Below are positions 1 through 47,298 of a stretch of 47,298 nt of DNA, one piece after another. The stretch spans positions 1-47,298 of the forward strand of contig JAENWX010000001.1 of NCBI GenBank assembly GCA_016649835.1. Direction: 5' to 3'. Under the pieces are notes generated by a model. The model saw only the letters and a list, made by a program, of their open reading frames with translations, was not told the DNA's origin and ran no database searches. This DNA comes from Minisyncoccota bacterium. Its GTDB lineage: Bacteria > Patescibacteriota > Minisyncoccia > Phycocordibacterales > UBA9973. Each line of letters begins with the position of its first letter. The first letter of the stretch is position 1. The position numbers were made by a program, and so were the translations under genes.

Positions 1-37
1 ATAAAATTTTATCTTCGTAAACTTTATCAATAAAAAA

Positions 38-70
38 GTCCTCGGATGAGGGAGGACGAGGAGCCAGACA
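38..70. repeat. GC-rich palindromic element, copy 1 (intergenic)
   Basis: GTCCTCGGATGAGGGAGGACGAGGAGCCAGACA. GTCCTC/GAGGAC can pair. Flanked by A-run/T-run inverted arms (31-80). Differs at a single position from the copy at 29231-29263. Confidence 0.7.
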
Positions 71-106
71 TTTTTTATTAAAAAAGTTTACTACGATTAA
101 AGTCCT

Positions 107-715
107 ATGAATAATAATTATAAAAAAGTTTACCCAAATCTATGGAGGCGGGCAAAAAATATTTTAGAAAATGATGGGGTAGTGGTACTACCTACAGATA
201 CTTTGTATGGAGTAATTGGATGTGCTTTATCTAAAAAAGCAGTAGAAAGAATATATAAAATAAAAGGACGGACAGAGAGTAAGCCGTTTATAATACTCGT
301 AACATCCTTAAAAGATATAGGTTTATTTGGAATAAAGATAAATAAAGACCAGGCCAAATTTTTAGAAAAAATTTGGCCTGGGAAAGTAAGCGTGATATTA
401 CCTTGCAGTTTAACTAAATGGCAGTACCTTCATCGTGGAGAGAAGTCTATTGCATTTCGTATGGTAGGCCCTAAAAATATTAATTTATTTAATCTTATAA
501 ATAAAGTAGGGCCACTAGTAGCACCAAGCGCAAACAAGCAAGGAGAATCACCAGCCATAAACATAACCCAAGCAAAAAGCTATTTTAATAAAGAAGTAGA
601 CTTATATATAAACGATGGCACCAAGACAAATAAGCCCTCAACTATAGTTAAATTTGAGGGCAATAATTTAATCGTTCTTAGGCAGGGTGGAGTTAGTATA
701 AATTTTAAGAATTAA
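107..715 (+). CDS. tsaC: L-threonylcarbamoyladenylate synthase (YrdC/TsaC/Sua5 family)
   Basis: 202 aa ORF with YrdC-like N-terminal pattern (VVVLPTDTLYGVIGCA ... KIKGR...KPFIIL ... SANKQGE). Confidence 0.75.
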   Translation: MNNNYKKVYPNLWRRAKNILENDGVVVLPTDTLYGVIGCALSKKAVERIYKIKGRTESKPFIILVTSLKDIGLFGIKINKDQAKFLEKIWPGKVSVILPCSLTKWQYLHRGEKSIAFRMVGPKNINLFNLINKVGPLVAPSANKQGESPAINITQAKSYFNKEVDLYINDGTKTNKPSTIVKFEGNNLIVLRQGGVSINFKN

Positions 716-812
716 GAATTAAGAATTAAGAATTAAGAATTAAGAATTAACCCATAGGGTGAGCCCATGGGGTGATTTTGATAAATCATCTGTTGAATCA
801 GAATTAAGAATT
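707..812. repeat. Tandem AAGAATT heptamers (6 copies, 707-748) plus an adjoining ~60 nt unit with a TGATTT/AAATCA hairpin
   Basis: Read directly. The tsaC stop codon (713-715) lies inside the heptamer run. The unit CCATAGGGTGA...TGATTTTGATAAATCA...TCAGAATTAAGAAT has a shorter homologue at 40393-40425. Confidence 0.8.
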
Positions 813-867
813 TCATATCTGTGCGCTATAGCGCACCAAATGTGTAAATGGTTAATATAACAAAAAA

Positions 868-888
868 ATAAGAGCCGGAGGCTCTTAT
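868..888. terminator. Bidirectional intrinsic terminator-like hairpin
   Basis: ATAAGAGCC-gga-GGCTCTTAT, 9-bp stem, with an A-run upstream (862-867) and a T-run downstream (889-892). It sits between convergent tsaC and the 885-1421 gene. Confidence 0.6.
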
Positions 889-1421
889 TTTTTATGTTCT
901 TGTTGTTGCTTTTTTAGCTCCATGACTTCTTCTATTAGTTTGCCCATCGTGTCTTCTATTCTATTTAGAATTTCATCATCCTTTTTTTGTTCTACTTCAT
1001 CTTGTTCATCGTCTTCATTGATTTCATCCACATCTTCCTGAATCTCATCAACGTCTTTTTGAATCTCATCCACATCTTTTTCAATCTCATCCACATCTTC
1101 CTGGATCTCATCAACATCTTTTTGAATTTCTTCAACGTCTTCTTGAATTTCTCCGACATCTAAAGCAACTTCACTTAGCTTATCATCCTGACGGTTTACT
1201 GACATTTGAATAAATATGGATAAGTATATTGCTTCCAAGGATACAATAGTAGTTACAACCAAAAGTATTTGGCTAAATTCATAACCCAAAAAGTAAAAAA
1301 CAAATGAAGATATAAATAATACAGTATGTATAAAAAGAGAGCCAGTAGAACCCATCATTCTAGTGACTTTAATCGAAGCTCTCTCAAGAGCATTATTAGA
1401 TTTTGTTATTATGCGCTTCAT
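885..1421 (-). CDS. DUF1003-like two-TM membrane protein with acidic heptad-repeat tail
   Basis: 178 aa. The TM pair and SLEAIYLSIFIQMSVNRQ motif resemble DUF1003. The C-terminal half is 7 tandem units of EIQ(E/K)DVD, encoded by a 21-nt tandem repeat at 1005-1151. Confidence 0.55.
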   Translation of the reverse strand: MKRIITKSNNALERASIKVTRMMGSTGSLFIHTVLFISSFVFYFLGYEFSQILLVVTTIVSLEAIYLSIFIQMSVNRQDDKLSEVALDVGEIQEDVEEIQKDVDEIQEDVDEIEKDVDEIQKDVDEIQEDVDEINEDDEQDEVEQKKDDEILNRIEDTMGKLIEEVMELKKQQQEHKK

Positions 1422-1449
1422 ATGTAGTGTTTATTATACACCATAATTC

Positions 1450-1458
1450 TGTTATAAT
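1450..1458 (+). promoter_or_regulatory. Candidate extended -10 (TGTTATAAT)
   Basis: TGnTATAAT match in the divergent intergenic region upstream of the 1597 ORF. The identical 9-mer precedes the giant gene at 5907-5915. Confidence 0.3.
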
Positions 1459-1596
1459 ATAGCTATTATAGACCTTGTTTCACTTTCTGCTTTTATATAC
1501 AGATTTAGTAAGGGGATTAGTTATATAAAATATTATAAATTTAATTATGTAGGTGACGGTTTTTTAAAATAATAATCGAAACTTACTTCTATCTAT

Positions 1597-2616
1597 ATGG
1601 AAACATCAGTACAAAAACCACCACTAACACCAAGATTTTTCTTTATTTCATTAGGAGTTCTTGTTGCTCTTATTACAAGTGTCTCATCTTTTCTGATTTT
1701 GTTTTTTGAAACATTAAATAAAAAATTTCCAGATGTTTTGACTGCTACTTATCAATATGGATATAATTCTTATTCTTATGATAGTATTCGTTCTACACTG
1801 GCTACACTTATAATATTTTTCCCAGTATTTTTAGTATTGTCATTTTATTGGAGAAAAATATCAAAATCTGAGCTAGGTAGCAAAGACAATATAATATTTA
1901 AGTGGATGATATATTTAATAATATTTATCGCTAGTCTTGTTGTTATTATTGACTTAGTTACTCTTGTTAATTATTTTGTTTCTGGAGAAATTACATCCCG
2001 ATTTATTTACAAAGTTATAGGAGCAGCTCTTGTTTCAGGACTAGTGGGTTTTAATTATTTCTTCGAATTAAAAGATCACAATAATAAAGATACAAAAAGT
2101 AAATTATCTTTAGTTTATGCAATTATCTCCGTCGTTATGTTTTTAAGTTTAATTATTTGGAGTTTTACTATTATGGGTAGCCCAACAGAGCAACGTACAT
2201 GGCGCATGGACGATAGAAGAGTAGGTGATTTACAAAACATTCAAAGTCAGGTCATTACTTATTGGCAGCAAAAAGAAAAATTACCAGCCACCCTATCAGA
2301 ACTATCAAACCCTATTACTGGATATTCTCTACCTGTTGATCCAGATTTTGAAAAAGGTATTTCTTATGAGTACACTCCCAAAGATTTATTAACATTTGAA
2401 TTGTGTGCTACTTTTGGTAGAGATATGCCAAAAGGATGGCAAGAAAATGGCCGAATGGTTTATCCAACACAAATAATGCCCATAGCAGAATACGACAAAT
2501 CAGTATTGTCCATGCCTTATCCTGGTGGGACAAATGAATCATGGGATCATAAAATAGGACGAACTTGCTTCACTCGCACAATAGACAAAGATATATATCC
2601 ACCAATTAAAAAATAG
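1597..2616 (+). CDS. Polytopic membrane protein with C-terminal pilin/pseudopilin-like globular domain
   Basis: 339 aa with about 5 hydrophobic helices. The C-terminal part (DDRRVGDLQNIQSQVITYWQQKEKLPATLSEL...VDP...YEY) follows the RDxxRxxDLxxIxxALxxY...P pattern of type IV pilin-like domains. Confidence 0.45.
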   Translation: METSVQKPPLTPRFFFISLGVLVALITSVSSFLILFFETLNKKFPDVLTATYQYGYNSYSYDSIRSTLATLIIFFPVFLVLSFYWRKISKSELGSKDNIIFKWMIYLIIFIASLVVIIDLVTLVNYFVSGEITSRFIYKVIGAALVSGLVGFNYFFELKDHNNKDTKSKLSLVYAIISVVMFLSLIIWSFTIMGSPTEQRTWRMDDRRVGDLQNIQSQVITYWQQKEKLPATLSELSNPITGYSLPVDPDFEKGISYEYTPKDLLTFELCATFGRDMPKGWQENGRMVYPTQIMPIAEYDKSVLSMPYPGGTNESWDHKIGRTCFTRTIDKDIYPPIKK

Positions 2617-2622
2617 ATTAAA

Positions 2623-5600
2623 ATGCAAAATTACGATCATATAAAAATTGAAAAAAAATGGCAAAAAGAGTGGAGTAAAAATGAAATATACAAAACCTTA
2701 AATAAAGGTAAAAAAATGTATGTACTCGACATGTTCCCATATCCTTCTGGCGTGGGTCTTCATGTTGGCCACCCACGTGGCTATATAGGTAGTGATGTAT
2801 ATGCTCGTATGAAAAGAATGGAGGGTTTTAATGTGCTCCATCCTATGGGTTATGATGCTTTTGGTTTACCCGCAGAACAATATGCATTACAGCATAAAAT
2901 ACACCCTAAAAAAGCCGTAGATGAAAATGTAAAAACTTTTGAAAGACAGCTTTCTATTATTGGGCTTTCTTATGATTGGACTCGTAAGGTCAATACAACC
3001 GACCCAAAATATTATAAATGGACACAATGGATATTCCTTCAAATTTATAATTCTTGGTATGATAAAACTCAAAATAAAGCTCGTCCTATTTCAGAGCTTG
3101 AAAGTCTATTTGAAAAGAATGGTAATGAAAAAATAAATGCCGAATGTAACTCAGACACAGAATTTTTTTCATCAAAAGAGTGGAAGTTATTTTCTAAAAT
3201 AGAAAAACACAACATACTCATGCAATACCGTCTTGCTTATGAAGGACACAGTGAAGTAAATTGGTGTGAAGAAATGGGAACTGTTCTCGCTAATGATGAA
3301 ATAACAAACGACAAAAATGGTAACCCCGTTTCAGAGAGAGGAGGATTCCCGGTTATAAAAAAATCCATGCGCCAATGGTTCATGCGAATTACAGCTTATG
3401 CAGACAGGCTGCTTTCTGGTCTTGATGGATTGGAATGGAGTGACCATATAAAAGAAATTCAAAAGAACTGGATAGGAAAGAGTGATGGTAGTGAAATAGA
3501 ATTTAAGATTCGAGTCCCTGGAAAGTTTTCTTCAGGTCCTCGCCTGCCCGACCTTGCGGTTGTTCGGGCGGGGACGAGGGAGGACGAGGGGCCAGACCAT
3601 TCAGAAAATTTTTCCAGAGACTCTCTTTCTATAAAAGTTTTTACAACCCGCGCAGATACTATTTTTGGTGCGACTTATGTAGTTCTGGCGCCGGAACATC
3701 CATTAATTAATAATTACAAATTACTAATTACTAATTGGAGAGAGATAGAAGAATATATTAATGAAATAAAAAATAAGACCGATGAAGACAGAGTAAAAAA
3801 TGATAAAGAAAAAACAGGAGTAGAACTAAAAGGTATCAAAGCTATCAATCCCGCAAACGGAGAAGAGGTACCAGTTTGGATAGCTGACTACGTGCTTGCT
3901 ACTTATGGGACAGGAGCTGTTATGGCTGTGCCTGCACATGATGAAAGAGATTTTGAATTTGCGAATAAGTATGATTTGGCACTCAAGCAGGTTGTTGTTT
4001 CTAATAATTTATTAAAATCAATAGTTGTAAGTACAACCTTGGATAACGATATTGATTTTAAGTATCAGTTACAAAAAAGTAAAATTGACTTTACTTTATC
4101 AATAAGTTCAATAAGCAATCGCGAGCATATTAGAGTTGAATTAAAAAAAGAAAATCTTCAAGAGTTTATTAATATTGTACAGAAATATATAAAAGAAAAA
4201 TGTTGGGTTGAGATACTTGGAAATGAAAATATAATTGTACTTAAAAACGAAGTTCATAAAGATTTTCTGAATCACTCAGAAGAGTGGTTTAAGAAATTTT
4301 TAGAATGGGAACCTTTTATTAAAGGACAGAAAAATTTATGGGATATGCTTTCTAAAAATACTTTTTTTCAAAATTTAGTTTGTTATCAAGATGATGGAAT
4401 ATTAACTAATTCAGGAAAATTTAATGGTTTAACTTCCGAAGAAGCCCGCGCACAAATTACGAAATTTGTAAATGGAAAAATAGTTACAAAATTTAAAATG
4501 AGAGATGCAATATTTGCTCGTCAAAGATATTGGGGTGAGCCAATTCCACTTAAACATAACCCAGATGGAACAACAACAGAAGTAAAAGAAAAAAATCTTC
4601 CTTTAGAATTACCAAACATTAAATCTTATGTTTCAACTGGTACAGGTGAGTCTCCACTTGCAGGAGTTAAGTCTTGGGTGAAGGAAGGCTATGAGACAAA
4701 CACAATGCCTGGATGGGCTGGGTCTTCTTGGTACTTCTTGCGTTATATGGATCCTCAGAATAGTAAAGCTTTTGCGTCTAAAAAATCTCTTGAGTACTGG
4801 AAAGATGTAGATGTGTATGTTGGCGGACTCGAGCATGCTACTGGGCATTTACTCTACTCTCGTTTTTGGAATAATTTCTTATTTGATTTAGGTCATGTTC
4901 CAACAAGAGAACCATTTAAAAAACTTAGAAATCAAGGAATGATTTTGGCTAGTGATGGACGTAAAATGAGTAAAAGATGGAATAATGTAGTAAACCCAGA
5001 TGACATAGTAAAAAACTATGGAGCAGATACTTTGCGTATATATGAAATGTTCATGGGACCATTTGAACAAAGCCTACCATGGTCTACAGAAAGCATTATT
5101 GGCTCACGAAGATTTATAGACCGCGTCTTTAGACTTCAATCTAAAGTTACAAATAAAAAAAGTGACATAGAAGTAGAAAAAATTTTTCACAAAACACTTA
5201 AAAAGGTTAGTGAAGATATAGAAAATTTTGCTTTCAATACGGCAGTTTCTTCAATGATGATTTTATTAAATGAAATAGAAAAGTTTGAAAATATTGGAAA
5301 AGCTGAGTTTAAAATTTTATTACAGATGTTAGCTCCTTTCGCTCCTCACGTAACAGAAGAACTTTGGTCTAATACAGGAGAAAAGAAATCCATCCATAAA
5401 AGTTCTTGGCCTAAATGGGACAAAAATAAAATTGTTGATGATATGATTAAAATTGCTGTTCAAGTAAATGGTAAAGTAAGAACAGAAATTATGATATCAA
5501 AAGATATGTCAGAATCTGAAATTAAAGAAATGGCGCTAAAAGATAAAAATATTTTAACCTGGACAGAAGGAAAAGAAATAAAAAGAGTTATATATGTTCC

Positions 5601-5628
5601 CAATAGAATTGTAAATATTGTTGTTTAG
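2623..5628 (+). CDS. leuS: Leucine--tRNA ligase
   Basis: 1001 aa. HIGH-type motif (HVGHPRGY), KMSKR (KMSKS motif), VFTTRADTIFGATYVVLAPEH editing-domain signature, AVPAHDERDFEFA. Confidence 0.95.
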   Translation: MQNYDHIKIEKKWQKEWSKNEIYKTLNKGKKMYVLDMFPYPSGVGLHVGHPRGYIGSDVYARMKRMEGFNVLHPMGYDAFGLPAEQYALQHKIHPKKAVDENVKTFERQLSIIGLSYDWTRKVNTTDPKYYKWTQWIFLQIYNSWYDKTQNKARPISELESLFEKNGNEKINAECNSDTEFFSSKEWKLFSKIEKHNILMQYRLAYEGHSEVNWCEEMGTVLANDEITNDKNGNPVSERGGFPVIKKSMRQWFMRITAYADRLLSGLDGLEWSDHIKEIQKNWIGKSDGSEIEFKIRVPGKFSSGPRLPDLAVVRAGTREDEGPDHSENFSRDSLSIKVFTTRADTIFGATYVVLAPEHPLINNYKLLITNWREIEEYINEIKNKTDEDRVKNDKEKTGVELKGIKAINPANGEEVPVWIADYVLATYGTGAVMAVPAHDERDFEFANKYDLALKQVVVSNNLLKSIVVSTTLDNDIDFKYQLQKSKIDFTLSISSISNREHIRVELKKENLQEFINIVQKYIKEKCWVEILGNENIIVLKNEVHKDFLNHSEEWFKKFLEWEPFIKGQKNLWDMLSKNTFFQNLVCYQDDGILTNSGKFNGLTSEEARAQITKFVNGKIVTKFKMRDAIFARQRYWGEPIPLKHNPDGTTTEVKEKNLPLELPNIKSYVSTGTGESPLAGVKSWVKEGYETNTMPGWAGSSWYFLRYMDPQNSKAFASKKSLEYWKDVDVYVGGLEHATGHLLYSRFWNNFLFDLGHVPTREPFKKLRNQGMILASDGRKMSKRWNNVVNPDDIVKNYGADTLRIYEMFMGPFEQSLPWSTESIIGSRRFIDRVFRLQSKVTNKKSDIEVEKIFHKTLKKVSEDIENFAFNTAVSSMMILLNEIEKFENIGKAEFKILLQMLAPFAPHVTEELWSNTGEKKSIHKSSWPKWDKNKIVDDMIKIAVQVNGKVRTEIMISKDMSESEIKEMALKDKNILTWTEGKEIKRVIYVPNRIVNIVV
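3518..3617. repeat. GC-rich palindromic element, copy 2, in frame inside leuS with a nested hairpin
   Basis: GTCCTCG + [CCTGCCCGA-12nt-TCGGGCGGG, 3543-3572] + ACGAGGGAGGACGAGGGGCCAGAC. Flanked by imperfect inverted arms CTGGAAAGTTTTCTTCAG / TTCAGAAAATTTTTCCAG. Translates as SSGPRLPDLAVVRAGTREDEGPDHSENF just before the editing-domain signature. Confidence 0.75.
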
Positions 5629-5887
5629 ATTTTATACTAAGCTAGACCTTGCATAGCGAAGATTATTTACGGTTTATTGCACTTTTGTATGCTTGTAATC
5701 AGTCAGAAGGTTTATTTAAATGTTGGGAACTTAGCCAAAGGTCAAACTTATGATATTGAGAGTGGAAAAATATATCAAAAAACATAAAAACTGGTTTGGC
5801 AAGGACCTAAGAATTCTTTGTTTTTATTGTCTAATTTGTAGAAAAAATAGGGGATCTCTTAAATATAGATAACTTCTTGTATTTTTG

Positions 5888-5915
5888 TTGAATAAATCTA
5901 TTATTTTGTTATAAT
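5888..5915 (+). promoter_or_regulatory. Candidate sigma70-type promoter of the giant gene
   Basis: TTGAAT (5888-5893), 16-nt spacer, TGT-TATAAT extended -10 (5907-5915), about 90 nt upstream of ATG 6004. Confidence 0.45.
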
Positions 5916-6003
5916 AGAAAAGTATTTTAAGGATATCGGCTATCCGAAATATTAAAAATACTAAATCTTGTTCATCCGAGATATTCTTATAAATCTATAC
6001 ATA

Positions 6004-9000
6004 ATGCAACTTCTAGATAATATCATTTCTTTAAATCAAGCAGCCGAAATTTCTGGGTATACTCAGGACTATCTTGGTTATTTAGTACGCATAGGTGAGA
6101 TCAAAGGTGTTAAAAAAGGAGGGGTCTGGTTTATCACTAAAGAAGAGCTTAATGACTATCTATTGAAGAAAAAACCCATTCAAACAGACTCAAACACTAA
6201 AGATTTCTTTCAAAAAATTTGGCACAAAAAAATAGACGTTAAAGATTTCATTTCACATCTCTCTCCTCGTAATTTTTTGGTTTCCGCTCTTATTATATTC
6301 GTGGGACTTTCTTCGGTTGGAGCCTATCTTTTTGAGAAAAATAATTACAATCAAACTTTATCTTCCGCATTTCAATCCTTCGTTCTTTCGGATCATACAG
6401 AAGAGGTGAAAGCAAATAAGATAGGAGATTTACTTTCAAATGTTTCTGACGGACTGGCTTATGGATGGAGTGAATTTACTTTTGAAATTTTAGATGATAT
6501 TAAAAATTCTACAAACACAACAAAAGAATTAGTAGCTTTCGTTGGTGCTGAAGTTGCAAATAGAGTTCAACTTGTCGGAGATAGAATTACTTCCGTTTTA
6601 AATAATACAAAAAAGTTTTTTACTAATACTAAAAAATTTGTTGCAGTAGTGAAGACTCCTGTACCCGATAGGAAAGTTCCACTTGGCTCTTCACTAAAAG
6701 CTTCAGCCATTGATTCACTAAAGTCTGGTAGTGATTCTTTAACCTCTATCTCTACGGGATTAGCCAATGGTTGGATAACATTCACGGATTGGATTTTAAA
6801 TAATATTAAAAATTCAATCATTGGGACAAAAGAATTTGCAGTTTCTGTTGGTGATGGTGCAAAGTTTGTTGGTAATTCAATCACTAATGAAATCACATCT
6901 CAACGAACAGTAATCTCGGCATGGGGACATTCAATCCCAAGTAAAATAGTTTCAATCTGGAATTCAACCAAAAAGTTTGTCATTGATTTTATTTCTCAAC
7001 CACCAAAGTTAATAGTCAAAAGTCCAATAGTTATTCCTCCTTCACTGACAACAACTGCCCCAACAATTAAAGTTGAAGTTCCAGAACCAGAAGCCTCTAG
7101 TATAGCAGGCTCTCAACGACCGGCAACTTCGGCATCGGGAAGTACCACAATAATTCAACGAATTTATGAACAACCACAAACAACAATTATCAATCAAGTT
7201 GACCCAACCCTTTTCTCTAGAATCCAAGGTATTGAATTAGCTCTTCTAAATAATATCTCTCATAACTCTAATCAAACAAATAGAATATACGACAGTGTCG
7301 GTAGAAGTATATCCGGAGCTTCAAACAACATTACCGAAGAAGGAACATTAAATAATACAACAATAAATGATGCTACCCTTGTGAACTTCACTTCTACTGG
7401 AAATGCTTTATTTACCAAAGTTCCAACTCTGGCTCATGCTTTTGACCCTTCTTGGCCATCTGACATTTCAAATGTTTCCAATTCCTCACTCTATATCAAT
7501 CCTGCTTCTTCAGTATTGGATGGCAATCTGCTCGGTCTTGCTGTTGGAGGAGTTGTTAAATTTCTAGTTGATACTGAAGGTGATATTTATGGTAACAGTT
7601 TAATCTTAACTGGTTCTGTTACTCAAGGTAATACTACAGTAGAAAATCTAACAGTTGGTGGAAATATTATTTTAGGTGATGCTTCGACTGACACTTTAAC
7701 CATCAATTCCGCCAATTGGACTTTTGCCAACGATACCAACTTCGCGCTATCAGGAGGCCTTAATGGTTTATCTTTTGATACCGATACTCTTTTCATTGAT
7801 TCGCTCAATCACCGCATCGGCATCGGGACAACGAATCCGGGGAGTAAATTGGAAGTTGCTGGAACTTTTTCACAAACGGGAGCCAATACATTTGGAACAG
7901 GGACAGGGGTAATATCACTTAATGGAGCAACTACTATCACTGGCATCAATACTTTCACAACTGGTACAGGCACTGTAGAATTTAAAAATGTCTCTACCAA
8001 TATTTCTTCTATCAATCCCGTCATTGATACGACGGATGCCACCTCTACTCTATCCATAAACACAGTTACGAACAGACCGACAACCTTTGGGACAGGGCTA
8101 GTGACTATTCCAAATCTATTGATCACAAATTCTCAGGGCAATAATGGAACTATGGGTATTACTTCCAGCGCCACCACGGAAACTATTTTCTCAGTCACGG
8201 GTGCATCTCTAACTTCTGGCACAGGCATTGCGGAGAATATCACCGCCAATGCAAACAATGGGGAGATTACAAAAGGGCACACGATTACTATTACCGATGC
8301 CACTGTTGGCGGGGGCGGATACACTGCATTGTCAATCAGTACTTCGGGAGCTGGGGTTGGCTTGGGCAACAAATATCTTTTAGATATGAATCCGGGAGCA
8401 AATAAAGAAGTTGTGTTTGATTCGGCTGGAGCATTTAGACCAACCACTTCCGTTGCTTCCAACACCAACACTATTGGTTCATCCGATTTTTATTGGAAGA
8501 ATGGATATTTTGACCAAATTACTGCCAACAATATTTCCGGAGTGGTGGTCGGAGGAGCGACTTCATCCACTTCGTGGACCATCGGCTCTACTCAAGTCGC
8601 TGATGTCAATGAAAGTTTAATTTTTTATAGAAATAATCTAGGGGCTGGTAATGCTTCACTTCAATGGAACGCTGGTGCGGGCGACTTGCGGCATTTCACC
8701 GTCAATTATCCGTTTAACGCCACTTACACAGTCAATGATACTTCAATCACGACTGGTGTGAATTTATATTCTGGAAACTTGGTCAACAACACCACCACTG
8801 GCACTCAGAAACTTTTATCTCTGACCAACACCGGTACAGGTACGACAGAAACTGGCATTTATATAGGCAACACCGGCACAGGAACGACCGCTCTTGAAGT
8901 CGCTGGCACGTGGACCAATGGAATAATTACCAACAACAATTCTATTAATGCTGGGAGTGGAGCAATTACCGGTGGAGCAGGAACTTTCACGACCTTAAAT

Positions 9001-12000
9001 GGTAACACTATTACTACCGGTACAGGTATTCTTACAATATCTGCTGGCAAAACTTTAACTATTTCCGACTCAACAACATTTGGAACTAATGCGATTACTT
9101 TGGCAGGAGGAGAAGTAATAACATTCTCACCCGCTAATGCACTTTCACTTCTAACTACAGGAGGAACTTCTGTTACTTTGCCGACCACCGGCACGCTAGC
9201 TACACTCGCTGGTGCAGAAGCTCTTACAAACAAGACTATTGTTGCAGGTAGTAATACGATTTCAGGAATTATCAATGCTAATCTCTCAGGTACAGCAGGA
9301 ATATCAAACGCAAACCTTGCCAACTCTACTATCAGTGGAATATCTCTCGGCGGAACATTACCCACCCTTACTTTTGGCACCCATCTCTCAGGTATTTCTT
9401 ACAATGGTTCAACAGCGGTAACCATCGCAACAGATGCAACTGATGCAAACACTGCAGGAACTATTGTTTCAAGAGATGCATTTGGTAACTTCTCGGCGGG
9501 AGCAATTACTTCCGGCCTCATCAACTCTCAAACCATTTCCTCAAATGCTTCCTTCACTGGTACGGTTAATGCAGTTACTGGTTACAAATTAAACGGCATT
9601 GCTACTTCTGGTAATGTGCTTCGCGGGGATGGTATCAACTTCGTCAATGCTACTCTCGGTGGCTCTGATATTACTGGTGCAGCTCTTACCAAGACCGATG
9701 ACACCAATATTACTCTTACCCTAGGAGGCACTCCAGCGACTTCACTTTTGCGCGCAACGAGCTTGACCCTTGGCTGGAGTGGGTTACTTTCTCCCGCTCG
9801 TGGTGGTACTGGAGTAAACAACGGCACGAACACCCTTACTTTGGGTGGGAACTTAATTACCTCTGGAGCCTTTGCCACCACTCTCACTACCTCTGGAATC
9901 ACAGCTCTCACTTTGCCGACTTCAGGAACTCTCTATAGTACAGCGACGGGTTCCATCACGTCTCTCTCAGTACTCACTTCCGTATCTGATGAAACTGGCT
10001 CGGGGGCTTTGGTCTTTGCAACTTCTCCAACTCTAGTTACTCCAGTATTAGGAGCAGCAACTGCTACAACTGTTAATGCCTTAACTCTAACTGCAGCTGC
10101 TGATGGTTTCACTATCGCAGGTGGAACAGTATCAAGAACATTAACAGTTACAGGTGCTGATGCTTCAATCTCTGGAACACATACAGGTACATCATCTGGA
10201 ACAAACACTGGCGACAATGCTACCAACTCTCAATACTCAGGTCTTGCAGCTTCTAAATTAGATACTGGACTAGCCTTACTTCTTGCTGGAGGGACTATGA
10301 CAGGTGGAATAACTAACTCTACTTCAGTCAATCCCCTCACAACTCTAGCTGAATCTTGGATTGGGCCGAGTTCAACTACTGGTGTTTATTTCAACGGCGG
10401 CAACGTCGGGATTGGTAATACAAGCCCAGATTCAAAATTAAGTATTAATTCTTCAACAGACAATGTAAGTATTATGACTCTTCGTTTTCCTTCAGGTAGT
10501 AATGCTGATAAAGTTGGAATTTTATTTAAGGGGAATGATGGAACTTATAATATAAATTATGCAGAAATGATTGGTGGAGTAGAAAACTGGTCAAATGATG
10601 ATGGGTTCATTGGTTTTAGAACAGCTAAAGCTACTACCTTAGCAGAAAGAATGAGATTAACTTCAAACGGAACTTTGGAAGTTGGTTTTAATTACACAGG
10701 TACAAGTGGAACATTAGCAAATGGAATGATTGTTGAAGGCAACGTCGGCATCGGGACGACGAATCCTGCACAGAAGTTGCATGTTGAAGGTTCTCCTGCG
10801 ATAGGGACAACTGGTACGGAATCAATGTTGTTATTAGGACGTGCCTTGTCTGGCGGGGTTTCATTTAATCAAGCTGCAGCGTTTAAACTTGGCAGATGGC
10901 AAAATGCGGGAGGTACTTATGAATCATTTACTCGGTTAGATATTGCGTTGAAAGATGATGATGCAGTGAACGATTACAGTACAGACGTAACTGTTATGTC
11001 ATTACAAAACAACGGCAACGTCGGCATCGGGACGACGAGTCCAAACGCTAATTTGGAAGTTGTAGGAGCAACAGGAATTATACAAACTATAAATACAACA
11101 GCAGAAGGACTTGGTTATTTCACTACATTAAAATCTGAATATGCTTCTAATACAGGATATTTAGCGTTTGCTGGTGGTGGTGGTACAGGTAAAGTTATTG
11201 GTGGGGCAGCTTATGGAGTGGATACTGTTCTTTTTGCTAATAATACGGAAAGGGTTAGAATATTAAACAACGGCAACGTCGGCATCGGCACGACGAGTCC
11301 ACAAGCGAAATTACAGATTGGTTCAAATATAAATACTATTCCTGCTTCGACTGCATTAAGTACAGTAGGAGGTACAACTATTCGATTTTTGAATGGCGAT
11401 GGTAATGCTGATTATGGTTCATATTTAGCAAGTGGTGGAACAGCACAACTTACTCTTGGTTCAAGATATGCTTCCATTGATACAGATGTGTTAACTGTAA
11501 ATAACGGCAACGTCGGCATCGGGACGACGGGGCCAGGGGCGAAGTTGGATGTCGTAGGAACATCTGTTGCTGGTGGCGCAGAAGGAATATATGTAAGTAA
11601 CACCACTTCAGGTAATGCAAACAAAGCGCTTCTGGGGGTTACAAGTGCCACATTCTCTTATGGCAGTTTGGGTGGTAATGAGACCGTGTTATTCAACGCG
11701 GCGACATCGCCGATATCATTGGTTACGGCGGATGCCCAACCAATAAAATTCATTACGAATTACGCAGAGGCGATGAGGATACAATCAAACGGCAACGTCG
11801 GCATCGGGACGACGGCACCAGGAGAAAAACTTGAAGTAAATGGAAAAATTAAAGTTTTAGGTGCATTTGGGTCTATTATAGGATACAGGTCATTTGGTTC
11901 AAATTTTAGTATGGATAGCAGTGGAGTTTATACTACGACAGATACTCATGCTAGTTATGGTTATTCAGGTATGGTGGCATCTTGGGGGTCACTTCATTTT

Positions 12001-15000
12001 TTTGCTAATGAAGTAGCAACAACGGCAGGTCAAACAATTACACCATCTGAAAAAATGACAATATTAGGAGCATCAGGCAACGTCGGCATCGGGACGACGA
12101 ATCCGGTGAGCGCTTTGAATGTTGCAGGTACAACAGGATTAACATGGGGAAATGGTAGTTCGCCATCAAAAGGTTTACTGACCGTTGGTTCTCAGGGTAC
12201 GGGAGGAAGTTCTTTGTTCGTTAACACCCCTGGGTATGCATCAACATTTGGTGCTGGGTTTGGGGTTGATGGAACTTTTAGCGGGTCTACTGCAACAATA
12301 AATTTGAAAGCATTTGGAATATTTCCAGGAGATACTGGTTGGGGGTCAAACTTAACATTTTCTACAACCTTAGATAATACTCTCAATGAGAGAATGAGGA
12401 TGGATAAGAACGGCAACGTCGGCATCGGGACGACGGGGCCGACAGCTAAATTAGAGGTTGGAGGTAATTTTATTGGTTCAGCACCAGTTGATGCTATTGT
12501 AATAAGAGCATTAACTGATGGACAGTATCAAGGAGGATTTATAAATTGGAAAGCTAACATTGCTTCCAGTAACTTTTCTTTAAGTAAGATATATGGAGGG
12601 AGAGATAATGTAGAAGCTTCATCTAAATTAGGATTTTTTACTAATAGTGATATTTATAATGTTGCTGACCTATCTTCTGAAAAAATGACTATTTTAGGAA
12701 ACGGCAACGTCGGCATCGGGACGACGAGTCCAGGGTCAAAACTTGATGTGAATGGAACTATCGCTGTTAGACAATCTAGCAATGGAACAAGTGGGACACC
12801 TTTGGAAACCATAGGACTGCTTGGAACTAACAGCTTGGGAAATACTGGTATTCCTATGCCTTCCATAAATTTTGTAAACTCTTGGACTACTAACAATAAT
12901 TCATGGATGAATTTTCATGTTCGTAATAACACTATTGATACTGTTGCAATGACTCTTCTATATAACGGCAACGTCGGCATCGGGACGACGGCACCGATGT
13001 ATAAATTAGATTTGGGCAACACATCACTTGATAGTAATACATTGAGATTTGGTGTTGGGACACGGAATTCAACTGGTGCACAGTATCCTGCCAAAATAGA
13101 TTTATATGTATATGACGCTAATCCTGTTAATCAATATTTAAGATTTTATGCCCCAAACGGTAATCCAAGTGGTGCGACAGAAGCTGATAGACAAACATTG
13201 GGAATGGTCATCAATGGAAACGGCAACGTCGGCATCGGGACGACGAGTCCTGCGACACAAATGCATATTGTTGGCGTGGGTCAAAGAACCGCAGCTTTAA
13301 CTGATGCGGGCGCTAAAGGCTCAACACTTTTTCTTGAGGATCCAACAAGTGATACCGGAACCGGTGGTGCTATAACTTTTGGCGGTGGAGCAGCGAATGG
13401 TAGTGTGCCACAAGCAGCAATAAAACTTCTACTATCTAATGGAGGAGCGAATGGTACGGGTGACCTTGCTTTCTCCACTCGTAATGTGGCGTCAGATGTA
13501 GCTCTAACAGAAAGGATGAGAATATTAAATAACGGCAACGTCGGCATCGGGACGGTGGGACCGGGGGCATTGTTGCATCTTGGCAAAGCAGGGAGTCTTA
13601 ACGAATCTGATACTGCGTTTGACTTAGCCGACTCTGATACTCTGCTTAAATTGGAAAACACTGGTCCATCTTATGGCTCAGAAACAGCTTTGTCTTTAGG
13701 TGCAACGGTTTCTTCTGCCTACAGGCCAGCTGGACTCATTACGGGTAAATTTTGGGGACCCTCCGACTTTAACAGTGGACGTCTCGGATTCTCAACATCA
13801 AATTCTGGCACACTTGGCTTGCGTATGGTGATTGATGAAACTGGCAACGTCGGCATCGGGACGACGAGTCCACAAGTTCCATTAACTATTTATGGCTCTT
13901 CTGGAAATGTTGATATAAATGTAGGGAGTAGAAATGGAGTAGCGACTGGAAAAGCATTAGTATTAAGATATAATTTAACTGATGACTATGGACAGATTGC
14001 TAGTTATGATTATGCAACAGGTGCAAAAAATTTAGTTATTAACCCAATTGGTGGCAACGTCGGCATCGGGACGACGGCACCACAAGCCAAGCTGACTATA
14101 AAGGGTAATCAATTATTTGCGGGTAATCCCGATATTGGTTCTTACGGGAAGTTAGAAGCTGTCTATGATGGAAACATTGCTACTTACGGCACAGCTGCGA
14201 GTATAGATTTTTATCGTCCGATAGCAACATACGGTAATGAAGGAGAAATTCGTTTTAGCACCAGTCCAGGAGTAGGTGGTGTATCAACTCCAACACAGAG
14301 AATGGTAATAGATAAGAATGGCAACGTCGGCATCGGGATGACGGCACCGGGGGCGAAGTTGGATGTTGTATACCCAGGTACTATCGGAACATCTTTAACA
14401 ACTTTAAGGGCATTTGGATATGATGCAGATAGTTATTTTAGTGTGTCAAATGACGCAAATAATTCAGCAAATGTTGCGCTTTACAGGTCTGATACAATAA
14501 AGATGTTTGAGGTTCTTGGTCATACCGGTAAAGCATATTTTAACGGCAACGTCGGCATCGGGACGACGGGGCCGAGTGGCAAACTCGATGTTGCTGGTGG
14601 TACGGCATATTTCTCTGGTCTAAGTACAGCCGCGCGTCAAGTGATTGGTCTTTCTAGTGATGGAGTTACAAATCAAATTCAATCAACTTATCTAGGTGCT
14701 TCTAGCTTCGTGCCTCTGGCGTTTCAAGTTGGTGGGGGGGAAAAGGTCAGAATATTAACAAACGGCAACGTCGGCATCGGGACGACGGGGCCGACGTATA
14801 AATTAGAAGTGAACGGAGGAGCCACTTCCCCTTTATCTGTTTATTCAAGCAGCGATTATCAGTTAGGGCTAAGGAATACAGGAGATGCTGGTGGTTGGTG
14901 GCTTAAGAGCTATGGTGCGGGAGCATTTGCTTTACATGAAAATGGAATTGGAGATAAATTAACTTTTGATGATAGTGCAACTGGAAATGTGTATTTTCAA

Positions 15001-16026
15001 AACATAGGCAACGTCGGCATCGGGACGACGAATCCGAGTACAAATAAATTGGTTGTCGTCGGAGATATAAGAGTTGGAACAACTGGTACAGATGGTTGTA
15101 TACAAAGATTCGATGGTACAGCTCTCACCGGTTCTTGTTCATCAGATATTAGATTAAAGAAAGACATTAATTCTATCACAGGAGTTTTAGAAAACTTTGT
15201 TAACCTAAATCCAGTTACTTACAAATGGAGAGCTGATGAGTACCCAGAGAGAGGATTTGGTACAGGTATGGTTACAGGTTTAATTGCTCAAGAAGTAGAA
15301 GGTATCTTTCCTGAATTAGTAAACAAAGACAGTCAGGACTTCTTTACAGTAGACTACGGAGTGAATTTACAAATGCTATCCATACAAGCGATTAAGGAAC
15401 TCAATTTGAAAGTGGAAGATTTGTCTTCGCTTGATATAAAAAATCCTACTTCATTTGGATCTCTTATTAAATATTTCTTAGCCGATATTAGTAATGGCTT
15501 AGAGAAGATTTTTGTTAAAGAGGTAAATACTGACACTTTGTGTGTTTACGATGCTACAGGAGCCAAAACCTGTATAAATAAGGCTCAATTGGACGCATTG
15601 TTGGTTGGTGTCGGAACGACTTATAGTGGTTCCAGTAGTAGTTCAAGTGAGAGTAATGTTGTTCTATCAAGTTTTGATGAGAATTTAGTAAATGCTAAAA
15701 CAGAAGCCAATGGAAAAATAGAAACAGATTATACATCAGAAAGTTGGGGAACATTTAATTCAGCATTAACTCTAGATTTAGAATTATCAGAGACAAATGA
15801 TGAAGAAAAAATTACAAAAACAAATGCCATCAATGATGCAATTTCAGGATTAGAATTATTAATAGTGGAAGAAGTTGTTGATGTACTACCAGAGGAAGTT
15901 CCTCCAGCTGAAGAGCCGGTGGTTGAAGCTCCAGCGGAAGAACCCGTAGTTGAAGCTCCAGCGGAAGAGCCGGTAGTTGAGCCAACAGCAGTTGAAACGA
16001 TAGTTGAGCCAGCTCCAGTAGAATAA
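6004..16026 (+). CDS. Giant (~3340 aa) membrane-anchored repetitive surface protein: HTH-like N-terminus, one TM, and a Peptidase S74-like intramolecular chaperone motif in the C-terminal region
   Basis: One uninterrupted ORF; the track starts at TTG 5968 and the first ATG is 6004. The N-terminus LSLNQAAEISGYTQDYLGYLVRIGEIKGVKKGGVWFITKEEL resembles an excisionase/MerR-type HTH, followed by the TM FLVSALIIFVGLSSVGAYLF. A T/G/S/N-rich region follows, then 17 modules containing NGNVGIGTT. CSSDIRLKKDI...LIAQEVEGIFPELV matches the tail-fibre autoproteolysis motif. Confidence 0.85.
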   Translation: MQLLDNIISLNQAAEISGYTQDYLGYLVRIGEIKGVKKGGVWFITKEELNDYLLKKKPIQTDSNTKDFFQKIWHKKIDVKDFISHLSPRNFLVSALIIFVGLSSVGAYLFEKNNYNQTLSSAFQSFVLSDHTEEVKANKIGDLLSNVSDGLAYGWSEFTFEILDDIKNSTNTTKELVAFVGAEVANRVQLVGDRITSVLNNTKKFFTNTKKFVAVVKTPVPDRKVPLGSSLKASAIDSLKSGSDSLTSISTGLANGWITFTDWILNNIKNSIIGTKEFAVSVGDGAKFVGNSITNEITSQRTVISAWGHSIPSKIVSIWNSTKKFVIDFISQPPKLIVKSPIVIPPSLTTTAPTIKVEVPEPEASSIAGSQRPATSASGSTTIIQRIYEQPQTTIINQVDPTLFSRIQGIELALLNNISHNSNQTNRIYDSVGRSISGASNNITEEGTLNNTTINDATLVNFTSTGNALFTKVPTLAHAFDPSWPSDISNVSNSSLYINPASSVLDGNLLGLAVGGVVKFLVDTEGDIYGNSLILTGSVTQGNTTVENLTVGGNIILGDASTDTLTINSANWTFANDTNFALSGGLNGLSFDTDTLFIDSLNHRIGIGTTNPGSKLEVAGTFSQTGANTFGTGTGVISLNGATTITGINTFTTGTGTVEFKNVSTNISSINPVIDTTDATSTLSINTVTNRPTTFGTGLVTIPNLLITNSQGNNGTMGITSSATTETIFSVTGASLTSGTGIAENITANANNGEITKGHTITITDATVGGGGYTALSISTSGAGVGLGNKYLLDMNPGANKEVVFDSAGAFRPTTSVASNTNTIGSSDFYWKNGYFDQITANNISGVVVGGATSSTSWTIGSTQVADVNESLIFYRNNLGAGNASLQWNAGAGDLRHFTVNYPFNATYTVNDTSITTGVNLYSGNLVNNTTTGTQKLLSLTNTGTGTTETGIYIGNTGTGTTALEVAGTWTNGIITNNNSINAGSGAITGGAGTFTTLNGNTITTGTGILTISAGKTLTISDSTTFGTNAITLAGGEVITFSPANALSLLTTGGTSVTLPTTGTLATLAGAEALTNKTIVAGSNTISGIINANLSGTAGISNANLANSTISGISLGGTLPTLTFGTHLSGISYNGSTAVTIATDATDANTAGTIVSRDAFGNFSAGAITSGLINSQTISSNASFTGTVNAVTGYKLNGIATSGNVLRGDGINFVNATLGGSDITGAALTKTDDTNITLTLGGTPATSLLRATSLTLGWSGLLSPARGGTGVNNGTNTLTLGGNLITSGAFATTLTTSGITALTLPTSGTLYSTATGSITSLSVLTSVSDETGSGALVFATSPTLVTPVLGAATATTVNALTLTAAADGFTIAGGTVSRTLTVTGADASISGTHTGTSSGTNTGDNATNSQYSGLAASKLDTGLALLLAGGTMTGGITNSTSVNPLTTLAESWIGPSSTTGVYFNGGNVGIGNTSPDSKLSINSSTDNVSIMTLRFPSGSNADKVGILFKGNDGTYNINYAEMIGGVENWSNDDGFIGFRTAKATTLAERMRLTSNGTLEVGFNYTGTSGTLANGMIVEGNVGIGTTNPAQKLHVEGSPAIGTTGTESMLLLGRALSGGVSFNQAAAFKLGRWQNAGGTYESFTRLDIALKDDDAVNDYSTDVTVMSLQNNGNVGIGTTSPNANLEVVGATGIIQTINTTAEGLGYFTTLKSEYASNTGYLAFAGGGGTGKVIGGAAYGVDTVLFANNTERVRILNNGNVGIGTTSPQAKLQIGSNINTIPASTALSTVGGTTIRFLNGDGNADYGSYLASGGTAQLTLGSRYASIDTDVLTVNNGNVGIGTTGPGAKLDVVGTSVAGGAEGIYVSNTTSGNANKALLGVTSATFSYGSLGGNETVLFNAATSPISLVTADAQPIKFITNYAEAMRIQSNGNVGIGTTAPGEKLEVNGKIKVLGAFGSIIGYRSFGSNFSMDSSGVYTTTDTHASYGYSGMVASWGSLHFFANEVATTAGQTITPSEKMTILGASGNVGIGTTNPVSALNVAGTTGLTWGNGSSPSKGLLTVGSQGTGGSSLFVNTPGYASTFGAGFGVDGTFSGSTATINLKAFGIFPGDTGWGSNLTFSTTLDNTLNERMRMDKNGNVGIGTTGPTAKLEVGGNFIGSAPVDAIVIRALTDGQYQGGFINWKANIASSNFSLSKIYGGRDNVEASSKLGFFTNSDIYNVADLSSEKMTILGNGNVGIGTTSPGSKLDVNGTIAVRQSSNGTSGTPLETIGLLGTNSLGNTGIPMPSINFVNSWTTNNNSWMNFHVRNNTIDTVAMTLLYNGNVGIGTTAPMYKLDLGNTSLDSNTLRFGVGTRNSTGAQYPAKIDLYVYDANPVNQYLRFYAPNGNPSGATEADRQTLGMVINGNGNVGIGTTSPATQMHIVGVGQRTAALTDAGAKGSTLFLEDPTSDTGTGGAITFGGGAANGSVPQAAIKLLLSNGGANGTGDLAFSTRNVASDVALTERMRILNNGNVGIGTVGPGALLHLGKAGSLNESDTAFDLADSDTLLKLENTGPSYGSETALSLGATVSSAYRPAGLITGKFWGPSDFNSGRLGFSTSNSGTLGLRMVIDETGNVGIGTTSPQVPLTIYGSSGNVDINVGSRNGVATGKALVLRYNLTDDYGQIASYDYATGAKNLVINPIGGNVGIGTTAPQAKLTIKGNQLFAGNPDIGSYGKLEAVYDGNIATYGTAASIDFYRPIATYGNEGEIRFSTSPGVGGVSTPTQRMVIDKNGNVGIGMTAPGAKLDVVYPGTIGTSLTTLRAFGYDADSYFSVSNDANNSANVALYRSDTIKMFEVLGHTGKAYFNGNVGIGTTGPSGKLDVAGGTAYFSGLSTAARQVIGLSSDGVTNQIQSTYLGASSFVPLAFQVGGGEKVRILTNGNVGIGTTGPTYKLEVNGGATSPLSVYSSSDYQLGLRNTGDAGGWWLKSYGAGAFALHENGIGDKLTFDDSATGNVYFQNIGNVGIGTTNPSTNKLVVVGDIRVGTTGTDGCIQRFDGTALTGSCSSDIRLKKDINSITGVLENFVNLNPVTYKWRADEYPERGFGTGMVTGLIAQEVEGIFPELVNKDSQDFFTVDYGVNLQMLSIQAIKELNLKVEDLSSLDIKNPTSFGSLIKYFLADISNGLEKIFVKEVNTDTLCVYDATGAKTCINKAQLDALLVGVGTTYSGSSSSSSESNVVLSSFDENLVNAKTEANGKIETDYTSESWGTFNSALTLDLELSETNDEEKITKTNAINDAISGLELLIVEEVVDVLPEEVPPAEEPVVEAPAEEPVVEAPAEEPVVEPTAVETIVEPAPVE
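10738..15030 (+). repeat. 17 in-frame copies of the GC-rich core GGCAACGTCGGCATCGGGACGACG
   Basis: Core starts at 10738, 11014, 11272, 11506, 11791, 12076, 12412, 12703, 12967, 13222, 13534, 13843, 14053, 14320, 14545, 14764 and 15007. Fourteen copies are identical over 24 nt and three differ by 1-2 nt. Spacings of 210-336 nt are all multiples of 3. Confidence 0.95.
15907..15987 (+). repeat. 27-nt tandem repeat x3 encoding AEEPVVEAP
   Basis: Read directly at the extreme C-terminus of the giant ORF. Confidence 0.85.
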
Positions 16027-16174
16027 CGGGTTTTAAGTAGATTTATGCACATTGCGTATTCTGGTCATATTTGTTTATATTGTGTATAATTAAACAATCA
16101 AATCAATCAATAATATTATTCATTAATTATATATAAGTCACCTTGTGTAAAGTTTCGGTGAACCCAACAAAAAA

Positions 16175-18508
16175 ATGGAATCAAAAAAAGTAGAATTTTT
16201 TAATAAATTGTCGTTCGTTATATTATTAGTTACAATATTCCTCTCTTTATTTTTCTTCATCCCTTACACTCCAGTAACACTCGAAGCAAGTAAAGGATTT
16301 CTCTTATCTGTCGGAGCAACTCTCTCTTTATTTTTTTGGTTAATTTCTAGACTAGGTGATGGTAAATTTGTATTTCCTAAAGATAAATTGATTTTATTTG
16401 CAATGATTATTCCTTTGGTATTTCTTATTGCATCATTTTTCTCCTCATCTCTTTATATTTCACTTTTTGGTAGTGGCTTTGAAATTGGAACATTTGGGTC
16501 TATGTTAACACTTTTTATTATTTTCTTTTTATCATCAATTTATTTTCAGTCAGAGAAACGTTTATGGTATTTTATAAGGGCTTTGTTTATAGGTGGATTA
16601 ATTTTGGTTTTATTTGAGGTTTTAAGTTTATTTATTGATTTTGACCATATTTTACCAGGATTTTTACAGGGGGTATCCTCTGGCAATCTAGTGGGTAGTT
16701 GGAATAATTTTGCTTTATTGCTTGGTATTATTGTTTTACTAGCAGTCTTTACTATTGAATTATTAAATACAAAGGTAATATTTAAAATAGCACAATATTT
16801 ATTATTATTATTGGGAATATTATTACTTGTTATAATTAATATTTCATTGGTATGGTTATTAGTTGGATTATTTTCTTTGATTATTTTTGTTTACAGTCTA
16901 TCTATACAGCACTCAGGAAACAAAATTATTCAAGGAGAAAGTAATAAAAAAAGATTTCCTTTTATCTCATTGCTTGTTATTTTTATTTCTTTTATTTCCT
17001 TGGTTGGTAGTAATTTAGTAGGTGGTTTTATTTCTAATTATGTAAGTCTTAATAATCTAGATATTCGTCCTTCTATTACTACTACATCTCAAATTGCATA
17101 TAAGGCCATTAAACATAATCCTTTCTTAGGGACTGGTCCAAACACTTTTGTCATTGATTGGGCTCTTTGGCAACCAAAAGATATAGCTCAAACAGTTTTT
17201 TGGAACGTTGATTTTACAAATGGTTATAGTTTATTGACTACTTTTGCTGTAACTACTGGTTTACTTGGTCTTGTCGCAATGTTATTTTTCTTGGTTATAT
17301 ATGTTACAAGAAGTATTCAATCAATTCGCATAGCCTTGCAGAATACACTCTCAAATTATTTCATAATGACGACATTAATGATTTCAATATATTCGTGGAT
17401 TACCGTTATCTTTTATAATCCTAATATTGTAATGTTAATGTTAGCTTTCTGCTCGAGTGGAATGTTGATTGGAATATTAGTTTATAAACAAGCAATTCCA
17501 GTTAAGGATTTTTCTTTCTTATCTGACCCTCGTAATAGTTTCTTCTCTATATTAGGTTTGGTAGTTTTGATGGTTGCTACCGCTTCTTTAACTTATATTT
17601 ATATTGAAAAGTTTACTTCAATTATATATTTTTCTAAAGGTTTAAATAGTACTGGTACCATGGAGTCACTATCTAATTCAGAAGGAATGTTTTTAAGGGC
17701 TATTTCTTTAGATAAAAATGATATTTATTATCGAGCATTATCTCAAGTATATTTAAACCAGATTGGAGTCTTAGCTAATGATAAAACAATTTCTCCAGAT
17801 ATATTAAAATCAAGTCTTCAACAGCTGGTTAATAACGCTCAACAATCGGCTAGTTTAGCTGTAAGCCAAAATCCAAAACAATATCTTAATTATGTAAATC
17901 TTGGCGATATTTATGGCGCCTTGATACCTTTATCGGTTACTAATAGTTATGAGAGTGCTATTGTTGCCTACGATAAAGCTATTATATTAGCTCCTAATAA
18001 TCCATCTATACTTTTAGCAAAAGCTTCGCTTGAATTTGTAAATAAAAATAATAGTGAAGCAAGAAAGTTTATAAAACAAGCTCTTGATTTGAAGGTTAAT
18101 TATATAGATGCGATTTTCCTTTTAGTTCAAATAGAAACAAATGAAGGAAATTTAGCTGAAGCTATTAAACAAGCTGAATATGCAGGAGAAATGGTTCCTA
18201 ATGACCCTACTATTTTCTTTAGATTAGGATTATTAAGATATAATAATAGTGATTACAAAGGCGCTGTCAGTGCCTTTGAGAAAGCTGTTATCTTGAATAA
18301 TAGTTACTTAAATGCTCGTTATTTCCTTGGGCAATCGTATAAAAAAGTTGGGCGAACAAGTGATGCTCTAATACAATTCAATATTCTAAATAAAATTGCT
18401 CCAGATAATCAAGAAATAAAAGATGCCATAAGGTCAATCAATGCACCAGAACTAGAACCAGAACCAGAAACTAGTAGTACAAAACCACCATTAGAAGAAA
18501 AACAATAA
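16175..18508 (+). CDS. Polytopic membrane protein (O-antigen ligase/Wzy-like core suspected) with C-terminal TPR repeats
   Basis: 777 aa with about 12 hydrophobic helices and an NPFLGTGPNTF loop motif. The C-terminal ~270 aa has TPR-like A/Y/L periodicity (AIVAYDKAIILAPNN..., AVSAFEKAVILNNSY...). Confidence 0.5.
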   Translation: MESKKVEFFNKLSFVILLVTIFLSLFFFIPYTPVTLEASKGFLLSVGATLSLFFWLISRLGDGKFVFPKDKLILFAMIIPLVFLIASFFSSSLYISLFGSGFEIGTFGSMLTLFIIFFLSSIYFQSEKRLWYFIRALFIGGLILVLFEVLSLFIDFDHILPGFLQGVSSGNLVGSWNNFALLLGIIVLLAVFTIELLNTKVIFKIAQYLLLLLGILLLVIINISLVWLLVGLFSLIIFVYSLSIQHSGNKIIQGESNKKRFPFISLLVIFISFISLVGSNLVGGFISNYVSLNNLDIRPSITTTSQIAYKAIKHNPFLGTGPNTFVIDWALWQPKDIAQTVFWNVDFTNGYSLLTTFAVTTGLLGLVAMLFFLVIYVTRSIQSIRIALQNTLSNYFIMTTLMISIYSWITVIFYNPNIVMLMLAFCSSGMLIGILVYKQAIPVKDFSFLSDPRNSFFSILGLVVLMVATASLTYIYIEKFTSIIYFSKGLNSTGTMESLSNSEGMFLRAISLDKNDIYYRALSQVYLNQIGVLANDKTISPDILKSSLQQLVNNAQQSASLAVSQNPKQYLNYVNLGDIYGALIPLSVTNSYESAIVAYDKAIILAPNNPSILLAKASLEFVNKNNSEARKFIKQALDLKVNYIDAIFLLVQIETNEGNLAEAIKQAEYAGEMVPNDPTIFFRLGLLRYNNSDYKGAVSAFEKAVILNNSYLNARYFLGQSYKKVGRTSDALIQFNILNKIAPDNQEIKDAIRSINAPELEPEPETSSTKPPLEEKQ

Positions 18509-18526
18509 TAATTCTTTAAATTAGAA

Positions 18527-20215
18527 ATGGTAAATCGTCTTATTACATTTTTAAATAGAGAATTTCATGGAGTAAATGAGGCAGCTCTTTTGCTTGGTGG
18601 CTTTGCCTTTTTATCTCAAATATTAGGACTTGTTAGAGACAGGGCACTTGCTCACATGGTGGGGGCAGGTCCTATTTTGGATGTTTATTATGCTGCTTTT
18701 AGAATACCTGATTTTTTGTATATATCTATTGCTTCTCTTGCTTCGGTTACAGTATTGATGCCATTTTTAATGGACAAGATTAACAACAATACCGACACCA
18801 ACGAAAAAGCAAAATCGTTCATAAATAATATATTTAGTGCATATATGATGTTTATGGTGGCGGCAAGTATTATAATAGCTATTTTTATGCCATACATCGT
18901 ATCTTATATGTTTCCTGGTTTTAATGACTACCAGATTGGCTTACTAATAACCACAAGTAGAATAATGCTTATTTCTCCAATTTTTATTGGATTATCAAAT
19001 TTGATAGGTACTGTAACTCAATTGTTTAGAAATTTTATTATTTTTTCTTTATCTCCAGTATTTTATAATTTTGGAATTTTGTATGGCGTTTTATTTCTGT
19101 ATCCCAAGTTTGGAATTCACGGCTTAAGCATAGGTGTTATTATAGGAGCTTTTTTGCATTTCTTAATACAAGTTCCTGTAGTATTAAAACATAATTTTTT
19201 TCCTAAATTTATTTTAAAAATAAGATGGAAAGAAATATTTCAGGTAATGAAAGTATCTGCGCCTAGAACATTTACACTGTCATGTAATAGTTTAGCCTTT
19301 ATATTTTTAATAGGTATGGCATCAACGCTTAAACCAGGTTCTATTTCCTTGTTTACTTTTGCATTTAATCTGCAGTCTGTTCCCGTAGGAATCATAGGTA
19401 TTTCGTATTCAGTAGCTGCTTTTCCTATTTTAGTTAGATCATTTTCAATGAAAGATATGGATAATTTTATAGGGCAAATAATTTTTGCGGCTAAACAAAT
19501 TATATTTTGGTCTCTACCCATAATAACTCTTTTGATTGTGTTAAGAGCACAGATAGTTCGTGTCATATTGGGTTCTGATACTTTTTCTTGGTTTGATACA
19601 CGCTTAACAGCAGCATCTGTTGCACTTTTTGTAATATCACTTGTTTCTCAAGGACTAGTGTTGTTATTTGTGCGTGGTTATTATGCTGCTGGTAATACAA
19701 AAAAACCATTAATTATTAATGTATTTTCTTCTGTTATGGTTATTGTTTTTGCTAAACTATTTATTTTTATTTTTAAAAATTATCCAGATGTACTTTCAAG
19801 GCTTGAAATAATTTTAAGAGTTAAAGACGTTCCAGGTACTATTATGCTAGCTTTACCACTTGCTTATGCACTCGGCTCACTTCTAAATTTCTTTTTAATA
19901 TGGTTTATGTTTAATAAAGATTTTATTAATAGCACAAAAATTAGTTTGTCTTTAACTTTTATAAAGAGTTTAATAGGGGCACTTGTTATGGGAATTATTG
20001 CTTATCTTTCTTTGGGATTCTTTGATAATATTTTTGACTTAAATACAGGAAAGGGTGTTTTCCTCCAGGGATTTATATCTGGAATTCTAGGCATACTTTC
20101 TGGAGTATTAGTTTTGCTATTATTAAAAAGCGAGGAATTGTTGGGTATTATTTCAGCTCTTAAAAATAAATTTTGGGAAAATAGAATTATTGTTCCAGAA
20201 CAATCCGACCTATAA
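18527..20215 (+). CDS. murJ: Lipid II flippase MurJ/MviN (MOP superfamily)
   Basis: 562 aa polytopic. The N-terminal SQILGLVRDRALAHMVGAGPILDVYYAAFRIPDFLY matches the MurJ signature. Confidence 0.8.
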   Translation: MVNRLITFLNREFHGVNEAALLLGGFAFLSQILGLVRDRALAHMVGAGPILDVYYAAFRIPDFLYISIASLASVTVLMPFLMDKINNNTDTNEKAKSFINNIFSAYMMFMVAASIIIAIFMPYIVSYMFPGFNDYQIGLLITTSRIMLISPIFIGLSNLIGTVTQLFRNFIIFSLSPVFYNFGILYGVLFLYPKFGIHGLSIGVIIGAFLHFLIQVPVVLKHNFFPKFILKIRWKEIFQVMKVSAPRTFTLSCNSLAFIFLIGMASTLKPGSISLFTFAFNLQSVPVGIIGISYSVAAFPILVRSFSMKDMDNFIGQIIFAAKQIIFWSLPIITLLIVLRAQIVRVILGSDTFSWFDTRLTAASVALFVISLVSQGLVLLFVRGYYAAGNTKKPLIINVFSSVMVIVFAKLFIFIFKNYPDVLSRLEIILRVKDVPGTIMLALPLAYALGSLLNFFLIWFMFNKDFINSTKISLSLTFIKSLIGALVMGIIAYLSLGFFDNIFDLNTGKGVFLQGFISGILGILSGVLVLLLLKSEELLGIISALKNKFWENRIIVPEQSDL

Positions 20216-20222
20216 TCTATTC

Positions 20223-20255
20223 TCTTCAGAAAGGGCCTTAGGCCCTTTCTGAAGA
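20223..20255. repeat. REP-like perfect palindrome, copy 1 (inverted orientation)
   Basis: TCTTCAGAAAGGGCC-tta-GGCCCTTTCTGAAGA, 15-bp stem. It begins 8 nt after the murJ stop and lies 26 nt upstream of the transposase ATG. Confidence 0.85.
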
Positions 20256-20265
20256 ATTCGTATTA

Positions 20266-20274
20266 TGATATAAT
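20266..20274 (+). promoter_or_regulatory. Candidate extended -10 (TGATATAAT) giving a leaderless transposase mRNA
   Basis: TGnTATAAT ends 6 nt before ATG 20281. Confidence 0.35.
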
Positions 20275-20280
20275 ATTACA

Positions 20281-20955
20281 ATGAGAAAACAACCTATTAT
20301 TACAGGTGAGTATTATCACATATATAACCGTGGAGTTGATAAACGAGATGTTTTTAGTGATAAAATGGATATTAGACGTTTTGTTGAAAGTATAAATGAA
20401 TTTAATCAAGTTGATGTAATAGGAAGTTTGATTAATTTAAGAAAATCTAAAAATATCCAGAAAGGGCCTAAGGCCCTTTCTGAGGAACCATTAGTTGTTA
20501 TAATGGTATATTGTTTGAATCCAAATCATTTTCACTTTGTCTTGAAGCAATTAGAAGATGGAGGAATATCAAAGTTTATGCAAAAATTACAAAGTGGATA
20601 TACTTCTTATTTTAATGTAAAAAATTCTAGATCCGGTTCACTATTCCAGGGAACTTTTAAAGCACAACATATAGGTAGTGAAAATTATTTTAATAAAACT
20701 CTCGGATATGTAAATAAAAATTATCAAGTTCATAATATTCCAGAGGATAAAAAAGAATTAGTTTTTGCCAGTGATTATGAATATGAAAATAATAATTTTA
20801 AAATTGTTTCAAAAATAGAGGGAAATAGAATTTTAGAAATTTTTGGTGGAGTTGGTGGATTTAAAAGACATTCAGATGAAATAGTTGAGATTATTAGGAA
20901 GGAAAGAGGCAAGACTTCTCTTTTAGAAGATGAAGAATTACCAGAAAGGGCCTAA
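20281..20955 (+). CDS. HUH/Y1 transposase, IS200-like, REP-associated (RAYT-like)
   Basis: 224 aa. YHIYNRGVDKRDVF, HUH motif in NPNHFHFVLK, GYTSYFN, and GSLFQGTFKAQHI (compare the G.WQ.RF..H pattern of RAYTs). The palindrome occurs upstream, inside, and at the stop codon. Confidence 0.7.
   Translation: MRKQPIITGEYYHIYNRGVDKRDVFSDKMDIRRFVESINEFNQVDVIGSLINLRKSKNIQKGPKALSEEPLVVIMVYCLNPNHFHFVLKQLEDGGISKFMQKLQSGYTSYFNVKNSRSGSLFQGTFKAQHIGSENYFNKTLGYVNKNYQVHNIPEDKKELVFASDYEYENNNFKIVSKIEGNRILEIFGGVGGFKRHSDEIVEIIRKERGKTSLLEDEELPERA
20458..20482. repeat. REP-like palindrome, copy 2, in frame inside the transposase ORF
   Basis: CAGAAAGGGCC-taa-GGCCCTTTCTG, read in frame as QKGPKALSE. Confidence 0.85.
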
Positions 20956-20966
20956 GGCCCTTTCTG
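20942..20966. repeat. REP-like palindrome, copy 3, supplying the transposase stop codon
   Basis: CAGAAAGGGCC-taa-GGCCCTTTCTG. The loop TAA (20953-20955) is the ORF stop, in a different frame from copy 2. Followed by (GAGT)3. Confidence 0.85.
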
Positions 20967-21130
20967 AGTGAGTGAGTGTTATTTGAGGCCTTTGATTTTA
21001 AAGCTTTTTTTGGTAGTATAGACCTATGTCTCCGCTCGCGATGTGTATGTCATAATCTACGGGATAGTTTATAATAGAAATAAGGTTTATATTACTAAAT
21101 AAAATTAATAAGATACGTCCCATCTAACGA

Positions 21131-21148
21131 GGGACTATCTCTAACGGG
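21131..21148 (+). promoter_or_regulatory. Start-codon-abutting motif GGACTATCTCTAACGGG|ATG (right-arm-like half of the 28574/33744 cassette)
   Basis: Compare GACCTGTTTCTAACGGG|ATG (valS) and GACCTATTTCTAAACGGG|ATA (murC). Confidence 0.5.
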
Positions 21149-23014
21149 ATGGATATCAAATCAATTAGAAACTTTTCAATCATTGCCCATATTGACCACG
21201 GGAAAAGTACTTTGGCTGACAGAATGATAGAAGTTACTGGCACAATAGAAAAACGTAAAATGAAAGACCAAGTTCTAGATTCAATGGATCTAGAAAGAGA
21301 ACGCGGCATAACTATTAAGATGCAGCCGGTTCGCATGGAATATAGTCCTAAAATTAAGAATGATAAATTAGGAATTAAGAATGATAATATAAAACCAGAA
21401 AAATACATATTAAACCTAATCGATACTCCTGGCCACATAGACTTCTCCTATGAAGTATCTCGCGCCTTAAAGGCCGTAGAAGGGTCTATATTGCTCGTGG
21501 ATGCGACTCAAGGGGTTCAAGCACAAACACTTACAACTCTACAAATGGCTCGTGATTCTGGGCTAGTTATAATTCCAGTTCTTTCAAAAATTGACTCTCC
21601 TCTAGCTCGTGTGGATGAAATAAAAATGGAGGTGTCTATTTTGTTGAATATAGACCCGGATACTATTTTGCTTGTTTCTGGTAAAACAGGGGAAGGTGTA
21701 CCTGAATTACTTGAAGAAATAATTAATAAAATTCCATGTCCTCATGTTGATAATAATATATTACCAACAAGCACAGGTGCACGTGCTTTAGTTTTTGATT
21801 TTAAATATGACAATCACAGAGGTGTAATAGTTTATATTCGAGTAGTAGATGGAAAATTTAAAAAAGGAGAATCTCTTTTGTTCGCTGTGTCTTCAGAAAA
21901 ATTTATTTCCCTAGAAGTGGGTATTTTTTCTCCACAAGAGGAAGCGCGGGAAACTCTGGGTAATGGAGAAATTGGATACATAGTAACAGGAATTAAAAAG
22001 CCCGGAATTGCTTCTGTTGGTGACACTATAACTTTTTTGAAAAATCCAATGCCAGCATTGCCGGGATATAAAAATCCAAAGCCTGTGGTTTGGGCTTCTA
22101 TATATCCTGAAAGCCAGGATGATTTTCCAAATCTTAAACAAGCATTAAGTAGGCTGCGTTTATCGGATTCATCATTTTCTTATGAAGAAGAAAATTCTGG
22201 TTCTCTAGGAAGAGGGTATCGATGTGGTTTTTTGGGAATGCTTCATTTAGAAATTATTACAGAAAGACTAAATCGTGAATTTAATTTAGAATTAATAGTA
22301 ACTATGCCTTCCATTACTTACAAGGTAATGCTTCGAAATGGCACAGAACAAATTGTATATTCTCCGCATCTTTTTCCTGATGATGGAAATATAATAAAGG
22401 TTTTTGAGCCATGGGTTAATGCAAAGATTATTACCCCTTCTATATATTTAAGTTCACTTATGCCATTTTTGTATGACCATGAAGGACTAGTTAAAGAAAC
22501 TGATAATTTTGGAGATAACAGATCTTCTGTTGATTTAGAAATGCCACTACGTGAATTAATGAGAAATTTCTTTGATGATATGAAAAGTATTACATCTGGT
22601 TATTCTTCTATATCTTATGAAATAGGTGAGTATAAAGAAGCTGATGTTGTGAGACTTGATATTATAGTAGCAGATGAACCGATGGCAGCATTTTGTAGAG
22701 TAGTATCACGAAGAAAAGTAGAAGAAGAAGCTAAACAGCAAGTAGAAAAATTAAAAGATATTATTCCAAGACAACAATTTAATTTTAAAATTCAAGGTAA
22801 GGCTTTGGGTAGGATTATATCATCTGAGTCAGTTTCAGCCTTTAGAAAAGACGTTCTCATGCACGGAAGTAAAATGGTTGGAGGAGGGGATGTGAGTCGC
22901 AAAAAGAAGCTGCTTGAAAAGCAGAAAAAAGGAAAAAAGAGAATGCAATCGAACGCTAAGATAAATATATCTCACGAAGTTTTCCTTAAAATGATGAGAG
23001 GAACCAATAATTAA
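21149..23014 (+). CDS. lepA: Elongation factor 4 (LepA)
   Basis: 621 aa. IRNFSIIAHIDHGKSTLADR, LNLIDTPGHIDF, and a LepA C-terminal region. Confidence 0.95.
   Translation: MDIKSIRNFSIIAHIDHGKSTLADRMIEVTGTIEKRKMKDQVLDSMDLERERGITIKMQPVRMEYSPKIKNDKLGIKNDNIKPEKYILNLIDTPGHIDFSYEVSRALKAVEGSILLVDATQGVQAQTLTTLQMARDSGLVIIPVLSKIDSPLARVDEIKMEVSILLNIDPDTILLVSGKTGEGVPELLEEIINKIPCPHVDNNILPTSTGARALVFDFKYDNHRGVIVYIRVVDGKFKKGESLLFAVSSEKFISLEVGIFSPQEEARETLGNGEIGYIVTGIKKPGIASVGDTITFLKNPMPALPGYKNPKPVVWASIYPESQDDFPNLKQALSRLRLSDSSFSYEEENSGSLGRGYRCGFLGMLHLEIITERLNREFNLELIVTMPSITYKVMLRNGTEQIVYSPHLFPDDGNIIKVFEPWVNAKIITPSIYLSSLMPFLYDHEGLVKETDNFGDNRSSVDLEMPLRELMRNFFDDMKSITSGYSSISYEIGEYKEADVVRLDIIVADEPMAAFCRVVSRRKVEEEAKQQVEKLKDIIPRQQFNFKIQGKALGRIISSESVSAFRKDVLMHGSKMVGGGDVSRKKKLLEKQKKGKKRMQSNAKINISHEVFLKMMRGTNN
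21352..21393 (+). repeat. 21-nt tandem duplication containing AATTAAGAAT, in frame in lepA
   Basis: AATTAAGAATGATAAATTAGG / AATTAAGAATGATAATATAAA encodes KIKNDKLGIKNDNIK, in the segment between RMEY and YILNLIDTPGH that looks longer than in the LepA sequences I recall (from memory, not aligned). Confidence 0.75.
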
Positions 23015-23016
23015 CC

Positions 23017-23127
23017 TTAGTTTATAAGCCCTGGCATATAAAGTAGAATCATACTTATTATTACAAGTATAGAAACTACTGCAAAAGCCTTCTCTATTTT
23101 TTTCTTATTTTTTGAATTAAAATTCAT
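23017..23127 (-). CDS. Possible 36-aa single-TM micro-protein (below the ORF-track cutoff)
   Basis: Hand translation: MNFNSKNKKKIEKAFAVVSILVIISMILLYMPGLIN. There is no other support. Confidence 0.2.
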   Translation of the reverse strand: MNFNSKNKKKIEKAFAVVSILVIISMILLYMPGLIN

Positions 23128-23135
23128 GGTATAAT
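23127..23135 (+). promoter_or_regulatory. Candidate extended -10 (TGGTATAAT)
   Basis: TGnTATAAT 13 nt upstream of ATG 23149. Confidence 0.35.
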
Positions 23136-23148
23136 ACTAACATTAATC

Positions 23149-23526
23149 ATGATGAAATCCAAGAAAAGTAGTTATCGTTTCTGGCACTCACCAATTGCTT
23201 TGGCGATTATTTTTTTGATACTTGTTTGGTTCTCCTATAAAATAATTTTTTTAATTGAAAAACAAAAAGAGACTACTTACAAGAAAGAACAGTATCTAAA
23301 TGAAATAAATAGATTAAAAGAGAAAGAGTCTTTGTTGTCCGAGCAGTTATTAAGAGTAGAAACAGAAGAAGGAATAGAAGAGGTGATAAGAAGTAAATAT
23401 CAAGTAACAAAGAGTGGTGAAAAAATGGTTACGATAGTAGATGAAAATGAAAATATTGAATCAGAAGTAGAAAAAGAAAATACCGGCCATGGTTTATGGA
23501 ATTTTATTAAAAATATATTTAATTAA
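23149..23526 (+). CDS. FtsB/DivIC-like septum formation initiator
   Basis: 125 aa: N-terminal TM, coiled coil, then IEEVIRSKYQVTKSGEKMVTI, typical of the DivIC/FtsB family. Confidence 0.55.
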   Translation: MMKSKKSSYRFWHSPIALAIIFLILVWFSYKIIFLIEKQKETTYKKEQYLNEINRLKEKESLLSEQLLRVETEEGIEEVIRSKYQVTKSGEKMVTIVDENENIESEVEKENTGHGLWNFIKNIFN

Positions 23527-23576
23527 TAAAAATTGCGTAATTAAAGTAGTTCGACCGTATTATGATTATTGATTTA

Positions 23577-23647
23577 GCGAGTATAATACAGTGGCAGTAT
23601 ATTTGCTTCCCAAGCAAAATACGCGGGTTCGATTCCCGCTACTCGCA
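23577..23647 (+). tRNA. tRNA-Gly (anticodon CCC)
   Basis: Hand-folded cloverleaf. Acceptor GCGAGTA/TACTCGC, D stem ATAC/GTAT, anticodon stem TTTGC/GCAAA, loop TTCCCAA, 4-nt variable loop, T arm GCGGG-TTCGATT-CCCGC, discriminator A. No encoded CCA. Confidence 0.9.
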
Positions 23648-23688
23648 CATATTAAAAAACACTTTTTGGAGTGTTTTTTAATATGTGC
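23645..23688. terminator. AT-rich 19-bp perfect palindrome (terminator-like) overlapping the tRNA-Gly 3' end
   Basis: GCACATATTAAAAAACACT-ttttgg-AGTGTTTTTTAATATGTGC. Confidence 0.55.
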
Positions 23689-23806
23689 GGGATAGCAAGC
23701 CAACTGCTTGGCTTGCGTACGGGAATTGAAAGACTTTTCGTTCTCTGATGTTAACCAGAGCAAAAAGTACCTGAACATGTAATGTTCGATTCCCGCTACT
23801 CGCACC
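23686..23806 (+). ncRNA. tRNA-tethered structured element, copy A (Gly)
   Basis: GCGGGATA; P2 23695-23716 (GCAAGCCAA-ctgc-TTGGCTTGC); CGGGAATTGAA (23720-23730) pairs with TTCGATTCCCG (23785-23795); AGAC; P4 CTTTTC...GAAAAG; TACC; P5 23773-23787 (GAACA-tgtaa-TGTTC). 23785-23804 is an exact copy of the tRNA-Gly 3' end. Strand and RNA status are unproven. Confidence 0.5.
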
Positions 23807-23898
23807 GTTTTAATAAGGATTTTTGTCAATATTTGCAAATTTTATGGCTATGCTATAATTGGCATACAAATAGATTATTAATTAATAAATTAAACATT

Positions 23899-24138
23899 AT
23901 GAAAAAAGTAACAATTTACAGTACTCCGACATGTCATTTTTGTCACATGGCTAAAGATTTTTTGAAAGAGAAAAATATAGCATTCGAAGATTTTGATGTT
24001 TCTGTTGATTTAGAAAAAAGAAAAGAAATGGTAAATAAAAGTGGTCAAATGGGTGTCCCTGTTATTCTTATTGATAATAATTTAATCGTAGGCTTTAATA
24101 AACCTAAAGTAATTGAATTGTTAGGTATAACTGAGTAG
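23899..24138 (+). CDS. Glutaredoxin/NrdH-like thiol-disulfide oxidoreductase
   Basis: 79 aa counted from ATG 23899: MKKVTIYSTPTCHFCHMAKDFL...GVPVILID. CxxC and cis-Pro region are present. The track's longer start (23782) overlaps element A. Confidence 0.8.
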   Translation: MKKVTIYSTPTCHFCHMAKDFLKEKNIAFEDFDVSVDLEKRKEMVNKSGQMGVPVILIDNNLIVGFNKPKVIELLGITE

Positions 24139-24160
24139 TAATTTAATTTACAATGACGTA

Positions 24161-24199
24161 TTATAAGAGCATTCAGGTTTTACCTGAATGCTCTTATAA
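24161..24199 (+). terminator. Intrinsic terminator-like hairpin after grx
   Basis: TTATAAGAGCATTCAGG-tttta-CCTGAATGCTCTTATAA, 17-bp stem, ending 3 nt before tRNA-Arg. Confidence 0.6.
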
Positions 24200-24202
24200 T
24201 TT

Positions 24203-24274
24203 GCCCACGTAGTTCAATGGATAGAATAGCTCACTCCTAACGAGCTGATTCAGGTTCGACTCCTGACGAGGGCA
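24203..24274 (+). tRNA. tRNA-Arg (anticodon CCT)
   Basis: Hand-folded. Acceptor GCCCACG/CGAGGGC with an A5-A68 mismatch, D stem GTTC/GAAT, anticodon stem GCTCA/CGAGC (one A-C), loop CTCCTAA, T arm TCAGG-TTCGACT-CCTGA. Confidence 0.75.
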
Positions 24275-24315
24275 CAATAAATAAACCTTAAAAAGGTTTA
24301 TTTATTGTGCCCTCG
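24267..24315. terminator. 23-bp perfect palindrome spanning the tRNA-Arg acceptor 3' strand and the start of element B
   Basis: CGAGGGCACAATAAATAAACCTT-aaaa-AAGGTTTATTTATTGTGCCCTCG. Confidence 0.55.
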
Positions 24316-24454
24316 AGCAAGACAACTGCTTGTCTTGCGTTCAGGAGTCGAAGACCTTGAACTTATTTTTAAAAATTTAAATTTTAAAAAATGTGAAAGG
24401 TGTACTGATTCTGTAAGAATCGACAAGCGTATTCGCGGTCCTGACGAGAGCACC
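24309..24454 (+). ncRNA. tRNA-tethered structured element, copy B (Arg)
   Basis: GCCCTCG; P2 24317-24338 (GCAAGACAA-ctgc-TTGTCTTGC); TCAGGAGTCGAA = reverse complement of the tRNA-Arg T loop plus 3' T stem; GACC; long AT-rich P4; TGTAC; P5 24407-24421 (GATTC-tgtaa-GAATC); 3' TTCGCGGTCCTGACGAGAGCA (24432-24452). Confidence 0.5.
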
Positions 24455-24490
24455 TTTTATTTTTAATAAAAATATGATAATATCCTTTAT

Positions 24491-24769
24491 ATGGATCAGG
24501 AGACAAAGCAGTTATTGGAAGAAAATCTAAAGTTGTCAAAAGAGAACAATGAAATGCTCAATAGTCTTATTCGTAGTAAAAAGCAAAATGCTATATTTAA
24601 GGCAGTTTACTGGGTAATAATTATTCTAATAACTATTGGTTCATATTATTTTATTAAGCCATATATAAGTAGTTTAACGAGTTTATATACGGGAGGTGCG
24701 TCTGAGATGTTAAATGTAAGTGTAAGTGAAAACCAGCAAATAACTGATTTGTTGAATAAACTAAAATAA
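24491..24769 (+). CDS. Hypothetical single-TM protein
   Basis: 92 aa ORF with a coiled N-terminus and one hydrophobic helix (AVYWVIIILITIGSYYFI). Confidence 0.4.
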   Translation: MDQETKQLLEENLKLSKENNEMLNSLIRSKKQNAIFKAVYWVIIILITIGSYYFIKPYISSLTSLYTGGASEMLNVSVSENQQITDLLNKLK

Positions 24770-24790
24770 TTTTTTTAGAAAATAGAAAAT

Positions 24791-24863
24791 GCCGAGATAG
24801 CTCAGTTGGTAGAGCGCTCCCCTGAAGAGGGATAGGTCCCCAGTTCAAATCTGGGTCTCGGCA
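24791..24863 (+). tRNA. tRNA-Phe (anticodon GAA)
   Basis: GCCGAGA-TA-GCTC-AGTTGGTA-GAGC..., anticodon loop CTGAAGA, T arm CCCAG-TTCAAAT-CTGGG, acceptor 3' TCTCGGC, discriminator A. Confidence 0.9.
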
Positions 24864-24896
24864 CACGAAATAATATAAGTTTAATAATAAAACTTT

Positions 24897-24938
24897 CCTT
24901 CAGGTGAGATAGCCAGTTCAAATCTGGGTCTCGGCACA
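24897..24938 (+). pseudogene. tRNA-Phe fragment (mosaic) ending in an exact 25-nt copy of the tRNA 3' end
   Basis: CAGTTCAAATCTGGGTCTCGGCACA (24914-24938) equals 24841-24865. It is preceded by GAGATAGC (matching the tRNA 5' region) and TTCAGGTGAG (resembling the complement of the anticodon arm). Confidence 0.6.
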
Positions 24939-24971
24939 AAATAAAAATACCCGTCAGGGTATTTTTATTAT

Positions 24972-25086
24972 GCCGAGACAACACATGAACTACTTCATGT
25001 GTGTCCAGATTTGAAAGACTTTTCATTATCAGCTGTGCTGATTGAAAAGTACCCGACTAAGTAATAGTCTAATCTGGGTCTCGGCA
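24972..25086 (+). ncRNA. tRNA-tethered structured element, copy C (Phe)
   Basis: P1 GCCGAGAC/GTCTCGGC; P2 24980-25003 (AACACATGAA-ctac-TTCATGTGT); P3 CCAGATT (25005-25011)/AATCTGG (25071-25077); AGAC; P4 CTTTTCA..ATCAG-c-tgtg-CTGAT.TGAAAAG; TACCC; P5 25055-25069 (GACTA-agtaa-TAGTC). Confidence 0.5.
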
Positions 25087-25094
25087 CAATAAAT

Positions 25095-25120
25095 AAAAAA
25101 CACCCGTTAGGGTGTTTTTT
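25095..25120. terminator. Bidirectional intrinsic terminator
   Basis: AAAAAACACCC-gtta-GGGTGTTTTTT, between the tRNA-Phe block (+) and hsp20 (-). Confidence 0.7.
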
Positions 25121-25126
25121 ATTTTA

Positions 25127-25615
25127 TTATATTGATTTAATTTTTAACTTTGTCTCTCTATTTTTATCTAATTTAGGAAGTTTAATTATTAGCAATCCGT
25201 GTTTTTCGATTGCTTCTGCTTCCTCAGGGTCTACTTCTTCTGGTAGGGAAATAGTTCTAGAAAATGAACCCCAATATAGTTCTTGGACAAAGTAATTATC
25301 TTTATCAATAGATTGATTTTCTTCGCGTTTGCCACGAATAGTAATCATATCTCGAGTGATTGTTATAGAAAGGTTATCAGGTTGCACTCCAGCAACCATA
25401 GTTTGAACAATAATGTCTGATGGGGTTTGGTATAAATCTACAGTTAATTCTGCATCTATTTCTTCATCCCATTTTGATTCTTTTGGCTCTTGTCCATCTT
25501 TTGCAAAAATAGTATTTTTTTTGTTGGATTCAGAAGAGAAATTTTCTTCTTCCTCATTTTCTTCAAATCGAATACTTCCTGTTAGTCTTTCTAAAAATGA
25601 TTTCTTTTTTGGCAT
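25127..25615 (-). CDS. Hsp20/alpha-crystallin small heat-shock protein
   Basis: 162 aa. ACD pattern DLYQTPSDIIVQTMVAGV...ITIRGKRE...FSRTISLPEEVD...GLLIIKLPK. Confidence 0.85.
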   Translation of the reverse strand: MPKKKSFLERLTGSIRFEENEEEENFSSESNKKNTIFAKDGQEPKESKWDEEIDAELTVDLYQTPSDIIVQTMVAGVQPDNLSITITRDMITIRGKREENQSIDKDNYFVQELYWGSFSRTISLPEEVDPEEAEAIEKHGLLIIKLPKLDKNRETKLKIKSI

Positions 25616-25620
25616 ATAAT

Positions 25621-26334
25621 TTAATTGAGCACAGGAGCATCTTCTCCCATACGTTTTAACTTTTCAAATATAAGTATATTAATAATCGTGACGACCCATA
25701 AAAATCCAAATACTGAAAGGAAATTTTCGCCACTTCCTTTCATTATAAAAAAATTAAAGACACTATGCAATAGAACAGCACAAACTAAGCCCAACAATAT
25801 GTAGAATACGCGATATTGTTTTAAATAGAATGATAGTCCTAAGGCGCTTCCTATCATCGCACTAGACATTGCATGCAATAAGGTTGAGCCAAGGAATCTA
25901 AGATTACCTGTTAACATTCCAACTACAGCTCCACTTACACTAAATGGATTCATTAAATATAGTATATTTTCTAAGGCAGCAAAACCTAACGCTGTAGCTA
26001 TAAAATACATAGGATAATCAATAGGGCGGTCTACATTTTGATTTCCAGCAATTATAATCATAACTCCTAGAAACTTAAGTAGTTCTTCTATTACTGCCCA
26101 AACAATTATTTGAGTTGTATTTCCTTTAATAAAATTAAGAGAATATTTTTCAAGCCAGACAGCTATCAAAACAAGTATTCCACCCATCATAAAAGATATA
26201 ATAATTAGACCAACAGGCTCCTGTTCTTCAGAGTCTTCCTCTTTAAGCCAAAACCAAAGCCAAAAAATAGCTGGAACCAAGCCGCTTAATACAGCAAAGA
26301 GTAATGTTTTAGGGTCTTTTATTAAATCAATCAT
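25621..26334 (-). CDS. PrsW-family intramembrane protease
   Basis: 237 aa polytopic. EELLKF (EExxK), GFAALENILY, and HSVFN (HxxxN) motifs. Confidence 0.7.
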   Translation of the reverse strand: MIDLIKDPKTLLFAVLSGLVPAIFWLWFWLKEEDSEEQEPVGLIIISFMMGGILVLIAVWLEKYSLNFIKGNTTQIIVWAVIEELLKFLGVMIIIAGNQNVDRPIDYPMYFIATALGFAALENILYLMNPFSVSGAVVGMLTGNLRFLGSTLLHAMSSAMIGSALGLSFYLKQYRVFYILLGLVCAVLLHSVFNFFIMKGSGENFLSVFGFLWVVTIINILIFEKLKRMGEDAPVLN

Positions 26335-26380
26335 TTTTAAAAATTTCGGCCATCATCTGCTGACTCAGGACCTACGGCTT

Positions 26381-28573
26381 CTACGCCTTCGGCCACTTCT
26401 CAACAATTAATAATCTCTTATTTTCAACTGCCCCGCCTGCAGAAGCATTTCGGGCAGGCATCATGCCCCATATTTCTTCTGTAACAAAAGGCATAAATGG
26501 ATGAAGAATTTTTATAGATTTTTCTAAAATTTCAACCAACAAAGTTTGTCTTGATTGCTTTGCTTTTTCATCGTCACCAGCAATAATTGGTTTACTTTCC
26601 TCTATAATTTTATCAGCAAATTTATCCCATATGTAATGATATATTTTTTCAGATGCCATATAAAAACGAAAGTTTTCCATATCATTAGTTATATCTTTAA
26701 TTTCAGTATCAAGTTCACCCATTATATTTCTATCAATTTCATTTAGTTCTGATTTATGAAATTTTTCTGGAATATTAGAAAATACAAATCTTGATATGTT
26801 CCATAATTTATTTGCAAAATTTTTATATCCTTTAATTCTATCTCTTGAAAGGGCAAGATCCATTCCAGGAGTATTTCCAACCACAAGTGCTATTCGCAGT
26901 GCGTCTGCTCCAAAAATATCAATAAGTTCTACAGGATTAACAACGTTACCTTTTGATTTACTCATTTTTTCTCCCTTCTCATCATTTACTAATCCATGGA
27001 GATAAACATTTTGAAAGGCGACTTCGTTGCGTAAATATAATCCAAAAATAACCATTCTTGGTATCCATTTAAAAATTAGGTCTCGGCCTGTTTCCATCAC
27101 ACTAGTAGGATGATATATATCTAAATCTTTTGTATTAGGGTATCCAAGAGAAAGAAGTGTCCATTGTCCAGAAGAGAACCATGTATCAAATGTATCAGTA
27201 TCTTTTCTGAGTTCTCCTCCACAATCACATTTTTTTAATTCATTGTTTAAATCAGAAAATCCTTTTTTGCAAACATTACATATTTTAGCTGGAATAGGAA
27301 TACCCCAGACAATCTGCCTTGATATATTCCAGTCAATAGTATTTGTCATCCAATATCTAAAAATTTTTTCATAATTTTCTGGATAGAATTTTATTTTGCC
27401 ACTATTTACAGCATCTAGTGCTCGGTCTGCAAGAGGTCTCATTTTAACAAACCACTGGTCTTTAATTTGTGGTTCTATAATAGTGTTACATTTAAAACAC
27501 ACTTTTACATTGTGTTTATAAGATTCATCTATTTTAACTAAAAGTCCTTTTTCTTTTAACTTTTCAACAATCATGGGTCTTGCTTTAGAAATGTGAATTC
27601 CTTCAAATTCTCCAGATATAGCCAGTAGTTTTCCTTTCCAGTCTATTATTTGCTCCTTTTCTAGGTTGTGTCTTTCTGCTATCTCAAAGTCAACTTGGTC
27701 GTGCCATGGAGTTATGGTCATAACTCCTGTTCCAAATTCCATATCAACACTTTCATCTTTTATTATTGTTGCAGTAATGGGACCATTTATCCATTCCAGT
27801 TCTATTTTTTGACCATCTTTATATTCCTCGTATCTTTTATCTTTTGGATGCATTACTACGTATTTATCTCCGAATTTTGTTTCAGGACGAGAAGTACTTA
27901 TTACAAAAGGACCATATTGAAGATAATAAAATTGTTCAGTTCGTTCTTCAAATTCAGTTTCAACTTCAGAAAGGGAAGTCTGATGTTTGGCACACCAGTT
28001 TACGATACGGTCACCACGATAGATTAATCCATCTTTAAACATTTTGTCAAAAGTTTCTTGAACGGTTTTTACTATTTCTGGGTCCAGTGTAAATTTTTCT
28101 CTTGACCAGTCACAAGATGCTCCAAGTCTACGAATATCATCTTCCATGAATTTTTTATTAGAAATAGTAAAATCATATATTTCTTTATATAAATCTTCTG
28201 GTGTCATTTCAAATCTAGAACGGCCTTCTTTTTCTAATTTACGTTCATAAACAATTTGAGTTTCAAATCCAGCGTGGTCGGCTCCCGGTACCCATAGAGT
28301 ACGTTCACCTTTCATTCGATGATATCTTGTCATTATGTCTTCAAGTGTTACGAAAAGTGCATGTCCAGCATGTAGTCGTCCGTTTGCATTTGGTGGAGGC
28401 ATTACTATTGTGAAAGGTTTTGCTTCTTTATCTGTCACACCTTTTTCAATACAAATATCTGGATTAAAATATCCACTTTCTTCCCATAGTTTGTAAATAC
28501 GATCCTCTGTTTCTTTGGGGTCATATGGTTTTAAAAATTTCGGGTTTATGTTATTGTTCTGGTCATTATTCAT
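26381..28573 (-). CDS. valS: Valine--tRNA ligase (short form, no C-terminal coiled coil)
   Basis: 730 aa. PPPNANGRLHAGHAL, KMSKSKGN, and a Cys-rich insertion (CNVCKK...CDCGG). Confidence 0.9.
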   Translation of the reverse strand: MNNDQNNNINPKFLKPYDPKETEDRIYKLWEESGYFNPDICIEKGVTDKEAKPFTIVMPPPNANGRLHAGHALFVTLEDIMTRYHRMKGERTLWVPGADHAGFETQIVYERKLEKEGRSRFEMTPEDLYKEIYDFTISNKKFMEDDIRRLGASCDWSREKFTLDPEIVKTVQETFDKMFKDGLIYRGDRIVNWCAKHQTSLSEVETEFEERTEQFYYLQYGPFVISTSRPETKFGDKYVVMHPKDKRYEEYKDGQKIELEWINGPITATIIKDESVDMEFGTGVMTITPWHDQVDFEIAERHNLEKEQIIDWKGKLLAISGEFEGIHISKARPMIVEKLKEKGLLVKIDESYKHNVKVCFKCNTIIEPQIKDQWFVKMRPLADRALDAVNSGKIKFYPENYEKIFRYWMTNTIDWNISRQIVWGIPIPAKICNVCKKGFSDLNNELKKCDCGGELRKDTDTFDTWFSSGQWTLLSLGYPNTKDLDIYHPTSVMETGRDLIFKWIPRMVIFGLYLRNEVAFQNVYLHGLVNDEKGEKMSKSKGNVVNPVELIDIFGADALRIALVVGNTPGMDLALSRDRIKGYKNFANKLWNISRFVFSNIPEKFHKSELNEIDRNIMGELDTEIKDITNDMENFRFYMASEKIYHYIWDKFADKIIEESKPIIAGDDEKAKQSRQTLLVEILEKSIKILHPFMPFVTEEIWGMMPARNASAGGAVENKRLLIVEKWPKA
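26432..26458 (-). repeat. CCTGCC...GGCGGG hairpin element in valS (sense orientation, in frame)
   Basis: Minus strand: GCCTGCCCGAAATGCTTCTGCAGGCGGGG, encoding MPARNASAGGA near the C-terminus. Confidence 0.65.
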
Positions 28574-28690
28574 CCCGTTAGAAACAGGTCGCGGTCTAAA
28601 AGATTAAGACTTTGCCCTGATAAATTAAATTTTATTAATATAGATATAATTATGTTCCTATCATATACTGCGACCGCGGTTTCTAACGGG
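28574..28690 (-). promoter_or_regulatory. Inverted-repeat cassette directly abutting the valS start codon
   Basis: Arms CCCGTTAGAAACAGGTCGCGGTC (28574-28596) and GCGACCGCGGTTTCTAACGGG (28670-28690) flank 73 nt of AT-rich DNA. The valS ATG (28573-28571) touches the arm. Confidence 0.6.
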
Positions 28691-28733
28691 AGACATGTAT
28701 AGAATATAACATTTTAGGGATTTATTTGAAAGT

Positions 28734-30086
28734 TTATAAGGATAAATTTCCTTGTGCCTTTATTGAATTTATGTTTTTTACTATTTTATTATTTTGATAT
28801 TGAAAGTATCCTGCAATAGCAATCATAAGAGCATTGTCACCAGTTAAATTTTTGGAAGGAAAATGAACATTGGTTTTAAGTTTGTCTGCCGATGAGGCAC
28901 GATTATTTTCTTTAATTTTTTCTATTATTGTTGTTTGTAAATGTTTATTTGCAGAAACACCGCCACCTACTATCAATGTATTTATTTTATATTGCTTTAT
29001 TGCCTTAATGGTTTTATGAGTAAGCACCTCTACAACAGAGTCTTCAAATTCTCTTGCTATTTTTTGTTTAATATTACCTTTTTCTAAAATATTTGGATTT
29101 TTTTCTTTTAAATCTCTTATCAAATATAGCACCGCTGTCTTTAGTCCAGAAAATGAAAAATCATAATCCTTAGAATATATCATTGGTCTAGGTAATTTAA
29201 TTTGCTCCAGAGTATTATCTGATTTTTCAGGTCCTCGGATGAGGGAGGACGAGGTGCCAGACCGTGAAAAATCAGACAATACTCTTCCGCTTACGTTTTC
29301 TCTTTCAATATTAGCTATCTTTGAAATCTCTGGTCCTCCAGGGTATGGTAGTCCCAGCATGCGAGCTACTTTATCAAAAGCTTCTCCTGCTGCATCGTCG
29401 CGAGTTTGTCCTATTTTTTTATATTTCATCCAGTCTTTTATTAGTATCAGTTCTGTGTGTCCTCCTGAAACCAAAAGAGAGAGCATTGGGAAAATAATTT
29501 CTTTCTCACTAATTGTGAAAGTTTTTTCTTTTTTAGGAAATATAGAAAAAATATGACCTTCCATGTGGTTTACTTTTACTATTGGAATATTCCAGTAAAT
29601 ACTTAATGCCTTAGCAAAACTAATTCCCACCCAAAGAGCAGGGACCAACCCTGGTCCTGTTGTTACAGCAATAGCATCTATGTTGGGTTTTTTAATAAAT
29701 GGAATATGTTTAGGCCATAGTTCTTTGAGCTCTGTTTCTCTCTCTAGAATTTTATCAATTTTTTTAAAATCTTTGTCAGTATATAATGCTGTTTTATTTT
29801 TTTTGTATAGTTTTGCTTCTTTTAGTACTTTTTCTAAAATATTTATTATATTTTTCCCGTGTTCACGCTTGGCCATCATGGGGAAAACACCACCATATTC
29901 AGCGTGTATAGCTATTTGTGAAGACAAATCATTACCAAGAATTTTAAATTTAGTTTTAGATCCAGATTGATGTACTTCTATTACAGCAAGAGCCGTCTCA
30001 TCACAGGATGTCTCTATGGCCAATATTTTCATCCCAGTACTAAAATTTTTAATATTTATTTTTACTTTTTTAATATTTTTATTCAT
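28734..30086 (-). CDS. tsaD: tRNA N6-adenosine threonylcarbamoyltransferase TsaD
   Basis: 450 aa. ILAIETSCDETALAV, HMEGHIF, SGGHTEL, DFSFSGLKTAV. The true start may be the internal MKILAIE (30032). Confidence 0.9.
   Translation of the reverse strand: MNKNIKKVKINIKNFSTGMKILAIETSCDETALAVIEVHQSGSKTKFKILGNDLSSQIAIHAEYGGVFPMMAKREHGKNIINILEKVLKEAKLYKKNKTALYTDKDFKKIDKILERETELKELWPKHIPFIKKPNIDAIAVTTGPGLVPALWVGISFAKALSIYWNIPIVKVNHMEGHIFSIFPKKEKTFTISEKEIIFPMLSLLVSGGHTELILIKDWMKYKKIGQTRDDAAGEAFDKVARMLGLPYPGGPEISKIANIERENVSGRVLSDFSRSGTSSSLIRGPEKSDNTLEQIKLPRPMIYSKDYDFSFSGLKTAVLYLIRDLKEKNPNILEKGNIKQKIAREFEDSVVEVLTHKTIKAIKQYKINTLIVGGGVSANKHLQTTIIEKIKENNRASSADKLKTNVHFPSKNLTGDNALMIAIAGYFQYQNNKIVKNINSIKAQGNLSL
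29218..29276. repeat. GC-rich palindromic element, copy 3, in frame (antisense orientation) inside tsaD
   Basis: Core GTCCTCGGATGAGGGAGGACGAGGTGCCAGACC (29231-29263), flanked by a perfect inverted repeat TCTGATTTTTCA / TGAAAAATCAGA. Encodes ...SGTSSSLIRGPEKSD... inside an insertion before LPRPM. Confidence 0.8.
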
Positions 30087-30198
30087 TTAATATCTATATG
30101 TCCCATTATGTAAAATAATCGAAAATTTAGTACGGGACAGGTTTCATTACTATAACATAAGGGTTTTTATTTGACTATTTTTATGATATTCTAGAGCT

Positions 30199-30777
30199 AT
30201 GGCTAAAAAACATATTATTACTATTGCAGGTAAGTTAGGAAGCGGTAAGTCCTCAACCGCTAAAATGGTTTCAGAAATTCTAAATTACAAACATTTATCT
30301 ACTGGTGATTTTATGCGCTCCATCGCAAATGAAAAAGGTATTTCTCTAGCTCTCCTAAGTCAGATGGCAGAGAAAGATGACTCTATTGATAAGGCTCTAG
30401 ATGACCGTAATTTGGAAATAGGTAAAATGGAAAATGTTGTTTTGGATTCTAGGCTCGGTTTTTATTTTATTCCAGGTTCTTTTAAAGTTTTTTTAGAACT
30501 CGACCCACATAAAGCTTCAGAGAGAATTTTAGAAGATATAAAATCAAATCCAAATAGACACACAGAAGACGATGGTGTTTTTAATACAAAAGAAAGTATA
30601 ATGGAGAGTATAAATACTCGTCTTTTAAGCGAAAGAAAAAGATATAACAATTTATACAAAATAGAAGACCTTACCGCACATGAAAATTTTGATTTAGTTA
30701 TTGATACATCTAATACACCCCTTCCTGATGTTTCTAAAAAAATTATAGAGGAATATAATAAATGGATAAACAAATAA
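30199..30777 (+). CDS. cmk: Cytidylate kinase-like NMP kinase (short/archaeal type)
   Basis: 192 aa. P-loop AGKLGSGKSS, STGDFMR, DSRLG, and ERKRY...DLVIDTS pattern. Confidence 0.6.
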   Translation: MAKKHIITIAGKLGSGKSSTAKMVSEILNYKHLSTGDFMRSIANEKGISLALLSQMAEKDDSIDKALDDRNLEIGKMENVVLDSRLGFYFIPGSFKVFLELDPHKASERILEDIKSNPNRHTEDDGVFNTKESIMESINTRLLSERKRYNNLYKIEDLTAHENFDLVIDTSNTPLPDVSKKIIEEYNKWINK

Positions 30778-30790
30778 ATCAAAAAATAAT

Positions 30791-32221
30791 ATGAAAATAT
30801 TAAATGAAGTAATAGATAATATAAAAATAATAGAAATTCACGGTAATCTAGAAACTCGTGTTTCTTCTATATCTTTAAATTCTAAAAATATTGAACCCCG
30901 CTCAGTCTTTGTAGCGCTAGAGGGTAATATTATAGATGGACATGTTTTTATTGATGAAGTTATAGAAAAGGGAGCTACTGCAATAGTCTACGAGCATGGT
31001 CCAATTGAATTTAAAAATGGCATAACTTATATAAAAGTAGCAGATACACATAGTGCTGCTGGTATTATGGCTGGTAATTTTTATGGGAATCCATCTCGTA
31101 AATTAAAATTAGTGGGTATTACAGGAACAAATGGAAAGACAACTACCGCCACACTTCTACATCAGTTATTTAGAGATTTGGGTCATAAAGTTGGAATGAT
31201 TGGTACGATTGTAAATAAAATAAACGATGAATCATATGAGGCAGTTAGAACAACCCCAGATCCTATAAACCTAAATAGACTACTCGCAGAAATGGTAGAC
31301 CATGGCTGTGAATATTGTTTTATGGAAGTTTCGTCGCATTCTGTTTGTGAAAAAAGAATAGAAGGACTTTCTTTCTTTGGAGGAATTTTTACAAATCTTA
31401 CATTAGACCATTTAGACTATCATAAAACATTAGAAAATTATTGTGATGCTAAAAAAAGATTTTTTGATATGTTACCTGTGTCTGGTTTTGCAATTGCAAA
31501 TATAGATGATGACAAAGGGGAGTATATGCTAAGTCATACAAAGGCCCAGAAATATACTCTTAGCTTGAAAAAAGATGCAGATTTTAATCAAAGATTTGAA
31601 AGTAAACTTATTGGTGAATTTAACGCATATAATATTTTAGGAGTTTATGCGGTTGCAGTTTTACTTTTATATGGAGATAAACCTGCCCGACTTGATAGTC
31701 ATTCAGGCGGGGATAAAGTAAAAGAAGCTATAAAAAACTTAGAAGCAGTGTCAGGAAGATTTCAGTCTATAAAATCAGAAGATGAAGTTACTGGTATTGT
31801 AGACTATGCGCATACTCCAGATGCGTTAGAAAATGTTTTAAAAACAATAAATGAAATTAAAAGCTTAAATAAAGTAATATCTGTTATTGGTTGTGGGGGA
31901 GACCGAGATAAAACCAAGCGCCCAATAATGGCTCGCATCGGTTATGAAATGAGTGACTTTCTAATCATCACATCAGATAATCCACGTGGAGAATTACCGG
32001 AAGACATTTTGAATGATATGCAAAAAGGATTACCGGCTGAAAGTGAAAATAAAACTGAAATTATTATAGATAGACATGTTGCCATTGCTAGAGCCTGCAG
32101 TATTGCGCAAAAAGGAGATTATATTTTAATAGCAGGTAAGGGCCATGAAAAATATCAAGAAGTGAAAGGATTAAAAACTTATTTTGATGACATGGAAGAG
32201 TTAGAAAAATACTTGCTCTAA
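30791..32221 (+). CDS. murE: UDP-N-acetylmuramoyl-L-alanyl-D-glutamate--2,6-diaminopimelate ligase
   Basis: 476 aa. GITGTNGKTTT, DYAHTPDAL, GCGGDRDKTKRP, ITSDNPRGE (DNPR motif). Confidence 0.9.
   Translation: MKILNEVIDNIKIIEIHGNLETRVSSISLNSKNIEPRSVFVALEGNIIDGHVFIDEVIEKGATAIVYEHGPIEFKNGITYIKVADTHSAAGIMAGNFYGNPSRKLKLVGITGTNGKTTTATLLHQLFRDLGHKVGMIGTIVNKINDESYEAVRTTPDPINLNRLLAEMVDHGCEYCFMEVSSHSVCEKRIEGLSFFGGIFTNLTLDHLDYHKTLENYCDAKKRFFDMLPVSGFAIANIDDDKGEYMLSHTKAQKYTLSLKKDADFNQRFESKLIGEFNAYNILGVYAVAVLLLYGDKPARLDSHSGGDKVKEAIKNLEAVSGRFQSIKSEDEVTGIVDYAHTPDALENVLKTINEIKSLNKVISVIGCGGDRDKTKRPIMARIGYEMSDFLIITSDNPRGELPEDILNDMQKGLPAESENKTEIIIDRHVAIARACSIAQKGDYILIAGKGHEKYQEVKGLKTYFDDMEELEKYLL
31682..31711 (+). 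repeat. CCTGCC...GGCGGG hairpin element in murE (sense, in frame)
   Basis: CCTGCCCGACTTGATAGTCATTCAGGCGGG encodes PARLDSHSGG inside LLLYGDK...DKVKEAI. Confidence 0.65.
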
Positions 32222-32251
32222 TTAAGAATTAATAATTACGAATTAAGAATT
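32219..32251. repeat. AATTAAG/AATTACG heptamer repeats between murE and murD
   Basis: TAATTAAGAATTAATAATTACGAATTAAGAATT, starting in the murE stop codon. Confidence 0.7.
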
Positions 32252-32259
32252 TAAAAAAA

Positions 32260-33723
32260 ATGACGGGATACAAACAACTATTTAAAGGAAAGAAAATCAC
32301 AGTCATGGGTTTGGGCATCCTCGGTCGCGGATTAGGTTATACAAAATTTTTAGCAGAATGCGGAGCAGACTTAATAGTTACCGACTTAAAAACAAAAGAG
32401 CAACTTAAGTCTTCAGTAGAAGAAATTAAGAATTACGAATTAAGAATTAAGAATAAAAAGAAAATTAAATTTGTATTAGGAGAACATAGACTCGAGGATT
32501 TTAGAGATAGAGATATGATTATAAAGGCGGCTGGCGTTCCTTTTGATTCTATCTATATAAATGAAGCTCAAAAAAACAATATTCCCATTGAAATGGATGT
32601 ATCTCTTTTTTCAAAATGCGCGCCTGGCGTGATGCTTATTGGCGTAACAGGTACAAGGGGTAAATCAATGACCACTACACTTATATATGAGATATTGAAA
32701 GCCAATGAAAAATTATTAAAAAATAATGCTTGCCCGACTGGGAATTCTTTTAGGCGGGTTTATGTTGGTGGTAATTTAAGAGGCATGGCAACATTGCCAC
32801 TGCTGAAAAAAGTAAAAAGTCGCGCTTCAATGGACACTGCGCGAATGAGCCCCCAGGATGATTTTGGTAAATCATCTGCAGAATCAGATATTTTGGTATG
32901 TGAATTAGATTCATGGCAACTACAAGGTTTTGGTGATTCTAAAATTTCTCCACATATCTCTGTATTCACTACATTTATGCCAGACCATATGAATTATTAT
33001 AAAAATTCTATGGAAAAATATTTTGACGATAAAGCAAATATTTTTAAATATCAAAACGGGAATGATGTTTTAATAATACGTCCAAATATGAAGAAATTAA
33101 TACCCAAAAATATCAAAAGTAAGTTAATTGTTATAAATAAAAAAGAGTTAGATGGTTGGAAATTTATTGTCCCAGGAGAGCATCAAAGGGAAAATCTGGC
33201 TTGTGCAGTTAAGGTTGCAGAACAATTAAATATTCCTATATCTAAAATTAAAAAAGTTGTAAGTGGCTTTAAAGGACTAGAAGGACGCTTAGAACTTTTG
33301 AAAGTTTACAAGGGAATTAAAATTTATAATGATAACAATGCAACGACGCCCGAAGCAACGGTTGCTGGAATAGAAGCATTGTCTTCCGCTAGGACTGTCC
33401 TAGCGGAGAAAAAAATAGTGTTGATTTGTGGAGGCGCAGATAAAAATTTATTGCTAGATAATTTAATTAAAAAAGTTAATCAGAATTGTAAATTTGTATC
33501 TCTAATATCTGGGAGTGGAACGAATAAATTTTTATCAAGTCACAAGTTAAAAGTTGAAAGTTATCAAGCTAAGGACTTGAAAGATGCAATTAAAAAAGCA
33601 TTAGAAAAAGCAAAAAAGGGAGATATAGTTTTGTTTTCTCCAGCCTTCGCATCTTTTGGAATGTTCAACAACGAATATGAGCGCAATGATTTGTTTATGA
33701 AAATAATTAAAAATTTAAAATAA
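32260..33723 (+). CDS. murD: UDP-N-acetylmuramoylalanine--D-glutamate ligase
   Basis: 487 aa. N-terminal GLGILGRG Rossmann motif, GVTGTRGKSMTT, ELDSWQL, NDNNATTPEA. Confidence 0.85.
   Translation: MTGYKQLFKGKKITVMGLGILGRGLGYTKFLAECGADLIVTDLKTKEQLKSSVEEIKNYELRIKNKKKIKFVLGEHRLEDFRDRDMIIKAAGVPFDSIYINEAQKNNIPIEMDVSLFSKCAPGVMLIGVTGTRGKSMTTTLIYEILKANEKLLKNNACPTGNSFRRVYVGGNLRGMATLPLLKKVKSRASMDTARMSPQDDFGKSSAESDILVCELDSWQLQGFGDSKISPHISVFTTFMPDHMNYYKNSMEKYFDDKANIFKYQNGNDVLIIRPNMKKLIPKNIKSKLIVINKKELDGWKFIVPGEHQRENLACAVKVAEQLNIPISKIKKVVSGFKGLEGRLELLKVYKGIKIYNDNNATTPEATVAGIEALSSARTVLAEKKIVLICGGADKNLLLDNLIKKVNQNCKFVSLISGSGTNKFLSSHKLKVESYQAKDLKDAIKKALEKAKKGDIVLFSPAFASFGMFNNEYERNDLFMKIIKNLK
32424..32454 (+). 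repeat. Heptamer repeat run in frame inside murD
   Basis: AATTAAG AATTACG AATTAAG AATTAAG AAT encodes IKNYELRIKN. Confidence 0.8.
32729..32758 (+). repeat. CTTGCC...GGCGGG hairpin element in murD (sense, in frame)
   Basis: CTTGCCCGACTGGGAATTCTTTTAGGCGGG encodes ACPTGNSFRRV. Confidence 0.6.
33385..33407 (+). repeat. Perfect 11-bp-arm palindrome inside murD
   Basis: TCCGCTAGGAC-t-GTCCTAGCGGA encodes SARTVLAE. Confidence 0.7.
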
Positions 33724-33743
33724 AATGTAATATGGATTTAGAT

Positions 33744-33860
33744 CCCGTTAGAAATCGCGGTCACGATTTCTTGGGTTGGTGTATAATTAGTTTGTAATTA
33801 ATTTTAAATAAAAATATGTTAGATTCAAAAAATAATGATCGCGACCTATTTCTAAACGGG
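33744..33860 (+). promoter_or_regulatory. Inverted-repeat cassette between murD and murC, overlapping the annotated murC start
   Basis: Arms CCCGTTAGAAATCGCGGTCACGAT (33744-33767) and ATCGCGACCTATTTCTAAACGGG (33838-33860). The interior contains GTGTATAAT. Orientation relative to the downstream gene matches the valS cassette. Confidence 0.6.
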
Positions 33861-35204
33861 ATAAATTTATCAAAAATTAAAAACGTGCACTTTATAGGTA
33901 TAGGAGGTATCGGTATTTCGGCGATTGCTCGAATGATGCTTCATGATGGAAAAATAATAACAGGACAGGACATGCAAGAAGGAGAAGTGGTGAGTGAGCT
34001 TGTTAAGCTTGGAGTTGATATTAAAATAGGGCAATCATATGAAAATATTCCTTTAGATACAGATTTAATAGTTTACACTATTGCCATAGATAATTATGAC
34101 CCAGATTTAGCCTTAAAAATAAAGACTCAAATAGAAATTCCAGTTCGCTCATATCCTGAAATGTTAAATATTGTAAGCCGTGACAAATTTACCATTGCTG
34201 TTTCTGGGACTCATGGAAAGACAACTACAACGGCAATGATAGCTCAAATTCTAGGAGGAGTAGGATATGATCCAACTGTGATAGTAGGTAGTTTGCTTAT
34301 AGGAGACCCTAATCATTCCGATGACGGACAAGGAAAAAGTAATTTTATTTCAGGTAAAAGTAAATATTTAGTAGTAGAAGCTTGTGAATATCGCCGTTCA
34401 TTTTTAAATATAAATCCTAAAATTTTAATAATCACAAATATTGATAGTGACCATTTGGACTATTATAAAGACATAGAAGATATCAAAAATGCTTTCCACG
34501 AGATGGCTATGAAGGTCCCAGCCGATGGATACGTTGTTTGTAATCCAGATGATGAAAATATTTCAGATGTAATAAAAAATATAAATGCAAAAGTTATAAA
34601 TTGGAATGATTATTTTAATTTAAATTTAAAATTAAAAATACCAGGGATTCACAATAAAAAAGATGCAGCAGCAGCTATAGCTACTTCAGAAATTATTGGA
34701 ATATCAAAAAATGATGCAGAAAAAAACATTGGTGAATTTATGGGTACATGGAAAAGATTTGAATTTAAGGGGACACTGTCCCAAGGTTCACTTGTCTACG
34801 ATGACTATGCTCACCACCCAACAGAAATAAAAGCATCATTGGAGGGTTTTAGAGAGTTGTTTCCTAAAAATCAAGGCTGGAAAATTAATGTTATATTTCA
34901 GCCACATTTGTTTAGTCGCACAAAATTACTTTTGTCAGATTTTGCAACAAGCTTTGGTGATGCAGATGAAGTTATTCTTTTGCCTATTTATTATGCGAGA
35001 GAAATAGACGACGGAAGCATAAGCTCGGAAATTTTAAAAAATGAAATAAATAAAAATACAAACAATTCAAAGTCTTTTAAAGATTTTGAAAGTGCAGAGC
35101 AATATTTAAAAGAGAGTCTTTCTAGTATGAATGAAAAAAATATTATAATCACAATGGGAGCAGGGGAAGCCTCAAAAGTTGGAGATTTTCTTTTGAAACT
35201 ATAA
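33816..35204 (+). CDS. murC: UDP-N-acetylmuramate--L-alanine ligase
   Basis: 462 aa. HFIGIGGIGISAIA, VSGTHGKTTTT, and YAHHPTE motifs. The first ~15 codons lie inside the repeat cassette, so the start is uncertain. Confidence 0.9.
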   Translation: MLDSKNNDRDLFLNGINLSKIKNVHFIGIGGIGISAIARMMLHDGKIITGQDMQEGEVVSELVKLGVDIKIGQSYENIPLDTDLIVYTIAIDNYDPDLALKIKTQIEIPVRSYPEMLNIVSRDKFTIAVSGTHGKTTTTAMIAQILGGVGYDPTVIVGSLLIGDPNHSDDGQGKSNFISGKSKYLVVEACEYRRSFLNINPKILIITNIDSDHLDYYKDIEDIKNAFHEMAMKVPADGYVVCNPDDENISDVIKNINAKVINWNDYFNLNLKLKIPGIHNKKDAAAAIATSEIIGISKNDAEKNIGEFMGTWKRFEFKGTLSQGSLVYDDYAHHPTEIKASLEGFRELFPKNQGWKINVIFQPHLFSRTKLLLSDFATSFGDADEVILLPIYYAREIDDGSISSEILKNEINKNTNNSKSFKDFESAEQYLKESLSSMNEKNIIITMGAGEASKVGDFLLKL

Positions 35205-35250
35205 AATGATTACAAATTAAGAAAAATAATAGTATAATAATACTACAATT

Positions 35251-36108
35251 ATGAAAAAACACATTTTATCGATATTTATTATTTTTACTTTGTTTTTGTC
35301 TTTACCTCAGTATATAGAAGCAGTTACTAACACGGGCTTTATTCCTGGGCAAATTTGGTATTCTAAGGAAACTCTAGTAGAAGGAGAAACAGTAAATATT
35401 CATACAGCCGTTTGGAATGGAGAGAAGGAATCCTTTATGTTTAAGGTAGAATTTTATGACAAAAATATTATTTTAGGAACAAGAGAAGTTTCGTTAAAAT
35501 CTCTAGAATTAAAAGATGTTTATATCCCATGGAAAATTACAGCAGGAGACCATATTATATCTGCTAAAATTATATCCTCATCTATAAATAATTCTGGTAC
35601 TATAGAAAAAATTACTATCAATAGAAACACCACTTCCAGTGATAAGCAGTTTATTCCAGTATTAGTTAAAAATTATTTAGATCAACCTCTATCAGAAACC
35701 GATGCTCTTAAAATTCAAATAGAAAAAACAAGCGCTGAAATAAATAATTTTGTTCCTGAAGAAATCAGCTCAACCATCTCAACAAGTTTTAATGCTATAG
35801 ATGATTTAAGAGGCACAACTTTTATAAAAATAGATGAAGCAAAAGAAGAAGCAAAGATAGAGTTAGATTTACTAAAAAAAGGAGAAGGAGTTGCTGTTAG
35901 TACAACAGACAAAAAAACTAGTGTTGATAATTCTACTCAAAAAACAAACATTGAGGACGCTATTAAAAAACCTATTACATATTTAAAACTTTTCTTTTTA
36001 TCAGTACTGTCTTTCGTTTTTGGAAATAAATTTGTATTCTACATCCTACTAACGCTTCTTGTTTTTTTAATTTTACGTACTATTTATCGTAAAATAAGAA
36101 ACAGATAA
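35251..36108 (+). CDS. Hypothetical exported protein with C-terminal TM anchor
   Basis: 285 aa with an N-terminal signal-like helix and a C-terminal hydrophobic helix followed by a basic tail. Confidence 0.4.
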   Translation: MKKHILSIFIIFTLFLSLPQYIEAVTNTGFIPGQIWYSKETLVEGETVNIHTAVWNGEKESFMFKVEFYDKNIILGTREVSLKSLELKDVYIPWKITAGDHIISAKIISSSINNSGTIEKITINRNTTSSDKQFIPVLVKNYLDQPLSETDALKIQIEKTSAEINNFVPEEISSTISTSFNAIDDLRGTTFIKIDEAKEEAKIELDLLKKGEGVAVSTTDKKTSVDNSTQKTNIEDAIKKPITYLKLFFLSVLSFVFGNKFVFYILLTLLVFLILRTIYRKIRNR

Positions 36109-36148
36109 TATATTTGTCAACATCGGCTTTTTACAGTATAATCCTATT

Positions 36149-36418
36149 ATGAAAAGGGTTATTTTTGATATTATATTGTTTATATCAGTATTTATTTTTC
36201 CGTGGTGGATTAGTGCTTTGATGCTACTGGTTGGAATATTTATCTTCAACAATTTTTATGAATTTATAGTTGCTAGTGTAATTAATTTTTCTTTATATTC
36301 AACAGGGGATAGTAGAATCATTTCCTCGGTTGTTTATTTCCCTTTAATTATAATTACTATTTATATAACAATTCAATTTATAAAAAGTAATATTATTTTA
36401 TATAAAAATAATATTTAG
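36149..36418 (+). CDS. Hypothetical small membrane protein
   Basis: 89 aa with 3 hydrophobic helices, immediately upstream of mrdA. This is an MreD-like position only; no motif was seen. Confidence 0.35.
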   Translation: MKRVIFDIILFISVFIFPWWISALMLLVGIFIFNNFYEFIVASVINFSLYSTGDSRIISSVVYFPLIIITIYITIQFIKSNIILYKNNI

Positions 36419-36443
36419 TTTAAACCCCCGCCGCCAAAATTAA

Positions 36444-38141
36444 ATGAAATTTCACATAAACAAAAGAAGAATAAAAAAGGATATTGATCCAGATGAAATA
36501 TTCCTTGACTCTAAAAATTTACCAAATTTTAACACACAACAATTTGAAGGCAGACTAGAGAAAGCAATACCAAAACATTCTATTTTCTTAATAGGGTTAT
36601 TTTTTCTTGCAGTAGCGCTTGTTTTTACTTGGCAGCTAGTTAATCTTCAGATAGTTAAGGGTGAAATGTATTTTAATAAAAGTGAAAATAATACTTTAAT
36701 GAAAAAACCTATTTTTGCTGATAGAGGATTAATCTACGATAGAAATGGAGTAATGCTTTCCTGGAACAAATGGGACACTGAAGATATAAATAAATTATCA
36801 TCACCACAAAGAGTGTACACGCCTTCTCTTGGTTTTGGCTTGTTGCTTGGCTATGTTAGTCAGCCAGCAAAAGATTCATCTGGTTATTATTGGCAAGATA
36901 ATTTTATCGGAAAGGATGGTGTTGAAAAATATTTTAATGACTCTCTTACTGGAGAAAATGGTGTACGAATAACAGAAACAGATGTCAGCGGTGCTATCCA
37001 GTCCGAAAATATGATATTACCTCCTGTGGCTGGAGAAAATATTAATCTTTCTATCGATTCTTTAATTCAGAAAAAAATGTATGACTCCATTGCGACTATG
37101 GCAAAAAATTCTAGTTTTATGGGAGGAGCAGGAATTCTTATGGATATAAAATCAGGAGAATTGTTGGCAATAACTAGCTATCCTGAATATGATGGAAATA
37201 TTTTATCTCTTGGTAAAGATACTAAAACAATAAATGGATACTTTTCTGATAAACGTAAAGTATTTTTAAATCGCACTATTTCTGGATTATACAGTCCTGG
37301 GTCAATAGTAAAACCATTTCTAGGTTATGCAGCATTAGTTGAAAATGTTATTAGCCCACTAAAAGTAATACTTTCAAATGGCTCAATTTCAATTCCAAAT
37401 CCATACTTCCCAGAAAAAAGATCCGTTTTTAAAGACCATGGAAGTTTTGGGTATGTTGATATGAGAAAGGCGATAGCTGTATCGTCAGACGTATATTTTT
37501 ACCAAATAGGAGGAGGTTTCGAAAGTCAAAAAGGTTTAGGAATAGTAAACATTGATAAGTATTCAAAAGTATTTGGAATAGGAGAAAAAACAGGTATTAA
37601 TCTTGCTGGAGAAAAAGAGGGAACCATCCCAACCCCAGAATGGAAAACTATAACATTTAAGGGAGAGCCTTGGAGAGTGGGAGATACTTATAATACATCC
37701 ATTGGACAGTACGGATTTCAGGTTACTCCTATACAGATGGCCAAGGCTGTTGCCGGTATTGCAAATATGGGAGAAATTTATACTCCGCATATTACACTTA
37801 ATGATGAAAATTTTAAATCTCCATCCACATCTATTCCAGTTGATCAAAATAATATGAAAGTAATTTTTGAGGGGATGAGAATGGCCGTGACAGAAGGAAC
37901 AACCACTGCTCTTAATTTGCCCACTGTTAAAGTAGCTGCAAAGTCTGGTACTGCTCAGGTTGGTTATGGAAATACAAATACAAACTCTTGGATTATTGGA
38001 TTTTTTCCATATGAGAATCCTAAATATGCTTTTGCTTTGGTTATGGAGAGAGGACCAAAGGCGGCTTCTGGAAACGCCACACGCGTAATGAGTGAAGTTA
38101 TAGACTATATGAGTGTTTATACTCCCGGATATTTAGAATAA
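36444..38141 (+). CDS. mrdA: Penicillin-binding protein 2-type transpeptidase
   Basis: 565 aa. N-terminal TM, SPGSIVKP (SxxK), SSD (in the SxN-motif position), and KSGTAQ (KTG-like). Confidence 0.8.
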   Translation: MKFHINKRRIKKDIDPDEIFLDSKNLPNFNTQQFEGRLEKAIPKHSIFLIGLFFLAVALVFTWQLVNLQIVKGEMYFNKSENNTLMKKPIFADRGLIYDRNGVMLSWNKWDTEDINKLSSPQRVYTPSLGFGLLLGYVSQPAKDSSGYYWQDNFIGKDGVEKYFNDSLTGENGVRITETDVSGAIQSENMILPPVAGENINLSIDSLIQKKMYDSIATMAKNSSFMGGAGILMDIKSGELLAITSYPEYDGNILSLGKDTKTINGYFSDKRKVFLNRTISGLYSPGSIVKPFLGYAALVENVISPLKVILSNGSISIPNPYFPEKRSVFKDHGSFGYVDMRKAIAVSSDVYFYQIGGGFESQKGLGIVNIDKYSKVFGIGEKTGINLAGEKEGTIPTPEWKTITFKGEPWRVGDTYNTSIGQYGFQVTPIQMAKAVAGIANMGEIYTPHITLNDENFKSPSTSIPVDQNNMKVIFEGMRMAVTEGTTTALNLPTVKVAAKSGTAQVGYGNTNTNSWIIGFFPYENPKYAFALVMERGPKAASGNATRVMSEVIDYMSVYTPGYLE

Positions 38142-38159
38142 TTCTTAAATTATAAAATG

Positions 38160-38179
38160 CCTGCCTTCCGGTAGGCAGG
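38160..38179 (+). repeat. CCTGCC...GGCAGG hairpin (intergenic relative of the in-gene hairpin family)
   Basis: CCTGCC-ttccggta-GGCAGG. The T-G position of the in-gene copies is a T-A pair here. Confidence 0.5.
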
Positions 38180-38185
38180 GGTTTA

Positions 38186-38241
38186 CCCCCACACCTATAT
38201 TTATGACAGGCTTTAGCCTGTCATAAATATAGGTGTGGGGG
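38186..38241. repeat. 26-bp perfect palindrome flanked by a GGTTTAC direct repeat
   Basis: CCCCCACACCTATATTTATGACAGGC-ttta-GCCTGTCATAAATATAGGTGTGGGGG, with GGTTTAC at 38179-38185 and 38241-38247. Confidence 0.8.
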
Positions 38242-38403
38242 GTTTACTTATTGGCTAAAAATGAGTAATATAATCTTATTATATATTCCGATATAAGCCA
38301 TTATAAGTGGTAATAATAAGGGGTTTATATTAAGAAGTATTAAACTTTAATTTTATAAGTTAATCAAGGTATTAGAGTCATCGGATTTTATACTTTTACA
38401 ACA

Positions 38404-38868
38404 ATGGATGAAATAAACTACATAACAGAAGAGAAAAAGCTAGCATTACATGAAGAAATTGATTATTTGAAAACAACAAAACGTAAAGAAATACTCGAGT
38501 CACTTGAGTCAGCTCGTGCTCTAGGAGACTTGTCTGAAAATGCAGAATATCATCAAGCCAGAGAAGATCAGGGTAAAACTGAAGACCGCATAAACCAAAT
38601 CAGTCATATGCTTAAATCAGCTATAGTGGTTAAAAAACACTCAAGCTCAAAAGTTGAAATTGGAACTACTGTAAAAGTTAAAAAAGAAAATTTAAAAGAA
38701 GAAATTACATATAGTATGGTAGGTGCAGAAGAAGCAGATATGGCTCATAATAAAATTTCAAATAAATCTCCACTCGGTGAAGCTCTGTTTGGTAAAAAGA
38801 AAGGGGATGTAGTATCTATCAAAACACCCAAAGGACTAGTCAAATACACTCTTATTGATATACAATAG
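38404..38868 (+). CDS. greA: Transcription elongation factor GreA
   Basis: 154 aa. ...ARALGDLSENAEYHQAREDQ... and a C-terminal FKBP-like PLGEALFGKKKGD. Confidence 0.9.
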   Translation: MDEINYITEEKKLALHEEIDYLKTTKRKEILESLESARALGDLSENAEYHQAREDQGKTEDRINQISHMLKSAIVVKKHSSSKVEIGTTVKVKKENLKEEITYSMVGAEEADMAHNKISNKSPLGEALFGKKKGDVVSIKTPKGLVKYTLIDIQ

Positions 38869-38872
38869 AGAT

Positions 38873-40360
38873 ATGGCTTCAATAGAAGAATTACGCAACA
38901 CGCGTATTAACAAAATAGAATTATTAAAAGAGGCGGGTATGGATTCATACCCTGTTTCTGTTCCTCATGATTATTCAATAAAAGAAGTAAAAGATTCTTT
39001 TGATAAGTTAGTATTAACCTCAGAAGAAAAAAATATCTCAATAGTTGGAAGAGTTATTGTTGTCCGAGGACAAGGTGCAATACTTTTTATAGTTCTTCAA
39101 GATGGAGATGAAAGATTTCAAGCAGTGTTGAAAAAAGATTCACTCGATGAAAAATTATTTAATCTATTTGTTGATACTATCGATAATGGAGATTTTGTTT
39201 CTGTGACTGGTTCACTTTTTATTACACAAAGAGGGGAGCAGAGTATTTTAATAAAAGATTGGAAGATGGCTACAAAAGCACTTCTACCACTACCAGACAA
39301 ATGGCACGGACTTCAAGATGTTGAAGAAACTTACCGAAAAAGATATTTAGATATTTTAATGGACAAAGAAGTTTATGATAGATTTGTTTTACGTTCAAAA
39401 ATTATAAAGTTTATAAGAGGATTTTTTGATGATAAAAACTTTTTGGAAGTAGAAACTCCTGTCTTACAACACCAAGCAGGTGGAGCAATGGCAAAAGTTT
39501 TTGAAACTCACCACAATGACTTTGATATGGATATGGTGTTACGCATTGCTTTAGAGCTCGAGCACAAAACTCTTATGGTTGGTGGATATGAAAGAATATA
39601 TGAAATAGGTAAAAACTTCCGCAATGAAGGCTCTGACCCCACACACCTACAAGAGTTTACGATGATGGAATGGTACGCTGCATATGAAAGTCTAGAGACA
39701 AATATGAAGTGGACAGAAGACCTTATTAAGTCCATAGCAACTGATTTATTTAATAAGACTATTTTCAAAGTTTATGATAACGATGGAGTTCTAGTTGAAG
39801 TAGATTTGGCCCTAGAATGGCCTAAAATAACATTTAAAGAGTTATTAGAGAAAGATGCTGGTATAAACATAGAAACAATAACCCTAGAAGAGGCTCAAGC
39901 AGAGGCTCTAAAGTGGGGAGTAAAAGAAGAAGAAGTTAAAAAATTAGGCAGAGGAAACTTGCTTGATAAAATTTATAAAAAATCTTCAAGAGGAAAAATA
40001 ATTAACCCAACTTTCGTTACAGATTTTCCAGGCGATTTAAAGCCTTTAGCTCAGCAAAATAGTAATGGCACTGCAAAAGTTTGTCAGCTTATAATAGCTG
40101 GTGCAGAAATAACAAACCAATACGCAGAATTAGTTAATCCTTTAAAACAAAGAGAGCTTTTAGTCTCTCAATCAAAAGCAAAAGAAGGAGGAGACGAAGA
40201 GGCTATGGACTTTAATGAGGAATTTCTAACTGCTATGGAGCACGGTATGCCCCCTATGACTGGTTTTGGTATGGGTATAGATCGTTTAGTTGCTATTTTA
40301 ACTGAACAGAAAAATCTAAGAGATGTTATTTTCTTTCCAATAATGAAACCGAAAGAATAA
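38873..40360 (+). CDS. lysS: Lysine--tRNA ligase (class II)
   Basis: FRNEGSDPTHLQEFTMMEWY, GFGMGIDRL. Start chosen at ATG 38873 (MASIEEL...) rather than the 38855 start that overlaps greA. Confidence 0.9.
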   Translation: MASIEELRNTRINKIELLKEAGMDSYPVSVPHDYSIKEVKDSFDKLVLTSEEKNISIVGRVIVVRGQGAILFIVLQDGDERFQAVLKKDSLDEKLFNLFVDTIDNGDFVSVTGSLFITQRGEQSILIKDWKMATKALLPLPDKWHGLQDVEETYRKRYLDILMDKEVYDRFVLRSKIIKFIRGFFDDKNFLEVETPVLQHQAGGAMAKVFETHHNDFDMDMVLRIALELEHKTLMVGGYERIYEIGKNFRNEGSDPTHLQEFTMMEWYAAYESLETNMKWTEDLIKSIATDLFNKTIFKVYDNDGVLVEVDLALEWPKITFKELLEKDAGINIETITLEEAQAEALKWGVKEEEVKKLGRGNLLDKIYKKSSRGKIINPTFVTDFPGDLKPLAQQNSNGTAKVCQLIIAGAEITNQYAELVNPLKQRELLVSQSKAKEGGDEEAMDFNEEFLTAMEHGMPPMTGFGMGIDRLVAILTEQKNLRDVIFFPIMKPKE

Positions 40361-40364
40361 AGAT

Positions 40365-40437
40365 AATTACGAATTACGAATTAAAAATTAACCCAGTAGG
40401 TGATTTTACTAAATCAGAATTAAAGATAAAAAATTAA
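40365..40437. repeat. AATTACG/AATTAAA heptamers plus the short form of the 750-812 unit
   Basis: AATTACG AATTACG AATTAAA AATTAAC, then CCAGTAGGTGATTTTACTAAATCAGAATTAAAG. Confidence 0.7.
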
Positions 40438-40466
40438 CTGCCCCAAGCTTCGCTTGGGGCAGTTAA
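40434..40466 (+). terminator. Intrinsic terminator of lysS
   Basis: TTAACTGCCCCAAGC-ttc-GCTTGGGGCAGTTAA followed by TTTT. Confidence 0.8.
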
Positions 40467-40531
40467 TTTTGAGCAGGTTTAAGTTGTATTTAAACCTGCC
40501 AATTTGAGTTTTTAATTTTTAGACAAAAAAT

Positions 40532-40561
40532 AAAACTCAAGCTAATTTTAGCTTGAGTTTT
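40532..40561. terminator. Bidirectional terminator-like hairpin
   Basis: AAAACTCAAGCT-aatttt-AGCTTGAGTTTT, with A/T runs on both sides. Confidence 0.6.
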
Positions 40562-40571
40562 TTGGTGGATT

Positions 40572-40682
40572 TTATTCCGGTTGCTTTTGTTGTTGTTTCC
40601 CGGCAATAGTGCCTGATAGATTTATCTTACTCTTTTCTAAATAAGATTTTTTGTTTTTTTTAGCAGATTTCTTTTTTCCCAT
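40572..40682 (-). CDS. Possible 36-aa highly basic micro-protein (below the ORF-track cutoff)
   Basis: Hand translation: MGKKKSAKKNKKSYLEKSKINLSGTIAGKQQQKQPE. Followed on its strand by the 40532-40561 hairpin. Confidence 0.25.
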   Translation of the reverse strand: MGKKKSAKKNKKSYLEKSKINLSGTIAGKQQQKQPE

Positions 40683-40720
40683 GATTTACTATTTTAATTT
40701 AATTTAACAATATTCTAGAT

Positions 40721-40918
40721 TCAATAAAGTAAGAAATAAGAATCATTTCTTAATTTTAAGATTATGTTTCTATTGTCTTTGATATTTTCTGATGGTTTAT
40801 TATCAAAAGAATGTTTTTTGGATTCTAGGTCTTCTTGTATATCCAAAATATTTTCTACATTATCAAATAAATCATCTGCCCGTGTGCTAAGGTTACTAGA
40901 TTTTACATTTTTTTTCAT
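40721..40918 (-). CDS. Hypothetical protein
   Basis: 65 aa ORF only, with no recognisable motif. Confidence 0.25.
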   Translation of the reverse strand: MKKNVKSSNLSTRADDLFDNVENILDIQEDLESKKHSFDNKPSENIKDNRNIILKLRNDSYFLLY

Positions 40919-41121
40919 AATTATATAATTTAGTTTTTTGATTATACAAGAGTAAAGAGTGTCGGTTTTAATAAATTAAAACCGACACCATTTAAAACCC
41001 ATTTAAATTCATGATCTGCGCCTGCGCAGGATATAAAAGAACGTATTTAAAGTTACATTATTATAATAAAACATATTTTTAATTTAGTCAATATTTAATA
41101 TTAAAGTTATCCACATATTAG

Positions 41122-41188
41122 GTGGGGAGTTGTATTTGTATTGTGGGACAAAGTGGTTTATAATTAACTCAAGTGGGATATAGTGGGA
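41122..41188 (+). promoter_or_regulatory. Pmra-like promoter with phased GTGGG (MraZ-box-like) direct repeats
   Basis: GTGGGA at 41143, 41173 and 41183; GTGGT at 41153 (exact 10-bp phasing); GTGGGG at 41122. TATAAT at 41159-41164 sits in the gap. mraZ starts at 41232. Confidence 0.6.
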
Positions 41189-41231
41189 CAAATATTTTTT
41201 AACAACAATAGCTATATTTCACAATATTATT

Positions 41232-41666
41232 ATGCTCATAGGTGAATACACTCACACATTGGATGACAAGAACAGAATGTCACTACCCGTAAAGTTCCGT
41301 AAGGAGATGGGGAAGAGTGTTGTTGTTGCTCCTGGGCTTGATAATTGTCTTTCAATTTTTACTGCTCGTGAGTGGCAAAAGATTTCAGATAAGTTGTCTG
41401 ACTCTTCTATGCTCGCAAGTGACAACAGAAGTTTTTCGAGATTTATGTTTGGTCAAGCTGTCATTGTAGATGTTGACAGTAATGGTCGAATATTAATCCC
41501 GGAAAATTTAAAAAATCGTTCAAGCCTAACAAACAAGGTGGTTGTTATTGGTGTGCAAAATCGTGCTGAAATCTGGAATGAAAAGGCATGGAACGATTAT
41601 AAAAAAGTAGTTGAAAAACAGGCTGATGCTCTCGCAGATAAATTAGGGCAAATAGGAGTTCTTTAA
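41232..41666 (+). CDS. mraZ: Transcriptional regulator MraZ
   Basis: 144 aa. LDDKNRMSLPVKFR and VDSNGRILIPENL (duplicated SpoVT/AbrB-like DxxxR motifs). Confidence 0.9.
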   Translation: MLIGEYTHTLDDKNRMSLPVKFRKEMGKSVVVAPGLDNCLSIFTAREWQKISDKLSDSSMLASDNRSFSRFMFGQAVIVDVDSNGRILIPENLKNRSSLTNKVVVIGVQNRAEIWNEKAWNDYKKVVEKQADALADKLGQIGVL

Positions 41667-41667
41667 T

Positions 41668-42561
41668 ATGAAACATATTTCTGTATTACTAAACGAATCA
41701 ATCGACGGTTTAAATATTAAATCCGATGATGTAATTGTCGATGGGACTCTCGGAGGGGGAGGACACACACTAGAAATAATTCATCGTTTTGGTTCTAAAG
41801 TAAAAATAATTTGTTTAGATTTAGATTCTGATGCTATAGCCCGCTCTAAAAAATTAATAGATGAGACAGAGTCCAATGTAGCTTATGTAAATATTGGATT
41901 CCAAGACATTGATAAAGCGTTAGATGGCTTAGGGGTTAAAAGTGTAGATAAAATATTGCTTGATTTAGGTCTGAGCTCATTTCAGTTAGAAGAAGGAAAT
42001 AGGGGGTTCTCATTTTCTAAAGACGAACCACTTCTAATGACCATGAACAAGAGTCCACAAAGCGACGATGTTACTGCTTATGGAATAGTAAACACCTGGG
42101 ACGAAGAGACATTGGCAGATATTATATTTGGTTTCGGAGAAGAAAGATTTTCACGCAAAATAGCAAAAGCAATAGTAGCAGCACGTTTAGAAAAAGAGAT
42201 AAAAACTACTTTTGATTTAGTTGAAATAATAGAGAAGACAGTAGGAAAGTTTTATAGAGGCAAAAAGATAAATCCTTCCACTAGAACATTTCAGGCAATC
42301 AGAATAGCAACCAACAGTGAGTTATCAAACTTAGAACAAGTAATACAAAAAGGTTTTAGTTACTTATCACAGGGGGGTCGCATGGCAATAATATCATTTC
42401 ACAGCCTAGAAGACAGAATAGTAAAAAAAGCCTTCGTAGAATTAAAAGAAAAAGGAGAAGCAAACATCATTACTAAAAAACCAATAGTTCCAAGTGATAA
42501 TGAGATAAAGTTAAACCCACGTTCTAGAAGTTCAAAGTTGAGAATAATAGAAAAATTATAA
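41668..42561 (+). CDS. rsmH: 16S rRNA (cytosine1402-N4)-methyltransferase RsmH
   Basis: 297 aa. VDGTLGGGGH, LLDLGLSSFQL, ISFHSLEDRIVK. Confidence 0.9.
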   Translation: MKHISVLLNESIDGLNIKSDDVIVDGTLGGGGHTLEIIHRFGSKVKIICLDLDSDAIARSKKLIDETESNVAYVNIGFQDIDKALDGLGVKSVDKILLDLGLSSFQLEEGNRGFSFSKDEPLLMTMNKSPQSDDVTAYGIVNTWDEETLADIIFGFGEERFSRKIAKAIVAARLEKEIKTTFDLVEIIEKTVGKFYRGKKINPSTRTFQAIRIATNSELSNLEQVIQKGFSYLSQGGRMAIISFHSLEDRIVKKAFVELKEKGEANIITKKPIVPSDNEIKLNPRSRSSKLRIIEKL

Positions 42562-42590
42562 ACCATTAATAAATAATAACATTAAATAAA

Positions 42591-42914
42591 ATGACAAGAG
42601 CAAAAAAAATAACAAACGATATAGCACAAAATATGAATACACAAAAAGTATTGTTACGTATTTTGCTTATTTCTTCAGTGCTGCTATTTTCTGTATATAT
42701 TTATTTGATAGGCTCAATCACTTTCAATGTTGTTGCTCGCAAGTCTTTACAGAAGACTGTTACAGAGCTAACTAGCGATGTAAACAAGTTAGAATTAACA
42801 TATTTAAAAAATATAAATACAATAGACAAAAATTACGCCTTGTCTAAAGGTTTTGTTGATGTAAACCAAAATATATTTGTTGCTAGAAATATTAATACTG
42901 TTGCTATTCGCTAA
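42591..42914 (+). CDS. ftsL: FtsL-like small bitopic division protein
   Basis: 107 aa with one TM, then a coiled segment. Sits in the conserved position between rsmH and ftsI. Confidence 0.5.
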   Translation: MTRAKKITNDIAQNMNTQKVLLRILLISSVLLFSVYIYLIGSITFNVVARKSLQKTVTELTSDVNKLELTYLKNINTIDKNYALSKGFVDVNQNIFVARNINTVAIR

Positions 42915-44620
42915 TGAAAATATTATCGTTTAAGTCAAGAATAAGAATAATTGTAGTTTTTATATTTATTGTGGCTGCTATACTTATAAGTAGGCTTTTT
43001 TTTGTTCAAGTTGTTCATCAAAATTTTTATGCGGAACGTGCTGAAAAGTTATATGTCACCCCCGCAAGTAATATTTTTAATAGAGGTTCAATATTTTTTT
43101 CTAAAAAAGATGGCTCTCTTGTGACCGCTGGCACTGTAACCGCAGGTTTTAAGTTGGCGATAATCCCCAAGGACATAATAGACCCTGAGGCAGCTTATGC
43201 CATGCTAGACCCATATATAGAAATGGATCTGAATACATTTTTATCTAAAGTATCAAAAAAGAATGATCCATATGAAGAGATAGCTACAGCTCTCACAAAA
43301 GAACAAGTAACTGAAATAGAAAATTTAAAAATAAAAGGCACATCCATATATAAAGATAATTGGAGATTTTACCCAAATGAAAACCAAGCCTCTCATACTA
43401 TTGGTTTTTTGGCATACAAAGGGGATTCTTTGGTTGGCCAGTATGGCTTAGAGCGCTATTACAACTCTACTCTTTCAAAACCAAAAGATGAATTGTATGT
43501 TAACTTTTTTGCAGAAGTATTTTCAAATATAAGTGATACTCTTACCAATACAAACAAAGGAGATATTATAACCACCATAGAACCAACTGTGCAGTATTCA
43601 TTAGAATCCGAGCTGTCAGCTGCCTTAGGCAAATGGAATGCCGACCAAGCAGGTGGAATAATCATGAACCCTCAAACCGGAGAAATAATAGCCATGTCAG
43701 GTTTACCAGATTTTGATCTAAATAATTTTAAAAGTGTACCAGATACTGCTGTTTTTCGAAATCCTCTCGTAGAAAATGTTTTTGAATTTGGTTCTGTTAT
43801 AAAACCATTAGTAATGGCCTCCGCTATAGATGCAGGTGCTATTACACCACAGACGACATATTTTGATGCTGGCTCTGTTGTTGTAGATAAAAAAACAATA
43901 AACAACTTTGATAAAAAAGGACGCGGTACTATTAGCATGCAAGAAGTTCTTGACCAGTCTTTAAATACAGGAATGGTGTTTGCCGAGAGTAAGTTGGGCC
44001 ATGATAAGTTTCGTACATATATGAAGTCCTTTGCAATAGGAGAAAAAACAGGAATAGACCTTCCCAATGAAACTTCAGGTCTAATAAGTAACCTAGATAG
44101 TCCAAGAAATATTGAATATGCGAACGCCTCTTTTGGTCAAGGTATAGCATTAACTCCAATAGAAGCTGCTCGCGCATTTTCTATTATTGCAAATGGGGGT
44201 AAGTTGGTGACACCTCACTTAGTAAAAAAAATACAATACGACAACGGGCTATCTAAAAATATTAACTATCCAATTACCAAAGAAAATTTATTAAAAAAAG
44301 AAACAACAGACTCTCTAACACGAATGCTGGTTCACGTATTTGAAACTTATGATGGCGGAAAATATAAATTAAACGATTATAGTATTGCCACAAAAACAGG
44401 AACAGCACAAGTAGCTCTTGAAACAGGAAAAGGATATTATACAGACCGGCATATGCACTCTTTCTTTGGATATTTCCCAGCATATGAACCAAAGTTTTTA
44501 GTGTTTCTTTTCCTTAAAAATCCTAAAGAAATAAAATATGCATCTCAAACATTAATTCCTCCATTTCTTAATATTACAAAATTTATATTACAGTATTACA
44601 ATATTCCACCTGACCGTTAA
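42914..44620 (+). CDS. ftsI: Penicillin-binding protein 3-type transpeptidase (FtsI)
   Basis: 568 aa. N-terminal TM, GSVIKP (SxxK), SLNTG (SxN), KTGTAQ. Confidence 0.8.
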   Translation: MKILSFKSRIRIIVVFIFIVAAILISRLFFVQVVHQNFYAERAEKLYVTPASNIFNRGSIFFSKKDGSLVTAGTVTAGFKLAIIPKDIIDPEAAYAMLDPYIEMDLNTFLSKVSKKNDPYEEIATALTKEQVTEIENLKIKGTSIYKDNWRFYPNENQASHTIGFLAYKGDSLVGQYGLERYYNSTLSKPKDELYVNFFAEVFSNISDTLTNTNKGDIITTIEPTVQYSLESELSAALGKWNADQAGGIIMNPQTGEIIAMSGLPDFDLNNFKSVPDTAVFRNPLVENVFEFGSVIKPLVMASAIDAGAITPQTTYFDAGSVVVDKKTINNFDKKGRGTISMQEVLDQSLNTGMVFAESKLGHDKFRTYMKSFAIGEKTGIDLPNETSGLISNLDSPRNIEYANASFGQGIALTPIEAARAFSIIANGGKLVTPHLVKKIQYDNGLSKNINYPITKENLLKKETTDSLTRMLVHVFETYDGGKYKLNDYSIATKTGTAQVALETGKGYYTDRHMHSFFGYFPAYEPKFLVFLFLKNPKEIKYASQTLIPPFLNITKFILQYYNIPPDR

Positions 44621-44675
44621 ATATGAATATCCCTTCAAAATCTGTATGTTATAATTATTTAAGCAATCAAACTGA

Positions 44676-45977
44676 ATGAAAAAAATATTTAAAAAAATAA
44701 TAGTAATAATAATAACTTGGCAAGCAAAGCTTATTTTACAAAAATACAATCCCAAAATAATTGCTATTACAGGTTCTGTGGGTAAAACATCCACCAAAGA
44801 TGCTATTTTTGTAGTATTGTCCAAATTTAAAATAGTTAGAAAAAGTGAGAAAAGTTTTAACAGTGAAATAGGACTTCCTCTTACTATTTTAGGTTCTCCA
44901 AATGGCTGGGATGATCCCTTCATTTGGCTAGAAAACATAATACATGGATTTTATTTAATATTATGGAAGCAACCATATCCAGAATATTTAGTATTAGAAA
45001 TTGGAGTTGGAAAACCTGGTGATATAGTTAAAAATGTAGCCCCTTGGCTTAAGCCAGATGTGGTTATAGTAACTCGTTTTCCAGATAAGCCTGTGCATGT
45101 AGAATTTTTTGGCTCTGTTGAAAATATAATTGAAGAAAAGAGTGCTTTAGTTTATACATTAAAAAAAGAAGGAATACTTATACTGAATCATGACGATGAA
45201 AAAGTTTATGCTCTCCACCAAAAAGCAAAATGTAAAACTGTATCATATGGAATGAATGATAATGCTACTTATCATTCTATTTATCCTACGTATTTATATA
45301 CAAAAAGAAATAATATTAAAGTTCCAAGTGGAATTAATTTTAAATTAGAATATGATGGAAATACATTTCCTGTAATGCTTCCAAATATTGTGGGTATACA
45401 CAACATAGGACAAGCTGCCGCAGCTATCGCCTGTGCACGTGAACTCGGTTGTGATTTATTGGAATCCATTAACGCAGTGAGTGAATACGTTACTCCTCCA
45501 GGAAGGCTTTCTCTTATTGAAGGAATAAATAATTCGGTAATAATAGACGACACATATAATTCATCACCAGTAGCTATGGAGTCTGCGATTGAAGTCTTGA
45601 AAGAAGTTGAAGGAAAAAGAAAAATAGCAGTACTTGGTGATATGCTTGAGCTAGGAAAATTTACAGAAGATGAGCATTATTTAGTTGGAGAAAATATATA
45701 CGGAGTAGCAGATATTTTAATTGCTGTTGGACCAAGAGCTAAAAGTATTTCACAAGGAGCCTTGGAAAAAGGTTTTAAATTAAAAAATGTTTATAATTTT
45801 GAATCATCAAAAACAGCATCAAAATTCTTAGAAGGAATTGTGGAAGAAGGGGATATTATACTAATTAAAGGCTCTCAAGGTGTGCGCCTAGAGAGGGCTG
45901 TAGAGGCCATAATGAAACACAAAGAACTAAAAAGGACATTGTTATGCCGCCAAGACAAAGAGTGGTTAAATCGTTAA
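44676..45977 (+). CDS. murF: MurF-like Mur ligase (UDP-MurNAc-tripeptide--D-Ala-D-Ala ligase) lacking the usual N-terminal domain
   Basis: 433 aa. ITGSVGKTSTKDAI P-loop already at about residue 32, IDDTYNSSP, LGDMLELG. Confidence 0.7.
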   Translation: MKKIFKKIIVIIITWQAKLILQKYNPKIIAITGSVGKTSTKDAIFVVLSKFKIVRKSEKSFNSEIGLPLTILGSPNGWDDPFIWLENIIHGFYLILWKQPYPEYLVLEIGVGKPGDIVKNVAPWLKPDVVIVTRFPDKPVHVEFFGSVENIIEEKSALVYTLKKEGILILNHDDEKVYALHQKAKCKTVSYGMNDNATYHSIYPTYLYTKRNNIKVPSGINFKLEYDGNTFPVMLPNIVGIHNIGQAAAAIACARELGCDLLESINAVSEYVTPPGRLSLIEGINNSVIIDDTYNSSPVAMESAIEVLKEVEGKRKIAVLGDMLELGKFTEDEHYLVGENIYGVADILIAVGPRAKSISQGALEKGFKLKNVYNFESSKTASKFLEGIVEEGDIILIKGSQGVRLERAVEAIMKHKELKRTLLCRQDKEWLNR

Positions 45978-45992
45978 TAAAAAATTTATATA

Positions 45993-46445
45993 TTAGATTA
46001 GTCCTGCTAGTACCAAGATAACTCCAGCACCCAAAAGACATCCTGTCATTTTTCCTACTGCTGAGCCAAGCATTGTACGCTCTTCTGAAATATGTTTAAC
46101 TCTCAATTTTTCAGCAAGATCGCCTTCAAACAAACCAGCTATACCGTCTGTTATTGCATTACCAACAGCGCCACCTATAACAGCACCAGAAACTCCAGCA
46201 ATAGCTCCTCCTACGATAGCCAGTATTGCTAAAATACCATTATCAATAATGCCAAATATAATATCTGGCCATACATTTATTATTGGAATTTTAAATAATT
46301 TTAAAGAGGCTAAACTTAAAATTCCTAAGCCAAGAACTACCCAGCCGATGACTTTTTCATTATGAATAAAAAATGCACTTACTACAAAGATAACAATACT
46401 CAAACTAGTAACTTTAACCATGGCCAATATAAATGTTTTATTCAT
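45993..46445 (-). CDS. Hypothetical membrane protein with glycine-zipper segment
   Basis: 150 aa. GGAIAGVSGAVIGGAVGNAITDGIAG between hydrophobic helices. Confidence 0.4.
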   Translation of the reverse strand: MNKTFILAMVKVTSLSIVIFVVSAFFIHNEKVIGWVVLGLGILSLASLKLFKIPIINVWPDIIFGIIDNGILAILAIVGGAIAGVSGAVIGGAVGNAITDGIAGLFEGDLAEKLRVKHISEERTMLGSAVGKMTGCLLGAGVILVLAGLI

Positions 46446-46475
46446 GTTTGTATTATAACATTTATTTTGAAAATA

Positions 46476-47298
46476 TTATTTTTGTTTATCTTTTTTAAAC
46501 TTAGTATCTTGAATAACTCTTTTATAGACACTCTCATAATTAGAAATCATTGTTTTTAGACTAAAAAATTGTTCAGCTCTATTTCTAACTTTTTTTCTAT
46601 CAATTGTATCAATTTTTTTTATAGCTTCAACCATTTCTTCTTCTGATTCAACTATAAATCCTGTTACTCCATCTCTTACAATTTCTGGAACAGATCCGTT
46701 ATTAAAAGCTACTACAGGTGTACCACAAGACATTGCCTCTATTAAAACATATCCAAATGGTTCCTGCCAAAGAACGGGGAATATGATAGCTTTTGCATTT
46801 TGTATAAGAGGAATTTTGTCTTCAAGGGATACCTCTCCAAAATATCTAACCTCATTCCCATTTATATAAGGTTCTATCTTTTCATGCCAGTATCCTTCTG
46901 TGACATAACTTCTACCTGCAATTCTAAGTGGAACATTTGCTTCCATACAAGCTTTTATAGCTATATGGGCACCTTTATCATGGGTTAAACGCCCTATAAA
47001 TAGTACATAATCTTCAGGTTTTTCGTTATAAGCAAATATATCAGTATCAACACCATGATAAATATTTGCATACCAGTTTAGTTCAGGCAATAGCTTTCTC
47101 TGAGCCAATGAAAATGATATATATTTTTCATCTTTATGTTTAAGTAAAATTGTTTTCATCCATGCCTCAATAGGAGAATGAATAGATATTAGTGTTGGAG
47201 TTTTTTTCTCTATTCTAGAAAAAAATCCAGTCATAACAGTAAGGTGACTATGTATAACATCAAAGAGGCCTTGTTTTGCTTGAAAATAGCAATCAGAA
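46476..47298 (-). CDS. GT4-family (GT-B) glycosyltransferase, 5' end truncated by the window edge
   Basis: EPFGYVLIEAMSCGTPVVA...GSVPEIV...GVTGF motif. By hand translation the frame stays open upstream of the track's Met (..FDVIHSHLTVMTGFF..) to the window end. Confidence 0.8.
   Translation of the reverse strand, partial: SDCYFQAKQGLFDVIHSHLTVMTGFFSRIEKKTPTLISIHSPIEAWMKTILLKHKDEKYISFSLAQRKLLPELNWYANIYHGVDTDIFAYNEKPEDYVLFIGRLTHDKGAHIAIKACMEANVPLRIAGRSYVTEGYWHEKIEPYINGNEVRYFGEVSLEDKIPLIQNAKAIIFPVLWQEPFGYVLIEAMSCGTPVVAFNNGSVPEIVRDGVTGFIVESEEEMVEAIKKIDTIDRKKVRNRAEQFFSLKTMISNYESVYKRVIQDTKFKKDKQK

Follow-up and report, generated by a model that had tools for sequence, protein, structure and literature searches.

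GC-rich palindromic mini-elements spread in the A/T-rich mitochondrial genomes of yeasts as GC clusters and byps, also within coding regions; the ribosome skips the byps, and translational bypassing is known both from T4 gene 60 and from the byp elements of Magnusiomyces mitochondria. The REP/BIME elements are small, GC-rich, extragenic hairpins that co-vary with their RAYT, a Y1 enzyme. In Rickettsia, RPE-1 to RPE-10 are palindromic repeats of ~100–150 bp (Ogata et al. 2000, as relayed in PMC10969869), which, as far as that account goes, occur in a reduced A/T-rich genome between genes as well as in frame in many unrelated housekeeping genes, where they are read through as an extra surface peptide, and have no known transposase. 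Coxiella QMITE1 and the intragenic ERIC/RU elements are likewise small, non-autonomous, hairpin-forming and dispersed, with some copies in frame inside genes (PMC5896051, PMC2759123, PMC10969869); in classical MITEs the terminal inverted repeats are conserved, the target site is duplicated and there is a parent insertion sequence. Finally, it is well established that template switching between inverted repeats can homogenise the arms and invert the spacer (PMC8604942, PMC7202029).

Here we describe a GC-rich insert in tsaD, an essential gene of tRNA modification, in an ultra-small CPR bacterium (Nomurabacteria/Paceibacteria), in a window of 47,298 nucleotides (the whole stretch of DNA analysed; Table 1). 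We consider it probable that this insert belongs to a family of palindromic DNA repeats, small and non-autonomous, that is spread across the genus and akin to MITEs and the Rickettsia palindromic elements (RPEs), i.e., a selfish repeat with a conserved centre and variable arms. Its core (GTCCTCGGATGAGGGAGGACGAGGTGCCAGAC) runs antisense within tsaD and leaves the frame uninterrupted: the gene reads it as (R)SGTSSSLIRG(P), within the peptide ...SDFSRSGTSSSLIRGPEKSD... encoded across the element. A sequence-only reading had already recognised the antisense element, the peptide, and a perfect 12-bp inverted repeat flanking the core (TCTGATTTTTCA at 29218–29229 and TGAAAAATCAGA at 29265–29276), all of which hold; chance alone would yield about 0.009 such perfect repeats at fixed spacing in the whole window. 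The repeat in fact extends further, with GAGTATTATCTGATTTTTCA (29210–29229) pairing with TGAAAAATCAGACAATACTC (29265–29284) over 19 of 20 bp, and, counting the G29230:C29263 pair that adjoins the core, each arm reaches ~21 bp with one mismatch. The pairing flaws are a bulged G and an A:C mismatch on the + strand, which corresponds to G:U in the tsaD mRNA and is also present in the closest allele (P0002, 83% identical). The outer part of the left arm is specific to the tsaD copy, and the end motifs (GCTCCAG on the left, CTTCCGCT on the right) bear only a loose likeness to GCTTCG. The full unit measures 75 nt, i.e., 25 codons, and compared with shuffled sequences, the 88-nt stretch between the outer limits has folding z-scores of -6.1 (RNA) and -5.6 (DNA).

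Table 1. Coordinates of the tsaD element, its host gene and the other copies in the window
Feature	Position	Strand	Remarks
tsaD, 450 aa	28734..30086	-	PF00814; conserved TsaD blocks all intact
Core, 32 nt, GC-rich	29231..29262	+	T variant (N position = T)
Left hairpin arm GAGTATTATCTGATTTTTCAG	29210..29230		Inner ~10 nt common to other copies
Right hairpin arm CGTGAAAAATCAGACAATACTC	29263..29284		Pairs with left arm
Approximate outer element limits	29204..29291		Including degenerate GCTTCG-like end motifs
Intergenic copy	24..83	+	Core 38-69; arms are an A-run and a T-run
leuS copy, long form, sense orientation	3522..3611	+	Core 3536-3597

All three copies in the window have the element on the + strand, and as leuS is a + gene and tsaD a - gene, only the latter carries it in antisense. 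The tsaD core differs by one base from that of the intergenic copy and by six from the leuS copy (3566–3597), whose core additionally holds a second GC hairpin (~3542–3571, CCTGCCCGA...TCGGGCGG) nested after GTCCTCG. A pattern search finds 20 dispersed copies in the 735-kb genome and a covariance model 25; about half of them, 10 copies, lie within long ORFs of unrelated housekeeping genes, where they occupy several frames and either orientation but are always in frame with the host gene, which supports the earlier proposal of an ORF-colonising palindromic repeat. None of the 10 intergenic copies in this genome splits a gene, and some lie at the ends of genes, flanked by A and T runs; for these a terminator role is possible. 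The tsaD hairpin itself is followed by AUAAUACUCU, with no U run, and hence lacks the form of an intrinsic terminator. The family occurs in 52 of the 61 species of the genus with a near-identical core, and the search of these 61 genomes recovered no element in nine. A further 80 distinct exact-core copies were found in public Nomurabacteria/Paceibacteria MAGs, and several of these copy counts include orthologous copies, the independent events being fewer than the raw numbers. A class-wide search of 250 genomes from 190 genera gave no match beyond this genome and, in the sister genus, weak relatives with a swapped centre. Full-text literature searches retrieved no description of such elements in CPR/Patescibacteria.

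As a multi-copy palindromic repeat in frame in unrelated genes (10 copies within genes of this genome, 42 within genes of public ones), the family is of the same kind as the RPEs. However, going by the relayed account of the latter, it differs in length (75–90 nt as against ~100–150 bp) and in its unrelated host phylum; it further differs in its invariant GC-rich centre with copy-specific, perfectly compensated arms, and in that one and the same site can show either orientation, take nested inserts, and gain and lose copies rapidly. Given this length and the confinement to one Paceibacteria genus, sequence homology to the RPEs is unlikely.

Across the family, the inner stem (AG-GTCCTCGG ... 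CCAGAC-CRT) is bulged and conserved, with a purine-rich centre inside it, and is prolonged by A/T-rich Watson-Crick arms of ~12–28 bp, whose middles vary among copies. The invariant part is thus the hairpin centre with the inner junction, with core variation limited to two or three positions, while the terminal arm parts vary. In ~45% of the copies the same GCTTCG-like motif is found in direct orientation on both sides at a fixed distance (in the public copies, 6 nt starting 26 nt before the core, and again starting at offset 20, the 21st base, after it); in some copies the end motifs exchange sides relative to the core. The arm cells are paired in 91.7% of instances, as opposed to ~50% in slid controls, and two-sided changes are seen in 124 arm cells versus 40 in shuffles. 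With 362 Watson-Crick, 4 G:T and 8 A:C cells, there is no G:T excess, and this restriction to Watson-Crick pairs suggests that the arms behave as a DNA palindrome rather than as an RNA fold. Both orientations occur at the same TsaD site and at the same aminopeptidase site. In the aminopeptidase copy of this genome the arms reach 25 bp, since the left end motif has changed from ACTTCGC to ACGAAGC and is now the inverse complement of the one at the right end; the copy at the same site in another genome still has the direct motif. We therefore propose that the element acts as a DNA hairpin, in which template switching between the arms during replication would keep them complementary, lengthen them and invert the core. 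The arm homogenisation, extension and spacer inversion seen here match quasipalindrome template-switch mutagenesis (PMC7202029, PMC8604942); this is, however, a general replication error and not a mobile family, and would account for maintenance and flipping but not for dispersal.

In TsaD, residues 259 to 294–297, with the element at ~266–290, stand in place of the ~6 residues (187 to 193/194) of the solved bacterial structures, in agreement with the earlier impression of an unusually long segment. The peptide is absent from the distant orthologues compared, including those with solved structures, while short-loop TsaD without the element exists both in congeners and among near-identical metagenomic alleles. 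The AlphaFold2 model has a mean pLDDT of 85, with residues 271–292 below 50; the insert is accordingly modelled as a disordered stretch replacing the 6-residue loop, and a low-pLDDT loop within an otherwise confident fold points to its being tolerated by the enzyme. Among close relatives the same loop may be short, or contain the flipped element, truncated remnants, or unrelated hairpin inserts, with at least 58 changes of state on a tree of 110 TsaD proteins. The filled allele P0004 and the short-loop P0029 share 89% DNA identity and differ by exactly 72 nt; a difference of 72 nt also separates P0021 from P0049. Identity is 94% between P0068 (antisense) and P0084, which has the sense orientation with a nested insert. 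P0051 has lost the 5' part of the element, and this and another short-loop allele, P0098, are demonstrably remnants; a short allele could represent either the ancestral state or a clean excision. At the level of sequence, these comparisons show that copies turn over quickly by the standard of protein divergence, through gain, loss, truncation, flipping and replacement. An ancient orthologous insert with a selected core is weakened, though not eliminated, by this very fast turnover.

The conservation of the core admits a different account. At shared sites, the 22-nt 3' part of the core is 82–100% identical (91–100% where the core is intact), while synonymous positions of flanking codons are 47–83% identical, or ~50–60% save for two near-identical genome pairs; either fast turnover or purifying selection on a nucleic-acid function can explain this disparity. 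The core might be a functional nucleic-acid module borne on any pairing stem, e.g., a signal for processing, stability or termination, or a site where a protein lands, kept by purifying selection between genes and inside mRNAs. This would suit its near-invariance, with two to three variable positions, next to flanking synonymous sites near saturation, the co-orientation of ~75% of the copies with transcription, the placement of intergenic copies between A and T runs at gene ends, and the very stable fold. Yet presence and absence flip between near-identical tsaD alleles, indicating dispensability at that site, both orientations occupy the same site, and the arms lack the G:U tolerance of RNA helices. 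Moreover, in family B and the sister genus the centre is swapped for an unrelated sequence with the junctions alone retained, and nine genomes of the genus do without any element. The Rfam search found only tRNAs in the window at the gathering threshold, and only sub-threshold, chance-level matches at E<=10 for 29150–29350, none to a ribozyme or intron family. A role as a CsrA-type GGA hairpin decoy was rejected, as tblastn of the genome with CsrA and Hfq query sequences yielded no homologue. We hence deem a functional module unlikely and favour the dispersed selfish repeat.

Another possibility is that the arms are built at insertion and do not travel with the core. In the two filled/short-loop pairs, the outer part of one arm looks like native gene sequence: the outer arm GATAATTCAC of P0004 aligns gap-free to the native GAAAATTCAA of P0029, and the outer AGCAAA of P0021 to the native AGTAAA of P0049, in both instances on the 5' (GTCCTCGG) side. 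An inverted duplication that accompanies insertion would account for this no less well than a later growth of the arms. Under that scenario a unit of ~55 nt (inner arms plus core) would insert, and a dedicated enzyme would copy the adjacent flank in inverted form by snap-back or hairpin-primed synthesis, producing an inverted target-site duplication; the element would be the same but its mobility mechanism different. The outer arms are indeed unique at most genic sites, with the inner ~10 nt in common. On the other hand, copies in the unrelated genes murB, rnhB, tgt and uvrB have arm sequence and GCTTCG-like end motifs at a fixed distance in common, which indicates that long arms travel along; the remnants in P0051 and P0098 imply that a native-looking arm may be left-over element; and there are only two informative pairs, with short matches in A/T-rich DNA. 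We consider arms built at insertion quite unlikely, and their derivation wholly from host flank was rejected as a general rule in view of the arms and end motifs that unrelated genes have in common, and retained as a minority mechanism.

The element departs from classical MITEs in that its terminal arm parts vary rather than forming conserved terminal repeats. No clear target-site duplication is seen: the GCTTCG-like motif, where it flanks a copy in direct orientation, is the same at every site, and the net gain in the filled/short-loop pairs is 72 nt for a 75-nt unit. No parent or transposase emerged either, from the junction pairs of this genome or from the Y1 genes of the genus: no pair of junction motifs in this genome encloses a gene, and a Y1/HUH (RAYT-like) transposase was rejected as the mobiliser since PF01797 does not track the element across the 61 genus genomes (co-occurrence table 45/7/7/2, odds ratio ~1.8, no association). 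Genomes with 5–6 Y1 genes have 0 copies, and one genome with 9 copies has 0 Y1 genes. The REP/BIME elements resemble the family as small GC-rich hairpins, and these genomes do have Y1/HUH genes, but half of the copies here lie within genes, and there is no association between Y1 presence and the element. A Y1/HUH gene is situated in the window at about 20.4–20.7 kb. We presume that a trans-acting factor reading the conserved junction and core moves the element.

All 42 public genic copies and all 10 in this genome (52/52 together) leave long ORFs open and are stop-free in frame; they occupy five of the six frames, with the hydrophobic frame -0 never used. The sequence-only reading had suggested a sequence selected to be free of stop codons. 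On six-frame translation, all frames are open in the GGACGAGG variant, but the GGATGAGG version in tsaD has a TGA in frame +0, and five of six frames are open in the core and three of six in the 59- or 75-nt unit. As for selection, 19% of composition-matched shuffles are open in all six frames, so that stop-codon scarcity would stem mostly from the GC-rich composition, with selection visible only as a filter on frames: the T variant creating the stop is absent from frame +0 (0/6 public, 0/1 here) and makes up 55% of the copies elsewhere. As this variant is excluded from the very frame that it would close, genic copies appear, on reading-frame statistics, to be translated. The contrary possibility, that the element escapes translation through intron-like excision of the hairpin from mRNA or through ribosome skipping, could draw on the long stem, which would join the two junctions, and on the resemblance of GC-rich inserts in A/T-rich genes to yeast mitochondrial byps. 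However, removal or skipping would abolish any constraint on frame, while all genic copies preserve the frame and contain no stop in it, the stop-creating variant is kept out of its frame and the hydrophobic frame is avoided; moreover, no ribozyme or intron family was matched. We regard this as highly improbable: unlike the skipped byps of organelle genomes, the frame statistics here point to read-through.

For tsaD, there are strong indications that a 75-nt unit landed in a short surface loop, between the positions of E. coli TsaD residues 187 and 193. Its length is a multiple of three and it is open in the tsaD frame, so that translation most probably runs through it and gives the enzyme 25 additional disordered residues, which it tolerates. 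Owing to the palindromic arms, the frame and the same flanking peptide (SDFS...EKSD) are kept in either orientation. A bolder proposition, to our mind rather unlikely, is that the family typifies a structure-guided class of mobile DNA in the CPR, whose enzyme reads the hairpin-tip junction and core and, in inserting or copying the unit, turns host flank into stem, or else that the core is a selected signal. If structure-guided reading were true, the bulged GC-rich junction and core would be recognised rather than the element ends, with inverted target duplication, and the cassette would flip, take nested insertions and remodel surface loops of essential proteins.

These ~0.7-Mb genomes have almost no spare DNA, yet essential genes, among them tsaD, leuS, uvrB, tgt, rnhB and murB, harbor mobile hairpin cassettes whose gain, loss and flipping outpace the divergence of the proteins. 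The family would furnish a second independent natural system, after Rickettsia, in which selfish DNA makes new protein loops, and a clean natural case of template switching keeping a palindrome perfect. Its copies may mark insertion-tolerant loops of conserved enzymes; as they inflate apparent protein divergence, they can mislead the annotation and phylogeny of CPR genes. Finally, the family is a pointer to a hairpin-recognising activity in CPR bacteria.

The GC-rich repeat in tsaD consists of a 32-nt core between two arms, and the perfect 12-bp inverted repeat that a sequence-only reading had reported around it is part of a longer palindrome, in which pairing reaches out to 29210 and 29284 with one mismatch, giving ~21 bp per arm and a whole unit of 75 nt (25 codons). 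Only ~0.009 perfect 12-bp repeats at this fixed spacing are expected by chance in the window, and an 88-nt stretch of the copy folds, relative to shuffles, with z-scores of -6.1 as RNA (mRNA strand) and -5.6 as DNA, the single arm mismatch becoming a G:U pair on the mRNA strand. The element is, as that reading also held, antisense within tsaD, whose open frame reads through it as RVLSDFSRSGTSSSLIRGPEKSDNT.

The source genome (735 kb, 32.5% GC, 56 contigs, the window being contig C40) contains 20 copies by pattern search; a covariance model trained on 16 of these recovers 25. The copies occur in a short form with the 32-nt core and a long form whose 62-nt core carries a second GC hairpin (CCTGCCCGA...TCGGGCGG) nested behind GTCCTCG. 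The same hairpin constitutes a second small GC-rich family (CCTGCCCGA, a spacer of 12-15 nt, then GGCGGGG) found in valS and murE. Ten copies lie within long ORFs (leuS, tsaD, and genes for an M1 aminopeptidase and uvrB-like, tgt-like, rnhB-like, murB-like and other products), seven in sense and three in antisense orientation with the frame open in every case, and a further ten are intergenic, with no gene split by them. The invariant junctions, AG-GTCCTCGG and CCAGAC-CRT, extend the stem as a bulged segment, and the center between them is swappable: a second family of the genome (GTCCTCGGATCTCCTCGCC...) and relatives in the sister genus share the junctions and differ in the center. Members of sister family B are mostly intergenic, often with A-run/T-run arms like those of intergenic copies of the main family. 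Several cores (on contigs C14, C15, C22, C27, and C44) are broken between CCA and GAC by a ~27-nt mini-palindrome, CCCAGTAGGTCATTCTACTGAATGA, and hairpin tips therefore seem to attract additional small insertions; words similar to this mini-palindrome occur in the window at 740-764 and 40385-40403. Separately, the last ~40 bases of contig C41, directly after an element copy, are the Nextera transposase adapter CTGTCTCTTATACACATCT, which looks like read-through kept in the assembly, so that this copy is artificially truncated.

Coordinates of the repeat copies and of the gene hosting the tsaD copy
Feature	Location	Strand	Remarks
tsaD	28734-30086	-	450-codon ORF; PF00814 in product
Core of tsaD copy	29231-29262	+	GTCCTCGGATGAGGGAGGACGAGGTGCCAGAC; GC-rich repeat center inside tsaD
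Perfect 12-bp inverted repeat	29218-29229 and 29265-29276		flanks tsaD core on both sides
leuS copy, long form	core 3536-3597		nested hairpin about 3542-3571
Second hairpin family, valS	26417-26461	-	in frame near ValS C-terminus (MPARNASAGGAV)
Second hairpin family, murE	31676-31720	+	in frame in MurE (KPARLDSHSGGD)
Sister family B	contigs C7, C8, C14, C22, C27, C30, C31		junctions AG-GTCCTCGG ... CCAGAC, center ATCTCCTCGCC...GGAAGCTCGG

Across the genus, the covariance model recovers 1-25 copies in each of 52 of the 61 species-level genomes; class-wide (250 genomes from 190 genera), it matches only the source genome and, weakly, the sister genus. An exact-core scan of public genomes returned 83 stretches, all from MAGs labeled Candidatus Nomurabacteria, Paceibacteria, or Paceibacterota, or from TPA assemblies labeled Saccharibacteria. 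They reduce to 80 distinct copies: 31 sense and 11 antisense in ORFs (150 aa or longer) and 38 intergenic. Many of the copies counted in these surveys are orthologous, so that they do not represent independent events. The element matches no Rfam family, no CsrA or Hfq homologs were found in the source genome with approximate query sequences, and no junction pair in that genome encloses a gene, as a parent element would. Y1/HUH genes, present in 52 of the 61 genus genomes independently of the element, were rejected as its mover, since their presence does not follow the copies: G015 and G065 carry 5-6 such genes and zero copies, and G057 carries nine copies and no such gene.

Among 32 distinct copies, 91.7% of the arm cells are paired, versus 69% in shuffles and ~50% when partners are slid by 1-3 columns, and 124 cells are changed on both arm sides, versus 40 in shuffles. 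The pairs comprise 362 Watson-Crick, 4 G:T, and 8 A:C; since a selected RNA helix would admit G:U pairs, while G:T and A:C are here symmetric, the sequences point to a DNA palindrome. In three species with a copy at the same tsaD site, the arms agree over the inner ~10 nt and all differ over the outer ~12 nt, with each pair perfect or nearly so. The aminopeptidase copy of another genome has 17-bp perfect arms between direct ACTTCGC...GCTTCGT motifs; in its source-genome counterpart, the left motif reads ACGAAGC instead, inverse-complementary to the right motif, and the arms span 25 bp. This pair is probably a direct example of one arm being copied from the other. Inverted repeats are known to undergo template switching that homogenizes their arms and inverts the spacer (PMC8604942, PMC7202029), and the core would flip between its arms; the two end motifs exchange sides relative to the core in some copies, as expected from flipping. 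Many copies carry a GCTTCG-like motif at fixed positions, its 6 nt beginning 26 nt ahead of the core on one side and, on the other, at offset 20 (the 21st base), against a background of 11% of random 45-nt windows. In many of the public copies (L067-L146), it occurs on either side of the core at a constant distance and in direct orientation, sense genic copies reading TSQ... and ...ASF, and it could be a favored target, the product of a duplication, or the real end of the element. A minority alternative is that an insertion-coupled inverted duplication builds the arms: two pairs of filled and short-loop TsaD alleles suggest that the outer part of the 5'-side arm is host sequence, but as a general rule this conflicts with arms and end motifs being common to unrelated genes.

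Every one of the 52 genic copies keeps the frame, and five of the six frames relative to the core are used: +1 (SSDEGGRGAR, 15 copies), +2 (PR(T/M)REDE, 10), +0 (VLGRGRTR, 6), -1 (SGSSSSL(I/V)RG, 9), and -2 (LAPRPPSSED, 2), with none in -0 (the hydrophobic VWLLVLP). The core is polymorphic (GGAYGAGG), and its T form creates a TGA in frame +0 only; all six public +0 copies and the tgt copy of the source genome have C, with T at 55% outside this frame. The C form of the core is open in all six frames, and the T form, carried by the tsaD copy, in all but +0. From these patterns, the copies appear to be translated. Were the element spliced out of the mRNA or bypassed in translation, the in-frame placement of genic copies, the exclusion of the stop variant from +0, and the avoidance of -0 would not exist, and this explanation is accordingly disfavored. 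The proposal that the sequence was selected to lack stops is weakened: 19% of composition-matched shuffles of the core are open in all six frames (2% of window 32-mers), and the lack of stops is, in general, compositional. Both orientations of the 75-nt unit stay open because the palindromic arms give the same flanking peptide, VLSDFS...EKSDNT, either way.

In TsaD, the segment from query residue 259 to 294-297 aligns with chain residues 187 to 193/194 of solved bacterial structures (8iey; E. coli 4ydu), so that a loop of ~6 residues has grown to about 35, bearing out the impression of an extended segment. An AlphaFold2 model (56 homologs; mean pLDDT 85, pTM 0.84) presents the insert as a disordered excursion out of a confident fold, since residues 271-292 fall below pLDDT 50. 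A second lineage-specific insertion relative to solved structures (~37 residues, ~94-133; 29687-29806) has A/T-rich sequence, is modeled as helical, and is not a copy of the GC-rich repeat. A short GC-richer stretch in the C-terminal part, NNRASSADK (residues ~394-406; 28872-28910), missing from solved TsaDs, may be a remnant of another mini-insert.

The occupancy of this loop changes rapidly. Within the genus, G016 has the same element in the same orientation, G017 a diverged copy in the other orientation, and other genomes unrelated GC-rich hairpin inserts or element-free versions of 32-36 residues (PYPGG to PRPM). Of the 120 closest TsaDs in a large protein collection, 110 were classifiable by loop state: 14 carry the element antisense, 15 in sense, and 7 in sense with a nested insert; 20 belong to two further insert families, 35 have short loops, and 19 are of other types. 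On a tree computed without the loop, at least 58 state changes are required, and near-identical proteins carry different states. The filled P0004 and short-loop P0029 are 89% identical and differ in length by exactly 72 nt, as do P0021 and P0049 (85% identical), and P0068 (antisense) and P0084 (sense, nested) are 94% identical with unrelated arms. Some short alleles are demonstrable remnants, so that a given short allele need not be ancestral: P0051 retains only CCAAAC-CAT and the right arm, as a 5'-truncated remnant, and P0098 a small palindrome resembling joined outer arms. The site is therefore neither always occupied nor its peptide shared by TsaDs of distant lineages, the combination which the sequence-only reading had named as contradicting colonization by a palindromic repeat. 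AATTAAG/TTAAGAA heptad tandem repeats, intergenic in the window (699-764 and 32209-32471), are present in translated form (KLRIKNEKLRIK) in this TsaD loop in some congeners (e.g., L009), so that repeats of several unrelated types accumulate there.

At shared sites (tsaD, tgt, and aminopeptidase, and uvrB and rnhB outside the source genome), copies with an intact core are 86-100% identical (mostly 91-100%) over the core's 3' part of 22 nt, and the partly decayed uvrB and rnhB copies of the source genome 82-86%; flank third codon positions at identical residues are 47-62% identical (78-83% in two near-identical genome pairs). This excess over the flanks is what purifying selection on a nucleic-acid function of the core would produce, but we consider such selection improbable given the fast loop turnover, the fact that near-identical alleles dispense with the element, the decay of some copies (uvrB of the source genome; tsaD of G017), and the swappable center. 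For the same reasons, we favor the reading that the core is conserved because rapid turnover keeps the copies young.

A full-text literature search found no description of such elements in CPR/Patescibacteria. Of known kinds, they come nearest to the Rickettsia palindromic elements and other MITEs that fuse to ORFs (PMC10969869, PMC5896051, PMC2759123), from which the present element differs in its conserved center with copy-specific compensated arms, its smaller size, its nesting and flipping, its very fast turnover at a hot-spot loop, and its restriction to one CPR genus.

What the first reader, a model, noticed from the sequence alone, without database searches (positions are those of the whole stretch)
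31682..31711. Hairpin family CCTGCC(CGA)-N-GGCGGG found only in the sense orientation of four essential genes, with a conserved G-T wobble
**In-gene copies.**
- leuS 3543-3572 (+).
- valS 26432-26458 (gene on the minus strand; element read on the minus strand).
- murE 31682-31711 (+).
- murD 32729-32758 (+; CTTGCC variant with two wobbles).

All four are in frame, at non-homologous positions in the proteins, and in at least two reading frames (PAR... versus RLPD...).

**Evidence for an RNA hairpin.**
- In every in-gene copy the stem needs T-G pairing that works only on the mRNA-sense strand.
- An intergenic relative at 38160-38179 has the compensated T-A pair (CCTGCC/GGCAGG).

Strand-consistent wobble suggests an RNA-level hairpin, such as a processing, stability or pausing signal, spread by insertion rather than a purely DNA-level palindrome.
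Basis: seen in the sequence. Interest (0 to 1): 0.6.

Follow-up and report, generated by a model that had tools for sequence, protein, structure and literature searches.

The report
In-frame hairpin mini-insertions in CPR genes
Four housekeeping genes of this tiny-genome (Paceibacteria/CPR) bacterium each carry a 27-30-base GC-rich hairpin that was inserted in frame and is missing from most orthologues, a miniature version of the "selfish DNA inside protein genes" known from Rickettsia.

Summary
C[CT]TGCC-N15-18-GGCGGG occurs four times in the window (leuS, valS, murE, murD), against 0.01-0.02 expected by chance. Codon-level alignments with orthologues show that each copy is a clean in-frame insertion of 27 or 30 nt with no target-site duplication. 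Each is absent from most relatives. The leuS copy is nested inside another palindromic insertion.

In 487 kb of related Paceibacteria DNA I found 21 copies at about 12 independent sites. They are 21-36 nt long, always a multiple of 3, and fall into three subfamilies that share the outer arms and the T·G. All are sense to the host gene (p~0.001), and 10 of 12 sites read Pro-Ala-[Ser/Arg]…Gly-Gly.

- Both strands fold about equally well (-11.4 vs -10.4 kcal/mol).
- Old copies decay to AT-rich sequence while the peptide loop stays.
- The preferred frame is the only one of six free of stops, Cys and Arg clusters.

Best reading: a REP/RPE-like family of mobile protein-coding mini-palindromes, filtered by peptide tolerance. 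A Y1/HUH (RayT-like) transposase gene sits in the window, but it is flanked by a different hairpin family, so the mobiliser is inferred, not shown. I found nothing about such elements in CPR in the literature searched. No RNA data were available.

The parts
31682..31711 (+). murE copy, 30 nt, subfamily i. It encodes PARLDSHSGG (MurE residues 298-307).
   Evidence: One search gives the sequence. The copy is absent from 15 of 20 orthologous loci, including L002, which is 94% identical in nucleotides. It lies in a loop with pLDDT below 50 between helices 279-294 and 304-315.
32729..32758 (+). murD copy, 30 nt, CTTGCC variant. It sits in codon phase 1 and encodes (A)CPTGNSFRR.
   Evidence: One search gives the sequence. 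It is a clean 30-nt insertion at AATG|TTTATG and is absent from all 12 other orthologues.
26432..26458 (-). valS copy, 27 nt, phase 0. It encodes PARNASAGG near the C-terminus.
   Evidence: One search gives the sequence. It is present only in the window and L003 among the 17 loci. L284 carries a subfamily-ii copy at the same site. The insertion lies immediately 5' of the native Pro-Ile codons.
3543..3572 (+). leuS copy, 30 nt, phase 2. It encodes (R)LPDLAVVRAG and is nested inside a family B palindrome.
   Evidence: One search gives the sequence. LeuS alignment A4 shows FSSGPR[LPDLAVVRAG]TREDEG in the window against FSSGPRM-REDKG in P0121 and P0125. The L282 DNA lacks the 30 nt.
3520..3615 (+). 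Family B palindromic insertion in leuS, about 90 nt, which hosts the nested copy.
   Evidence: Other family B copies lie at 33-68 (intergenic) and 29209-29285 (tsaD, antisense).
38160..38179 (.). Intergenic perfect palindrome CCTGCCTTCCGGTAGGCAGG. It is a possible perfect-stem relative of the family.
   Evidence: It is absent from the corresponding spacer in L003. In-gene perfect relatives occur in L290, L006 and L289.
20281..20955 (+). Y1/HUH (IS200-like, RayT-like) transposase gene. It is the candidate class of mobilising enzyme; the link to the family is not demonstrated.
   Evidence: Pfam Y1_Tnp scores 30.8 bits against a cutoff of 23. NCBIfam REP_Tyr_transpos scores 27.9, below its cutoff of 80. 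An HUH motif NHFHF is present. The top fold hits are IS608 TnpA and the E. coli RAYT structure 4ER8, from a low-confidence model.
20223..20255 (.). Family C hairpin upstream of the transposase gene (CAGAAAGGGCC-TTA-GGCCCTTTCTG). Further copies lie at 20458-20482 and 20942-20966.
   Evidence: The identical trio of hairpins is found around the homologue in L291.

Best explanation
The CCTGCC…GGCGGG hairpins are copies of a family of very small (21-36 nt) GC-rich, imperfectly palindromic insertion elements. They have spread at the DNA level into protein-coding genes of AT-rich Paceibacteria (CPR) genomes.

**Shown**
- Each copy is a precise insertion with no target-site duplication.
- Every length is a multiple of three.
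- The inserts lie in variable stretches of the proteins: an inter-domain loop in MurE, C-terminal tails, and other inserts.
- Copies can nest inside other palindromic inserts.
- They are patchily distributed among close relatives.
- They decay towards AT-rich sequence with time while the extra peptide loop remains.

**Inferred**
- They are selfish or neutral 'protein-coding palindromes' of the REP/RPE kind, not functional RNA signals.
- Copies persist only where the encoded peptide is tolerated. This would explain why nearly all read Pro-Ala-[Ser/Arg]…[Gln/Ser]-Gly-Gly, the only one of the six possible readings without stops, Cys or Arg clusters.
- They are moved as single-stranded hairpins by a hairpin-specific enzyme such as a Y1/HUH (RayT/IS200-like) transposase. 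One such gene lies in the window. This would fit the conserved asymmetric T·G mismatch and the lack of target duplication.
- Filled alleles also spread between lineages by homologous recombination.
For: **Not chance**
- 4 copies against 0.0075-0.02 expected.

**Clean insertions**
- Shown against orthologues.
- The empty murE allele is seen in contigs of related populations.

**Wider family**
- 21 copies in 487 kb of Paceibacteria loci, at about 12 independent sites, with lengths 21/24/27/30/33/36.
- Three subfamilies share the outer arms and the T·G but have different, internally complementary inner stems.
- Near-identical 21-mers occur in four places of one 21-kb locus, plus a tandem triplet (L284).
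- Nesting is seen twice.

**Conservation relative to the host gene**
- The murE element matches 29/30 between the window and L003, while the gene is 79% identical.

**Decay**
- Remnants in L013, L015 and L286.

**Peptide filter**
- Sense phase 0 is the only benign frame.
- The perfect palindrome CCTGCCTGCGCAGGCAGG in L290 has no orientation, yet all four copies sit in the single benign phase, LPAQAG.
- The MurE insert lies in a low-confidence loop.

**Candidate mobiliser**
- A Y1/HUH transposase is present with its own conserved flanking hairpins.
Against: - No mobilising enzyme is linked to this family. The window's RayT-like gene is flanked by a different hairpin (family C), and the family lacks the GTAG/CGTC tag of classical REPs.
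- No conserved target sequence was found.
- No intergenic or antisense copy was seen at all. A peptide filter alone does not fully explain this, because the two young window-specific copies (leuS, murD) sit in 'bad' phases yet are still sense.
- The sample is about 12 sites from syntenic loci, not whole genomes.
- High sequence conservation of orthologous copies could also mean nucleotide-level selection.
Confidence: 0.6

Rival explanations
1. A functional mRNA hairpin. The sense-strand RNA stem, stabilised by G·U, would act as a processing, stability or translational pausing signal, and would be kept in sense orientation by selection.
For: - Strict sense orientation at about 12 of 12 sites.
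- The T·G is retained in all three subfamilies. C-to-T changes in the left arm (CTTGCC, CCTGTCC) keep G·U pairing on the sense strand.
- Orthologous copies are more conserved than the host genes.
- The MurE copy lies at a domain boundary.
Against: - The sense strand is only about 1 kcal/mol more stable than the antisense, and 6 of 18 copies favour the antisense.
- The sense strand carries a C·A mismatch that the antisense lacks.
- z-scores against shuffles are modest for three of the four window copies.
- The copies are absent from most orthologues, including a 94%-identical one.
- The hairpin decays while the peptide stays.
- There is no Rfam match.
- No RNA data were available.
Confidence: 0.12
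2. The orientation is set by the insertion mechanism, not by selection. A strand-specific single-strand DNA transposase (Y1/HUH, RayT-like) would paste the hairpin's active strand into the non-template strand exposed during transcription, so copies are always sense. The peptide filter would then only shape the codon phase.
For: - Copies follow gene direction in divergently oriented neighbours within 5 kb (valS and tsaD on one strand, murE on the other). Replication direction therefore cannot be the cause.
- The young window-specific copies are in non-preferred phases but still sense.
- Insertion is precise with no target duplication, and the asymmetric mismatch is conserved, as in IS200/IS605 and REP hairpins (established knowledge; PDB 2VIC and 4ER8 appear among the fold hits).
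- A Y1 transposase gene lies in the window.
Against: - There is no conserved target tetranucleotide and no cognate flanking of the transposase gene by this family.
- Transcription-coupled targeting is not established for this enzyme family.
- Only about 5 young sites exist, so the statistics are weak.
Confidence: 0.2
3. A protein-level module. The Pro-Ala-Ser…Gln-Gly-Gly peptide would be a useful flexible linker or loop, recruited repeatedly and spread by recombination, and the DNA palindrome would be incidental.
For: - The reading-frame bias is strong, at 10 of 12 sites.
- A tandem PASPSQGG x3 resembles a linker expansion.
- The peptide is retained after the hairpin has decayed.
Against: - Codons are identical and rare for a 32%-GC genome (GCC, GGC, GGG) across unrelated genes.
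- Copies exist in other phases (leuS, murD).
- Palindromic inner stems covary between subfamilies.
- Most orthologues do without the insert.
Confidence: 0.06
4. Chance or compositional coincidence, or an assembly artefact.
For: The arms are short (6 nt). GC-rich genomes give many random matches.
Against: - Expected count is 0.01-0.02 against 4 observed in this 34%-GC window.
- The same elements occur in independent assemblies from NCBI, JGI, ENA and Logan.
Confidence: 0.01

Closest known systems
Rickettsia palindromic elements (RPEs; Ogata et al. 2000, as summarised in PMC10969869 and PMC2229807)
   Same: Both are repeated palindromic DNA inserted in frame into conserved housekeeping genes of a small AT-rich genome. 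Both are absent from orthologues, are translated as extra peptide segments, and have an unknown mobilising mechanism.
   Different: RPEs are 105-150 bp (35-50 aa). These elements are 21-36 nt (7-12 aa). There is no sequence relation, and the lineage is different (CPR/Paceibacteria). Roughly half of RPEs are intergenic, whereas no intergenic T·G copy was seen here.
REP elements and their RAYT (REP-associated tyrosine transposase) genes
   Same: Both are 20-40-nt GC-rich imperfect palindromes with a conserved mismatch and no target duplication. A RayT-like Y1/HUH gene is present in the window, flanked by hairpins.
   Different: REPs are extragenic and carry a GTAG or CGTC tag (PMC3733652). These elements are intragenic, lack the tag, and are not the hairpins that flank the RayT-like gene.
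Coding palindromic repeats of Methanocaldococcus jannaschii (Suyama, Lathe & Bork 2005; the title is cited in PMC2229807, the details are from my memory)
   Same: Both are short hairpin-forming repeats found inside protein-coding genes with coding potential.
   Different: The M. jannaschii repeats are in an archaeon and unrelated in sequence. I could not read the paper, so orientation and phase behaviour cannot be compared.
Mitochondrial GC clusters, repetitive hairpin elements (sponges, PMC2800124) and yeast 'byp' bypass elements (my knowledge; mentioned in PMC8211752)
   Same: Both are GC-rich mobile hairpins invading AT-rich genomes, including coding regions.
   Different: Byps are skipped by the ribosome and need not be multiples of three or open. 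Here all copies are open and multiples of three, so they are most likely translated. These elements are in bacterial, not organellar, genomes.

Membership tests
REP/RAYT system | A short (20-40 nt) GC-rich imperfect palindrome repeated in the genome. | tested here: met
   The copies are 21-36 nt with a conserved T·G (and C·A) mismatch, and there are 21 copies in 487 kb of related loci.
REP/RAYT system | Extragenic location. | tested here: not met
   All T·G copies lie inside ORFs.
REP/RAYT system | A conserved GTAG or CGTC tetranucleotide at the hairpin foot. | tested here: not met
   The flanks differ at every site (…TCG|, …ATG|, …AAA|, …AAG|, …TGG|), and no tag is present.
REP/RAYT system | A RAYT gene flanked by the same REPs. 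| tested here: not met
   The Y1/HUH gene at 20281-20955 is flanked by family C hairpins, not by CCTGCC…GGCGGG. The same is true in L291. Another RAYT elsewhere in the genome cannot be excluded.
Protein-coding palindromes of the RPE kind | In-frame insertion into conserved genes, absent from orthologues. | tested here: met
Protein-coding palindromes of the RPE kind | Element size of about 100-150 bp and sequence homology to RPE families. | tested here: not met
   The elements are 21-36 nt. Homology to RPE sequences was not tested, because no RPE sequences were at hand.
Protein-coding palindromes of the RPE kind | Insert located where the protein fold tolerates it (surface loop). | tested here: inconclusive
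   For MurE, the insert lies in a loop with pLDDT below 50 between two helices, in a model with mean pLDDT 78.9. The other hosts were judged only from alignment variability and C-terminal position.
MITE | Terminal inverted repeats plus a target-site duplication. | tested here: not met
   The arms act as inverted repeats, but no duplication longer than 1 nt occurs at any of the aligned sites.
Intrinsic terminator | A GC-rich hairpin followed by a U-run, at a gene end. | tested here: not met
   No T-run follows any copy, and the copies are internal to ORFs.
Translational bypass (byp / T4 gene 60 type) | A non-translated gap whose length is not constrained to multiples of three, often containing stops. 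| tested here: not met
   All 21 copies are multiples of three and open in the host frame.
Any Rfam RNA family | A covariance-model match. | tested here: not met
   Only tRNAs reach the gathering threshold. Nothing credible appears at E≤10 around two of the copies.
Y1/HUH (IS200/IS605-RayT) transposase (for ORF 20281-20955) | HUH motif, catalytic Tyr helix and the β-α-β-β-α-β fold. | tested here: met
   Pfam Y1_Tnp scores above its cutoff. The NHFHF motif and GYVNKNY are present. Fold hits include 2VIC, 2A6M and 4ER8, although the model has a mean pLDDT of only 57.6. The NCBIfam RAYT equivalog cutoff is not reached.

The most novel reading that the evidence does not exclude
Paceibacteria (CPR) may carry an undescribed class of 'intragenic REPs'. 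These would be 21-36-nt hairpins pasted strand-specifically, always sense and therefore probably into the non-template strand of transcribed genes, by a domesticated Y1/HUH RayT-like enzyme. They would continually create and nest new 7-12-residue loops in essential proteins. That would be both a new targeting mode for single-strand transposition and a general source of the protein insertions typical of CPR.
Probability: 0.2. Interest if true: 0.8.

Novelty: new variant of a known kind. Interest (0 to 1): 0.6.

Why it matters
Selfish DNA that survives inside essential protein genes is rare. Rickettsia is the textbook case.

Here the same phenomenon appears in miniature in CPR bacteria, whose proteins are known for unexplained extra segments. 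It comes with unusually clean features:
- precise insertion;
- nesting;
- a strict sense orientation;
- a single preferred reading frame;
- visible decay series.

It offers a concrete, testable source of new surface loops in aminoacyl-tRNA synthetases and Mur ligases. It is also a possible natural substrate for the very widespread RayT-like transposases of these genomes.

For annotation, it warns that short GC-rich islands in AT-rich CPR genes are insertions, not conserved motifs.

Tried and rejected
- **Pattern scan of public collections.** I therefore did not spend the genome or metagenome scans on the pattern.
- **L208 hit.** CCTGCCCGCCGCGTTAGCGGCGGG turned out to be the native lipoate-ligase motif RRxSGGG in a 44%-GC genome. 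I rejected it as a false positive.
- **Window 9316-9354.** This hit lies in the GC-richer giant ORF and matches only the loosened pattern, so I treated it as chance.
- **RNA evidence.** No RNA run holds the locus.
- **Population polymorphism.** Contigs of the four source permafrost runs show no empty allele for the murD copy, but contigs drop rare variants.
- **Target-site duplication at murE.** The GATAAA on both sides was rejected after comparison with empty alleles.
- **Independent re-insertion at the valS site.** Whether the window and L003 gained their copies separately or by recombination could not be decided. ValS is mosaic, and its C-terminal 50 columns are conserved in all lineages.
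- **Phage contig L177.** It has no relative in the annotated phage collection.
- **RPE paper.** PMC186582 is not held in the library.
Full report
**1. What is there**

- The host ORFs are LeuS (2623-5628), ValS (26381-28573, minus strand), MurE (30791-32221) and a MurD-like ligase (32260-33723) by Pfam.
- The window is about 34% GC overall, with most 1-kb bins at 28-35%. Its closest protein relatives are named Candidatus Nomurabacteria or Paceibacterota, so it comes from a CPR bacterium. Public runs that hold it are permafrost metagenomes.
- Every TGCCCGA in the window is one of the four copies, and each is followed 10-14 nt later by GGCGGG.
- The full pattern occurs 4 times, against 0.0075 expected from a first-order Markov model and 0.02 from 300-nt block shuffles.
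- The hairpin-forming element is absent from 1.16 Mb of Bacteroidota control loci. The strict pattern gave a single hit there, in 62%-GC L051. A loosened pattern gave 12 hits of mixed orientation.

**2. Each copy is an insertion**

- *MurE.* An alignment of 25 MurE orthologues shows the segment KPARLDSHSGGD as an 11-residue extra present in a patchy subset. It is absent from most 465-aa proteins, including P0001, which is 95% identical. At the DNA level the 94%-identical L002 gene has GGCCTTGATAAGGGT where the window has TTATATGGAGATAAA + 30 nt + GAT. L003 is 79% identical overall but carries the element with 29/30 identity.
- *MurD.* Codon-level alignments over 13-20 syntenic Paceibacteria loci show the murD copy as a clean 30-nt insertion at AATG|TTTATG, found only in the window.
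- *ValS.* The valS copy is a 27-nt insertion just 5' of the native Pro-Ile codons. It is found only in the window and L003 among the 17 loci.
- *MurE across loci.* The murE copy is present in the window, L003 and L004, with AT-rich remnants in L013 and L015.
- *LeuS.* The leuS copy is nested. Relatives have FSSGPRM-REDKGPD, itself an insertion absent from most LeuS, while the window has FSSGPR[LPDLAVVRAG]TREDEGPD. The host is a ~90-nt palindrome, 'family B', which also occurs at 33-68 and in tsaD.
- *Related populations.* Contigs from related populations show the empty murE junction.
- *Target sites.* No site shows a target duplication longer than one ambiguous base.

**3. The family beyond the window**

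In 487 kb of Paceibacteria loci there are 21 convincing copies.

| Site | Loci |
|---|---|
| valS, same internal site | window, L003, L284 (variant arms in L003 and L284) |
| valS, C-terminal site | L004, L284 (decayed in L286) |
| tsaD, site a | L011, L284 |
| tsaD, site b | L284, L288 |
| tsaD, third site (with a nested second hairpin) | L289 |
| murE | window, L003, L004, L284, L288, L289 (right arm GGCAGG in L286) |
| murD N-terminus | L288 |
| Mur-ligase N-terminus (three tandem 24-mers) | L284 |
| pth | L291 |
| murD, second site (weaker arms) | L017 |

- A 45%-GC contig of another lineage (L244) has a near-identical copy inside an unknown protein.
- Lengths are 21, 24, 27, 30, 33 and 36 nt.
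- Three subfamilies share the outer arms CCTGCC/GGCGGG, including the T·G. Their inner stems differ but are each self-complementary: CGA…TCA, TCG(ACT)…(AGT)CAA, and CGCCCTC…GGGAGnA.
- In L284, four 21-mers differ only in the loop (ATG, ACG, AAG). This points to recent proliferation.

**4. Orientation and phase**

- Counting orthologous copies once, about 12 independent sites are all sense (two-sided binomial about 0.001, computed for 11 of 11).
- Ten of the 12 start exactly at a codon boundary and read Pro-Ala-[Ser/Arg]…[Gln/Ser]-Gly-Gly (p about 0.001, computed for at least 9 of 11).
- Copies follow the gene in divergently transcribed neighbours only a few kb apart (valS and tsaD against murE). 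Replication direction is therefore not the cause.
- Translating each subfamily in all six readings shows that sense phase 0 is the only reading free of stops, Cys and Arg clusters.
- The orientation-less perfect palindrome CCTGCCTGCGCAGGCAGG of L290 sits in its single benign phase (LPAQAG) in all four copies in that locus. A fifth site is visible at protein level in P0022.
- The phase bias is thus well explained by a peptide filter.
- The orientation bias is only partly explained. The two young, window-specific copies (leuS, murD) use 'bad' phases yet are still sense.

**5. RNA hairpin or not**

- The outer 6-bp stem does need T·G. However, the 9-bp stem seen in most copies has U·G at position 3 plus C·A at position 7 or 8 on the sense strand, and the mirror image on the antisense strand.
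- Predicted energies are -11.4 (sense) against -10.4 kcal/mol (antisense) on average. The sense strand is better in 12 of 18 copies.
- Only the leuS copy stands out from shuffles (z -3.1). The other three have z between -1.2 and -2.0.
- There is no Rfam match.
- Old copies lose the arms but keep the 7-10 extra residues (L013 and L015 murE; L286 valS tail).
- This argues against a long-term requirement for the hairpin.
- No RNA run holds the locus, so processing or pausing is untested.

**6. Where the inserts sit in the proteins**

- An AlphaFold2 model of MurE (mean pLDDT 78.9) puts residues 296-305 in a loop with pLDDT below 50, between helices 279-294 and 304-315. This lies between the Pfam middle domain (110-289) and the C-terminal domain (322-451).
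- Other copies lie in a C-terminal tail, in alignment-variable stretches, or inside earlier inserts.

**7. A candidate mobilising enzyme class**

- ORF 20281-20955 is a Y1/HUH transposase. Evidence is Pfam Y1_Tnp above its cutoff, the motif NHFHF, and fold hits to IS608 TnpA, ISDra2 TnpA and the E. coli REP-associated transposase 4ER8. The model is poor (mean pLDDT 57.6).
- It belongs to a very conserved family in Paceibacteria (more than 4000 hits), which JGI calls 'REP element-mobilizing transposase RayT'.
- It is flanked by, and contains, three copies of a different perfect hairpin (family C). The same trio is found in L291.
- Such enzymes recognise imperfect single-strand hairpins and insert without duplication, which fits the anatomy. 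However, the CCTGCC family does not flank the gene and lacks the GTAG/CGTC tag of classical REPs (PMC3733652).
- The link is therefore an inference.

**8. Comparison with the known, and novelty**

- The closest analogues are the Rickettsia palindromic elements, which insert in frame in conserved genes and are 105-150 bp (PMC10969869, PMC2229807).
- Others are the coding palindromes of M. jannaschii (cited in PMC2229807), REP/RAYT systems, and the GC-rich hairpins of mitochondrial genomes (PMC2800124).
- The present family is three to five times shorter than RPEs. It is intragenic in every copy seen, strictly sense, and in a lineage for which my literature searches found no description.
- I file it as a new variant of a known kind.

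**9. Limits**

- The sample is syntenic loci, not whole genomes.
- Some orthology calls (same-site copies of different subfamily) could hide independent insertions.
- No experiment or RNA data bear on function.
- The mobilising mechanism is unknown.

Noticed in passing
window 20223-20966; L291 9947-10686: A RayT-like Y1/HUH transposase gene carries an identical trio of perfect hairpins (CAGAAAGGGCC-TAA-GGCCCTTTCTG) upstream, inside the ORF (encoding QKGPKALSE) and at its 3' end (encoding the conserved C-terminus PERA plus the stop). The arrangement is conserved between genomes whose protein is 88% identical. The gene is absent between murJ and lepA in L282 and L288.
   Followed up: partly
window 33-68, 3520-3615, 29209-29285: A second family ('B') of ~90-nt palindromic elements has the core GTCCTCGGAYGAGGGAGGACGAGG. 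One copy is intergenic, one is in leuS (sense) and one is in tsaD (antisense). In relatives the tsaD copy occurs in both orientations.
   Followed up: partly
window 32818-32880 and 33385-33407: MurD holds two more in-frame hairpin-containing inserts, both absent from L003. One encodes SRASMDTARMSPQDDFGKSSA. The other is the 10-bp-stem palindrome TCCGCTAGGA-CTG-TCCTAGCGGA.
   Followed up: partly
window 2623-5628 (LeuS residues ~455-610): The 1001-aa LeuS carries a ~150-residue insert at the position where many Paceibacteria LeuS homologues carry a NUDIX domain (PF00293). The window's insert resembles that of P0169 and is not NUDIX.
   Followed up: no
window 26381-28573 compared with L003 5245-7455: ValS is mosaic among these genomes. 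The window and L003 proteins are 48% identical although MurE and MurD are about 80% identical. The editing-domain region falls into two types, at about 88% and 40% identity.
   Followed up: partly
window 5968-16026: A giant 3352-aa ORF starts with TTG and has 41-46% GC over most of its length, against about 32% for its surroundings.
   Followed up: no
L002 797-1048; L284 11435-13144; L288 11511-13205; L289 6151-9606: Variable genes sit next to murE in relatives. L002 has a free-standing GIY-YIG ORF upstream of murE. L284, L288 and L289 have one or two ~570-aa Cys-rich ORFs with weak treble-clef zinc-finger matches wedged between murE and murD.
   Followed up: partly
L289 3593-3640 (tsaD, minus strand): This is a second nested case. 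A 27-nt perfect-stem hairpin (CCAGCCTGCCCTACGGGAGCCGGCAGG) is inserted inside a subfamily-iii CCTGCCCGCCCTC…GAGCAGGCGGG element.
   Followed up: partly
L144, L100, L177/L150, L184, L191, L109 (IMG/VR contigs, 41-49% GC): These contigs hold intergenic hairpins CCTGCCCGA-N-TCAGGCGGG with the same two mismatches. Some are in tandem, and some are flanked by short tandem repeats (CGTGAATG, CGAGTTR). The host and any relation to the CPR family are unknown.
   Followed up: partly
window 23644-23689, 24160-24200, 24267-24315, 38186-38241: Long perfect hairpins (19-26-bp stems) lie next to the tRNA genes and downstream of the PBP gene. A repeated small hairpin, GCAAGNCAA-CTGC-TTGNCTTGC, occurs at 23695-23716 and 24317-24338.
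   Followed up: no
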